A stretch of DNA of 61,656 nucleotides, counting the filler, from Asterionella formosa (Eukaryota), in the NCBI GenBank assembly GCA_002256025.1. It is 24 parts of 24 records of this genome, joined end to end, with 100 filler letters (N's around TTAATTAATTAA, not from the genome) between each part and the next. Parts side by side here need not be neighbours in the genome. Positions count along the whole stretch, not along the records: positions 25,797 to 28,270 come from NKIB01015218.1; 23 more parts are not named here. One strand, given 5' to 3'. Positions 1-61,656 of this stretch are shown piece after piece. Positions within the stretch are counted from its first letter, which is position 1. The number at the start of each line of letters is the position of its first letter. The notes beneath the pieces are model-generated. The model was not told the origin of the DNA. It ran no database searches and worked only from the letters and a program-made list of their open reading frames with translations. Both the position numbers and the translations under genes were made by a program.

Positions 1-2
1 GT

Positions 3-2483
3 GAAGCGTGTTGCCAAAACAGTAATTATTGATGTGCTCTTGTCTTCCACACGAGTCACTGTAACATTAAAGGCACTCATGTTACCCAGATTTGATGATG
101 GGACAACCGAGGCATAGGAAATGGATTCAGTTCCACGCCACTTCAAGACAGTGGACTTTTCTTCACAGTCTAGATCAGAGATGCATATTTTGGAAATATC
201 TATGTCTCCTGATTCACCAAGCCATCCACGGCCAACCTTCACCGTTGCAGCAATGCCATCCAAAGGCTGAGAAGGAAGGGTGATGGTACGAGTGAAAAGA
301 AGAGTTGTAGCACTGGTTGACACAATGTTAGGATAGGAAACCGAATTATAGCGATACAAGTCAACTTTGGTGGGTTGATCAGTAATCGCAATATTGAAGG
401 AAAAGAAACGGAGAGCGGTGGAGCTACTCAGGTCAGGCACGGCAACTAAACCTTTCATCTTGGTTCCACTTGCGTAGGTGACTTCAACATAGTAGCTTGC
501 ACCACTGTACAGGGAAGCCACGAGAGTAAGATCAAGTGGATCTGGAAATTGGAAGGTATTCCCAGCACTGGAGCGCACCGGAGGGTAAATTTGGCAAGTT
601 TCTACCAATTTTCCCAGTGTTCCAATAAATGTAAGAACTGGAACACCAACCTTCACAGGTGGTAAAGCATATCTATCGACAAGAGAAGCAACTTGAGCAT
701 CTGTGACCTTATCATACTTGCGAGTTGCTTCATTGAACAAGTATGCTCCATCGCTTGGTACCCCAGAAGTCTTTGATGACAGTAGAACTGGCGATGCTTT
801 TGCCCAGTTTTGAGACTTCTGGGCATGGTATGCAGTGTACTGAGGGAAACATGTCTCTGAGTTGGGGTCTTCTCCGCCATTCATTGGATCATTCTTCCCC
901 TTGTTGGTATACGGGTTGTACCACGTACGAAATCTACGAGAGACCGTATCAAATCCCCAGGGATTAAATTTTGTATTGACTCCGTCCAAAGGATACTCAT
1001 CAGCGATACCCCAGCTCACCGAACTACCAGAGGTAAAGTGTGCCATCGTTTGTGAATGGCCAAGCTCATGGATTAATGCATTGCCACACTCGTCACCTGG
1101 TGCCATGGCACACCAGCCTGTCCAAGCGGCAGCAATCCAGCCATCCCAATAGCCCAAGTAATCCCAATACACGCTTCCGTCAGCTTGCTGACCAGTAAGT
1201 GACCAACCCATAAAGATTGAAGTTTGTGAAGCGTATGGAGTATTTGCGTTGTCAGTTGTTTCAGCAAAGCCCCTCCCTACGTTGGCCATGGAATGTCGAT
1301 ACGTTAACTGATTCTTCAAAACTTCCCACTGTGGCTCAGTTCCATAATTTGTTTGTCCTGCATCGATGAACGCCTGCCTCCTCTCTGCTTCACTGCGGAC
1401 AAGCCTTGCCCCGTTTGCTGTAGCAACAACTATGTATGGCAAGTGCCACAACTCAGAGTCAACCCAGCTAAGTGTCGCCAACGGCATTGCTGCAAACATT
1501 CCTGTTGCCAACTTTGAGGCACCATAAGTAAACGAGTCAAGACTAGCAATATCGGTGGAATTGCCAAAGATTGCCACCTTAGTTCGGATTAAAGTGTGCT
1601 CACCCCATTGAACCAAATAGCTTAGGGTGAGCGAGTGAGTCAGAATTTTGCCACTTAGCGTGTGATTGACAGAAATACGAAGTTGGTTTCCTTCCTTCAT
1701 CCAATTCCAAGGAATAGTGACACTCCACATATCAATCAAACTGTATGGATCAAGTTGCGATGTCACCAAAGACTGCTCCAAGAGCGGGCGTTGCAATGTT
1801 TGGTTGCGAACTGGCATTGTCCCTAGCAGCCCTCCCGACTGGTTGAAAACATCTAGCATGACAATGGCTGACTGGCTTGGGATGAATGCAAGCTTGGCAC
1901 TTGGACTGCGAGTGCTGTTTGTTCCTGTGTCGACCAAAGAGCCGTCCAAACTCCCACTGATCTGAACCTGACGGAGTCCCCACTTATTTGTTGTGCCAAA
2001 AACTCCATCAAACGTTCCTCCCCGCAAACGGATCGATACATATCGGGCAGCAGTCATGGGGATAGTAATTGTGACTTGTTGATTGAGGTTTTTTGCAGAT
2101 CCTCCATTAAACAAAGTCCAATCATTGCTTCCATCACGGCGTACGCCAATCTGGATCGACTGAACTTGAGTGTAGTACCAAATCTGGACCGCAACACCCT
2201 GGATGGCGCGCTGAGCCTGCAAATCAAAATTTATGTCGATATCGTTGATATTTCCAGGAATGTAATACTCTGTTGATGGTTCAATCAATCTCGCTTTGTT
2301 ACTTGGGTATCCACTGCCCCAAACATTGGAAGCGTTAGCAAGATCAACAGTAAAATTTCCAATCAACTCAAGACCAAAGACATGATTCACTGTTACAGTG
2401 GGAGCTGAGGACGGTGACACTGTTGGTTGGGCATCCAAAGTTGGGAAGAACAGCAGCTCTGCCTCACGCTCTGCAATGATCCT
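3..2483 (-). CDS. Peptidase M66 (StcE/TagA/dictomallein-like) zinc metalloprotease with an upstream discoidin/F5-8-like beta domain; partial at both ends
   Basis: Manual translation of the minus strand gives an uninterrupted frame of about 827 codons across the whole contig. It is absent from the ORF track because it has no stop in the window. Motifs in M66 order: WSVTIPWNWMKEG, zinc motif HELGHSQTMAH (1038-1070), PWGFD, Met-turn DPMNGG, FPQYTAY, GVPVLTFIG..QIYPP, FFSFNI. The upstream FDLQ..IQGVAVQ..ARYVSIR..WGLRQVQI resembles a discoidin/F5-8 fold. Confidence 0.8.
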
Positions 2484-2583
2484 NNNNNNNNNNNNNNNNN
2501 NNNNNNNNNNNNNNNNNNNNNNNNNNNTTAATTAATTAANNNNNNNNNNNNNNNNNNNNNNNNNNNNNNNNNNNNNNNNNNNN
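2484..2583. other. Artificial contig spacer (N run + TTAATTAATTAA + N run); first of 23, recurring every ~2.57 kb up to 59096-59195
   Basis: Identical 100-nt spacers carry stops in all six frames. Flanking sequences are unrelated and contigs are roughly sorted by decreasing length. Confidence 0.99.
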
Positions 2584-5064
2584 AAGGATTGGGGCGTTCG
2601 CTGGAACCTGACCTGAATTTGATAGATTTTGCTATTCCTTTCGTGCTCGGGCGTGCCATGGTCTAGTCTCAACACTATGACCGGGCTGCTGAGGCTTTAC
2701 AAATATTTCTTTTTGATGGGAGGAGCTACCAGGGTACTAGGAGTCATCGGAACCGTAGAAATCGTGGCCAATGCCCGTGACGGGTCATATCCTATTATGC
2801 TTGAAATGATTCCTACAGTATTTGCATGTTCAAATTAGATCATTCGGGAAGGTATGTTCTTCATCAATGCCGACAGGTTACCCCTCGATTATGACGTAGT
2901 TATACTAGCAGGAATTCCTGCCTAGAAGCATAACGCCATCAATATACCGGTAATTACACTACCGTACGGTATTTTATTACACCGGGAGGATCTGCCAGTA
3001 TTTTAAGTTGTTTCTTTGGGCATGGTGTATAATAGGAGAATACTGCGTGTGCCAAAGGTTGGTTGCAGAGTCATCAGAACCATAATATTCTAGGAGATGC
3101 CCGTAGTGGGTAATCACATTTTCTTTATCTGATTCCCTTTTGCATGTACAAACTAGAATAGAGAAGTCTTGTCCCTCATCAATTTGACAGGTTAAGACTA
3201 GATTACCTCTTTTATTGTGGAGTATGATACAATTGCAGCAAGTGCTGTCTGCGTACTTGACAGATTAGATAGAACATCGGTCGAGTACGTGTAAATATAA
3301 ACCGACGATAAATGATCAATTTTATTATATACAATTAATCAATCATAGGATTATATGAAAGAAAGTTCCGTGGTTCTATATGGACCTTTCAAGGAGTATA
3401 TATAAATATTGCTTGCCGCGGTAATCGAAGAATTGGATCGTTTCGTCAAGAATCAGCCAAATTGTCGTTCCAATGCGTCTATTCGCCTACATCGATTCAA
3501 TCCTATTTGAAAATTCTGCCAACGTAAGTGGTACTTGGCACCTTTTCTTTTGGAATTAGTCAAGCGATAATGGAAATGACCTCCCATTGTCAACAAGCCC
3601 GAATTGTCAAATCAGTCAAATTGTTGTTCCTTTGCGTCGATTCGTCGGCATCGATTCGATTCCCATTTGAATATTCCGAAATTCTAGATGGCATCTGTTC
3701 TTCTAGAATTAGTCAGCAGTCTTTGCAATGAATTATTACAAGCCCAAAACGTCACATGATGACTTCGCCTTTCGAAGCAAGCTCTATGTCATTTGTGTGT
3801 AACGAAATGGTCGATTTGGGTGAATACCGTGAACTGTTGAACACATTACGAACTAAAATGCCTTTGACTACAATGGGAACGGAGGTACCGGGTACTAATT
3901 CAATTACCCTTTCGATGAAAAATGACTCCACTTTAATATGACCTCCTATTCCCAGGATGATTAAATGTGGAGTTTGCGTTTTGTGCTGGTACAAGGTACC
4001 AGTACCTAACGTTTTGTGCTCTTTTGGTCTATTACCGGTATACAGACACTCAAATTAAACAAGTGGAGATTGCTTGCACATGAGGTCATTCTCAGTGCTA
4101 CCTGTATGTACTATCACGAGTCTTCTGCATTCTTGCTTTGAATTTTTATTGACATCCAAGGAACCGAAGGAATGTAGAAATCAACAGGCCCCACCATACA
4201 TAGAAAGGACGGTTTTCTCTCTGAGCACAAGTGAGCTATACTTCTCGTTCCTTGTACCAGGCACTTGGTGACACTCCGTTCGAATTATTACACCTACCGG
4301 TACTTATGTATCTACAGTGGCCGCCTTGCTTACTTGCTGACATTCCTGTAAACTTTCTTTCAATTCCTACTACCTGCTTCCTACTACCTGCAGGGTACTA
4401 TCGATGCATGGTAAAGATGATGCATTGTCATCACAAAAGACATTATGACCTCGTCAAAAGGTCGTACCACCGGGGAAATTCACAGCTTTCACAGCCGCCA
4501 TTCTGCCACGGCATCATGAAAATGTGATCCTCAGACCTGTGTCAGCCTAAGAATAAGTATTCTTGGTAATTAATCGTTTTGTGCTATCTTGCAAGTTCAG
4601 ATGCCAGGTTTGACAAAACCTTGTTCCAATCACGGACTAAAAGGAGGCACTTGATGGCATCGGAAAAACTACTCTGTGAAGTCTTTCTCTGAGGGCAATT
4701 AATAACCATTTCACGGTAGAAAAATGCATGGTTATCAATTCACTGTATATTTCGTAAAATAATTTATGTAATACCGGTACTCCACTCGCGTGTAATCGAT
4801 CTCCCGATTAATAATGTGGTGACTTGGATAAACGAAGGATCATAATTCTAATTTTGAACGAAACATCGTCAAACCATTATTGTGAACGAAACAAAACTAT
4901 CGAATTTTCAAAAAAAAATCAACTAAGAATGACTAAACCAATTTCCCAATCAGCTACCGTCAACGATACATCAAGAAGCTCCAAAAAGCGAAGCGCCTCT
5001 GTCAGTGTTGATCCAGTAGCACTTCTCAACGATGTCGGCATTTCGCACTTGCAAAGCGGGAAGT
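2584..5064 (+). repeat. Contig near-identical to 51503-53967 (allelic haplotype or recent duplicate)
   Basis: Same first bases (aaggattggggcgttcg) and last bases (gcaaagcgggaagt); colinear, with scattered SNPs and small indels. Confidence 0.97.
4929..5064 (+). CDS. 5' end of a hypothetical protein, possibly TPR-like
   Basis: ATG ORF MTKPISQS...ALLNDVGISHLQSGK runs off the contig. It is conserved in the second copy (53832-53967) with only a synonymous change. LNxxGxxxL resembles a TPR-like helix. Confidence 0.5.
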
Positions 5065-5164
5065 NNNNNNNNNNNNNNNNNNNNNNNNNNNNNNNNNNNN
5101 NNNNNNNNTTAATTAATTAANNNNNNNNNNNNNNNNNNNNNNNNNNNNNNNNNNNNNNNNNNNN

Positions 5165-6827
5165 TGATACCTTTTGCTTCAGCAATTGCCACCCTGTTCT
5201 TTTCATTCAAAGCCAAGTTCTGAAGTGCTGCACATCCATAGTGTTGCATATTGATATTAAATGGATGACTTTCCATCCGAGACACAATCATAGCAGTACC
5301 TCCTTCATCATTAATCATCACCTGGTTGTTGTCATTCTCAGCCAATTTCCAAAGTGCTGCACAACCATACTCTTGCACATCCGCCCTGGAGGAATGAGTT
5401 ATCATAGCTTCAAGAATTGTAGTGATACCTCCTGCTTTGGCAATTGCCATCCTGTTCTTGTCATAATTCACAGCCAAATTCTGAAGTGTTGCACAACCAT
5501 TTTGTTGCACATCGGCATTACTCGGATGAGTCTTCATAGCAGAAAGAATCATTGCGATACCTCCTGCATCAGCAATTGCCACGCCAACGTCCTGAAGTTT
5601 ACTAATGATATCCGCCCAACAACGATGGCGCTCTTCTGGATTTCTCTTCAGCAACCTTATAAGCAGAGGTTTCATGGGATTCCAGTCATTGTTGTCCCGC
5701 ACATAGGTATCGACCTTTTTAACACAATCTCTGTCACTCCAATTTACTATTTTGCTTAGCTCATCCAGCTCCACTTCTTCACGAACATCCATAACAAAAA
5801 GTTGTTTACCAGTGCAGAGATAATAAAGAAGGACTCCAAAGCACCACATGTCATATTCATGACTGGCTTGAACTTTCGGAGGACTCTCACCATGTTCCTT
5901 GTTTAGCTTATGGTACTCAACAGCAGCCTGTTCGGGAGGCAAGTATCCAGAGCTTGTTTGCTTCTGACCAGCATCTTCCAAGCCAATTAATGCCGCATTG
6001 TCAAGATCGATTGCAGCATATCCAACACCCTCACCACAAGACACAAAATTTCGAGCCTTCACATCTCCGTGCATAACATTACACTCTTCATTAAGAAACT
6101 TAAGGCACTTGGCAATTTGGATTGCAATGTAACGCACTGCATGCACGTCCTTGCCTGCAATGTTTTGACGTGATATAACATCACTGAGGTCATTCTTATT
6201 CCCACAATCCATGACTAGGAGATGATTGAATTCAATGTCTCCTTGTTTCCATTCGATTGTCTGGTTACAGTCAAACTTAGTATGCGGATAAGCAGATGCA
6301 TTCAGCCCTTTCTTGCTGTCTGTATATGCAGCTCTCACAGCAATTACAAATTGGGTTGCACCAACTTTGCTCCTGATAAAGTCCCGCTTTTCCAATTCAC
6401 GCAGGAAGGCGGAACTGACTTTGAAGAACTTGAGAGCTACATTGGTTTCTTTCCTGTTTTCAGATTTATCATTAAATTCTGTTCCAAAATAAACGACACA
6501 GCTATCTGACAAATGCTTCTTCTCCTGTATTTGATATTTTCCAAGAAACCTTCCGTATTTCTCACCCCACTCTCTGAGCTTGGGATGTGTGGACAACTTT
6601 GCCCTATCAGCAACCTTTTGCCATGTTTCTTTTTTAACTTGAGCAATGGACTGAAACGACGCTACTTTCGTTGCGCTATGTTTACAGATTGAGATTTCCA
6701 GCTGATCTTGTTCTTTGGACCCTCTCAGCTGTTCCTCTATCTGGAAGAATATATTGGCCGCATCAGCCGTTCCAAGATCCATCAAGATTTCCAAAACAGT
6801 CCAGGTAGTTATTGGTTCATGATTCAA
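5165..6827 (-). CDS. Ser/Thr protein kinase fused to armadillo repeats (3' partial)
   Basis: VALK, HGDVKARN, IDLD in place of DFG, GYLPPE, DMWCFG, then at least three ARM repeats (GGI..IL.AM..H...A.VQ..GC.AL..LA). The track start is TTG; the first in-frame ATG is at 6782. Confidence 0.9.
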
Positions 6828-7049
6828 ATCGAGGAGTGGGAGAGTCCTGCTTCGATCAAATTCATTGATGTTGGAGAAATTATTTTAGGAAAGAAAATCC
6901 CGGTATAAATTACCTACTACATATTGAATCGAATGAATCAAGAAAGAATATGGTACCAGAGAATTCGAAAACAATCTACGCCAACAGTAAAAACCCATAA
7001 TTCTATTAAAACTCTTAGGAACGATTACAATCGATCACGGAGACATCGT

Positions 7050-7645
7050 TGTTATATCTACAGCCTATTTGGTCCCTGACGTGTCCTTACAGGATACAAG
7101 AAAGCATAGAGTGCTTCGGGACGCAATTTCAACAGTTTTAATAGAATTAGCCGGCCAGGAAGAGCCATGATACCACAATCAACAACAAGCGGACAATTGA
7201 GAGTCCGGAGACAAGATCTGAGGGTACCAGACCATCCAGAGTCTGAAGAAGTCGCACAGGGCGCATCATGAGTGGCAAAGGAAAGTTTACCAAGAAGGCT
7301 CAAGCCAAGGGCAAGTTTCAAGCCAAGGGAGGGAGCAACATTGCTTCTCAATCAATCAAGAAGTCAGTCAATGACTATAACTACTACCTCGGATCATCGA
7401 AGCAGGCATCTGATTATGAGACTACTACTGAGTACCTCATCAATCATATCAAGAAAGTGTTCGACTATGGCAACGACATAGGAACCGCGCTCGAGTTATT
7501 AGAACCAATGAGCACATTGGCATGGAAGCCAAGAATGCAAGTGAGCATTGCAACAACAGAAGAAGATCGCGCTGCAGAGAATCGACAATATGAGATTGAG
7601 TTCAAGGCTGACTATGACACCTACAGTAAAAGGGTACAGGCCTAC
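7050..7645 (+). mobile_element. 5' end of a diatom CoDi-type Copia LTR retrotransposon: putative short LTR (~7050-7187) plus gag N-terminus (7268 onward)
   Basis: ORF with YYLGSSKQASDYETTTEYLINHIK..YGNDIG resembles diatom Copia gag. It is preceded by a TGTT...AACA-bounded segment; the LTR limits are inferred. Confidence 0.6.
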
Positions 7646-7745
7646 NNNNNNNNNNNNNNNNNNNNNNNNNNNNNNNNNNNNNNNNNNNNTTAATTAATTA
7701 ANNNNNNNNNNNNNNNNNNNNNNNNNNNNNNNNNNNNNNNNNNNN

Positions 7746-10225
7746 ATATTGACAATGATCAGGTTATCACATCTTCCCCAGTTTATCACACAGGCATGGT
7801 CGCTTTTGTTGCTCATATTTGTGATTCACACAAGGTTGTTGATGACTTAGCTCTGATAAACTCTGATCCCACTGAAGTTCTTACACATATCTCTTCCTCT
7901 CTACCGCACTCCTCCACTTCCTCATCCACCACTGGTCTGGAATTTGCTGCAAACCTCCACAAAGGTGAAACTTTGATGCATGTGGACACTGGAGCAAATG
8001 GGAATGTCACTTGCATGAGCAACGAATTACAGAATGTTGTGAGCTCCACTGTTTTATGCCAGACTGCTAAACTTGGTGACGCCAATAAAGTTGGATACAT
8101 GGGCACACTTTATCCATGTTTCATTTCATCAGATAGAACTGTTGAACTGGAGGTATCACTTCCCAACACAGTGGAAATGCCACACTATTGGCGGCGCTCC
8201 CTCAGTATTCATGCTCTCAAACGCCTAGGCTATGAGGCTGATCATCAACTTCGTCCCACAGGTAACCTGTTATGGTTAAAACTTCCCAACGGGAAAGAAT
8301 ATTCTTTCAAGTTATTGACCTTTGATGATGCAGACTACATCATTGTCCATTTACATAAACCGTCTTTAGGGATTACCACCTCTGCTATTGACCTTATCAA
8401 AACCATGAAACCATCAGGACTTTATCATCTCATTCATCTTCGAATGGGCTGCCCAGGCCGGCGTGCTATGGAATTATTGCTCAATGGAACAAGCGTTATG
8501 GGTCTCCCTTTGAATGTCCCTATACCAGACACATTCTCCTGTCCAATCTGTTTCAAAGAAAAACTGCCCTCCTTATCCAGAGGTCCTACTGTTGAATCTC
8601 CTTTCAAGGTTCTTGGAAGTCTTATCCATATGGATTTTGGATTCTATGGTAAACAATCCTGCCGTGGATTCAAATGCTTTTTAGTAGTCACAGAGGCAAT
8701 CTCTAATCATCGTTGGACATTCTGTCGTCAATCACACACTACACCAGCAAAACTCATCCTTTGGATCATCCAACACTTGCAGATCCGGACTGGCAACCGT
8801 GTGTGCCGTATCCGTATGGATGGGGAATTATTTGCTAACCACACGCTCAAGACCGAGTTGTCTCTGCTGCACATCTCGGTGGAGCCCACTGGCGCGTACT
8901 CATCCTCGCAAAACGGAAAAGCTGAGGTCTCCATTAAACTTATTGGACTCATGGCTCAATGTCTCTTATATGGACCCGCTTCTCGAGAATGGGGAGAACA
9001 TGATGATAAAGTGCTCTGTGGACAACTGGGCCTAATCAAAAATCGCGCAGATCAATGCATCTACCAAGGTACAATTAATCAATGTCATGTCATCTTAGCC
9101 AGAGCCACTGATGATATTTTGATAGGAACTTCATCACTGGATACATACAACCATATTGTTACTACTCTTGAATCTCACTGGAAGATACACAATATGGGGC
9201 AAGTCTCTCATTTTTTTGGTCTCAGATTCCTGTTTAGTTCCAATTGTATGACAATTGACCAAATTCATATGGTTCATGACGTTCTTCAATATGTTTATGG
9301 TTTGTCCTGGGATAAACAAGAACCAACATGATTCCTATGCTCAGGTGGCGTACAACATGAAGAAGCACTTGCTAGTTGTATACCATATTCTCCAAGTGAA
9401 CTTCATAAAGCGATTCATCTTTATGGCTTTGAATATAGGACGTTGTTGGGGCAATTTCAACACCTATGCCAATGGACCAGGCTTGATATACAAACAGCAG
9501 TACAAAGGCTGGCTCAATATCAAAATGCTCCTGGATCATTACATTTTGATGCGTTACTACAAATTGCAAAACACCTCCGTCAATATCTGGATATTCCACT
9601 TGCATTCAACAGAAAAGTATCTAGGGGTTCCACGGTTTCGGTTTCACATATCAGTCAAGCTGCTCCGTGGCTGGGTGAACCTACTGTCATCAGCGTTGAA
9701 GCTCACCAATTTGACAAAGATCAAACTTTCTGGCATATGCCCCGTATTATGACTAGTCTGATCTCCACTTCATCAGTATCTACCTCATTATCATCCACGC
9801 TTCAAGAACAGAAACATTTTTCTAATATCAGCAAACCTCTTCTTGGAATAGCACCTACCACCAAAGGCTATGCGGATGCTAACTTTGGAGGTGCCATATT
9901 TGACCGGTTAGCATATTCTGGTGGTGTCATTATGATTAATGATACTGCAGTAATTACATTGTGCCGCAAACAAAGTACAACAGCATACAATACTACTGAA
10001 GCAGAACTTGATGCAGCCACCACCTTATCTAAACATGTTTTGTGGCTACGCATTTACATGGAGGATATGTCAATTCCTTATCATGATGCTATCTCCATTG
10101 GAGAAGACAATTCTGCTGCACAAATCATTGCGCATGCGGGTGAATTAACACGCAATGTCCGTCATATTGCTACAAAAACGCAGGCTTTGCAAGAAAATTT
10201 CTGTCATGGCAGAGCCCATTTTACC
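7746..10225 (+). mobile_element. Degenerate Ty1/Copia pol (PR-IN-partial RT-RNase H) with an internal deletion and a frameshift
   Basis: Protease DTGAN, pre-integrase HLRMGC..C..C, integrase HMDFG/RMDGE/NGKAE. Abrupt jump near 8975 to RT DQCIY..RATDDIL. Frameshift near 9330. RNase H YADANF..TEAEL..EDNSAA. Confidence 0.9.
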
Positions 10226-10617
10226 NNNNNNNNNNNNNNNNNNNNNNNNNNNNNNNNNNNNNNNNNNNNTTAATTAATTAANNNNNNNNNNNNNNNNNNN
10301 NNNNNNNNNNNNNNNNNNNNNNNNNATTACCCCTCCTTTGGTTTCTGAGCTTGCTTTCGAAGTCAACACTGCTCAAACCAATCTTCTGTTGTGCGTAAGG
10401 TTGCTTTTGATGTCGTCAGCAGATTTGGCAAAATGAAAACAATGTTTTCTAACTCTTTTCAACTGCCGGGGTATATTTGTATATATGTGTGGGTGTGCAA
10501 AATGGGTTGCTCTCTCGGTTCCATCCCAGGCTACAGCGTGTATTCAAAGAACAGTTGGATGTTGTTCGCTTGTGACGAGAGAAAGTGGTTCCCAGGTAAC
10601 AGGTCGCGCTGGCAACC

Positions 10618-12114
10618 ATGGTGTTCCTACGCCTTTTCCAACAGATCTCCATCGTCCTTTTTCCATGGTTGCCCTTTTCTCTCTCGCAGAAACCGCATAT
10701 TCTCATCATAGTCTTGGATGACCTTGGATCACACGACCTTGGCCTCCACGGAACTGGCATCAGCACGGATGGTATTGACGATTTGGCCAGCCGTGGTCTT
10801 TACCTGAAGAACTACTACGTGCTTCCTTCGTGTTCGCCCACACGAGCTGCCATAATGTCTGGAAGGTATCCCATACACACAGGAATTCATAACTGGATTT
10901 CCCCGCACAGCACAATTGGGCTGCCATTGGACGAAGAGACTCTACCGACAGTACTGCGCAAGGCCGGGTATACTGCCCACGCAGTGGGAAAGTGGCATCT
11001 GGGCCATTCGTCCTACGATCAAACACCCACCTTCCGAGGGTTTGAATCTTTTTTCGGGTTTTATTTGGGAGGCCAAGATTATGTGTCTCATGTTGATGAT
11101 GACGGAGGCTACGACATGAGGTTTGACAAGGTAGAATATTGCGGAGACAATTGTTCTCACATCGTCGACGAACGAGGCAACTACAGCACTCATGTATTTA
11201 CACGGGAGGCCATTCGAGTCATTCAACAACACAGCACCAGCAACGATGATAGCCCGCTGTTTCTATACTTGGCATACCAAGCGGTCCATGCTCCCGATGA
11301 AGTGCCACCACACTACATTGAACCCTATCTGGACAAGAATTGGACGGCACTTCGAAAGACTTACGCCGGCATGTTGTCGGCTGCCGACGAGGGAATACGT
11401 AACGTCACTCAAGCATTGAAGGATTCCAATTTATGGGATGATACACTGATTATCTTTACGACCGACAATGGTGGGCCGACGGACACATGCGCGGTACAGG
11501 GATCATCCAACTACCCCAGAAGAGGAGGTAAATGTTCGTGCTGGGAAGGTGGCACAAGGGGGGATGGATTCTTGAGTGGACCGGCTTTGAAAAATCTGGG
11601 AGTGTTTCCTGGAAATCTTGAAAGTTTGTTCCACGTTGTAGATTGGTTGCCGACCTTGGCGGGCATTGTCAATGCGACACCAAATGGTAAACCGTTGGAC
11701 GGGGTCAATCAACTGTCTACTCTTCAAGGGCGTGGTAAACCAGCCCGAACTGAACTCTTTGTTGGGTACGGAGTTGATTTGATGGGAATCTGGAGTGGCC
11801 CCGCGATTAGATTTAAGCAATGGAAGTTGCTCGAAGAAGGGTATCGTGGACCACCTGATAGACATCACAACATCACTGCAAAATATCATTTGTACGACAT
11901 CGACAGAGATTCATCCGAAGATTTTGATATTGCTCCTTCGCGTCCACAACTCGTTTCATGGCTCAAAGCCAAATTGGATCACTACAAGTCGACGATGATT
12001 CCACTACCCAAGGATAATCCGACGTGCCCTTGGCATCTAACCAATACTAGTGCCTTTGGGCCAGCATGGATTCCGTGGTGCGATGGTGCGAGCATGGTTG
12101 TTGTTTACGAGTAA
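10618..12114 (+). CDS. Family S1 sulfatase, arylsulfatase B-like, probably secreted or lysosomal
   Basis: Hydrophobic N-terminus, PHIL..LDDLG, formylglycine motif CSPTR, GKWHLG, TDNGG, RGGK..WEGG, HVVDWLPT. Intronless, 498 aa. Confidence 0.95.
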   Translation: MVFLRLFQQISIVLFPWLPFSLSQKPHILIIVLDDLGSHDLGLHGTGISTDGIDDLASRGLYLKNYYVLPSCSPTRAAIMSGRYPIHTGIHNWISPHSTIGLPLDEETLPTVLRKAGYTAHAVGKWHLGHSSYDQTPTFRGFESFFGFYLGGQDYVSHVDDDGGYDMRFDKVEYCGDNCSHIVDERGNYSTHVFTREAIRVIQQHSTSNDDSPLFLYLAYQAVHAPDEVPPHYIEPYLDKNWTALRKTYAGMLSAADEGIRNVTQALKDSNLWDDTLIIFTTDNGGPTDTCAVQGSSNYPRRGGKCSCWEGGTRGDGFLSGPALKNLGVFPGNLESLFHVVDWLPTLAGIVNATPNGKPLDGVNQLSTLQGRGKPARTELFVGYGVDLMGIWSGPAIRFKQWKLLEEGYRGPPDRHHNITAKYHLYDIDRDSSEDFDIAPSRPQLVSWLKAKLDHYKSTMIPLPKDNPTCPWHLTNTSAFGPAWIPWCDGASMVVVYE

Positions 12115-15100
12115 CAGCGAGAGTAGTTGTTGGAGAGATTATATTTGTTGATATGGAGACTTTCATGATCCCTTTACCTTTCTGATTATGTTAAATGCTA
12201 AAAAATTCTGCTAGTCCCTAATCAGGGTTGAAGAATTGACATCCGAGGAGATCAAACTGAATGAGGTCAACGAAATTTGCTCGTTCTTACGCCGACTACT
12301 GCCTTGCTATTTCACTGCACTTTTTCCTCCCATTTTCATTTGTTGTGAAGTTACTCATGGCATTGGGCCAAAGTATAATCTTCTTTTGCCAGCATGAATT
12401 GGACGTAGGGAAGAAGGAAATTTAATTGCCCGAAAGGGAATCGGATTTGTGATGGCAAACATGTGGACCGCTCCTGTCCGCAATCATTTTTCCCATTTTA
12501 TTGGATACTTAGCATATGAGCATACAGACTAAATTATCCGAAAATGCGTTATCAGAGTCGACCGACATTTTAGACACCATACATGTAGGGAAGGATTCCG
12601 TCATAGATCATAACTGCACTGTGTCTCAGACTGTGTGTATCAAGGCAGAAAGCTCATGATTGAAATCCACTATTAACAGCGTTCTTTGACACATCGTCCT
12701 TTCCATGTCTTATCAGGCACTAGATATTGATGATTCTCGGTAAACTTGCGCTTTTCTTCAAATTTTCGCTTCCATTGTAGTTGAGAACTTTCAAATCAAA
12801 AATGANNNNNNNNNNNNNNNNNNNNNNNNNNNNNNNNNNNNNNNNNNNNTTAATTAATTAANNNNNNNNNNNNNNNNNNNNNNNNNNNNNNNNNNNNNNN
12901 NNNNNTACGTATGATTACCATAGATCACATGCATATTATGTAATATCTAATCGATTGCATTGCTTTGTAACATTAATAACCAAGCACACTTAGTATATAC
13001 TTATCATATATATATATCAATGAGTTTCAAATCAATAGGTCATACGATATGCTTATGATCAATGCAGGACTCTCACTCATATTATCAACTAACGTTTTGG
13101 TGTTCGATCTAAAGATAGTAATCGTGAGATCAAATCGGTTATTCATTCGGTCTAACAATTGGAATGCTAATATCAAATAGAAGTTTCAGCTTTCGATCTA
13201 ACATTCATTAATACTGATCTAACTTATTTCTCTCATTGATCATACCTGTGTTCGATCAATGATGAACACAAATCGAATGAAATGGATTGCTTTTTTAATA
13301 CTCAAATATTCTACTTCTGGTTTCCCATACTTTCCACTGTGCATCCTCTATCAAAATGAGCACAAAATTGTCATCAATACCTTAATTTTCACTTCCGGTA
13401 GCTATGTTTAGATTATTGCCTATTCAAAATGAAATGAGAGAGTCAACGAAATTGATGATGCTTTATTCGAACCTCTACCATTGCGAATGGCAGCAAGTCA
13501 CACTCTCCAATGTTCTTCTTATACGACTTTCCTGTAATATATAATAACAGCAATGTCAGCAAAACTGATGCATCAAGTAAGCGTAAGCAAGGCATCTAAA
13601 TGTAGATATGTGCAACGAAACGATCAATGAACAATCCATCACTCCAATTTCCGCATGAGCAGGCAATGTGCATATTACTTACCTATGCTCTCATGGTTGA
13701 TTGTTGCTTTCATTAAGAATGATAGCAAGCAAGCCACTTTTTCCAAGGTTCCTGTATGATTTTGAGGAGATAATATCAATGTTAGCAAAAGTGTTGCAAC
13801 GATTAAAGCATCTCCAGCCACACATGTGCCACGAACTGATGACATAAACAATCTATGTAACGCACTTCACGTTCCAATCGACATAATGAGCATCAAATGA
13901 GAGTATAGTAACTTACCTATGCTCTCCCATTTGATTGATAGGTGACAGGTAGCGTTGTTAACTCTCACTTCTGCGTGCATATATGGAAGGGAAAGATGTT
14001 ATTAATGTCGAAATCCAAATTATTGGACACAGACACTACAAAGCCTCTGATATCTTCGGTTTCTTACCTCGTATTTAGGTTGATTTTTATCGTTCGTCCT
14101 GAGGAAGTATACCGGTAGAAACTTTGAGTGGTAGCAGCGCACACCACGAGCAGCGATACAATTTTATAGTTGGCTTTCGGTCTCACACGGTACCGATCAC
14201 AAGCCCCTTGGTAGCCACAGTTGAGATCATATAACTTACCTCTTCCCACCGGTTATATTGATACCGGTAGAAGGCTCTCGATCACCATTCCCTCATCAGT
14301 TTGTTATGTGGAACAGAACGCATTACCGGTATGAATTTTTTAACAATATCTCAACATTTCCTCTTCTTCAAAAAGTGTGTATAACATACATCTCTGCATG
14401 TCTAGTAACTTTTTTGAAGGAACATTTAATACCCTACCAGTATGTTATGTTAGATAAAATATACAAGACTTAACAGGAATTCGAATACTGTACCCGATAT
14501 ACTTCCAGTTATCATATCCTATATAGTGGACAGGAGTGGACACCATGTATCATAGGTAGATATACATACCGTCAAATTTTACTGGTACTTACATGATGGA
14601 GGAATACTGGAACTTACATGATGCTCAGTAGAGTACAGTAACAGGACCTCGTACATCACCGTTATCCAAGCGGGAACTACCCTGGTACCAGGGGGTACCG
14701 TATATGTCGTCTATGTTCCTGTTGGTACTGTTCTGACGTTCAAATTTGTCGACGGTATTGATCCATACTACCGTTTGGTATTTGAACATGATTGAAAACA
14801 CTTGAAAGGCATTATTATGATATAATGCCGAAGTACTCAGATTATAACATAGGTAGTGAATGATAAATTAACATTTCTGTATGATCTAAGAAACCAACTC
14901 CCTTTTTAATAATTTGCGCGCCAATAATAATATGAGACTTTTCTCTTTTATTATTGTTTCATTCTTTGATTTTAAAGCATCAGCGGCCCGTTTACCTTGA
15001 CTCCTGTACATTGTTATCCTCATGTCCGGTAGAGGAATAAAAAGAAGCGATAATTCTAGAGTTGAAAACAACTTACCGCAACAGTAACCAGGATGAAAAG

Positions 15101-15484
15101 ACTCGGAAAAAAGCCTTCCTACTCATGTCAAACATAGCAGGCGTTTCGTTACTCCTGCAACGAAATTGTCTCATGAGTACGAAGAGTTTGTAACAAATAC
15201 AACTGCTTCAACAAAGCAGCGAGATCATCACCAAGATTCAGATTCTGACAATGATGATATTTTGTCAGAACTGTTTTCTCCTGGTAACAAGCAGAAGGTT
15301 CCGCCTTTTTATCCACCCATTCAAGGAAGGAGTGACAATTCACCAGTCACTGATAATCCAAAGACAAATATTATGGACTTACATNNNNNNNNNNNNNNNN
15401 NNNNNNNNNNNNNNNNNNNNNNNNNNNNTTAATTAATTAANNNNNNNNNNNNNNNNNNNNNNNNNNNNNNNNNNNNNNNNNNNN

Positions 15485-15789
15485 GATTGGGTCCGTCTTC
15501 GATCAATTTCACTGATCCAAGATTACCATCATCCTTGAGAAATCAAAGCCCCGGTGTCTTTGCAATTATTCACTCTTGTAAATATGCCTCAGAATCTTTG
15601 CACAACTACTCAAGGTTGCTGTTAGGGGCTGATCTCACATTGGATCGACATGAAAACAAAGGACTTTTGTTTGTTCCCGTGGATTGCATTCATTCTCCTG
15701 CTGTTGTTGTTCCTAATTTAGGAGCCTCTCCAGGTAAGGTGATTCAAATCAAGCCGCAGTCTGCCTGGGCATCCCTGTTCCATTTTTGA
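15485..15789 (+). mobile_element. C-terminal end of a Plavaka-like transposase
   Basis: FAIIHSC...FVPVDCIHSPAVVVPN...IKPQSAWASLF parallels the terminal pattern of the Plavaka-like ORF at 54534-55367 (ILSAAFVVP). Confidence 0.55.
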
Positions 15790-16052
15790 TTTGCTGGTTG
15801 ATGCGATTGCATAAGGCAATCTATGAAAGAAATGTTAAGAAAAAATTTGTAGTTGATGATGTGGAAACGATTAATATTACTACAAAACCAACAAAAAAGG
15901 AAAGTAAGGTAACATATAATTATCAATTTTTATAGAAATCATTAATCTCCTTGATTCATTAGTAAGGTATTAGGAGATGCTAAACATTCACTCATTTACT
16001 CACAATGCAGATTCATAGTCAGAATCAATCACTTTGGACTTGTCCTCCTCAT

Positions 16053-17962
16053 CTAACTTGGAATCCGATTTTTCACCACCAGTAGAGGTTTCACAACTAG
16101 TTGAGGACACAGCAGAAGACGAGGTTTCAGAGGAGGATGGGGTTGTAGATGGAGAACGTAAAAGATTCTCGCCATCGGCTTGGACATGGATGAGAACTTT
16201 TCCTGGGATGGAAACATTCTCCGAGAGAATAGAATATTTTTGAAGGCCTTTTTTGGGCATCGTATTACCTTAAGCAAAGCTGGTGGAGTTGGGACCACAG
16301 CTTCTTTGGCCTTTACAATGTTCTTTTCCTTGGAAGAAATCAAGGTTTCTTGCTCGATGTTTTTACGCCCCTCATTGTTAATGTTGGTCAAAGGTGGTGA
16401 AGGTAGGACCTGAACATCAACAATTCTCTTGGAGTCAAACCTGTTGGAAACGCCAAAAGTAGGGTCTTGAAAACTGTGCATCCACTTTGCACTCTCTTTC
16501 ACACCCTTGTTCCCAGTGAGAGGCGACTTGCTATTATTTTTCGTCAAATCTTCATTTGACGATGGGGACAACACTCGTTCCGCATACTGCAAGCACTCCT
16601 GACGAAATTGGTGGTAGGCTGCATCAGCCTGATAGAGCAAGCTTGAAATATTTGCTGTGTTAGTGACACCCTTGAAACTGCCTTGAGAGCTGAGCCTTTG
16701 AGTGGTGATTGCTCGGCGTGAAGCAAGAATTCCTGCTAGGTCAAATTGTTTCGACCTTATCCCATGGTGGGACAGGATGAGTTCCAGCTTGATCACATTC
16801 TGGTTACTTTTGTCGAAATTGACAACAGAAGGTCGTTCAGGATTGACACAATGGAGGAGGTCATTCTTTGAGGCAGTTGCCTTTGACTCACTACTATCAT
16901 CATCTGTTAGACTAATCACATCATTGTCCTTGGAAGAAATTCGTGATTTCTTGGAAATAGAACTAGAAGGGGGCCAGGTAGCCTTCGATCGTTTCTTGAT
17001 TATTGGCACAGCAACTTGTTGGGACTCCGGTTTGGAGACCAATTTGCTGGAGGTGGCAGCTGATTTGGAATCCGGTTTGGATACTTTTTTCCTGTTTATG
17101 GCAGCTGGTTTAGAGTCTGGTTTCGATACTTTTTTGCTGGGAATCGCGGCTGGTTTGCAGTCCGATTCAGATTCTTCGTAAGGATTAGTTACAGGCATTG
17201 ATGCAACATCTCGGCTCCTGGCTGTTGACTTCGCAGCGTTGTAAGCACCTGCCTTGGATGTGATGGCTTTGGTAGCATCATGCTTGGGAGTAGCCTTGGC
17301 AGAAGGCTTGAGTGCAACAGCTTTTGCAGCAACAGCTCTTGGAAGAGTCTTCATCCTCGTCTTTGCAGCTTTCTTTGGAACACTCTTCTGCAACACTCGG
17401 GATTGGGCCTGTGTTGATCCTGCTGTAACTATAGAAGCAGCCTTTTGCAAAGTGCCTCTCCTCGCACGCTTTCCGAGCGCATAAGAAGGCGCTTCCAAGC
17501 GGGCATACTCTGATCTGATAGCTGCCTTCGCATTCATCACCTCTGTCAGGCGATGAATGCAAAAATAGAAATGTGTGAATGAATAAATGAATATGAATAC
17601 AGCATATAAAGTAAACGAACATACCTTTTGGTTGCTTGTAGATGAAACCCCCAATGGGAAGAAACATCGAGTACACATAGGCTTGCTCTTCCAATTGATG
17701 ATCAAGAAGATCATAATGAGTGGCTGAAAGAAGACTCCCAGTTATATTTGTTCGCAAACGCACGATAGGAAAGGTCTCGAAATTTGCTGGTTCTGGCATA
17801 TCAGGTCCATAATTGTATGAATCAACATCGCCATCGTTCTTGTTCCTCTCATCATGAAGAAGGTTTTCAAGAGGATGATTGATCCTGTCCATCCAAGGAA
17901 TAGGATTGCAGTGTACAAATCCCAAGGATTTATACCACTCAACCGCATTGCCCAGCACCTGC
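16053..17962 (-). CDS. Spliced hypothetical protein with GNAT motif-B-like segment and basic low-complexity tail (5' partial); intron 17543-17624
   Basis: Exon with QVLGNAVEWYKSLGF. An 82-nt GTATG...CAG intron joins ORF 17278-17958 in frame to ORF 16053-17714 (..QPK/EVMNAK..). K/S/A-rich repeats (KKVSKPDSK). Confidence 0.6.
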
Positions 17963-18062
17963 NNNNNNNNNNNNNNNNNNNNNNNNNNNNNNNNNNNNNN
18001 NNNNNNTTAATTAATTAANNNNNNNNNNNNNNNNNNNNNNNNNNNNNNNNNNNNNNNNNNNN

Positions 18063-20539
18063 TGATATTAAAATCCTCCTTGATCATATTTTTCATATAG
18101 TCGACTGCATTCCTGGTACCACAAATAATTCCATCATCCACGTAGTTTGCCAACAGCCCTTCAATTTGTCCATCGTTGTTACGGTAGATAAACAACATTG
18201 GGTCTATTTCACTTTTCGTTATACCTTTCTTGCTGGTGACGCATTTCGCAAATGTCTTAGACCAGCATCTTGGAGCTTGTACAATTCCATACATAGCCTT
18301 AATTAATTTGCAGATATGTATATTCTGATCGATCCCTGTCAATCCTTCTGGGGGCTCAATATAAATGTCTTCGTCGACGTCAGCATTTAAAAACGCTGCT
18401 TCAACATCGATTGCTTCCGCTATCCAACCATAGTACAAAGTAACAGCCAGAACAGTTTTTATTGTAGCATCACTTGCAACAGGAGCGAATGTTTCAGTAA
18501 AATCAACTCCCGGGATCTGTTCATATCCCTTTACAACCAACCGTGCCTTGTATACTTTCTTTCCAGTTATCACGTCCTCCTTAATACGGAAGACCCATCT
18601 TGTCTTAAGAGCTCTCTTGTTCACGTCATTTCTCTTAACTATTTTCCATACTCCTCTTGCTTGGAAGTTTTCAAATTCTTTCTTTATAGCTTTCATCCAC
18701 TCTTTGCGATCAGGTCTTACCATTGCCTCATTATAACTATTTGGTAAACCTGGGTCCAATGCAAGACTTGCATTGAATACGAAATTTACTTCAGTTTCCT
18801 TATTCGAAGAAGCTTCCTCCTCAATCACATTTGGTAGTGAAGTGTCTGAAATGAATTTAACATTTTTAGTTGGATTATACGATGAGTCCAACTTCTTCAT
18901 TTCTCGTTCCAACTTTGCCTGCTGCTTCAAAACATTTCTCTTTTCTAGGTCGGAAATTTCATCACTCCTTGAGGTAGATTTTCCTTTTTCAGTGTCTGCG
19001 GTTGATTTATCGTTGTCGTCGTCATCTTCCTTGTTGTCTGAAACTTCTGGTAGTAAATCTTCATTGTAGAAATCATCATCTAATCCATCATTATTGACTT
19101 CAGCTTCTGGTTGAACTGTTACTTTCTCTTTAGCACTGTCCTTGTAGATTTTTCCTAGTCCGTCTGTAGGTGCATTTGTTCCATGCCACTCACTCCACTT
19201 AACATCGCGTGTATTGATTACAGTGTTAGTCTCATGATTATACATACGATACGTATCTTGGGAGTGGTCCTCCGAATAACCCAAAAAGACACACTTGAAA
19301 GAACGTGCGTCTAATTTCTTAACGCCGTGTCTTGTAGTAACCCATCCTACGCGCCCAAATTGCTTGTATAACTTGTAGGGCCTTCTTGGATTCATTTCGC
19401 CATAGAACATGTCATCGGGACTTCTTTTAGTTACTGAGTTAACTGTACTATTTGTTAAACGTGTAGCTGTATCTACCGCCTCTGCCCATAATAGCCCTTG
19501 GTACTCATCTGTTAGTTTTGCACTTAGCATCATTGCTAGTGCCCTCTGTTGCACAATGACAAAACCGCGTTCCACTACACCATTGTGTTGTGGAGTGTGC
19601 GGGGCAGTAAATTCCATTTTTATGCCGCGATTTTCACATACCTTTCTCAATTGTTTAGTATTCTCGCCTGCGTCATCGCAACGGACATACTTTGTCTTGT
19701 GACCGGCTCCGGCTAAACTTGATAGTAAAGCTTCAATGACTGTTCCGATATCGCTCTTCTTTTTAATGAAATAGCTCCAGCGCTTTCTTGTGTAGTCGTC
19801 TACTGCCATGACCCAGTACTGATTGCCAACAGCGGATTTCGCGTAGGGTCCGCTGATGTCCACAAACAGTCTCTCTCCAGGTACCGTCGATTTTTCTTGC
19901 GTTGTTTTTGGGACGGCTCGTGCTTTCGCTTTCGCTGCCGCACAGCCTGCGCACACTGTCATGATGCCACTCAACTTCCATCCAAATAATTTCGCCGTAT
20001 CGTGCAAACATTTCTCGCCCACATGACCAAGCATCGCATGCGCTTCATTGATATCGACAATCACATAATTATTTTTAAACTCACCATTTTGATCATTCCA
20101 TTTGTTCTTTCCTTTGTTCGTTTTCTTTGCTTCAACTTTCGTCCAATCGTTTTCGTTGTAGTCGTCGATCGATTGTTGTGTAGTGTTCTCTTGTAGTTGC
20201 TCGATTTCCATCACCGTTTGCTTGATGATCGGATTACCTTCGACATGATACATTGCTCCGAGTTTTCGAGTTTTATCTCTTTTGCAGGTTAGAAAACCGC
20301 TCTTGTTTCTTATCGTCATCCTATCGTCCTCGAAGATCACTTGATTACCCTTGTCGATCATTCTAGAGACACTGATGATGTTCTGCTTGAACTCCGGTGC
20401 ATAAAGCACATCGGTGAGTTTCAAGCGTTTTCCTTCGTCCGTAGTCGTCAGGGTCACGGTACCAGAGACAGTTGATACTATCTCAGTTCCATTTCCTACC
20501 ACGACCGTTTCACTCACTTGTTTCTTGTCTTCCATCATG
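18063..20539 (-). mobile_element. Ty1/Copia pol (protease end, integrase, RT), intact frame, partial
   Basis: HAMLGH..CAGC, DISGP, RCDDAGE, NGVVER, KARLVVKGYEQIPG, DVEAAFL, YVDD. Confidence 0.97.
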
Positions 20540-20959
20540 NNNNNNNNNNNNNNNNNNNNNNNNNNNNNNNNNNNNNNNNNNNNTTAATTAATTAANNNNN
20601 NNNNNNNNNNNNNNNNNNNNNNNNNNNNNNNNNNNNNNNACGAGCTCGCCAGTACATATTGGCTTACCATGCTCTTGATTCTGGCTTATTTGAACCAGAA
20701 CTGCAACAGCAGCGCTCCAAGCATGGCCCTGTCGAAATCGACAACCTTATAAAGAAGATGAAGACACATCGATGTGCCTTGGACTTCGATTACAAGTTTG
20801 TAATGAATGTAGATGAATAAAGCGATCGCTGATGTTGTTATATGCTTGTCAACATTACGTAAACTCATGCATGAATATATTTATCCATAAAATATTCCCT
20901 ATGCTAATTATCTATCATACTAGGGCTACGGTGGCTACTATATGTACTCTGAGCATGAT

Positions 20960-23119
20960 TCCAGCCATATGAATATGTTGAAGAAACAAAGGTCTACATT
21001 ACATGCGAAGAAACAGAATATGCATTTATTGGAGTGACGATTGAAATTGAGGATGAAGAGATCAATCAAGCACACCATGCAAGCATCAAAAACAGTGAGA
21101 GTAAAATTTGTGCATCAATCGAGGAAAATGAACGTTGGTTAGCTGATACAGGCGCAACCAGTCATATTACTATGTGCAATAAGTATATGACAAATGTGAA
21201 AGCAGTAAATGTACGCGTTGTTGTAGGCGATGGTAAAGAAGTCATTTGCAAGGAACGCGGAGATGTCTGCGTGCGAAACAAAGTGACCCCCAATGAGACA
21301 CTCTTGCTTAAGAATGTCCTTTATACACCTACCTTTCATAAAAATATTATCAGCATTGGCACTTTTGTACGTGATGGTAAATACGAACTTGGTATGAAGC
21401 ACAACAAAATGACTCTGACAAAAGCGGGGAAAACTGAGACGCTAGATTTCAAACGTGATCATTCAGATGTTTTGTACTATTTCCAAGGAACTCGTGGAAT
21501 TTACCCAGGTGGGAGTGATATCTTATCTGCAGAGGTCATCACAACGAAATTGACCAGTATGGACATTAATGAAGCTCACGCTAAATACGGACATATTGGG
21601 GAAGCGGCATTGCGGGCTACTATGAAATCGCTTGGTATCAAAATGACAGGTGTGATGTATACATGTGAAGGATGTGCGCTAGCTAAGGCTAAAGCAAAAA
21701 GTGTTCCTAAAATCACTATGAGCAAGGCTACTCAACCGGGCGAACGTTTGTGCACAGATATCAGCGGTCCATATAAAAAGTCGATTTTAGGAAATGACTA
21801 TTGGATCCTTGTTGTTGATGATTACACCGGAAAATCTTGGAGTTTCTTTGTTAAGAAGAAGTCACAGCTTGCTTCAAAGATTGAAGATTTGTTGACTAAA
21901 CTCAAAACGGCTGAGTATGTTACCAAGTTTCTCCGTTGTGACAATGCGGGTGAAAACGTCTCAGGTTTGACAAAACTATGCGAGAAATTCAATATTCAAA
22001 TCGAATTTACGGCACCCTACACACCACAACAGAATGGAATTGTGGAGCGAAAGTTTGTAACCATTCGTCAACGAGCATGTGCAGCAATGTTTGCTGCAAA
22101 ATTTAATGATGAATTTCAAGGTTTACTTTGGGCAGAGGCCATCAACACCAACACACGAATCACGAACATTGTGGCCACATCTAATGATGTAAAAAGTGCA
22201 GATGAGAAGTTTTACAAAAAGGTTCCAATGATTTACGATCATCTAATGCATTTTGGCAGGATCGGATGGGTGAAAATTGGTGCTAAGAAAACAAATAAAC
22301 TCGAAGAAAAGGCCATTAAATGTGTGATGGTTGGTTATTCTCATGATCATGCTGGAGACACTTACCGAATGTTTAACCCTCAGACAAGAAAGATTTTAAA
22401 TAGTCGAAACATTCGCTGGGCTGATTGGCATGGCCAAACAAGTCCAATCGCAGGTTTGAGGGATTTCAATGTGGAAGGGGACACAGAAGTGGTTGTTATT
22501 CCAATTGATGATGAAAAGCAGGACGAAGATGTTCTTCCTGTTGTCCCACCAATCCAGCAGGATGTTGATTTGGAAACACCTGTTCCAGTTGTGAAACAAA
22601 CAAGATTTCAGCTATCCGAAGCAGTGGGGAAGTTAGGTGATGAGATCAACAAAGATGCTTCGAAGAAAGCAAAATTGGAACGAGAATTGAAACGCCTTGA
22701 TGGTTGGAAAGAAGTTACTGGCAAACGCAGTGCTCGGCGCAGCTTACAACTAGATGACAAGGACAAAGGATCAATTGAAGAAATAGATTATTCTGAAGCG
22801 GCCTATCAAGATGATGATGAACTATTTCAAAGTGAAGAAGGAGTAGAGAGGTTCTATGCATATTCTACAACGCTTGCTTCCGATCCTGGGGAGCCAAAGC
22901 ATTACAAGGAGGCTATGAAAGGAGACGAGAGCAAGCAGTGGACCGTTGCTATTAAAAATGAAATCAACAATTTCTACAAGCGAAATGTTTGGAAAATGGT
23001 TCCTCGTGACAATCTCAAGGGCAGAAAACCCTTAGGCACACGCTGGGTATTCAAGAAGAAATCCGAGCAGGATAAGAGTATTCGATACAAAGGACGTATT
23101 GTAGTGAAAGGCTACGTTC
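20960..23119 (+). mobile_element. Ty1/Copia pol (PR, IN, start of RT), same lineage as 18063-20539; lacks upstream gag
   Basis: WLADTGAT, HAKYGH..CEGC, DISGP, RCDNAGE, NGIVER, EPKHYKEA, KGRIVVKGY. The frame opens near 20960 next to unrelated sequence. Confidence 0.95.
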
Positions 23120-23219
23120 NNNNNNNNNNNNNNNNNNNNNNNNNNNNNNNNNNNNNNNNNNNNTTAATTAATTAANNNNNNNNNNNNNNNNNNNNNNNNN
23201 NNNNNNNNNNNNNNNNNNN

Positions 23220-25181
23220 AAAAAAGCATGAATATTTCATTTCCACCAACATTAGCTGGTGGAAAACATTTGACCAATCAAATACGGATTAATAACAACT
23301 CAAACATGATCATCCAACGCACACTCCATTATTTCGAACTAATACAGCTCATGGCAGCATTGCTACGTGATTCCGATATCATGCAACGCACATTTTGTAT
23401 GTCACCCACAAGTGAAACTTACAACTTGTGGAGAGAGCATGCATATATGACGAAGTAACTTCTGCGACTTGGTTTGAAAATGCATTCAACCAATCTCCTG
23501 CATCAAAAAATGGAGTGTTGAAGACAGGGTGTATATTTGTTGCCCTAGCAGTGTTGAGTGATGGGATGTTTCACCTATTGATAAAGAAATGAAACATTCC
23601 GAGCATCCGTTTTTGCTGACAATGTTAAACTTAACGTTAGAAGGAAGAGAAAAAATTGAAAAATGGCAGTTGGTATCTCTTTTGCCAGACATTGAAGTCA
23701 GTGATCCGGAGAAACAAATGAATATTAAGTTATCTGGTGACGACTTGTCCTTATGTTTGTCGTGATTGCCTGGTTTCAACTGAAGACTGCTGATAATCCT
23801 GATATTGGATGTAAACGTCGTAAAGTGTCAAAGGTTAAAAAGTTTTGAAACAAATTTCTTGACAAAAATGCATATCCCGATGGAAAATTACCATGTATCC
23901 CACCTGAGTATTGTGTCTCCCAATCTAATGGCTTTGGTGCAATGCCATTTGAGGTTCTTCATCAATTACTACTTGGAATATTTAAGTACATTTTGGAATC
24001 TTTGTACAAATATCGGACTATCCCTGAAGAATGGACATGTTTTTTAAAGAAAGAAAATCTCCAGATATTCCAGAGAACATCTCCAATCATAAGCGTTACA
24101 CTGAAACAACAGACTCTGCTTTTCTTGATCAAGAGCAACCGAAGAATCGGGCAAAGACCAAAAAGGACACACGCACCAGTTTCCAAAAATATCTAAACTG
24201 GCAAAAATCAACACCCAACACTTGTACCAGCACCAGAAATGTATTTTCCAAACTATACTATACTTCGAACAAAGTGCTAGATATATCAATAGTCATTTGG
24301 AAAGGTAAAGCGATCGTGATATTCCAAAATTGTCAAAATACTACAGATCTGGGATGACAGCTTTGTCGAAAATGTCAGGGCAAGATGGGTTCAGAGAACA
24401 TGCACCTAGAAAAGGATTTCACATTGCTGTTATGGTTATGTATATCTATCAATGACACTTTATTCATACCACAGTATACATCAACATGTGTTGATATTTT
24501 AGAGGAAAGGGTAAAGAGAGGATTTATGTCAGTTACTAAGATTATGATTTGTCCCCAATGGGAAATGATATCTCAAATTGGGTTACGAATGGCAAAATGT
24601 CACAGAATGAAACATTACCCTCATCTGATTAGGAAGTTCGGATCTCCTTTTAATTTCTTTGGTGGATATTTGGAGTCTTTTTTGAAAGACAAATTGAAAC
24701 GACCCAGTAAGCGTGTCAACGGACAATTACATCGATTAAAGCATGACATTTTAACAAGGTCATCTGAAACAAGGCAGTCTGCCTTGGCACGAAAAATTGT
24801 TTTTGTAAGTGATTCATTACATACAGAAAACAAACAAAAGAAGATGAGTAGAGAAAATACCATCAATGTAACTGAGGGTATTTCAACAGAAATTGATTTC
24901 GAAGGAATGATTCCGGATACAATGATGTTGCCTAGTAGGTCACCTGATAATTTGGGAATGTTGCCTACTAACAAGATCCATTCCCAAGCCCTTCCTGTTA
25001 AAGTTCAAGTCTCTGCTTTATCATCAAATGGTCTATGGACTATATCAGGTGTCCCTAATAAGATTGGGCATGTAGCACAGAGTAAGGATTCACCTTTGTC
25101 TTTATTGATTCATCCTGATTTACCGAAGGGGGCCAACTACGTAAAGAGCATTGCGAATTCAGCAATAGAAATAGCAAGAAT
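23220..25181 (+). pseudogene. Degenerate Plavaka-like transposase (multiple frameshifts and deletions)
   Basis: CRDC..ADNP..C, PFEVLHQLLLG, K.H.MKHY..LI.KFGSP.NF.GG.LES.LK...KRP. Homologous to 54534-56532 on the minus strand. Confidence 0.8.
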
Positions 25182-25390
25182 CTTTGGAGTGTTTTTGGCG
25201 GACGGTTTAATTGGCAATGCCACTGGCAGTGCTATTATCGGTGACAATACGGGTAGAAGGTTGGGGATGACCAAGCTCAACAAGAATGTTGCGAATAGCA
25301 TATGCCTCTTTGCCATGATTGTGGAACAAAGCAGCTAATTCGTCCTCAGCAGCACTTGATAAAACCTCCTTAAGAATTTGACAGTGTACA
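25182..25390 (-). mobile_element. Isolated ~210-bp Copia RNase H fragment
   Basis: Near-identical in reverse complement to 48241-48430 (LKEVLSSAAE.ELAALF..GKEAYAIRNILVELGHPQP..TDNSTASGIAN). Confidence 0.92.
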
Positions 25391-26944
25391 AATTGTTTGA
25401 TTGCAATCTGCCCTGAATTGATTGAGAAAAACAGAACGAAATGGATCTCGAGAAATATCGCGACATGATTCGTGAGGATGCAAGCAACAACCAACCCTAA
25501 TGAGGACAAAATAGGTACGGAACAAAACATTTAATATTAAATTTGAAATGCTAAACTAAATATCTATTCGAATTAGTGTGTGTTATCGACTGCAAATCTT
25601 CGGAGTGCTATTGGGCATGAATTGATGGAGAAAATCGAAGCGATGTGGTTGTTGGCAAGTGGGTGCATGAAGCATATCAACAATCATCCTTACCATNNNN
25701 NNNNNNNNNNNNNNNNNNNNNNNNNNNNNNNNNNNNNNNNTTAATTAATTAANNNNNNNNNNNNNNNNNNNNNNNNNNNNNNNNNNNNNNNNNNNNAAGA
25801 TACCACCATGGAGGATGAAGATGATGATGAGGGCGATGAATGTGGTCCAAGAAAGGTCAAGAAAGGAGAAAGTGAAAAGAGGGAAGCCACAAATAAACGG
25901 CAACGAGTTGATGAACAGTTTGCAAATCAGCTTTGAAATAGGATTTTCATCTGATGGTCTTGTGATAGTGGTAGATGATGGCAGTGCTAACTATATTATC
26001 CACTCAAATAACAATGCTTGCAATTTGCTTTATGTTATGCAATGAGAAGGAGATATGCTGTGATCTTAAGAACTAAGCTGAACAAGCTTGTGGACCTGTG
26101 TACTAGAATTATAGCTATTGCTCGTAGTAAATTTTTCTTATGATTGAACCCCTTTTTTTTTAAAAGAATCATAATTGTAATACGTGTGTAGGGTACGTAA
26201 TGGTTTACATCGTGCTTATTCTAAATACCGGTAAACAAAACCATCGGGAATTGGAGGATCACATTTAAAATAATGATAGTACCCTGGGGGTACTACCGGT
26301 AAAGGAGTGATGCTGTTCCTGTACGAATACCGTAGTACCTTGTACCACCTGTACAGTCAGTCCGTCCATCGAACGTCTACCCGTTAGAAGAATACCGGTA
26401 TGTTTACCAATAATTAAGTGTACGGGTAGGTCTACGTAGTATTACCGTACATGGTACAACTGTGCGTATATCAAACATTCATAAACTTCTGCGAGGATTA
26501 GTACCAAGCAAGTTGGGGTAATTGTGCTGAAACTAAAAGCTTTGCTTATTACCCCATATTTAATTGACCGCAACGCTGGCACCTTTAAGTTTCGGTAATT
26601 GTGCTGAAAATAAAACATTTAGCTTTCTTTATCCAATATTATATATTTTATTTAAGCAAAATGACCGCAACTTTTGCTGGTACCAGGTACTCCGGAGCAC
26701 CTCGCAGTCTAAATTTACTATACATTATCCTCACATACGCATGTCAATTTATGTGAAGGTATTACCGGTAGTAAGCCCATCAATTTTAGTCTCATCTAAT
26801 AAAATATGAACGAGCTTGGTACTTATCCCGGGAACGTAGTCGTAAAAAATTAAACTCCCAGTTAAACCCGTAGTGGAAGCTAGCACTAGTAGTTTGCTAC
26901 TACTCCAGGACAGTGGACAAAGCTATTCTTGGCGACAATATCGG

Positions 26945-27050
26945 TTGTGGTACCAGGTACCAGTACCTAGTACTGGTACCGGCGCCCATTTGCTCGTATC
27001 GACTGGTTACCAGGGTACCGGTACCAGGTACCGTACCAGGGTACGTGTAT
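26945..27050. repeat. Cluster of nested GGTACC/ACCGGT/CCAGG palindromic micro-motifs
   Basis: tggtaccaggtaccagtacctagtactggtaccgg...ggttaccagggtaccggtaccaggtaccgtaccagggtac. Similar clusters at 28034-28056, 28088-28112 and 30501-30582. Confidence 0.9.
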
Positions 27051-28370
27051 GCGGGAATATACCATTTTATGTATTTAGAGTACCTAGTACTTTATATGGA
27101 GTCACCACGAGTACATATACTATAGCACTATATTACAGTAAATAGAGGACCAAGTCTTTTATTGTAGGGGTGTGTGTATATGTCTAATATACATATACCC
27201 GAAATGAAGTGAAAACAATCATTAAATAGCTAATGAAAAATAGTGAAAAAATAATGTAGCTACAGTTGTATGAAATCATGCATCTGTGTAATAATAACCT
27301 AAACACATACTAGCTGTGTATGACCACCAGTGTGATGATCAGCAGATATCCTCAATTGATTGGCAATCTAATCTGTGGCACTGTTCTATCTGGAATATAT
27401 ACCTCATACATTTTGTCAATTTGCAATGTGGCAGTGAAAAAAAACGCAGCTCAAAGTACTAGGGCAGTCATCATATCCCACAAAACGCTTTGCCAAGCAA
27501 CAATACTCCACCTTTCTTACTATATCCTGCTCAACCCTTGTAAAATTTTCAGCAACCTTACAAACCAATTCCAAATTTTTGCATTCCTACCACAGAACAA
27601 ATAGTTTTTGGTTGTACAAGAAAGACTACAATACTGACAGAATTGCTTCCTCCCTCCTACCTCTTTGACACACATCCTGCATCATTTCTGTTGGTTCATC
27701 AACTTGTTAATTGTTGAAAAGTTCTTCAAACACCACATTTGAGGCATTTCTGGACTCTCAATCATCATTCTGCATACTTGTCACTCCTGCTACCACCAAT
27801 AACTAGTAGTCAGGAGTCAACACTCCTTCAAGACGAGAGTCGACTGGCTGCTGTCATCCACATTGGTATCAAAACTAGGTGACATTGCATCTCGATCTGC
27901 TGGGAGGCAGTGCAACCCAAGTATATAGTTCCAAAAGCAAACTGGCAGCTCAGACTTCCCTCCTTCACCTGCTGTTGGTGTCCCATCAGTCACACCTTCC
28001 TCTCCTTACTGCTGCTGCATACCGAAGCACCGTGTACCAGGTACCAGTACCGGTACATGACTGAGGATGGGGTTTAATTTGTGTATACGACCGGTACCAG
28101 GTACCAGGTACTACAGTGTAATAGCTAATTTTATGTACTCGTACAGTGTATATTCCTACGATGATCGTGCGTACAGTTATGGTTTAATTAAACCAAAAAA
28201 TTAAACCCCCAGTTAAACCGGGTTTAATTTTTCTACTGGCAAATACTGTTGTAACACGGTGCTTCCACTANNNNNNNNNNNNNNNNNNNNNNNNNNNNNN
28301 NNNNNNNNNNNNNNTTAATTAATTAANNNNNNNNNNNNNNNNNNNNNNNNNNNNNNNNNNNNNNNNNNNN

Positions 28371-28760
28371 TTGGTTGGCTACAATGAATGCGGGGGCATG
28401 AAAGCAATGCAAATCCCTGCACACTGCAGTTGCGAATTGTCTCAGCTCCTTGGATCCTCGAAGATACGTAGATAAAGTTTGATCGATTGAAGAAATAGAG
28501 CGATTCGCAATAGTAACACCAACAAAGTCTACAGCAGATTCATTTGAGGAGAATGTTGCATTTTCATGTACTTTGAAGGACGTTTCATGATTAACCCCGA
28601 ATTTGCTGAAAAGTCCCTGTGGTCCGCCCCTGCTGCTGAAAATGAGCCAAACTGATATGGTGATAAAAAGTGCTGCGGAGATAACACATTTGATCTGACA
28701 TCTAACAAAGGAAGCATCGGCTAAGGGCGTATCATCTCTATACACTTCCCTTCCATTCAT
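28371..28760 (-). CDS. 5' end of a hypothetical type II membrane protein
   Basis: ATG ORF with one N-terminal hydrophobic segment (VISAALFITISVWLIF) and N-glycosylation sequons; runs off the contig. Confidence 0.5.
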
Positions 28761-30944
28761 GATACGGATATCTCACTAAAGACGAGGAAAAGATTATGCT
28801 CTGTGGTACCCAACGGTTTTTTCAGGATAAAAGTACTTATCAAAAGTTTCGCTCTGGGTAATTTTGTTGTCTCATCATCAGCTTTTAAATACGATTACTG
28901 TCTGTACTATGGCTTGATGCGATTTTTGGGGCGACCGGGTAGTCCCTTTTGGCGTAGTATTAGCATAAACCCTAATCCTACGGTATATAATATTTTGCGC
29001 CTGGATTGGCATGTTATAATCACACCCACCATGTAGTCATTATTCTGTTGCTTTACTCAACAATAGAACATCCTCCTGTGCCGCTTCAAATAGCTTTCTT
29101 TCCTCCATGAGTAGCGCTTCTATTAAACACTGGAAGCGGCATGGGACAACACATATTGCTTTTTATATGAACTTTTTTGTTGGGCATGGAGATCCACGCC
29201 TAGCTACATGACCAATGGTTTCACACTCTTGAGCTTGATAGTGGGCAAGCTGGAGCTGAAACTTTATAGGAATGTCTCAAATAAGATCATGTAGAAGTTG
29301 CAATGAAGATACAACAATAATTTCACACCCATCGCTGCGCAATGGACTTCGATTTCATGTTTGTCATGAATGAATGCAACGATGACAACAACGAGATTGC
29401 GGATGCATGTGTACATAAACTTTATACATATGAATGTTATTTATATAGAACATTTTACTTCAGCCCAAATTATGTTGTACTGGTAGCCAGAATTATTTTG
29501 TATCGGTAGCTACAATGGCTACCCAATGTATTAATTAATTAATAGATAAAGGGATTCACAAGTCCCTTATGTGAAGGTCATTACTACGGTAGATGTTAAA
29601 ACATTGGTACAGCTTATTAGTACTATAGACAAAGGAAACATGGGATGTGCACAAAGTGTGCATGGAAACCACAGAAAAACAGGAGAGATCGGAATACTAC
29701 AGGCAGGCTGAGGAAAATTGAGCAACCATGGGAGCCAGCAAAAATTGAAGATGAAGTTCGAAAGCAAGCAAGCGACATGTAAACCACGCAAGGAGAATGT
29801 CATGGAAGAGTCGATCTGCCAGAGAACAACCATGCAGAGGGTTCAAGGCAGAAAGCTCTTAATTCTGCAAATTAGCTTTCGACAAAAGGAAATTGTTGAT
29901 CACAAAGCCCTGCAAATTTATAGTCTTTAGATAAAAATTCACCCACCCAAACTCCTACCCATGGCTAATGTGCAAAACTCGACTGCAGCTAGTATGGGAA
30001 ACCCGAAGCAAAGGAACTACCCTAGCTTCTTAGAACCAAATTCAAAAAACCAACTATGAGTCTAGATTAGTTTGCGCACCAAATCAAACTCAACAAAGTA
30101 TCAGAAGAGGAACAAAGGAACATTTGCAGAAAAGGCAGTCGGATGAGTTGGTAATTGAGTCGAAGTAACTTTGTCTGGAGGTATATATATATATATAAAT
30201 ATATCTTCATCGACCAAAACATTTTGCTCAGATTGATTTGGTGAGAACGTCGATTTCACGGGTCTGCTGTGCCAAGCGTTATTGATTTAACCGTTAACAC
30301 TCCTGCTCATGTCTGTTTGAATTCCTGTGCCTGCCCCTCAGCCGCTAACAACTTGAATGAGCGAAATTGCTTTGCTGTACGTTTCGGTAGGTAGTAATTA
30401 ATGGATTGTGCTGAGACTAAGAGTTTAGCTTTCTTTTTCCCATATTGAATTGTTTCTTTTTTAGCAAAATGACCGCAGAGTCCGGGAAATCCTCCTTGCT
30501 TGTACCAGGTACCGGCACAAGGAAGGACTAGAATGGTACCTGGTACATACCGGTACCAGGTATGCACTAGCTTACCGGTACTTTTCTAGAGACTAGTAAC
30601 TGATGTCACTGGTATCACATAACATGAGATTTCAAATACAGTACCGCTAAAAAAGGAGGCGAGGCCGACGCCAAAGAATGCCAGAAATTTGCGATGATTA
30701 TTTAGAATGGAAAGGTGATGTCGAAGTATGCCTGTTTATAAGCTATGACCACCACCGGGCTCTGCGACTTGGCGTGTCACACTCATCATCAGAACAAGAG
30801 CAAGAAAGAATAGAAGTGATGAAGAATCCCAATCAAATCATTGCNNNNNNNNNNNNNNNNNNNNNNNNNNNNNNNNNNNNNNNNNNNNTTAATTAATTAA
30901 NNNNNNNNNNNNNNNNNNNNNNNNNNNNNNNNNNNNNNNNNNNN

Positions 30945-33418
30945 GTTCTCGGATATGCCTTTGCTGTTACTCTTGGAGCGCTGTTTGCTGGAAAGACTAC
31001 CATGTGGGACGGCATCCCATCGGCTGTCTCTGTCGTTGTCTTCTTCCTGCTCATGGCCTTTGTTGGAATGATGGAGGGTATGCAGATTGCCCTTTTCGCC
31101 GTTCTCAACATGCCCGAGGAAGAGCTCACCAAGCACACAATCGCTCACAAGAACTGTCAGTTAACCTTCTCTGGACAGAACTTACAGGCCTTCTTGATCG
31201 GACGTCAGATCTGTGTGACTGTGTGCATGTTCATTGTTGCGCGCATCACGTCTCTTGACTACACTGCTGGCGACAGCAACATCTTCGGTGTATCCGATGG
31301 ACTCCAGAACTTTTTCAACACTGGTCTTATGGGAGCAATTATCACCACCATTGTTGGGTCCCTGGCATGGCGTATTATTGCATCATCGTTTCCACTTGCC
31401 TTCCTTTCCAACCCTCTTATTTACCTGATTATTAGACTATGTCTCCTTCTTGAAGCCTCCGGTCTTTGCTCTGCTGCATGGGTTCTTGCCCGTTTCAACA
31501 AACCTCTTGCTGGATACCAACCTGATGAGGTATACCTTGAGGGCGCCGAGAAGCATACTTCTGCTCCTGTTACTCGACGTGACAAAGATATCGACCGTGT
31601 TATTACAGTTTTCAAGTTCACCTATTCTCTTGGCCTTATGGCTTTTTCTCTTCTCATTGTCATGGCTGCTATCTTCTCCAATCAAACGAAAGGCACCGGA
31701 CAAAACAGCATCCCCCCTATTGTGGCATTTATTGTTTTCTGGTTCCTCATCCTCTGGCTAGCTATGATGGAAGGAGGCCAGGGTGCACTTGTTGGCCTCC
31801 AACCCATTGAAAAGGATAAGTACGCTGAATCCCACCCTCGTGCCTTGAAGAATACACTCCTCGCACACAAGGGCGACAACATGGAGCGCTTCATTGTTGG
31901 ACGTCAGTTTTTGGTTGTCTTGGTCGTTTTCGTCACCAACTTGATGGCCTCCGCCATCCCGGATGCTTCTGTCCTCGGATTACCGGATGTCCTGAACCAA
32001 ATCTTCCTTTCAACTGGAATTGCTCTTATCTTGACAGTTATCATGCTTGGTCAGTTGACTGCTCAAGTCAACGCAAGTAACTGCTTGCTTGATTTCATCA
32101 ACAACTACTTCATGTTGTTCACCACATATGTCTCCCTTGGCATTGAATTCTCTGGTCTCTTGCACTCTGTGTATCTTGTTCAGATCTTCTTCTCCAAGAT
32201 CAGCGGAAAGCCAATTGACTCAAAGGAACCTCCAAGAAACGCTATCCAGAATTTGTTCTTCTGGTTCCGTGTTTTCATGTCTATTCTTATCCTTGGATTT
32301 GCTTTCGCCGTAACCCTAGGAGCACTGTTTGCTGGAAAGACTACCATGTGGGCGGGCATTCCTTCAGCTGTGTCAGTCGTTGTTTTCTTTATTCTCATGG
32401 CCTTCGTGGGTATGATGGAGGGTATGCAAATTGCTCTTTTCGCCGTTCTCAATATGCCTGAGGAAGAACTCAAGCAACACAGTATTGCTTACGCCAACTG
32501 CCAATTGACATTTACTGGACAGAACTTGCAGGCATTTTTGATTGGTCGTCAAATCTGTGTTACCATCTGTATGTTCGTTGTCGCTCGCATTACCACCCTT
32601 AACTACGGTTCTGATGACGCCAACATCTACGGTGTTTCCGATGGTTTGCAGAACTTTTTCAATACCGGTCTTCTGGGAGCTGTGATCACTACCATTGTTG
32701 CTTCCCTTGCATGGCGTATCATCGCTTCGTCATTCTCCTTGGCTTTCTTGTCGAACCCTCTCATCTATCTCATCATCCGACTGTGTCTCATGCTTGAGGC
32801 GTCTGGACTTTGCTCAGCTGCTTGGGTCCTTGCTCGTTACCACAGGGTCATTGTTGATTACCAACCTGATGAAGTTTACCTTGAGGGTGCCACGCGATGG
32901 ACTGGTGCTCCAGCTACCAAGCGTGACAAGGATATTGATATCACTGTAACCGTGATCAAGTACACGTACTCATTTGCTCTGTTGGCATTCTCGGTAGCCA
33001 TTGTCATGTCTGCTATCTTCACGAAGCAGACAAAGGTTGCTGCCAATGTGAGCCCAATCTTGGCTTTCTTTGTGTTCTGGGGATTGCTTGCATGGTTGGC
33101 AATGATGGAAGGAGGCCAAGGATGTCTTGTGGGACTTCAGCCCGTTGACAAGGACCTATACGCCGAATCACACCCAATTACTGTCAGAAACACCCGTCTC
33201 GCTCACAAGGGTGACAACATGGAGCGTTTCATTGTTGGACGTCAGTTCCTGGTTGTTCTTGTTGTTTTCATTACCAACATGTGTGGATCCCCCATTGCCG
33301 ACGCAACTGTGCTTGGATTGAGCTCTACATTGAACGACGTATTCCTTACGAACGGCATTGCAATGATTTTGTCTACCATTATGATTGGACAGCTCACTGC
33401 TCAGATCAACGCCGCCAA
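30945..33418 (+). CDS. SIT: Multiplied silicon transporter (at least three SIT units fused in one ORF), partial at both ends
   Basis: GXQ motifs in order EGMQ/GRQ (31074), EGGQ/GRQ (31770), EGMQ/GRQ (32418), EGGQ/GRQ (33108). Period about 1340 nt. CLLD variant of the CMLD motif at 32082. No stop or intron between units. Confidence 0.97.
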
Positions 33419-33862
33419 NNNNNNNNNNNNNNNNNNNNNNNNNNNNNNNNNNNNNNNNNNNNTTAATTAATTAANNNNNNNNNNNNNNNNNNNNNNNNNN
33501 NNNNNNNNNNNNNNNNNNTATGTAACTAACAAAAAACGCATTTTTTCGAGTGAGCCGACCCTCACGTAGAAATTTGGTATGTTGGCTACATAATCCTTCA
33601 TATGCGAGCAGTAAAGACACTGGTGGTGCCGGCGAATCGATGCAACTGTTACTAGACAGAGGGAACCAGGTACCAGGTTCTCGGTAGTATACATATACAT
33701 ACATATGTATGCTGATGGCTGATGTAAGGCCGTCCTCGTCGTCATTCATCGGCACTGGACGACGAAAATGAGGCAAAATGTTCATTAATTAGCTACAGCC
33801 CAGCAGTTCATGAGAAACCATTCAGTAGCGACATCAAAGATCGTGGGCACATCATTCATTAA

Positions 33863-35419
33863 ATGAGAACTGCTGGAGCTCTGCTATTTCTTTGTCTGCC
33901 AATCTTGGCTGGACAAGCCCTTGCTTTGGCTCCGATTGTCGCTCGACGACACTATGACACAAGGCTCTCATTGCAAACAAACGAAAGCGATGATTCCGGC
34001 AATCAACGTCGATCCTTTCTTCAAAAGCTCACTGTATCATTGTCGATTCCTTTTTTTCCCCTGACAATAAACCAATTTCCAGCAATAGCATCCTCGATCG
34101 TATCTACGCCAGCCTTCGTCCCTGACCTGTCTTGGCCTTTGGGCAAAGTGGCGTTTTCGCTGCTCCCACTCGCAGGAACCTATTCCCGACGAGCTACTGT
34201 CGAAGAAACCATTGTTGAGAATACCATCTGGACGCATGATCAAATTCAAGGTGTGGTCAATGTCAATGTTCCTGTCAGACAAACCGTAGTTAAACTGCAT
34301 GATGGTGGACTCTGGATTCACAATCCTGTCGCACCGACACCGCAACTCTTGCAGATGGTGCACGAATTAGAACGTCAGCATGGCCCAGTAAAGCATATTG
34401 TTTTGGGAACTGTGGCATTGGAACACAAGGCTACCTTTGGACCCTTTTCTTCACATTTTCCAGCCGCAACAGTTTGGATTCAACCGGGACAATGGGCCTT
34501 TCCCGTCGGACTACCGATTGATGCTCTGGGAGTCACACAGCGGGGGCCCAGACTGCGAGAGTTACCCATACCCAATCAAGCCATTACAATGGGTTCTCTA
34601 TACAAGCCATATGCCACGGTCCCACCGCCGTGGTTAGACGAGATTGAATACGAAGTACTGGGACCAATCACCTTTCAATCGGTGGGAGCCTTTTCGGAAA
34701 CAGCTTTCTTTCACAAGGCAACGAAATCGTTGATAGTCACTGATACAGTAGTGAGTGTTACTAAGGAAATACCTCCTATTATACAAGAAGATCCTCGGGC
34801 CATGTTGTTTCATGCGAGGGATAGCATCGATGAGGTTATACAAGACACTCAGGAAACACGAGAAAAAGGATGGAGGCGCATGGTACAGTTCGGACTTTGC
34901 TTTTTCCCATCACAAATCAATGTCGTGCCGCTGGCCGAAGCACTCAAGGAAGCCTCGAATATTGAGCCCAGCATGAAAAATCTCGGTGAAGGTGCCGTTC
35001 CGCTGTCACTGTACCCGTGGACATGGAATGGTAACGCCGATACGATCAACTTTGAGACCATTTCCAAGGGAGGAAAGCTTTTTTGTCCTCCCATTTTGAC
35101 CAAGCTCATTCTAGATCGCGAACCCCAGCGTACCATAACATGGGTCGACAGAGTTGTGCAGCGCTTTGACTTTCAACGAGTTATTCCATGTCACTTGCGA
35201 AACAACGTTCCCGCGACTCCGCAAGAATTCTCTGCGGCCTTTGACGTCCTTCGCAGCAGCCCCGGTACGATTACCAATCAGCGGCCACTAGCGGAAGATT
35301 TGGCACTGCTACAAAAGGCATCAGATCTGTTGACCCAATATGGTATAGTAGGTCCGAGTTTAGTTTGTGATGGAGAGCCAGCAAGAACAAAAGGTCGATT
35401 TAGTAGCAACAAGAGTTAG
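33863..35419 (+). CDS. DUF4336 family protein, likely plastid-targeted
   Basis: IWTHDQIQG..VNVPVRQTVVKL..GGLWIHNPVAPT..HIVL...EHK..FSETAFFH..LIVTD..IPCH. Signal peptide ending in an ASAFAP-like ALA-LAP, followed by a transit-like stretch. Confidence 0.88.
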   Translation: MRTAGALLFLCLPILAGQALALAPIVARRHYDTRLSLQTNESDDSGNQRRSFLQKLTVSLSIPFFPLTINQFPAIASSIVSTPAFVPDLSWPLGKVAFSLLPLAGTYSRRATVEETIVENTIWTHDQIQGVVNVNVPVRQTVVKLHDGGLWIHNPVAPTPQLLQMVHELERQHGPVKHIVLGTVALEHKATFGPFSSHFPAATVWIQPGQWAFPVGLPIDALGVTQRGPRLRELPIPNQAITMGSLYKPYATVPPPWLDEIEYEVLGPITFQSVGAFSETAFFHKATKSLIVTDTVVSVTKEIPPIIQEDPRAMLFHARDSIDEVIQDTQETREKGWRRMVQFGLCFFPSQINVVPLAEALKEASNIEPSMKNLGEGAVPLSLYPWTWNGNADTINFETISKGGKLFCPPILTKLILDREPQRTITWVDRVVQRFDFQRVIPCHLRNNVPATPQEFSAAFDVLRSSPGTITNQRPLAEDLALLQKASDLLTQYGIVGPSLVCDGEPARTKGRFSSNKS

Positions 35420-35582
35420 TGAGCTAGGAACTCAGCATTATCGAAAACTAATGATTAAATAAGAGAATTGTAGAAGTCATTCGTCGCTCAAAATGGAGCG
35501 GAATGATTATTCACACATGACGGATAAACGTTCATCGTAAACACAAACACGAGCTCTCGAACTGTTGGCACCAACGCATCGA

Positions 35583-35990
35583 TTACACATCATCTTCCTC
35601 CAAAAATTTCCTGACTTTGTATTCTTGAACGGCAATACATCCCATACCAGCAAGTGATCCAACTGTTGATCCCAAGCTCAAAGCTTGCAATACTCCCAAG
35701 GTTCCGTTTGCAAGTCCCAACTTGGCTGGACCTCCAATGAACGCTGTAATGCCACCGGCTAGGCCAATTCCAGACCACACAGAAAGATCCAGAATTCTAA
35801 CATGGAAATTATGTCGCAGACCATCCACTCTTTGTTGAATTCCTTCATCGTTCCATGGAGGCGAAGCTTGCTCGCCTTTTTGACTCACGCCATATAGTGC
35901 CATCAAACCAAGTGACATCCCTGCACCACCTGCCAAAAGACCACCATTGGCAATCATGGGAATTGCACCAACGCGCTTACCAAAGCTTGT
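35583..35990 (-). CDS. 3' part of a hypothetical small membrane protein
   Basis: Open frame with three Gly-rich hydrophobic segments, convergent with DUF4336. Confidence 0.6.
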   Translation of the reverse strand, partial: TSFGKRVGAIPMIANGGLLAGGAGMSLGLMALYGVSQKGEQASPPWNDEGIQQRVDGLRHNFHVRILDLSVWSGIGLAGGITAFIGGPAKLGLANGTLGVLQALSLGSTVGSLAGMGCIAVQEYKVRKFLEEDDV

Positions 35991-36279
35991 NNNNNNNNNN
36001 NNNNNNNNNNNNNNNNNNNNNNNNNNNNNNNNNNTTAATTAATTAANNNNNNNNNNNNNNNNNNNNNNNNNNNNNNNNNNNNNNNNNNNNTATACTGATC
36101 AAAGAAGGCATCCGGATGTGTAAAATTTTCGGATGCTTGTGGACTGATCATCAGTGCTGTGGCAGCAAAAATTCCAAACCATCATCTTTCTCCACCAATT
36201 TAAGGCCGATTTATATCCAGCATAGTATTCAATGTACACGAGATCAATGCCGTCATTGCGAATGTTGATTTTCTGAGAA

Positions 36280-37078
36280 CTGTAGACTATTTGTAGCCAC
36301 TCCGAAAAGGAGAAGGCCATTGCGGCACATCTAAATTTTGACTCACTACGGCGACATGCATTGAATGTTAAAATATGCAACAGCTGTTTCTTAGCGAATT
36401 TACGGATTCAATTCTTGTCAGCTACTCATCCTTTCCCTCTTTTTCTATATTGTTCTTGCTAGAGTAATCGCTGTAGACTATTTGTTACTGCTTCGTAACA
36501 GAGAAGGCCATTGCGGCACATCTCAATTTCGACTCACTACGGCGACATGCATTGAATGTTAAAATATGCAACAGCTGTTTCTAAAACATTTTATGAATTC
36601 AATCCTTGACAGCTACTCCTCCTCTGATTCTTTTTCTGTATTGTACTTGCTAGAGTTACATCTAAGATGCGAAATATGCCACTTTTCGAAATTTCGTCTA
36701 CGTATGAGTGTTAATTATGTGGTACTTCACATGCATTAATGCCACTCTTCACGTAAAAAAGATTACTTTTAACGGTTACATGTGAAGTTTTAACTTATTC
36801 ATGTGAAGTTTTCAAAATTAATTTTGAACGCGAGACTGAATTAGTTGATGTTTCAAATAATTCATTTGACTTTTCGAAATTTCGTTTACGTACGAGTGTT
36901 AATTATGTGGTACTTCACATGCATTAATGCCACTCTTCACGTAAAAAGGTTACTTTTAACGGTTTCATGTGAAGTTTTAACGGTTTCATGTGAAGTTTTA
37001 ACTGTTTCATGTGAAGTTTTCACAATGAATTTTGAACGCGAGACTGAATTAGTTGATGTTTCAAATAATTCATTTGAA
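36280..37078 (+). repeat. Two successive ~190-bp tandem duplications, the second containing 21-bp minirepeats
   Basis: tgtagactatttgt...tgctagagt at ~36281 and ~36472. cttttcgaaatttcgt...aattcatttga at ~36682 and ~36870. ttttaacggtttcatgtgaag repeated 2-3 times. Confidence 0.9.
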
Positions 37079-37275
37079 AGTTCAACTAAGATACCCAATT
37101 TTTTTACGTGATTATTATTAGTCAAAATCAACACTGGTGGAATTATGTCTACTGATGAGGATGGTACCAGGTAGTATTGTTTGCCAAATATGTGCCGAAC
37201 AAGGTCCATTATTTTAGCTACCTGTTATTCTTATTTTTCTCTCGCCAACACAGCACTGCAACGACAGTAAATATC

Positions 37276-38031
37276 ATGGATCTGTGTGACAATAACGACG
37301 AGGACAAATGTAAATTCTGCGGTAAAGGTCCTTTTAAATCAATTCGTGGTCATCACAGACACAGCCCCTCGTGTGGGCAACAATAAATGATTCATTACTT
37401 TCCAACAATATCGACATGTTTTGGAAAACTTTGTCTATGGTCATTCCCGGTTCTGTGCTGCAATCACTTGTAAGTGATGCAACATATGTCAGGAAGACTA
37501 TGCCTCACACCTGTACATTGTTGCACACTGCTGTAAATCACTCAAATGTTCCTCAGGAGCCACATTTTGACTATCAGCAGGCAGAACTGGTAGTCAATGA
37601 CTTCGAAAAGTGCCTTCCTTGGGGATTGGATATGTCCCTAGGTGCTGGTGGTTTCTCTATAAATGTCTGGGATGGCGAGTCATTTGAGTCTAACCTCATT
37701 TTAGATCGAAAAGGTACAGGTAAAGCAAAAATTCAAGCAACATGCCATGGAACATGTAAACCAACATGCGATGCTTCTTCGCATTCCCTTCCAGTACATC
37801 TTCTTAATGCGAGGTGATAAAGTTCATGCAGGTGCTATGGATAATCACCTAAGCAATGGTGCATTGAGACTTCACATGTATTTGTCGCCTGGTTCCACTC
37901 CAGAGCAAAACTCAGTTGCCATTTGCAAAAGATTCGGAAATGCCATTAACACAAAAGCAAATGGTACAGAGCGTATCTCTCCATCACTAGTTTCGTTTTT
38001 GCTTGATTCCTATGGGGAAAGATGGAAGTAA
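37276..38031 (+). pseudogene. Frameshifted Zn-finger plus 2-oxoglutarate/Fe(II) dioxygenase-like gene
   Basis: CKFC..H..H..C finger, QEPHFDY (HxD, 37563-37571), RGDKVHAG (His 37825), RLHMYL (Arg 37867). Frame breaks near 37375 and 37710. Confidence 0.65.
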
Positions 38032-38378
38032 GAATTTTTATTTACTCATTAATAGTTACTAACAAAATGGTTATTTGTTTTTAATCAAGTACAGCCATTT
38101 GCAAATAACCGGACGCTGGTGTCGTATCTTTTGCTCCATCGACCGAGTCGGACAGAAGTGTCATGTATATGACAAGTCTCTTCGTTCCAACCACTCCTCA
38201 TATTCGAAACCGTTTGATTCGTCGTTGTGGCAAGTTTTGTTGCGCAGGAAGTCACAAATAGGCGGGAGACATCCATCGACCAAGTCGGACAGAAGTGTCA
38301 GGTCAGTTCTTGTCACGTCTCTTTGTTCCAACTTCTCTTATTCGAAACCGTTTGATACGGCGGGATACAACCTTCCTC

Positions 38379-38562
38379 GCTGCTTCCCAAGTCCAATGGT
38401 ACCACCAGAATGCAGCGAAGTTTTCTTCCCATTCATGATCCTTGGGACTTCGTCATGTTGTGGCTGTCGCGGGCCGTTGCAACGAACGATAATGGGTGAT
38501 GCACCAAATTTTTCCGGTATAATAGAGGGGGGGGGGGCAGCGCTTTGCCTTTTACAGCCACT
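38379..38562 (-). mobile_element. Repeated terminal segment of a putative DNA transposon; second copy at 61441-61656
   Basis: The reverse complement matches 61441-61656 closely except for one ~30-nt indel. G/C homopolymer near the end; internal subterminal direct repeats at ~38135 and ~38273. Confidence 0.7.
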
Positions 38563-38662
38563 NNNNNNNNNNNNNNNNNNNNNNNNNNNNNNNNNNNNNN
38601 NNNNNNTTAATTAATTAANNNNNNNNNNNNNNNNNNNNNNNNNNNNNNNNNNNNNNNNNNNN

Positions 38663-41117
38663 CTCATGCCTAGATTAATTTCATTGGCAGCCACTTTTTC
38701 TATCACTGCCTCAGACATCATCAAATTCAATAGATGTCGTCTGTATCTGCAGGTGCTCACTCTGTCCGACATTGTCGACAGTACAGGCAACACCATTGAT
38801 AAGGACTTTTGGAACAGATACAAAAACAATAGAGTCTTCAATCTCTCCTGGCCCAAACAAACCCGCCCTGGCCCCACCAGCTGGACAATTTGGAGACGCC
38901 TACTTTCACACCTCTTCACCATCAAATCTCGCTCCCCTCACCTTCGCCCTCAAAGCTGTCTCCTCAAATGGCTTCCCACTGGACCCTCTCACCAACACTG
39001 GCCGACATATTTGCATCCATCATCTTCTACCTTCTATTGTCGCCTCCCCTCTGATCCTTCCCTCTTCTCCCCTTATCGTCGGAACAATCGGCTCCGCTTC
39101 ACACCCACTCCAAATAACCTTACCTCCACTCTTCCCTCTTCCGCCATTCCAATTTCGGTCTCTTCCTGGCTCCCCTTCCCGCAAACTCTATCCCACCATA
39201 TTCGAATTCTCCCCTCCCTTCTCCCTGAATCACATCTCCCACCAACCTTCTCCACCTACCTTTCATCTCTCTCTTCTTATGACAATTATTATATCGGCCA
39301 GGTTACCTTCCCGCCCGATATTCTACCACTCCTCCAAGATATCAAAACCAATAATTTTGAAGTTGCCACTGATGGATCAGTCCGCTCTCCCCATGGCTCT
39401 TTCTCATGGCTTATTCATGGCCGCTCCAGTGGCACCCAAATCTCTGGCTACAACACTACCACCTTCACCGCCACCCCTCTTTCTTCCTTCCGGACAGAGT
39501 GCTGCGGCTATCTTGGTGCAGTTCTTGCTCTTCGTGCTCTTCTTACATACCATGATCTTCTAGATCCCCTCACTCCTTTCACTGCTAGAGCTCACATCGA
39601 CAACCAGGCCCTAGTCAAGCGTCTGTCTCACCACCATCAACACTCAATTCGTCACAGTCTCCACCCAGACTGGGACCTTATCCACTCAGCCACGAAGGTT
39701 CTGGCATCTATCCCGGTCGATCTCCAGGCGGTTCACATCAAAAGCCATCAAGATGACAGCAAACCCTATGAAGCCTTAACTCTGCCTGCAAAACTCAATA
39801 TCCAAGTTGATAGACTCACTCATTTAGCCTATCTCCGCTGCCCCCAGCGCTCTATTACTCCGCTTTCCCCTCAAGTCCCCGCTACCCTCCTTCTTCAGGG
39901 ATCTCAAGTTACATCTCAGATGATCCCTACAACTCTGACAGCGTACTATAAGCCCAAACAATTCAAGTACTTCCAAACACGACACGGATGGACGCAGTCA
40001 ATCTCTGACTCTATTGACTGGAAGTCTTCCACCAGCGCATACAAACACTTGTCATACGGACGCAGACTAGCAATGTTTAAGTTAATAAATGGACAATGGC
40101 CCACCAACAAAATCTTACATCGCCGTGGCAAAGCCCCGGCTTCCTTATGCCCACGCTGCTCCAATGCCGTTGAGGACCACGATCACGTCCTAACCTGCTC
40201 AGCTTCTTGCCACTTTCGGGATACAAAGTGGACCGCTCTCTCTGACCATCTGAAATCCAAACTTTGCACTCCTCCCCATATTCTCCTTGCCCTAACCCAT
40301 GGTCTCCAATCGTGGGAAAATGGTGACATTCCCCCACTTTGGCCTCTTCCAGATCCCTCCCCAACCGACCCTCTTCTTTGGACGACCTATCAGGCATATG
40401 TCCAACAAACAGCTATAGGATGGAACCACCTCCTAAGGGGACATCTATCAGTTTCTTGGGCCCATGCCATGACAACCTATCACTCCATCAGACACATCAA
40501 GACCAACGCTATGAATCCTCTCTTTGGAAAAGTCAACTAATCAACTCCTTACGCGCCTATGCCATGGAACAGTGAAATAATCGCAATGATTTTGTCTATG
40601 GCGCCACTCTCCTTGCCACTAATGCACGCCGAATCACATTGCTTCGAACACAGACAACTACAGCTTACTCAAACCAGATCTCTGTCCCAGCTGATGAACG
40701 AGGACATATATTTGGCCTTCCTCTCTCTCAACGCTTACTTCATTCCCCGTCGGCACTGACGGCCTGGCTGGCAATCTATCGTGCGGGTCAACTACGCCTC
40801 ACATCCCAAATACGTCAAGACAAACGCCGCTAGGGCACAATCCGAAAATTTCTTATCTGTCGCGCAACCCCTCGCCGTCCCTCTTCACCTGTCTAAGTCC
40901 ATCTAATCGAACTCCACACTTTAGTCGAGGCTCAATAACGCGTACTTAAAAATTTAGTTACCATATATCATTAGAAGTAACTATTTGCAGAAATAGGTAC
41001 CTGGTACCAGTGAATTACCTGCTATGAGTCAACAGGTACCAGGTTCCGTATATTTCATTATCCTGGCCCCCCTAATGTACACTGCCGTGACTTGGGGGGG
41101 GGGGGCAGGACAAAAAA
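38663..41117 (+). mobile_element. 3' half of a non-LTR retrotransposon with RNase H and CCHC finger (Ambal-like), degenerate at the 3' end
   Basis: NRCRLYLQV..LSDI, RNase H TDGS..SFRTE..IDNQ..HIKSHQD..N..VD, CPRC..EDHDH..C, QQ.IGW..LLRG. Frameshift near 40510; ends in a GC hairpin plus short A tract. Confidence 0.85.
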
Positions 41118-41542
41118 GAGATTTATATTANNNNNNNNNNNNNNNNNNNNNNNNNNNNNNNNNNNNNNNNNNNNTTAATTAATTAANNNNNNNNNNNNNN
41201 NNNNNNNNNNNNNNNNNNNNNNNNNNNNNNCTAAATTTTAATAAAACAGAACCAAAGTATAAATTGATTATGCTTTGTTTGGATCTTTTGGTACGGGCAA
41301 TTAATTGCCTTGGGAAATTGATTTCAGATTCGTGCCTCTCATGCACATGCGGGTGTTGCGTGGACACTGTTATTGCATGGATGAGTTGATCCATGAAAAT
41401 AAATTTATGAAGTCAATATATCCCATATATTATAGGCAACATATGTGTTTATCATTATTTCTTGTGATTTATTTTACTCATGCGATAACGTTCTGCTTTT
41501 TGGTCATTGGGTAATGTGTAATATTATTTGGATTATAGGTTT

Positions 41543-43699
41543 TTAATCCACCTTGACATTATTGAAAATTGCTCGAACAAACTTGGATGATGCCGAATGT
41601 CCCAAAGTTCCACACAGAATACCCAGTGTTGTAGAAATCAAAAGCATATATCCAAAGTAAAAGGACGTTTGCAAGAATCCATTCATTTGTGTTTTGAAAA
41701 GAAAGTAATATATACCATAGACGTATACATACAATGCCGTAGATGCTCCAGATGCAAAAGCAGTCCATTGCCACAGATAATTTTCAGCATTGAGACAAAA
41801 GTACACAACAATGATGGACGTCATACTAACCACAATGGTCAATATCCCATATACTCCCAACAAGAATCCGTATACATGATAGAACTTGTAGTTCCACAAG
41901 GATGTCAAGACGTAGTATAGTTCAATAAAGATGGATCCAAAGCTCAATAGTCCCGCCAATGGGATCAATCCACTTGGCTTTCCATACCATGGTACCTCCT
42001 CTGGGATGGGTCTTGGAATGGCGTTGACGCGGCAAGGGAAGTGGTCTCCTCCCTTTCCAGTGGGGGCTCCACCCAACTTCGCATGACGTCCAAGGAGAGT
42101 ACCCAATACGCAGAGTGGGACACTGACAAAGATCCACAATAGAAATAGCTTGACAATGACCAAAAAGGGAATGGTATTGATGGTTCCGTAAGAAAGAGAG
42201 ACAGCATTAAGAAAGGTCAATATCAAAACCGCCACAGTGGGAAGTAAAATGACCGTGAATGCCATAGTTGCTTGCCACATGCTGGTGGATGCTGGATTCT
42301 TCCTAGCAGTGGTTGGGTAGTACTGCTTAAAGAATTGTCCCGAAGTGTATCCTGCCACAATACTGGATAGTGAGTAGCATACCAAAATGGCATGCAATAC
42401 TTCTCCGCGTTGTTCATGTACTTCGCCGTGCAGTGGTCCCATGACTGCAAACAAAATGACCCCCAGCGTCAAGGTAACGAGCTGCCATCCAGTTCCCAAG
42501 AGTGCAGCAAAGAGGGGCAAGAATGCTGGTGCTCTAAAAACATCTCCGTGCACTTGCTTCCATCCTGAATCCTCAGTGGAGGAACCGGTCAATGGCTTTG
42601 ATTCGTTGTCTGATGATCCTCCAGCATCGTCTGTTCCGTCCTCCAAATCATGAACCAATCCATATCGGGCATAATCTTTTTTCAAAGTCCTTAACAAAAT
42701 CAATGCAACTAATCCCATCAAGAACAAAACCATCATGAATGAATTAAAGACCGAGAACCAGTGTATAGGGTGCTTGAAGAATTCATGATCCAAATATCTA
42801 TCAAACCTGGAATTGAATTGTTCCGTGGTTGGGTTCATGGTAACCGCCAAAGTGAAGGTATAGTCAGTGCCAACCTTGAGTTCCATAAGAGACTTGGGGT
42901 CTGACTTAAGGTCCACATGAACAATCTGATCTCCATTGTACGAAACAATCAAATTGCGTGTCGTATAAATAAATGGTACCAATTGGTTCGCATCTTCGTC
43001 GGGTACAGTTTTCAATCGATCCAATCTTGCCAAATCATCCTTTTCTTTCTTTTCCACTGCCCCTCCAACAGGCAGCATTTCTCCCACCATACCCCAAATG
43101 GGCAAATCGTCTAAATACATTTGATAAAACCATCTGTGTTGAACGGCCTTGGTGAAAATGTTGATATCCTTCTCCGTCAATGCCTTGGTAGTGCATGATT
43201 CAGATCGGACAACGGTATTGCTGCTGCTGTCAGTCTCTGCCGGTTCAAACGTAACATCATGTCCTGAATGTCTCAATGCATGTCCGCCCAATCGTTCTCC
43301 CAGGGAATGGAGTTTCAATTCGTTGAATCGACGGTCGGAGGAATCTGGGTGGTGCTTTGTATTGGGAGCACAATAGGGGAGTGTGTAGTACTCATAGGCT
43401 TCTTGAGGATTGGCATAAGGGCCGACCTAGATAATAATAATAAGAGAAGTAGCAGTAGTACAAAGTTAGTTAGTTAGTTAGTAAGTTAGTTAGTAAGTTG
43501 GGTAAACAAACATGGCAAATGTAACAACTGGTACGAAATCAGAGCCGGGTGAAAGGCCACGTAGAAACTGGTACAGCGGCTACAGGCAATGACTACTGCA
43601 CCGCAACCGCTTCACTCGCAATACTAATCACGCACCTTGTTCACCCACAATTCAATATGTTCTCCTTTCTTATACGTATGAGTCGATGTCCCTGCTGAC
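41543..43699 (-). CDS. TM9SF3: Transmembrane 9 superfamily protein (nonaspanin/EMP70, TM9SF3-like); intron 43427-43635; 5' partial
   Basis: HTYKKGEHIELWVNK/VGPYANPQEAYEYYTLPYC across a GT-AG intron; LDDLPIWG, IHWFSVFNSF, GWKQVHGDVFR, C-terminal KVD. Confidence 0.93.
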
Positions 43700-44029
43700 N
43701 NNNNNNNNNNNNNNNNNNNNNNNNNNNNNNNNNNNNNNNNNNNTTAATTAATTAANNNNNNNNNNNNNNNNNNNNNNNNNNNNNNNNNNNNNNNNNNNNT
43801 AAATTGCAAAAATTTGAAATATAACTAAGAATTTAAAAAACATAAAGAAGGAATACAAATAATCCGATGTATACATAAAAACTGCCGACCATAATTTCAA
43901 AATACTGCTGTTAGGGTTAGGGTTAAGGCTCTCTCTTCTTGGTATGAAGTAAATACTACCTGAACAACAAAGAAGAACATACAAACAAAATAAGGACGTG
44001 CCTGTGACTGTACCAAATCCCAGGTACCA

Positions 44030-45260
44030 TAATTTCAAATCAGTGTCGGTCACCAGCATAAATCAACAAAGGTACAAGTACAAGTACAAATACATTATAC
44101 TGAACATTTCAAATCAGTGCCCGTCACCAGTATAAATCTATACATTATACTGTACAGTAAAAAAACGATCTCTTCTCTGTCTACGGAAGACATGCTACCG
44201 GATAGATCAATGAACTTCAAGGTACCACGTACCAATACATCATACCAGGTACCAGGTACTGAACAAATACACGTATGTGCAGCTACATAAAAATAATCAT
44301 AACAAAATACCTATACTGTACAGTAAAAAAAAGGATCTCTTCTGTGTCTACGTAGGACATGCTACCGGATAGATCAATGACCTACCAGGTACCACGTACC
44401 AATAATCATAACAAAATACCGATCGTCATTTCAAATCAGTACCAGTAAACCAGTACAAATATACAAAGGTACAACTTTGTCATACAACCATTATCATTGA
44501 CATCAAAAACAAACACACCATGACGATCACACCGTCCATTGTTTCTCATCCAATTCTTGTCCAAATGAAAACGTCTTTACTCGATTCAGTGAACCCAACT
44601 CATCTTCACATATGACATAAAATTCTTTTTCGTACCGATACCAATTACATCTTTCAAACCATATAAACATGCCGCAACTGATGCCCTGCCCACGGCCAAA
44701 AAGAAATAACGAATATTTCCACTCCACCATGATAATCAGGACGCACCCGCGAATGCGAATTATATAAATATATGACATGCATAACATAATGTGTAACATT
44801 TTACATGACAATCACTCTGGTAAGTACAAAAACAGTGCCCTTCTACATATTCATATCAAAAACAAACAACCAGTACTTACATATTCATTCCCATACCAGT
44901 TTCCATCTGTAGGAATAGTCATACTGCGTACTACAGTTACATGTCCAGCCCTAGAGGGCTGGATGCTCTATAGGGATGACGCCTAGAGGCGTCTTCCCTT
45001 TACCCTAACCCTAACCCTAAATCCTATTGTAAACCTATTGTAGTTTCTTTTAAGTATATTCTTATTGTAAACCAATTGATGTCTTTAAGTATCATAGGAC
45101 GTAGGTCTTTTGTGGTAATAGTATGATTCCCGAAGGTAACCGAAGGTAAGTATAGTTCTATTGTAAACCTATTGATGTTTTTAAGTATCATAGGACGTAG
45201 GTCCTTTGTGGTAATAGTATGATTCCCGAAGGTAAGTATAACTCTATTGTAAACCTACCT
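44030..45260. repeat. Non-coding repeat region with direct repeats, twin hairpins and telomere-like hexamers
   Basis: ~90-bp duplications at ~44147/~44314 and ~45062/~45158; hairpins at 44944-44999; (CCCTAA)3 at 45003-45020. Confidence 0.8.
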
Positions 45261-45773
45261 CGAGCTAGGGGTTCAAAGGCAGGAACCTTAACAGATAGAG
45301 GTAGACTATCTTGCCTACATGAAACGGTACCTGGTACCAGTACCTAGCACCGTATTATGTCGCCATATGCATACGACCATGTTTAAGTAAGTTGTTTGGT
45401 TTGGAGGTAAGGGTGGTGATCTATGTGAAGGTTTATGATGATACCCCAGAGTATTAAAAAAATTTAGTTAACCGGTAGTAAGTATATGATGTGATTTTAC
45501 CTTGCATACTGAATACGTATGTATACTGACGACCCTGGGAGTACGATGGTATGGACACAATTTGAACTAAAGTTACCTACCGGTAACTACGCCATACTGC
45601 CACATCAAGAACATAACGGAAGGCCATTGCTAATGATTGACTAGACAATTACAGATACACTATTTCGTAATCAAAATATAACAGTTTCATAATTACATAA
45701 TAAAAACTAATTGATCTTCCTAAATATTACCATAATGACCATCTCCCATGTTGGGTCAATATGCGAAGTGCTC

Positions 45774-46268
45774 CTATACCTGTTTCTTGCATTTCGGCAA
45801 AGCAGACTCAATTGCGACTTTTCCAACAGCATTGGCATTCATCAACTGATTGTTGTCATTATTGTAAGCCAAGTTCCGCAATGCTAATGTAACATAGTGT
45901 TCCACATTACTTATCTTTGGATGAGTCTCCTTAGCAGACTGAATTGTAGCGATACCTCCTGCTTCAATAATCAAAACCTTGTTGTCGTCATTATACTCAG
46001 CCAAGGTCCAAAGTGCTGCACAACCATAGAGTTGCACATTAGCATTGTCTAAATGATACTTCATTGCAGACAGAATCGTAGTGATACCTCCTTTTTCAGC
46101 AATCATCACTTTGTTGTTGCCATTAAAAGCCAAGTTCATAAGTGCTGCACAACCATTCTCTTGCACATTAGCATTGTCTAAATGATACTTCATCGCAGAC
46201 AGAATCGTAGTGATACCTCCTGCTTCAGCAATCATCACCTTGTTTTCGTCATTATTGTCAGCCAAAGA
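45774..46268 (-). CDS. 3' end of an armadillo-repeat protein (same repeat family as 5165-5580)
   Basis: Three to four ~42-aa ARM repeats (AGGITTILSAMKYHLDNANVQ..GCAAL..LA), near-identical to each other at the DNA level. Confidence 0.88.
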   Translation of the reverse strand, partial: SLADNNDENKVMIAEAGGITTILSAMKYHLDNANVQENGCAALMNLAFNGNNKVMIAEKGGITTILSAMKYHLDNANVQLYGCAALWTLAEYNDDNKVLIIEAGGIATIQSAKETHPKISNVEHYVTLALRNLAYNNDNNQLMNANAVGKVAIESALPKCKKQV

Positions 46269-46368
46269 NNNNNNNNNNNNNNNNNNNNNNNNNNNNNNNN
46301 NNNNNNNNNNNNTTAATTAATTAANNNNNNNNNNNNNNNNNNNNNNNNNNNNNNNNNNNNNNNNNNNN

Positions 46369-48834
46369 ACCTTAACTACACTACGCAAACATCCCCCTCA
46401 TTCCATCGCAACCGTCAAAGGCCACCTCGATCAAACATGTCAAAACGTACAATCCACACGTGTGCCCCCAACTATCATTGAGCCTGAACTTGCATCCATT
46501 CCTACTACCAATGTGCTGGGTGATGCTGATTGCCACCCTGAGGGTCTTGCAACCCCTACTCACATGTGTTTTGCGTCCATTATTGAACCCACAGGCCAAA
46601 TTTACACTGATCAAACCGAAAAATTCATACTCCCCTCCAGCACTGGAAACAACTACATTATGATTTTATATGATTATGACAGCAACTACATTTTCGTTCA
46701 GCCCTTTCATAACCGAACCGCTTCCTGCCTCCTTGCAGCATATAAAACATTACATCAACGGTTGTGCAAAGCAGGCTTATGTCCCAAACTCCAACGCCTT
46801 GACAATGAGTGTTCTACACTCCTCAAAGAGTTCTTGGACGCAGAAGCTATTGACTTTCAGTTGGTCCCGCCGGCTGTCCATCGTCGCAATGCCGCTGAAC
46901 GTGCAATTCGCACCTTTCAAAATCATTTCATTGCCGGTCTATGCAGTGTCGACAAACACTTTCCTCTCCACTTGTGGGACCAACTATTAGTTCAAGCTGA
47001 ACTTACTCTTAATCTCCTCCGTGACACACGCATCAACCCCAAACTGTCTGCTTGGGCACAGGTCAATGGAACATATGATTACAACTGTGTCTCCCTTGCT
47101 CCACCTGGCTGTCGGTTCCTTGTTCATGCCAAGCCCCAACACCGAGCAACATGGGCTCCGCATGCTCTCGATGGTAGGTATGTCGGCCCTGCTGTGGATT
47201 CCTATCACTGCTACCGCATCTGGATGTGGGACACACGTTCAATCAGAATCTGCGATACTGTCTTGTGCTTTCCAACCAAAGTCCACCTACCCTGTAATTC
47301 ATCTACTGACCTCATCACAACCAGTTTGCAGGACATTGCCTATGCCTTGTTACATCCCACCACTCGGTCTCCCGTTGCCCCACTCACTGCAACCCACAAA
47401 GCTGCTCTCCAGCAGCTCCTTGAACTTCTCTCACCGCCTGAGCTCACCCAACTACCCATTGCTCCCCTCCTGCATCACCCCATTCCATCTTTGAGGGTGC
47501 CCGGTACACCCACAGCATCCACCATCCCCCTTCTCCCTGATGCTGATGCCTGTATACCTTTTCCGGTCTCTCCCACCCTCGATGGCACTGCCCAACCACT
47601 GAGGGTACTTAACCCTAACCCTAACCCTACCCCTACCGACCCGAGTGTTGTTAACCCTACCCCAAACCCTAACCCTCACCGCGCCGGTAATCCTAACCCT
47701 ACCCCTAGGGCCCCTCCTGCCAGTGGCTGCACGATCCTTCCAGCACCCCCTCGCACTTATCACGATGCTGTTGTGCTGCCCAGTCCCCTACCACCTTCCC
47801 CTTCGGACACTTATGACACTACCACTGTGCCCAAGAGCCGTCGTCGCCATTAAACCACACTACGTGATGCACCACATGCCAGCTGTCCCCACACCCAATC
47901 TTTGCTTGCCAAATGTGCTCTCTCCGCCCCTCCTCAAACCAGTGCTACTCCCCTGGCAACTAATTTTTGTTTCCATGGCACCGCTATCAACCCTGACAAT
48001 GGCAAAATTGCAGGATATCGAGAATTATTGACTTGCAGCACTGCTCCCCTGTGGGCCACCGCCAACGATTAGAAATTGGCCGGTTATTTCAGGGCTTGGG
48101 ACCCCATTCTGACATGCCCACGGGTACTAATTGCTGTTTTTTCATTCATAAGCATGAAATGCCCTCACACAAATGCGCCACTTACATCCGCATTGTGTGT
48201 GCCGATCGCCCTGAAAAACCATTCCCCAACGAGTTCGTTTGAAGGAGGTTTTATCAAGTGCTGCTGAGGCCGAATTAGCTGCTTTGTTCCACAATGGCAA
48301 AGAGGCATATGCTATTCGCAACATTCTTGTTGAGCTTGGTCATCCCCAACCTTCTACCCGTATTGTCACCGATAATAGCACTGCCAGTGGCATTGCCAAT
48401 GATACCGTCCGACAAAAACGTTCCAAAGCTATGGATATGCGTTATTACTGGGTACGCGATCGGGTTCGCCAAGGCCAATTTCTTGTATACTGGAAAAAAG
48501 GGAGTTTGAATCGTGCTGATTATTTCACTAAACATCATCCCGCTTCCCATCATATGTTGATGCGCCTGCACTATCTCCATTGCCCTCCATCCCTCCCTAG
48601 TCCTCCTAACTATTATGCGTGCTTGGCTTCCGATGCTGATATCATCTCCACCCCCGTTCCTGTTCTTCTGCCTGAATCTGTTGGTGAGGGTGTGTTAATA
48701 TCTGCATATGATGCTCCATACATGCTCCGTACGAACCATACCGGCGCAGCCACCAGATTAGGTACATGCATGAGTGCTAACAACGATGTACTCGAAACAG
48801 CAATAGAATAGTCATAATATTGTAGTTCACCTTT
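46369..48834 (+). mobile_element. Degenerate CoDi-type Copia: integrase, RT almost entirely deleted, RNase H, start of 3' LTR (~48693)
   Basis: IYTDQT, RLDNE, HRRNAAERAIRTF. RT start (ATY.RIVCADRPEK..RVR) is fused at ~48239 to RNase H (SSAAEAEL, TDNSTA, KRSKAMDMR, ADYFTKHH). Purine tract ggtgaggg then TGTT. Confidence 0.92.
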
Positions 48835-49028
48835 NNNNNNNNNNNNNNNNNNNNNNNNNNNNNNNNNNNNNNNNNNNNTTAATTAATTAANNNNNNNNNN
48901 NNNNNNNNNNNNNNNNNNNNNNNNNNNNNNNNNNTTGCTCTTGCCAAAATAGGTATGCATATTGCATATCATTACATATCAATCAACCTCCTCAAAACAT
49001 CGATTGTCATCGCTTTTAGATTTCGACC

Positions 49029-49700
49029 ATGTCTCGATCTTCTTCTGTTCAAAGGAGAGCATACAGGGAGGGATTCCCTTCCTCTCCAAGGCTGCTTGAG
49101 CGTCTCCATCACCAACAAGAGCAACAACAGACTCAACCAGAAGAAGAGGAGGAGGACGACGACGAGAATTAAGATGACACTGGTGCTGATAAGTTTGCCA
49201 GCAACAATGAGGACAGTAGGATGGGTGTCCCAGGTGCTTCTCAGATTGGTGTTTCTGGGGTTACTCAGTCCCCATCAAGGAACAACAACTATATTTCACG
49301 TGTTTCAAGAACGGCAACTGCCAGGCAACCACCAATGTTTCCAAGGGCTCGCCGAAGCATGCAGAGTCGGGGTCAACAGTTCAGGATCAATGAGATTCTC
49401 TCATTGCTTGACGCCATTTCTACTCACCTGCCAAATGGGTCCCATGAAAGGGAAGTTGTTGCTTCACAGCACAACGAGAATTTCCCAGACAAAGAACAGA
49501 CAGGACCTTCACTTCGCCGAAAGTTTACACAGCTGCACAAAGTTAAGAAACCAACTGGGGACCCAACATGCCCTGCTGAGGTGAGATATGCCAAACAAAT
49601 TTTTCGAAGAATCGATCAATGAGCAGATGCAAGTGCTGAGATTGAATCCACTGATCTTGGAATAGAGAGTGAGCACAATGAGCCCAATATTGATGAACCA
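49029..49700 (+). pseudogene. DUF6818 / Myb-SANT-like protein, disrupted by stops (transposon accessory type)
   Basis: F...E...LL..I...LP.G..E...V...HN...SLRRKF..L.....PTGDP.CP.EV..AK.I; in-frame stops near 49170 and 49620. Confidence 0.7.
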
Positions 49701-50338
49701 TATGTTGATGATGAGTTTATAGCAATTTCTGGTGGGGAGAGTGAAGACAATGGTGGAGCAACATCTGCCGCTTATGCTGATTTCTCTGGTTCAAGATTTC
49801 CTTGACCTATGGTGTCCCCTCGATTTAGAGATAAAGCAGTGTCACGCAATACTGGGTCTGTTGAGAAAGTTTTTTCTCTTCTTTCGATGCAGTTGCTTCT
49901 TCACAAGGCTACTCGAGCTGATGCTGATAACCTGCAGCAGCAGCAACAAGAAAAACAGAAAGAGAACATGATGAACATGGCTGATGATGGTGTCAATCAT
50001 GGCATCATTGTTGAATCCCACACAAGGTAATCAGAGCATCATCATGCTTGCTAGTACAACGGATAACCCTAACCCTTCTAAAATTTATGTTGCGAGCAAA
50101 AAACCTTGCTGTTTTGTGTCCACAATGGCCATCATTGAACGTCGCTTTTCTTTAGACCACATTGCGATCTTGCGGATCCAACTCCGATTCGAGATTCACA
50201 ATCATCTTTACTAATAGAATGAGTCGATGGATCCGCGAGGTCACTCATTCTCATTTAATTTTGAGCTATTTTAATTTTATCTGTTCAGAAAGTTCCTACC
50301 AACAGAAATGAATTCCAATCGAGCTCCTGGGTGACCAC

Positions 50339-51402
50339 ATGCACCTGAGATCCAATGTTGAAGATGACATGAAGTTCACAAAGACTGTTTTGACAAGAAA
50401 GATTTTTATAATTCATAGAAAGACAGGAAGAGAGGCAAATAAAGTGGTTCTGGCGGAAAATCTTCTGGTTTACATGTATCGGCATGGTCATCGTGAGAAA
50501 GGAAGTGGTCGGCGTGAGTTTTTGTACCTGAAAATGGAAGGAGGAGTCAAGCCCCACTTTCCATCTGGAAAGAATGCATCTTTGTGGGTGGATACATGTG
50601 TTGCAAGGAGATTGTGTGGTGGGAGGAAGGATGGCAATGTAGTAATTGATGAAATTTTCACAAAGGTGATGACACCTTCTGCCAATAAAAGAAAATGCGA
50701 CTTTGGTGAAGAAGCAAGGAATAGTGACAATACAGCAGATGATTCTCGTCGTTCTGACTCACTTTATGATAGCAATCAACCTCATGTTCCTGGAATTGTC
50801 GATTGGTGGACTTCTGGCGATGCCGGCTCCTTTTTGCGCCATTTGCCAAATACAACAATTATTGCAATGTGAAAGGACGTTGTCATGGACAGAATTGAAC
50901 TATTTGAGTCGGTGAATCAGAATTCAAGCAATTGGAGACTTGTTGTTGAGGAAGGGGATAAGGAAAATACATGCAGCTCCAATGATACATTTATGATTCA
51001 ACAAAGATGTATGTATTTGGTGATTGCATCGCACAAGTTTGTAAATGAAGAACAAACTGGAATGAGATGGACATGGAAGAAGTGCATCATGCATTCCATG
51101 AGTGAAATGAACGATGTTGTTGTTGAAGTCTGCACTAACTGGCAACCTTTACAGCGATGGCATCGTCGAATTGTTAATAGGTTCAACAATACTTTCTTGA
51201 AGGCACCATCTGCCAAGCAATTAATGCCACCATTTTTCCGGGAGCACCCAGATGCTATGGATGCATTTAAAAGATATGGAGTGGTTCACTTGAAGGAGCT
51301 GTCCATTGAATTGATGCATAGCTATGTGCATGATAGCTTGATTCCAGCGACAATGAAGAGTGGGACAGGCATTGTTTGACGAAGACACAACAAGCAACAA
51401 CA
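50339..51402 (+). pseudogene. N-terminal part of a probable IS630/Tc1-like transposase, frameshifted
   Basis: WTW..C..LQRWHR..PPFF..HPD....K.Y...L.ELS.EL.H.Y.HD..IP resembles, from recall, the region before the DDE core of diatom transposases. The catalytic core is not in the contig. Confidence 0.45.
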
Positions 51403-51502
51403 NNNNNNNNNNNNNNNNNNNNNNNNNNNNNNNNNNNNNNNNNNNNTTAATTAATTAANNNNNNNNNNNNNNNNNNNNNNNNNNNNNNNNNNNNNNNNNN
51501 NN

Positions 51503-53967
51503 AAGGATTGGGGCGTTCGCTGGAACCTGACCTGAATTTGATAGATTTTGCTATTCCTTTCGTGCTCGGGCGTGCCATGGTCTAGTCTCAACACTATGAC
51601 CGGGCTGCTGAGGCTTTACAAATATTTCTGTATGATGGGAGGAGCTACCAGGGTACTAGGAGTCATCGGAACCGTAGGAATTATGGCCAATGCCCGTGAC
51701 GGGTCATATCCTATGCTTGAAATGATTCCTACAGTATTTGCATGTTCAAATTACTGGTAGATCATTCGAGAAGGTATGTTCTTCATCAATGCCGACAGCT
51801 TACCCCTCGATTATGACGTAGATATACTAGCAGGAATTCCTGCCTATAGGCATGACGCCATCAATATACCGGTAATTATACTACCGTACGGTTTTTTATT
51901 ACACCGGGAGGATCTGCCAGTATTTCATGTTGTTTCTTTGGGCATGGTGTATAATAGGAAAATACTGCGTGTGCCAAAGGTTGGTTGCCGAGTCATCAGA
52001 ACCATAATATTCTAGCAGATGCCCGTAGTGGGTAATCACATTTTCTTTATCTGATTCCCTTTTGCATGTACAAACTAGAATACCGGTAGAGAAGTCTTGT
52101 TCCTCATCAATTTGACAGGTTAAGACTAGACTACCTCTTTTATTGTGGAGTATGATACAATTGCAGCAAGTACTGTCTGCGTACTTTACAGATTCGATAG
52201 AACATCGGTCGAGTACGTGTAAATATAAACCGACGATAAATGATCAATTTTATTATATACAATTAATCAATCATAGGATTATATGAAAGAAAGTACCGTG
52301 GTTCTTTGTGGACCTTTCAAGGAGTATACATAAATATTGCTTGCCGCGGTAATCAAAGAATTGGATCGTTTCGTCAAGAATCAGCCAAATTGTCGTTCCA
52401 ATGCGTCTATTCGCCTACATCGATTCAATCCTATTTGAAAATTCTGCCCACGTAAGTGGTACTTGGCACCTTTTCTTTTGGAATTAGTCAAGCGATAATG
52501 GAAATGACCTCCCATTGTCAACAAGCCCGAATTGTCAAATCAGTCAAATTGTTGTTCCTTTGCGTCGATTCGTCGGCATCGATTCGATTCCCATTTGAAT
52601 ATTCCGAAATTCTAGATGGCATCTGTTCTTCTAGAATTAGTCAGCAGTCTTTGCAATGAATTATTACAAGCCCAAAACGTCACATGATGACTTCGCCTTT
52701 CGAAGCAAGCTCTATGTCATTTGTGTGTAACGAAATGGTCGATTTGGGTGAATACCGTGAACTGTTGAACACATTACGAACTAAAATGCCTTTGACTACA
52801 ATGGGAACGGAGGTACTAATTCAATTACCCTTTCGATGAAAAATGACTCCACTTTAATATGACCTCCTATTCCCAGGATGATAAAATGTGGAGTTTGCGT
52901 TTTGTGCTGGTACAAGGTACCAGTACCTAACGTTTTGTGCTCTTTTGGTCGATTACCGGTATACAGACACTAAAATTAAACAAGTGGAGATTGCTTGCAC
53001 ATGAGGTCATTCTCAGTGCTACCTGTATGTACTATCACGAGTCTTCTGCATTCTTGCTTTGAATTTTTATTGACATGCAAGGAACCGAAGGAATGTAGAA
53101 ATCCACAGGCCCCCACCATACATAGAAAGGACGGTTTTCTCTCTGAGCACAAGTCAGCTATACTTCTCGTTCCTTGTACCAGGCACTTGGTGACACTCCG
53201 TTTGAATTATTACACCTACCGGTATTTATGTATCTAGCCGCCTTGCTTACTTGCTGACATACCTTTAAACTTTCTTTCAATTCCTACTACCTGCAGGGTA
53301 CTATCGATGCATGGGAAAGATGATGCATTGTCATCACAAAAGACATTATGACCTCGTCAAAGGTCGAACCACCGGGGAAATTCACAGCTTTCACAGCCGC
53401 CATTCTGCCACGGCATCATGGAAAATGTGATCCTCAGACCTGTGTCATCCAAAGAATAAGTATTCTTGGTAATTAATCGTTTTGTGCTATCTTGCAAGTA
53501 CAGATGCCAGGTTTGACAAAACCTTGTTCCAATCACGGACTAACAGGAGGCACTTGATGGCATCGGAAAAACTGCTCTGTGAAGTCTTTCTCTGAGGGCA
53601 ATTTATAACCATTTCACGGTAGAAAAATGCGTGGTTATCAACTCACTGTAAATCTCGTAAAAAAATATATGTAATACCGGTACTCCACTCACGTATAATC
53701 GATCTCCCGATTAATAATGTGGTGACTTCGATAAACGAAGGATCATAATTCTAATTTTAAACGAAACATCGTCAAACCATTATTGTGAACGAAACAAAAC
53801 TATCGAATTTTCAAAAAAAAATCAACTAAGAATGACTAAGCCAATTTCCCAATCAGCTACCGTCAACGATACATCAAGAAGCTCCAAAAAGCGAAGCGCC
53901 TCTGTCAGTGTTGATCCAGTAGCACTTCTCAACGATGTCGGCATTTCGCACTTGCAAAGCGGGAAGT
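51503..53967 (+). repeat. Second allele/copy of contig 2584-5064
   Basis: Colinear end to end with 2584-5064. Confidence 0.97.
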
Positions 53968-54067
53968 NNNNNNNNNNNNNNNNNNNNNNNNNNNNNNNNN
54001 NNNNNNNNNNNTTAATTAATTAANNNNNNNNNNNNNNNNNNNNNNNNNNNNNNNNNNNNNNNNNNNN

Positions 54068-54326
54068 CGTAAAATCCATGATACAATAAAGTAATGACAA
54101 ACTTGCTCCCTTCAAATGGTATAATCATGCACCTCTTGGCCAAATTTCTGGATGCATCAAAATTGACAAAAAGTTGAAAGAAAATTTTGTATCTGATGAT
54201 AGCCCTTCTGGAATCAACTTGAAGAATTTTGCAGACTCATATCGAACTGCAGTTGAAAAGTGGAGAAGCAAAATTTCGGACGAAACAAGAAACGAGAAGG
54301 ACCATCTTAGGTTCTTTGGGAGTTAA
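54068..54326 (+). CDS. 3' end of an unknown ORF convergent with the Plavaka-like transposase
   Basis: About 78 open codons (SNDKLAPFKWYNHAPLG...DHLRFFGS*) ending at TAA 54324-54326, followed by AT-rich intergenic sequence. Confidence 0.45.
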
Positions 54327-54533
54327 AAAGAAGAAATAATGGACCATTGGATAATCATTTCTTAGGAAATTGTAGTTTGTGAAAACCTCATAATAACCAA
54401 TTTAGTATGTGAAACTATATTGTTACCATTATCATTTATATTATTCTTATATATTTATCAACGTTTGCTTGTTAGTTTTTGGTCCAACCTGATTGATTTC
54501 CATAAATTACGTGGAGGCATTACAACATAAAAA

Positions 54534-56532
54534 TTATCTTTCCGTATCTGTTCCAAAACTTCTTGCGGTGTGTTTCAGAGATTTCCTTGATTCCTGTGGT
54601 TTCAAAGCAGGAACAACAAATGCTGCCGAAAGTATCATGTTATGAAATTCAACAACGCTCAATTCAGTTGTATCATTGCATAAGGTGTCTCCTCTTGCAA
54701 AAAACATACGTTTATGAATTTTCATTTCAGTTGAACTTTTCAAGGAACGAATACACACTAAGAGAATGGTTGTTGAGTTGGAGAAAATAACATTTCCCCA
54801 AAGAAGTAGTTTTGCAGGAACTGTGTAGGAACTTGATCCATCTCCCTTCTCCCAGTTCACTTCGACCCAGTCAAACCATTCACGACCAGAGATTCCTGCC
54901 TTTGAATCATCATTCCACTTCGGATGGCATCTGAAAATATTAGTTTGGCCGGGAAAATTACTTTCAATTTTAACTTGATAATAAAAGTCAATCCTTACAA
55001 TGGAAACAGGCCCAATCCCATCTTCAAGACTTTTGATTTTTGCTATTTCTATTGCTGAATTCGCAATGCTCTTTACGTAGTTGGTCCCCTTCGGTAAATC
55101 AGGATGAACCAATTGAGACAAGGGTGCATCCTTACTCCGTGATACATGCCCAATCTTATTAGGGACACCTGCTATAGTCCATAGACCATTTGATGATGAA
55201 GCAGAAAATTGAACTTTAACAGGAAGGGCTGGTGAATGGATTTTGGTAGGCGATATTCCAAAAATTTCAGGCGACCTACTAGGCAACATCCTTGTATCCG
55301 GAATCATTCCTTCGAAATCAATTTCTGTTGAAATACCCTCATTTACATTGATGTATACTTTACTCATCTTCTTTTGTTTGTTTTCTGTATGTAATGAATC
55401 ACTTACAAAAACAATTTTCGTGCCAATGCAAACTGCCTTGTTTCATACGACCTCGTTAAAATGTCATGCTTTAATCGATGTAATTGTCCACTGACACGCT
55501 AACTGGGTCGTTTCAATTTGTCTTTCAAAAAAGACTCCAAATATCCACCAAAGAAATTAAGAGGAGATCCGAACTTCCTAATCAGATTAGGGTAATGTTT
55601 CATTCCATGAAATTTTGCCATTCGTAAGCCAATTTGAGATATCATTTCCCGTTGGGGACCAATCATAATCTTAGTTACTGACATAAATCTCTTAACGCTA
55701 TAATTTATCAATACATGTTGATGTATATTGTGGTATGAATAAAGTGTCATTGATAGATATACATAATCATAACAGCAATGTGAAATCCTATTCTAGATGC
55801 ATGTTCTCTGAATCCATCATTCCACCCATTGAAAAAATAGTTAACAGACATAGCTAATCCGGGAATTTCTTGCCTTGCCCTGACATTTTTGACAAAGCTG
55901 TCATCCCAGATCTGTATGACAATTTTGGAATATCACGATCGCTTTGCCTTTCCAAATGACTATTGATATATCTAGCACTTTGTTCGAAGTATTGTTTCGA
56001 AAATACATTCCTGGTGCTGGTACAAGTGTTGGGTCTTTATTTTTGCCAGTGTAGATATTTTTGATAACTGTTGCGTGTGTCCTTTTTGGTCTTTGCCCGT
56101 TTCTTCGGTTGCTCTTGATCAAGAAAAGCAGAGTCTGTTGTTTCAGTGTTACGTATATGATTGGAGATGTTTTCTGGAATATCTGGAGATTTTCTTTCTT
56201 TAAAAAAAACATGTCCATTCTTCAGGGATAGTCCGATAATTGTACAAAGATTCCAAAATGTACTTTGATATTCCAAGTAGTAATTAAAGAAGAACCTCAA
56301 ATGGAGTTGCACCAAATAATCCTTCTTAAGTCACCACCAAAAAATGATTTATTTGTGCAGGCGATATAATCCATTACCACCCCTGAAGCCACAAATTTTA
56401 TTGTGTTCTTCTGTATCACCAATGATCATTCCAACTTGGAAATAAACTTTTGTCATACCAAGACCATGAACCCAAATATCGTATGACTTGTTTGGATCTT
56501 CGAAAGGCGACAATAGAAATCCTGTAACAGAA
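54534..56532 (-). pseudogene. Degenerate Plavaka-like transposase, second copy, retaining the C-terminal domain
   Basis: KFHGMKHYPNLIRKFGSPLNFFGGYLES, FRCHP, WFDWVEVNW, VPAKLLL. Highly similar to 23935-25181. Confidence 0.85.
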
Positions 56533-56682
56533 NNNNNNNNNNNNNNNNNNNNNNNNNNNNNNNNNNNNNNNNNNNNTTAATTAATTAANNNNNNNNNNNN
56601 NNNNNNNNNNNNNNNNNNNNNNNNNNNNNNNNATGCGAATTTCTAATTTTAAATTAACCCGTTGTCGCCGAGGGGTACGCAG

Positions 56683-59058
56683 TTAAAGATCAGGAACCTC
56701 AGCAGTGTAATGCGCAATTTGGTAAAGCTTTGTAACGAAATTGACAGACAGGACAAGAGCGAGGGCCCCACCCAATACAAGAGGACCACGGGGATCATCC
56801 CAGCGCCCTGGAATGCGGGTCTTGATGCGATCTGCGCGCCACAAGAAAAGATGGAGGGCGTAAATGCAAAAGCACATGGAAAGCACCATCAAAATCATTG
56901 CATAATACATGGACCAGTTGCCTTCATCTTCTTCCGCCGAAAATGCCAAGATACCCGATGCGACACTGGAAAGGATGATTCCATGATGTAGCCAATGCAA
57001 GAAGGTACGCTCATTCGCGAAAAAGACCTTCGGTTCAATCTTCTGAACTGACGTAGGAGCCATGGCAGGTTCAGAAAACATATTATCACGAGAACAGAAA
57101 GGGAACAACCACCCCATACATGTGTCCTCGCCGAAACAGTCACCCTCCATAGTCTCACGCAAGACCTCTTCATCCTCCAGATCTGCTTCATCGTAAAAAC
57201 GGGTGCCGTAATTTTTAAGCTGGCCCATGTCGGTCGTAGCGTTTACAATACCCGCATTGGCAAGCGCAGAAGTTGAGGCTCGGCCAATAGCTGTCTCTGT
57301 CCGGTCGTCGGCAGTGGAACCAAAAGGTAATAAATGAGTGTAAATCTCATTGGCTCCTTTTCCAACTCCTTGGCTAATATCAACCAATATTCTCTGCCCT
57401 TCAGAATCAATAATAGACTGCCGAACCGATGCATCGTCAATCCAGTATGGAACAGAACGAACATCTTCAGGCAACAAAACCGCACAGCCATGGATGAACT
57501 TTGAGAACTTATGGACTTCGTACAGCATACCCGAGTTTTGAAGGTCAGTCACCCATTTAGGGGCAACCAAATTGCTTCCCTTGAGCTCTAACTTCACTTC
57601 CAAAACAGCGTGTGGAAAGCGAGTAATTTCGCTGGCTGCAAGCAATTCCGACGGATCTCTGTGCCAATTCTTCATATTTTGGAGATCGTAACCACGCTCC
57701 GAGATCATGCAAAGGTTAGTATCGAGTGAGATTCGTACAGTCGCATCAAAAGGGATTTGAAAGGCAGTTCGCATGTATTGGGTGCGCATAGTTGGGACGA
57801 GTTGCTTGGACGAGATGACCTGAGTAATTTCACGAGACAAGGTTTCCCATTCGTCGGCTTCTTTTTGGGACTTCCCTTTTCCGAGCATTTTCAACTTTTT
57901 GCCTTCAACATCATAAGCATTAGTCATCACGGCTTGGACCTCCGATTCGTCAATCTTTTGAGTAAGGAATTGAATTGTGTAAGTTTATTTCTCATCCACA
58001 AAATGAGGAAACTTCGCTTGTTCCTCCACTTTGTTTGTACTTACAATAAACCTTTCCTTGACACTAACTTCACCAACCCACTTTTCCCGATGTGTCTTTC
58101 TCTCGACGAATATGAGCGACGGATCGCCAGCTCCATACCATCGAAGGCGAAGCGCAATGGCGCCAGGAGACTTTTCCAAACGCCCATGGTATAACTCGAG
58201 CTGATCGTTATCCAAGTACACCGAATTGGTCATTTGTGAATCTGACTCTCCGGTGGACGTCTTTTGCAAGAAAACAGGAAGGTGACGAAGGATAGAGTAC
58301 TTGACCTTCGAGACGTCTTCCGTCTTGATCCAATACTTGGTTGTGGAACGCAAGAAGGATTGTGATTCGTCTTCGTTTTCCTGCGCCGCTTGGTCATTCC
58401 GCAACGTCGAGTAAATACTGGAGAGCCGAACAACCACGTCGGAATAGTCTCCCCGAACCCAGGCCTGAGCATGCATTCGAGCTACATAAAAAGCTTTGCA
58501 GGGGTTCGAAGGGACGTGCTTATCGTGCTTCTTGAGAATCTTGTGGAATCCCATAAAATTGATGTTGACGTACTTTTCAAGCCGTAAGAAGGCTTGAGCT
58601 AATCGGTCAGTTCCTTCGCGAACCGCTTCAACTGCCGTTTCATTGTCCAAATCGAGTTTATTGAGGGCTTGTTCGATGGAACCAATATCTTTCCGAAGTT
58701 CAGTTACCTGCTTCAGAGTGAACACTTCCACTTTGGCCATTTCGGCATCTACGCTGTTGAAAAACGCTTCCGCGGTCACAGCGGTCTTGTCATCTTGCGC
58801 GACGCCACGGGCGTTGGTCGGAGGCGGAGTCGTCAACGATACTTGGCGATTCGTCAAGTCGGCGCTGGTGCGTGGATGCAACGGGTGAGCGAACGATCGA
58901 CGGTGGTCCTTTGCACCATTCATCGCTTTGATGTCTTACTTTACAGGTGCAATATCCGAAAGCTCTCTGATAATATCATCCAGTTTGTCGTAGTCTAGAT
59001 ATGGCTCAGGGCCATATTCAGGAGCAACGTTCTCCTTCAAATGCTCGCCGTATTTCAT
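56683..59058 (-). CDS. VTC4: Vacuolar transporter chaperone 4 (SPX-VTC-DUF202 polyphosphate polymerase); introns 58865-58939 and 57955-58044
   Basis: SPX: MKYGEHL..YLDYDKL..NFMGFHKILKKHDK. VTC: RSTTKYW, SVYLDN, LRLRWYG, ERKTH, VKERF, YMRTAFQ, RISLDT, LEVKL, KFSKFIHG. TM domain: FANERTFLHW. Both GT-AG introns restore the frame. Assignment among VTC2/3/4 paralogues is by motif recall. Confidence 0.9.
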
Positions 59059-59819
59059 TGTTTTCAAGGTCTTGAATAGTGGCTAATGGGTTTGGNNNNN
59101 NNNNNNNNNNNNNNNNNNNNNNNNNNNNNNNNNNNNNNNTTAATTAATTAANNNNNNNNNNNNNNNNNNNNNNNNNNNNNNNNNNNNNNNNNNNNGCCTG
59201 CCTCCCAACGATTGTCATCCAAGTACCACGCACATTGATGGCTTCATTACCTTAAACATTCTCCATCCTTCGAAGGCGCAATGTGTCGAAGTCACAATGT
59301 TTTTCGTTATGTATTGCAAAAAATTTCTTTTCTTGTCATGTGCTTTACTACGACGTATCTTTTCATGAAGCAGCAGGCATTGTTTGTTAACATGACAGAA
59401 CGATTTCAAAAATATATATGCCATGGATATAGAAATAAAATTTGTAAATATATATATATATTAAGTGTTATACATTTATAAAATTCAAACGCGCTCTCGA
59501 TATGGAACATCTGATATGGTTGAGATGATCATACTCGCATATACATAATTCGAAAATACTCAATGCACTATATGTCCATTGTTTTCCACGACTACGTGTA
59601 CCGGAATTGTTTCTGAAATTTGTTTGCATCGATATTTTCTACGTCCGTTGAAACTAATTATTTAGACCGTTAAATAGCCGCCAGGGTTTTGGTAGAAAAT
59701 TGTTTAAGCTCCTTTTTTGGTCGGGAGCTCTTCATGTGTACCGGTACATCATATGACAATAACAATATATCATATATATATACAGAGTACCAGCAGCAGG
59801 TAGTAAGTGATATACTGGG

Positions 59820-60340
59820 GGTAGTCGGAGTAGTAAACTAGCAACAGAACACCATATGTTCGGGAATGTTGCTACTGCAGTGGGACAGTAAATCATCATA
59901 GTTTTAGGATCGTATGATCATAAAACTATAAACCAAAAGAACACCATATGGTCATGACTGTTGCAATTACATTGGGACAGTAAATCATCATAGTTTTAGG
60001 ATCGTATGATCGTAAAACTAAAAATAAATAGAACACCATATGTTCATGACTGTTGCAATTACAGTGGGACAGTAAATCATCATAGTTTTAGGATCGTATG
60101 ATCGTAAAACTAAAAACAAATAGAACACCATATGTTCATGACTGTTGCAATTACAGTGGGACAGTAAATCATCATAGTTTTAGGATTGTATGATCGTGAA
60201 ACTGAAAAGCGGTACCGGTAGTCGGAGTAATAAGCAAGCAATAGAACACCATAGTAAATCATCATAGTTTTAGGATTGCATAAATAGAACACCATATGTC
60301 TATGACTGCTGCTACTACAGCGGGACAGTACCGGTAAATG
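59820..60340 (+). repeat. Tandem repeat, ~90-bp unit, 4-6 variably complete copies
   Basis: agaacaccatatgttcatgactgttgcaattacagtgggacagtaaatcatcatagttttaggatcgtatgatcgtaaaact repeated. Confidence 0.93.
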
Positions 60341-60364
60341 AATTTAAGATCATCAAACTTTAAG

Positions 60365-60722
60365 GAAGACAACGACAACAGCTGGTCGTGTTGCTGGTCC
60401 ACTTTTAATGGCCAAAGAAGGAAGCGACGAAAAGATCACCATTACGAGCGGAACGAGAGAAATCGCTTACGACGCCAAGTCTGGACGATTCTTTGAGACT
60501 AACTTGCAGGAAGAAGAATGCATTCCTGACGAGGAATACTGTGTCGTCGATCCGGAAAGTGGGGATCTCATTCGTCTCACAGTAGCCGAAAAGGAGCGTA
60601 TCTTTCTGGACGCGCTTCAGTCCTACTATGCCACTGGAAGGCAAATGCTCAAGGAGGATGACGAGTTTGACCTATTGAAGGAAGATTTGCAATGGAACGG
60701 ATCTGACATGGTTGTCATGAAT
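60365..60722 (+). pseudogene. PGRL1: Truncated PGR5-like protein 1 fragment
   Basis: EEYCVVD..LTVAEKERIFLDALQSYY..GRQML...EFDLLKEDLQWNGS.MVV is the PGRL1 N-terminal signature. No signal peptide upstream; homology stops after VVMN. Confidence 0.8.
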
Positions 60723-60922
60723 GTTTCTTCCTTTTTGTGATCAATATCCCATCGATCCATTTGTTCTTGCAAATGTTTTACTCGATGCCACCAGTCGAAA
60801 CGATTGAGGTAATGAGTAGATATTGGAGATATATAGAAATAACATCCTCTGCAAATGCATTGTTTCATAGATACGAAATTAGTTATCATTTACTAACAGC
60901 TAGCTAGGTATATGTGTTACGG

Positions 60923-61273
60923 TTAGATCTCTTCCATTTCTCCTTCAAATTGCATCATATTTCTCTGAACACTACTACCCGTAGTATGAACATTTTCTTC
61001 TCTTGCAGCAGCATATCTTCTGTTCAGCTCCTCAGTATGGCAAGCTCGTTCCCTTATATTGTAAGCAGAGAAATAGCCCGATGTCTCAGCATAGCACTCA
61101 ATGAAATATTTCTTGAATCTTTTTTTATCGAGTCGCCTATACTCAGGAATGTCACTGTCATGGAGATCCTCCATAGTCATCTGGTAGAATGCTTTATAGC
61201 TGTTGTTTGCCTTTAACATCTCTTGGTGTTCTTTGGGAACTGTCAGGTAATGACGTTCCATACGTTTTGTCAT
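60923..61273 (-). CDS. Hypothetical 116-aa protein next to the repeated transposon-like end
   Basis: ATG-initiated ORF with protein-like composition; no recognised motif. Confidence 0.35.
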   Translation of the reverse strand: MTKRMERHYLTVPKEHQEMLKANNSYKAFYQMTMEDLHDSDIPEYRRLDKKRFKKYFIECYAETSGYFSAYNIRERACHTEELNRRYAAAREENVHTTGSSVQRNMMQFEGEMEEI

Positions 61274-61440
61274 GGCTTCCTTGCTTTTATGAATTTAACT
61301 GGCGTGATAATTAGCCAGGCTGACGAGTTACTACTGGTACCAGGTAGTACGTCTACATCTTTTATCAGCACCTTTAAGTAGCACCTACGGTTATGGTGGT
61401 ACTATGTTTTTCCCTATTATTTTCTGTCGCAGCTCTGTAG

Positions 61441-61656
61441 AGAGGCTGTGAAAGTCAAAGCGCTGCCCCCCCCCCTCTATTACACCGGAAAAATTTGGTA
61501 AATCACCCATTATCGTGCGTTGCAACGGCCCGCGACAGGGTGGCTGTGGTTATGGAGCAGGGGGTAGAACGCCACAACATGACGAAGTCCCAAGGATCAT
61601 GAATGGGAAGAAAACTTTGCTGCATTCTGGTGGTACCATTGGACTTGGGAAACAGC
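61441..61656 (+). mobile_element. Terminal segment of a putative DNA transposon (copy of 38379-38562)
   Basis: Direct sequence match in inverse orientation. Confidence 0.7.

Follow-up and report, generated by a model that had tools for sequence, protein, structure and literature searches.

The irregular arrays of short palindromic units in the non-coding DNA of the diatom Asterionella formosa are, with a probability of roughly 0.7, stacked excision footprints of TA-duplicating, pogo-type DNA transposons, among which a family with CCAG ends (family B) would seed its own chains. Homologous copies differ by the gain or loss of a core plus one TA at a TA, the units fall into two classes, their cores match the ends of resident elements, neighbouring units lie in mixed orientation, and the TAs occupied by family B have biased flanks. 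That excision rather than another repair route wrote each unit is what we infer from these observations, as are the family that would have written a given unit, the overhang lengths and the direction of change at most sites. The footprint-array interpretation put forward in a first-pass annotation of this DNA is largely right for units with a CCWGG core and too broad for the rest.

The units and their two classes

The window is the whole stretch of DNA analysed, 61,656 nucleotides with filler included; it is a concatenation of contigs of some 2.5 kb with N spacers between them, not one piece of a chromosome. The assembly (GCA_002256025.1) comprises 68.4 Mb in 15,436 contigs, and the array at the centre of this work lies in contig C15218 (window positions 25797-28270). 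The features discussed below are as follows.

26951..26982, no strand: sub-array 1, five cores (CCAGG, CCAG, CCTAG, CTGG, CCGG)
27008..27043, no strand: sub-array 2, five cores (CCAGGG, CCGG, CCAGG, CCG, CCAGGG)
27081..27089, no strand: single unit, CCTAG in the window, at a G-TA-C site
28035..28055, no strand: third array inside element A, one to seven units in the 15 copies parsed
28091..28110, no strand: fourth array inside element A, variable in the 15 copies parsed
26828..28270, plus strand: element A, a gene-less TIR element of about 1.55 kb with CCG...CGG ends, TA-flanked, cut by the contig end
26226..26233, no strand: solitary TA-CCGG-TA outside element A; bare TA in the homologous contig C13211
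26294..26301, no strand: solitary TA-CCGG-TA, absent from the homologous contig, with substitutions nearby
26509..26676, plus strand: tandem pair of decayed copies of the 88-bp MITE, which duplicates CWG and inserts into TAC-CWG-GTA
14678..14702, no strand: three-unit chain in another contig
30503..30580, no strand: clustered single units and one short chain in another contig
40994..41010, no strand: short chain in another contig
44243..44258, no strand: two CCAGG units in equal orientation
45328..45347, no strand: three-unit chain (CCTGG, CCAG, CCTAG)

Between 26945 and 27050 the two sub-arrays of TA-separated cores cover 68 of the 106 bases, so that the parsing of this stretch as an alternation of TA and short cores holds, and the units occur in the window far above the expectation of a second-order Markov model: 24 against 0.53 for TA-CCGG-TA (TACCGGTA), 16 against 0.54 for TA-CCWGG-TA (TACCWGGTA), 12 against 2.24 for TA-CCAG/CTGG-TA, 5 against 0.10 for TA-CCAGGG-TA and 10 against 4.61 for TA-CCG/CGG-TA. 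The CTAG core listed by the first-pass annotation has to be dropped, TA-CTAG-TA being absent from the window; the actual unit is CCTAG, which at 27081 replaces the CCTGG or CCAGG of other copies of element A. Among the eight further clusters that had been pointed out, six hold chains of two or three units, while those at 14110-14350 and 26285-26460 consist of scattered single units. The presumed rarity in host genes is borne out: the seven long window ORFs taken to be host genes (11,097 bp) hold no unit, and the remaining 48,259 bp of the window hold 45; in 400 kb of other contigs, ORFs of at least 250 aa (126,825 bp) hold 8 units and the remaining 273,175 bp hold 299. A scan for bacterial promoters, a method not apt for a eukaryote, gave no match.

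The window also holds short telomere-like TTAGGG/CCCTAA runs within repeats (43910-43925, 45002-45020 and 47610-47705), a silicon transporter ORF (31002-33418) with three Pfam Silic_transp stretches in one frame that runs off its contig and points to a diatom or close relative as host, and, at 49221-51379, an ORF with a DUF6818 match and, after it, two ORFs that Pfam does not recognise, which may together be a two-gene DNA transposon.

The 400-kb sample, which is made of eight long contigs and is not random, separates two classes of unit with different context and chaining. CCGG units (164 sites, about 2.9 expected) are solitary in 145 cases and chained in 19, whereas CCWGG units (143 sites, 3.2 expected) are chained in 79 and solitary in 64 (P = 9e-17). 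Solitary CCWGG units are preceded by G in 46 of 64 cases and followed by C in 39 of 64, and the flanks of CCGG units are near background. Self-amplification, which had been ascribed to the units at large, is accordingly narrowed to the CCWGG class, CCGG scars being mostly solitary, and the creation of a GTAC context by each footprint does not hold as a rule for CCGG scars. Part of the CCAG/CTGG units can be CCGG units decayed at CpG, where C/T differences are 3.4-fold higher. CpG decay as their sole source was rejected, the excess of CCAG/CTGG (80) being about eight times that of TCGG/CCGA (10), and it therefore explains less than half of them; in a second eukaryote, moreover, CCAG (77) is commoner than CCGG (15).

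Gain and loss of units within and beside element A

From 26828 on, at least 38 other contigs match element A (82-100% identity; of 1,244 candidates, 40 were scored). Complete copies measure about 1.55 kb, start with CCGGG, finish with TACGG, carry a short imperfect inverted repeat and, in most cases, have a TA at both ends. Three copies hold no ORF longer than 133 aa, and the interior gave no match to the transposase sequences compared; a decayed cysteine-rich coding remnant lies on the minus strand at 27350-27700. The array at 26945..27050 is thus also carried along and copied with an ordinary TIR element. To call such arrays neither microsatellite nor classical transposable element was overstated, since this one rides in element A. 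Some growth occurs by slippage, although pure slippage does fail as an explanation.

Twenty-three copies of element A span both sub-arrays. Sub-array 2 holds from one to six units across them (one in L032, two in L043, three in L046, four in L024, L027, L031, L040 and L050, five in the window and six in L038), its terminal CCAGGG-type unit being common to the copies, a variation in keeping with the stepwise gain of units that had been proposed for homologous arrays. The content of sub-array 1 varies as well, its CTGG unit being absent in L025, L032, L033, L040, L047 and L050 and replaced by CCG in L031. At 27081, six of the 23 copies have a bare TA and 17 have a five-base core (CCTAG in 12, CCTGG in 3, CATAG and CCAGG in 1 each) which is no copy of neighbouring bases. 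In a tree of 18 copy interiors, the window copy falls with three others in a supported group whose members all have the CCGG unit of sub-array 2; the deeper branches of the tree are weak, and for this reason no order of events is claimed.

Beyond element A, the unit at 26226..26233 is an exact six-base indel relative to C13211, which is 97% identical over 1,035 bases. An all-against-all alignment of 213 sequences (1,001 alignments) yielded 603 distinct indels with clean flanks, whose rows are not independent, as many come from element A and a substitution lets one site count again. Eleven of the 47 six-base indels are exactly CCGG plus TA at a TA, ten of them without tandem copy, a C..G core in this core-plus-TA form being expected in 0.47% of random six-base deletions. 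Core plus TA also describes 17 of the 25 seven-base indels, four of which are readable as tandem duplication too; 16 of the 17 lie at G-TA-C, a context found for one of the ten non-tandem CCGG indels. Empty sites therefore have one TA where filled sites have TA-core-TA, as the first-pass annotation had supposed in regarding units as gained at a pre-existing TA; insertion is the probable direction of change where the unit is in the minority of copies. Contigs of four public read runs on a 10-kb stretch were mostly repeat copies, and no scar unit was among the 12 of 288 indel rows listed. Indels of 3 and 4 bases in which a 2-3 base duplication is combined with one extra C or G (or GC) are also over-represented among the 603, and another superfamily of transposons may have left them as footprints.

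At three loci (L023 on C1548, L036 on C1958 and L025 on C14603) the right end of element A is fused to its left end and the TA is missing; the fused ends overlap by three common bases, as in a tandem dimer, a circle or an assembly collapse. We considered whether element A could be a CGG-duplicating or recombinase-type element targeting CCGG units, for which this head-to-tail junction without TA would speak; the flanks past the TA vary freely, however, and both readings predict identical letters.

Candidate sources and the targets of family B

A DDE_1 search of the genome returned 93 matches among 116 candidates, and none of 16 candidates matched the Tc1/IS630 DDE_3 transposases. Family P1 is a young DD35D pogo: ten contigs are 99-100% identical over 1,955 bases, and the element, of 2,460 bases, combines TIRs starting with CCGT, a duplicated TA on both sides and a DDE_1 match with the DD35D triad. 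The end of family P2 reads CGG+TA and that of family P3 CAGTG. Family B has TIRs that start with CCAG, are inverted at the two ends and have a TA on each side, the TIR and TA duplication features of pogo elements; its end motif has 176 matches in the genome (1 for the control). Only the C-terminal part, or pieces, of its transposase lie in the sequence analysed, for which neither Pfam, profile comparison (hhalign) nor a PDB sequence search gave a direct match, and a homologue search with the C-terminal piece returned 0 of 464 candidates. In six relatives, 51-58% identical, three aspartate motifs occur, the second and third separated by 37 residues (DD37D), and all ten best named Atlas matches of one relative were DDE_1 (top score 0.94); the structure model of a relative has a mean pLDDT of 51.5, the catalytic part lying mostly below 50. 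Family B is accordingly termed pogo-like here and is not a proven pogo.

The scar cores match the terminal bases of the CCG-ended P1, P2 and element A and of the CCAG-ended B, all of them resident TA-flanked TIR families, a match that is weak by itself, the ends being short. A CCGG core could come from joined terminal CC and GG or from CCG overhangs annealed through CG, and, were as many as four terminal bases to remain, the ends of family B could yield CCWGG, CCAG/CTGG and CCAGGG. On the footprint reading, insertion would double the TA, excision would leave a few terminal bases of each end, and end joining would seal the site as TA-core-TA. The CCG-ended families (P1, element A and kin) would leave CCGG, CCG or CCGGG at TAs whose flanks are little biased, on account of which their scars would stay mostly single. 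Family B would leave CCWGG, CCAG/CTGG or CCAGGG and favour TAs in (T)GG-TA-CC(A). Since a CCWGG scar starts with CC and ends with GG, each cycle would make two GG-TA-CC sites from one, and arrays would thereby seed their own growth. A minority of units would derive from slippage and others would be blurred by CpG decay; the arrays within element A would be copied along with it, and the CWG-duplicating MITE would target CCWGG scars.

For the flanks of family B, the first 40 distinct ends listed of the 176 matches gave 34 distinct TA-bounded flanks which, read toward the element, have a final G in 29, GG in 22, TGG in 15, CCTGG in 8 and CCAGG in 1. When the 16 scar-like flanks are set aside, G remains in 14 of 18 and GG in 8 of 18 among the ends listed, against an all-TA background of 25% and 7%; the flanks of family B may have acquired scars after insertion, and the two ends of one copy are not independent. 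The flanks of P1 have G in 6 of 16 and GG in 2 of 16. Family B thus seems to prefer (T)GG-TA-CC(A), the sequence formed where two scars meet, and the suggestion that full TIR elements sit preferentially inside arrays finds support for this one family, in its scar-like context.

In the local data, the flanks tested of A, B, P1-P3 and the MITE gave one empty-site pair for element A and none clear otherwise. In contig C13211, from which element A is missing, a CCGG unit occupies the start point of the window's copy; in this imperfect pair both TAs are altered, and a search with the right flank returned only C13211 itself. The imperfection of this sole element-versus-scar pair, the locally tested flanks of B and P1 having yielded none, counts against the footprint reading, as does the fact that the CCGG of sub-array 2 and four of the 17 seven-base gains can be read as tandem duplication. 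The reading also needs a very large number of cycles to have run to completion: the 307 scars in 400 kb extrapolate to tens of thousands, against 176 family B ends.

Rival readings and known systems

The strongest competitor, in our view still an unlikely one, is a palindromic microsatellite in which GGTACC-based units grow by slippage, template switching flips the central A or T, and no transposon is needed past the seed. Mutated units have indeed been duplicated (CAAGG in L050, CCAAC in L032 and CCAGGTGG in L031), the array stretch folds better than shuffles (z = -2.8), and similar arrays occur in bacteria-like contigs. Pure slippage would leave all neighbours in the same orientation and independent insertion would give 50:25:25. 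Genome-wide, in an assembly with redundant copies where pairs are not independent events, adjacent CCWGG units have the same orientation in 3,074 cases, CCTGG precedes CCAGG in 1,500 and CCAGG precedes CCTGG in 1,002. The same-orientation share, 55%, exceeds 50% and speaks for slippage, but 2,502 of 5,576 pairs (45%) face opposite ways, which makes slippage a minor though present contribution. A toy model, offered as an illustration and having no error bars, returns about 55:27:18, as observed, with 10% slippage and a 1.5-2-fold preference for TGG/CCA half-sites; the orientation excess is in the direction predicted by the flank bias of family B. Neighbours, moreover, are unlike in length and sequence (23 of 78 adjacent pairs in the 400 kb are identical), most indels are not tandem, and units appear at an isolated TA or GTAC, where no adjacent unit could serve as template, so that pure slippage of identical neighbours fails to account for the variation. 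The microsatellite also leaves the match to resident element ends unexplained.

A metagenome scan with a 25-letter array pattern returned 105 stretches in 58 clusters, some of them 72-90% identical to this genome. Loci L254, L259, L261, L270 and related ones form a second eukaryote with dense CCWGG, CCAG and CAG and few CCGG. Its 22 representative loci (55,530 bases), which were selected for arrays, contain 178 CCAGG, 77 CCAG, 77 CAG, 58 CCG and 15 CCGG, and carry genes that we take, from their protein types, to be diatom-like. High-GC contigs (L265, L279, L312, L320 and others), whose genes are presumably bacteria-like, hold CCAGG/CCTGG heptamer runs in short spacers, often head to head. Arrays of the CCWGG unit can therefore probably arise by other routes too, and slippage with template switching stays alive as a rival.

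Marginally less probable than the microsatellite is direct writing without a lasting insertion, whereby a transposase or nuclease would cut a TA or GTAC and repair would add end-derived or templated bases (abortive integration, end capture). Scars that far outnumber elements would suit it, as would the other stereotyped 3-4 base micro-insertions of the genome and the want of clean element-versus-scar pairs among the flanks tested locally. Yet the genome has full elements with matching ends and target context, so that ordinary insertion and excision suffice, the core spectrum tracks the element ends, and one element-versus-scar candidate exists.

We regard as very improbable that selection maintains the motifs in non-coding DNA as regulatory or protein-binding sites. 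Their strong enrichment outside ORFs would agree with it, but insertions, whether frame-shifting or in-frame, would be expected to be missing from genes anyway. Units are also freely gained and lost between copies 92-99% identical; they lie within transposons, coding parts of pogo copies among them, and are eroded by point mutations.

The 88-bp MITE, whose end motif has 570 exact matches in the genome and whose TIR starts with CAAG, usually reads TA-CCWG...CWGG-TA and is seemingly TA-flanked. Among 49 copies examined, 25 are uninformative because of altered flanks; in the other 24 the flanking CWG is direct in 23 and inverted in one, which points to a 3-base CWG target duplication and hence to a MITE that lands in CCWGG scars. 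Extra 2-3 base duplications beside the CWG in the flanks of copies L003, L009, L020 and L066 may be scars that the MITE left on earlier visits to the unit in question. That this MITE makes the scars is barely credible despite its abundance and its usual look, as the direct CWG tracks the site rather than the element and TAC precedes it in only 16 of the 24 informative copies, with GTA following in 17.

Returning to stacked footprints, it is tempting to go further and suppose that the preference of family B for its own scars drives a ratchet which writes mixed-orientation arrays genome-wide, enlarges the supply of harmless sites, is made use of by a second superfamily and operates in other diatoms too; we propose this extension tentatively, at somewhat less than even odds. 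Footprints are usually regarded as rare, single by-products of transposition. In this genome they appear among the most over-represented non-coding words (164 CCGG and 143 CCWGG in 400 kb), which would caution motif-finding studies that such palindromes need not be regulatory. Scars would offer a count of completed jumps that is invisible in resident elements. If true, the feedback between scar and target would be a route of repeat birth apart from slippage and element amplification, and the order of units would become a readable record of past jumps.

A literature search covering few subscription journals returned no paper on self-seeding footprint arrays or on these diatom motifs. Footprints and re-insertion next to a footprint are already known, all the ingredients being known chemistry; what we add are sites compared in their empty and filled states, the division of the units into two classes, the biased flanks of the CCAG-ended family and counts of unit orientation across the genome. 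With microsatellites the arrays share short tandem units and some slippage; unlike them, their units differ in length and orientation and arise at sites without a neighbour to copy. The 88-bp MITE resembles the NuwaI group of PHIS elements (PIF/Harbinger) in its CWG target duplication (PMC4482050); NuwaI TIRs usually start with GGG and the group was reported from animals only, whereas the MITE starts with CAAG and, unlike NuwaI, targets the scars of another superfamily. A Stowaway MITE in intron 4 of the Triticeae beta-amylase gene has undergone repeated insertion and excision at one TA site, with re-insertion beside an older footprint, as we propose here (PMC1925063); the excerpted account of it concerns one locus with at most a footprint and an element, and neither chains of many scars nor a genome-wide count. 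Closest in chemistry are the footprints of IS630-Tc1-mariner/pogo elements, which consist of a TA duplication and a few terminal bases as in the units described here: in the passages cited, excision of Sleeping Beauty leaves three-base overhangs (PMC7827188), and Passer, a pogo element, leaves 0-4 terminal bases and prefers the GTAC-centred palindrome AAGTACTT (PMC9976928). In the present genome, in contrast to those systems, the presumed footprints are among the commonest non-coding words and are chained, and one family appears to favour targets that look like the junctions its own scars would make.

Follow-up and report, generated by a model that had tools for sequence, protein, structure and literature searches.

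The window analysed here, a stretch of 61,656 nt of Asterionella formosa DNA including filler, consists of 24 short diatom contigs of ~2.5 kb each from a fragmented assembly. Global alignment showed that contig 2 (2584-5064) and contig 21 (51503-53967) are one locus in two haplotypes, with 2393 matches, 58 substitutions and 9 indels, and with identical sequence at the start and at the end. Both forms were found at similar depth in one high-depth run, and three runs from other studies carried a single form apiece, a composition that fits alleles rather than fixed paralogues. A sequence-only reading of this DNA had described four of the allelic differences as short insertions at TA dinucleotides. 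All four were found where it had placed them, and contigs of another study revealed a fifth event at the same locus:

51752..51759, no strand assigned: contig 21 reads TACTGGTA against a plain TA (2836-2837) in the other allele; run X1 reads TACCGGTA.
52081..52088, no strand assigned: contig 21 reads TACCGGTA against a plain TA (3159-3160) in the other allele.
3886..3894, no strand assigned: TACCGGGTA in contig 2; contig 21 has a plain TA (52814-52815).
4313..4319, no strand assigned: contig 2 reads TACAGTG, a TA with CAGTG inserted behind it, against TA alone (53235-53236) in contig 21.
53260..53261, no strand assigned: fifth event; the TA is empty in both window alleles, and run X6 reads TACCGGTA.

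Three of the nine indels between contigs 2 and 21 are changes from TA to TA-C(C/T)G(G)G-TA in which the TA is duplicated, as had been claimed, while the fourth quoted difference lacks this duplication. Of the remaining five, three change a homopolymer by 1 nt, one is a tandem copy of TAT and one a tandem duplication of 14 nt. Among the indels of at least 5 nt, four of five are TA-associated, in line with the earlier view that the larger ones are mostly of this kind. The broader claim of a major indel source holds at this locus (three to four of the nine indels), and the window-wide density given below agrees with it. The TACAGTG difference had been attributed to an element with CAG ends, an origin for which we found no support: the TA is not duplicated, and the word is at most ~2-fold enriched in the window (14 versus 6.79 expected, the 14 including allelic and repeat duplicates). 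The CAGTG insertion, which is also present in run X7, is of uncertain membership in the TA-CCGG class.

Segregation was followed in assembled contigs of four other studies (runs including X1, X5, X6 and X7), aligned to contig 21 alone, and the sites of the locus segregate among them. The haplotype of run X1 differs from contig 21 by 9 letters and 1 gap, with T>C at 51755, and reads TACCGGTA where the nearly identical contig 21 has TACTGGTA. The two words are variants of one insertion, and the proposed derivation of CTGG from CCGG by a C>T change is directly supported at this site. The 6 nt of the 52081..52088 site are missing from runs X6, X7 and one X5 form, and the 3886..3894 insertion is present in run X5 only in the contig-2 form. 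In run X6, TACCGG has been put in behind 53259, which is the fifth, independent change of TA to TACCGGTA. None of the four TA-CCGG-type insertions occurs in more than one of the four haplotype groups (two in contig 21/X1, one in contig 2 and one X5 form, one in X6). Since these events fall on three different terminal branches, any single rooting requires at least two gains, and we infer from the unrooted haplotype groups that at least two of the four events are gains.

Four TACCGGTA sites are shared by both alleles (contig 21/contig 2 positions 51867/2945, 52954/4033, 53217/4295 and 53675/4772). The 51867 site is an older event, given its presence in both alleles. Further sites occur singly, in clusters and in arrays along the window:

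51867..51874, no strand assigned: TACCGGTA, one of the four sites common to both alleles.
14110..14331, no strand assigned: three isolated TACCGGTA in the non-coding contig 6, at 14110, 14262 and 14324.
26951..27043, no strand assigned: core array in contig 11, nearly all TA plus short C..G cores (TA-CCAGG-TA-CCAG-TA-CCTAG-TA-CTGG-TA-CCGG ... TA-CCAGGG-TA-CCGG-TA-CCAGG-TA-CCG-TA-CCAGGG-TA).
28035..28110, no strand assigned: two more short arrays in contig 11, TACCAGGTACCAGTACCGGTA and TACCAGGTACCAGGTA.
30503..30580, no strand assigned: five core motifs close together in contig 12.
44243..44258, no strand assigned: TACCAGGTACCAGGTA doublet in contig 18, with more sites at 44383, 45328 and 45578.
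59739..60336, no strand assigned: three isolated TACCGGTA in contig 24, at 59739, 60213 and 60329.

The test of enrichment against a dinucleotide-matched null, which the sequence-only reading had suggested, showed a pattern far above chance in the window. TACCGGTA occurs 24 times versus 0.37 expected (~65-fold), and none of 100 dinucleotide shuffles reached 24, the maximum being 2. Neither TACCWGGTA (16 versus 0.25 expected) nor TACCAGTA/TACTGGTA (12 versus 1.34 expected) was matched in any of the 100 shuffles. The cores found between TAs are CCGG, CC(A/T)GG, CCAG/CTGG, CCGGG and CCG, and a fourth enrichment among them was 10 versus 2.6 expected. The candidate footprint word is the most overrepresented complex 8-mer in the sampled genome; only the G homopolymer ranks above it, and telomere-type and TA-repeat words rank below.

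The excess depends on the flanks. TA stands on both sides of 19 of the 97 CCGG sites and 16 of the 86 CCWGG sites, no other flank pair around these cores exceeds 3, and 11 control tetramers showed no flank bias. At the core sites, no base is conserved beyond TA, positions -1 and +1 being unbiased. This bias toward TA argues against a general palindrome-forming repair process, and snap-back or hairpin palindrome formation was rejected in view of the lack of enrichment of palindromic flanks besides TA..TA around CCGG. The motifs also concentrate outside long ORFs: the 19.4 kb outside ORFs of at least 100 aa hold 33 of the 35 core sites and the 37.5 kb inside them 2 (binomial p about 1e-13), which amounts to ~1.7 core sites per kb of non-coding DNA in the window. 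Such an accumulation of footprints in unconstrained DNA would be neutral.

Other diatoms showed a weaker excess. In 271 kb from relatives, TACCGGTA was found at 11 sites versus ~2.3 expected and TACCWGGTA at 11 versus ~1.3 expected, with a motif density of 0.21 per kb outside ORFs versus 0.047 inside. Our literature searches found no report of a TA-CCGG-TA signature in diatoms.

We consider it probable that these events are excision footprints of a TA-targeting transposon of the Tc1/mariner/pogo type (IS630), with ends beginning CCG/CCGG and CCAG. The basis for this is the TA specificity and duplication, the constant cores, the independent loci, the segregation, the restriction to non-coding DNA and the C>T decay of one footprint, from which we infer that there is a transposon, what its termini and overhang length would be, and how the arrays would have arisen. 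According to two sources, Tc1/mariner excision produces overhanging 3' ends, and the terminal 2-4 nt stay behind as a footprint between TA copies (PMC6943129), with the TA duplicated around a constant short palindromic or near-palindromic core (PMC6943129, PMC2874221); the superfamily footprint is given there as "2-4 nucleotides" (PMC6943129). In our data, a duplicated TA target was seen in four TA > TA-x-TA events, and the cores consist of few, constant inserted bases (~2-4 per end or overlap). To this extent the Tc1/mariner-type reading proposed from the sequence stood, while the part of it that calls for a resident element with matching TA-flanked terminal inverted repeats (TIRs) and a transposase found no counterpart in 60 kb of the window or 314 kb from relatives.

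Under the transposon reading, the element would insert at TA and duplicate it, the transposase would cut a few bases in from either end on the non-transferred strand, leaving short 3' overhangs of element-end bases, and host end joining would anneal both overhangs. TA-CCGG-TA would result from ends that start with CCG, by a 3-nt overhang and a CG/CG overlap, or with CCGG, whose 4-nt overhang is perfectly self-complementary; an overlap one base shorter with a central mismatch would yield CCGGG or CCCGG. If ends that start with CCAG paired over three bases around a central A:A mismatch, CC(A/T)GG would follow, and CCAG or CTGG could result from full four-base pairing or from a later C>T change at CpG. 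With every footprint the site would gain a TA; arrays could then be built by slippage or by new insertions into old footprints, and footprints would pile up in DNA without constraint. The overhang model is flexible: nearly any C..G core fits it.

Like the Sleeping Beauty/Tc1 footprints (TA-CAG-TA/TA-CTG-TA), the diatom sites have a duplicated TA target with a few end bases between the TAs, and TACC(A/T)GGTA follows the same logic as the near-palindromic Sleeping Beauty words TACAGTA/TACTGTA, which an excerpt of the same source traces to annealed 3' overhangs with a central mismatch (PMC6943129). They differ from Sleeping Beauty in the core, CCGG/CCWGG of 4-5 nt in the diatom versus C(A/T)G of 3 nt, and in being natural candidate footprints, both fixed and segregating, at ~1.7 per kb of non-coding DNA. 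The TA target and the modelled 3-nt 3' overhangs are like those of mariner elements of the Mos1 type, and the left end of Mos1 begins CCAGG, resembling the diatom CCAGG core. However, the CCA overhangs of Mos1 have no microhomology favouring CCWGG, and no mariner transposase was found in the scanned ORFs of the window and relatives. Minos, of the Tc1 family, leaves four terminal bases plus TA, a net 6-bp insertion arising through 4-nt overhangs and heteroduplex repair, and the diatom change from TA to TACCGGTA is of the same size. Target duplications of Mutator-like elements (9-10 bp), Harbinger-like elements (3 bp, TWA) and piggyBac (TTAA) are not TA, and footprints of PIF/Harbinger, piggyBac and Mutator were rejected here, with the core abutting TA on both sides and no third conserved base. 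Cut-and-paste elements do exist in diatoms; for two model species, an excerpt of one report names Mutator-, Harbinger- and piggyBac-like class II families and does not mention mariner (PMC2806351), and an excerpt of another puts TIR elements at 2-16% of some diatom genomes (bioRxiv 10.1101/2025.10.24.684338).

The expected source, a TA-flanked TIR element with CCG, CCA or CAG ends, was sought in the window and in relatives and did not appear, nor did a transposase. None of 12 inverted-repeat candidates in the window, and none of 49 in 314 kb of related diatoms, had fitting CC.. termini, although the sample was small and short contigs would exclude repeats, so that this absence is weak evidence. 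A 540-bp TA-flanked candidate in L024 (592-1135), with 15/16 TIR matches, is no fit, since it starts with AGTC. The repeat shared by contigs 10 and 22 is without inverted ends and without a Pfam match and was therefore discarded as a source. Besides TA, no sequence recurs after TACCGG or TACCAGG in the window, and a shared element terminus was absent from all 48 contig ends. Scans for transposase domains were negative in 28 ORFs of the window (E up to 1e-5, with E up to 1 in a second scan of 11 of them) and in 64 ORFs of relatives. At the five polymorphic sites, the empty-TA and footprint states were both seen; element-filled alleles and joints were absent from the four runs, whose assembled contigs drop rare variants, so that this absence, too, is weak evidence.

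The missing source element and transposase, in both the window and relatives, favour a host process without any transposon. In this process, a nuclease or domesticated transposase would make cuts staggered by 2 nt at TA, the gaps would be filled in so that the TA is doubled, and a polymerase would extend the two 3' ends with C ahead of joining, which would lead to TA-CC/GG-TA and related forms. We regard this as unlikely. The density is fairly even over non-coding stretches, and the CCGG and CCWGG cores recur in diatoms whose silicon transporters are 57-76% identical to that of the window, which would be easy for a conserved process. However, shared cores do not exclude transposons, since Tc1/mariner-type terminal bases are conserved over wide host ranges. 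The variants CCAG, CCAGG and CCAGGG would require extra assumptions, and the ~8-fold density gap between window and relatives (1.7 versus 0.21 per kb) suits a lineage-specific burst of an element. To our knowledge, no host process that cuts at TA and adds C has been described.

It appears quite improbable that the polymorphism instead reflects deletion, with TACCGGTA as the older state and breaks at CCGG repaired via the flanking TA microhomology to leave TA. Direct TA..TA repeats 4-5 nt apart are indeed a substrate for microhomology-mediated deletion, but the four events, each private to one haplotype group and spread over three branches, would imply at least two gains under any rooting. Moreover, deletion cannot account for the ~65-fold excess of the word, for which a creating process would still be needed.

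We give little credence to the seeding and spreading of a GGTACC-type microsatellite by replication slippage, or to a selected protein-binding word in intergenic DNA. The motifs are intergenic, 14 of the 35 core motifs adjoin another unit, arrays with a 6-7 nt period are present in the window, and the relative L057 carries three head-to-tail TACCTGG units. The other 21 core motifs, however, are single and isolated in unrelated flanks, and the polymorphic units enter a plain TA without a prior repeat on which to slip. Slippage may lengthen existing arrays, but it cannot start one. Protein-binding sites, for their part, come about through base substitutions rather than through clean insertions of 6 nt with TA duplication. 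Finally, linker remnants or mis-joined reads, for which the fragmented assembly with its ~2.5-kb contigs might speak, are scarcely credible, being refuted in practice by identical states in contigs of four independent studies and by the presence of the motifs in other diatoms, in metagenome contigs that unrelated projects produced.

Footprints are usually studied singly, locus by locus, in the laboratory; the footprint word described here segregates in natural populations. If the transposon reading holds, elements with almost no resident copies in the sampled DNA would nevertheless account for about a third of the haplotype indels at the locus, an impact entirely missed by standard repeat annotation. 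In that case, a simple k-mer assay would reveal past and present transposon activity across diatoms, and CpG decay from CCGG to CTGG/CCAG would provide dated neutral markers. A more general proposition, which we put forward only tentatively and as an unlikely one, is that diatoms harbor a very active, low-copy, TA-targeting cut-and-paste system whose TA-CCGG-TA/TA-CCWGG-TA scars are the dominant non-tandem source of non-coding indels. Such a system could stem from transposons of one family whose CCRG termini are conserved, or from an enzyme, host-encoded or domesticated, that acts without a resident element. If true, approximately two scars per kb in this species would steadily seed CCGG/CCWGG sites (CpG-containing and potentially methylatable) and short GGTACC-type arrays. 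If no element exists, the signature would point to an undescribed TA-specific insertion process; this boldest version, TA-specific insertion without any transposon, would be a new kind of mutational mechanism.

Contigs 10 and 22, the second homologous pair in the window (~92% identity), had no indel of the TA-insertion kind among 10, and most of their repeat lies inside long ORFs. Among relatives, five pairs of sister samples (L004/L005, L024/L025, L036/L037, L013/L014 and L001/L002) yielded a total of 4 indels without a footprint-type one among them; these pairs are 99.5-100% identical where the same locus aligns and are therefore uninformative on footprint indels. In the alignment of the four runs to contig 21, the loose ends at 51523/51561 and 53126/53160 trace to short segments that are repeated, not to the TA sites.

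An end-to-end alignment of contig 2 (2584-5064) with contig 21 (51503-53967), the two haplotypes of one locus, gave 2393 matches, 58 mismatches and 9 indels, with the first 60 and the last 60 bases identical. Apart from three 1-nt homopolymer differences, one TAT tandem copy and one 14-nt tandem duplication, the indels were the following.

Insertions at TA that distinguish contig 2 from contig 21
51752-51759 (contig 21), TA>TACTGGTA, against TA at 2836 (contig 2); TA duplicated
52081-52088 (contig 21), TA>TACCGGTA, against TA at 3159 (contig 2); TA duplicated
3886-3894 (contig 2), TA>TACCGGGTA, against TA at 52814 (contig 21); TA duplicated
4315-4319 (contig 2), CAGTG behind a TA, against 53235-53236 (contig 21); TA not duplicated

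The coordinates that the sequence-only reading had assigned to these differences all proved correct on alignment and sequence check, and the TA duplication that it described for the first three events, not for the fourth, was borne out. The CAGTG event should be set apart from the TA-CCGG class, and we assign it to no class.

Words of this kind were strongly over-represented in the window. Against dinucleotide shuffles, TACCGGTA was found 24 times with 0.37 expected (largest shuffle value, 2), TACCWGGTA 16 times with 0.25 expected, TACCAGTA/TACTGGTA 12 times with 1.34 expected, TACCGTA/TACGGTA 10 times with 2.6 expected, and TACAGTG 14 times, allelic and repeat duplicates included, with 6.79 expected. 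When 8-mers were ranked by over-representation, with contig 21 excluded so that the locus counted once, TACCGGTA came second to the G homopolymer and above telomere-type and TA-repeat words. TA..TA flanks were present at 19 of 97 CCGG sites (any other flank pair at three or fewer) and at 16 of 86 CCWGG sites, while 11 control tetramers had no such preference. General palindrome-forming repair was rejected, since TA..TA were the sole enriched flanks. Beyond them, the surroundings of the 35 core sites (TA-flanked CCGG and CCWGG words) were mutually unrelated, the consensus ending at the TA. As many as 33 of the 35 lay outside ORFs of at least 100 aa, in 19.4 kb, against 2 inside, in 37.5 kb (binomial p ~1e-13), giving a density of ca. 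1.7 per kb of noncoding window DNA. In a second homologous pair, contigs 10 and 22, none of the 10 indels was of the footprint kind; this repeat (1.25 kb, 23933-25182 and 55035-56316, ca. 92% identity, opposite orientation) lies mostly inside long ORFs. It holds an ORF of 300 to 326 aa with no Pfam match and a 56-nt insertion in one copy, and its boundaries are internal to both contigs, with no inverted ends or obvious target duplication.

Related diatoms were surveyed in metagenome contigs carrying a silicon transporter (57 loci, 314,556 bases). Given transporter identities of 51 to 79%, no locus comes from the same species as the window. In the 271 kb left after removing five near-identical duplicates (L001, L005, L013, L025 and L036), there were 11 sites of TACCGGTA (ca. 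2.3 expected under an order-3 model) and 11 of TACCWGGTA (ca. 1.3 expected), concentrated in loci L004, L024, L037/L039, L019, L057 and L014. Outside ORFs their density came to 0.21 per kb, about one-eighth of the value for the window organism, and within ORFs to 0.047 per kb. The signature is thus common to other diatoms and far stronger in the window organism. Five sister-sample pairs, 99.5 to 100% identical where the same locus aligns, had four indels in all, none of footprint type. Two further observations concern these loci. L004, L015 and L019, from different diatoms, have the order rRNA_processing-domain gene, flavodoxin/FAD reductase, silicon transporter, a hint that synteny is conserved around one SIT paralogue. 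L019 also has low-complexity tracts (8850-9050 and 17550-17680) with many units of TACTAGTA, GCTAGTAG and TAGTAG; the first of these, here embedded in simple repeats, shares the TA-4-nt palindrome-TA form of the TA-CCGG-TA word.

Footprints of TA-targeting elements are textbook knowledge, and Minos leaves a 6-bp footprint via 4-nt overhangs. In the available text of two papers (PMC6943129, PMC2874221), the cut that Tc1/mariner transposases make in the nontransferred strand falls a few nucleotides within the element and leaves 3' overhangs, and the Sleeping Beauty footprint is TACAGTA or TACTGTA. By analogy, TACCGGTA would result from CCG overhangs annealed via CG or from fully matched CCGG overhangs, CCGGG or CCCGG from a shorter overlap that leaves a mismatch in the middle, CC(A/T)GG from CCAG overhangs with three-base pairing and a central mismatch, and CCAG or CTGG either from pairing over four bases with two mismatches or from C>T at CpG. 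The model is flexible, and the data fit 3-nt and 4-nt overhangs alike. We regard excision footprints of a TA-targeting transposon, as proposed by the sequence-only reading, as a partly supported and moderately probable explanation: the observation was confirmed and extended, and the source element with matching ends was not found.

Neither the window nor the relatives' loci yielded a TA-flanked inverted-repeat element whose termini were of the CC.. form, the 48 contig ends had no common terminus, and the only sequence recurring after TACCGG or TACCAGG in the window was TA. Transposase domains were absent from 28 scanned window ORFs (11 rescanned at a laxer threshold) and from 64 ORFs of the relatives, as were element-filled sites from the contigs (without joints) of four public runs. 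Since the samples are small and biased against repeats (2.5-kb contigs and gene-anchored metagenome contigs), and assembled contigs drop rare variants, the missing source lowers the transposon reading without removing it. At one scar per cut-and-paste jump, a low-copy active element could leave far more scars than copies. A host process acting without any transposon would accord with the missing element and with the recurrence of identical cores in distant diatoms; we are unaware of a precedent and consider it unlikely.

Four public runs, each from a different study, supplied contigs that were placed on contig 21; runs with this locus are mostly labeled freshwater or lake metagenome. X5, of very high depth, had both forms at similar depth (6-nt gap at 51752, 457.9 of 1410.6; gap at 52081, 473.8 of 1847.9). 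In X1, a single 14,854-base contig ran across the entire locus, differing from contig 21 by 9 letters and 1 gap, and X6 and X7 had one form each. Both forms in X5 and single forms elsewhere fit segregating haplotypes rather than fixed paralogues. The insertion sites combined differently among haplotypes: those at 51752 and 52081 were confined to contig 21 and X1, that at 52811 to the contig-2 form, and CAGTG was found in the contig-2 form and X7. Position 51755 is C in X1 and T in contig 21, so that one insertion reads TACCGGTA in the X1 haplotype and TACTGGTA in the near-identical contig 21; the C>T change suggested earlier for the footprint core does occur. X6 contributed one more event of this form, the fifth: TACCGG behind 53259, which turns the TA at 53260-53261 into TACCGGTA. 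It comes from a single contig at depth 4.6 and deserves confirmation, and a clean 6-nt insertion of exactly TACCGG is not a typical error. Elsewhere in the locus, both window alleles contain a 13-nt CTGTATGTACTAT (53023-53035) that X6 and X7 lack; its form differs from the TA-CCGG type. A 35-nt segment (53126-53160) is also found in other contigs of X1 and X5 and is therefore repeated elsewhere in the genome; TACTGGTA stands again beside one other copy.

Each of the four TA-CCGG-type events was restricted to a single haplotype group among four (two in contig 21/X1, one in contig 2, one in X6), that is, on three terminal branches. As the root can sit on only one terminal branch, this pattern implies that at least two must be gains. 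Under a neutral spectrum, a one-versus-three pattern in this outgroup-free comparison would favour a derived singleton over a derived tripleton by three to one. Deletions rather than insertions clash with the haplotype pattern and leave the 65-fold word excess unexplained, which makes them very unlikely. Equally improbable is slippage or a selected binding word: either may lengthen arrays, such as TA-CCAGG-TA-CCAG-TA-CCTAG-TA-CTGG-TA-CCGG in contig 11, but cannot start single units at plain TA sites, and 21 of the 35 core sites were isolated, the remaining 14 standing in short arrays. Artefact has a negligible probability, an assembly origin being ruled out by the recurrence of the forms in runs of four independent studies.

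Mariner-like elements have been reported from marine diatoms. A search of open-access papers and preprints turned up neither a description of this kind of signature in diatoms nor one of TACCGGTA as a genomic word. Among the class II elements named in the available text of a classic survey of the two model diatoms are Mutator-, Harbinger- and piggyBac-like families; mariner goes unmentioned there (PMC2806351). In a 2025 preprint, TIR elements reach as much as 15.84% of a diatom genome, and the words footprint, excision and indel are absent from its available text (10.1101/2025.10.24.684338).

The window consists of 24 contigs of 2,461 to 2,483 bases, sorted by length with the longest first and joined by artificial spacers (44 N, TTAATTAATTAA, 44 N), so that features on different contigs have no physical linkage. 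Its recognizable genes include the following.

30945-33416 (contig 13, whole contig), silicon-transporter ORF, 824 aa; Pfam Silic_transp, 1042.9 bits, three Silic_transp stretches
Contigs 4, 8, 9 and 19, Copia-type polyprotein ORFs

These genes identify the organism as a diatom. With its internal duplication (30948-31940 and 32292-33278, 75% identity), the contig 13 ORF looks like a tandem multidomain SIT gene. Contig 1 has an 827-aa open frame (3-2483) with F5/8 type C, Peptidase_M66 and TagA domains, a StcE/TagA-like metalloprotease architecture that is odd for a diatom contig and may reflect gene transfer or contamination. Internal telomere-type repeats were seen in contig 18, (TTAGGG)2 at 43911-43922 and (CCCTAA)3 at 45003-45020, inverted to each other with ca. 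1.1 kb between them, and in contig 19, a short (CCCTAA)2 at 47613-47624. Runs of 10 to 12 G (or C) near the ends of contigs 15, 16 and 24 (38527-38537, 41094-41105 and 61466-61475) may reflect sequencing artefacts that interrupted the assembly.
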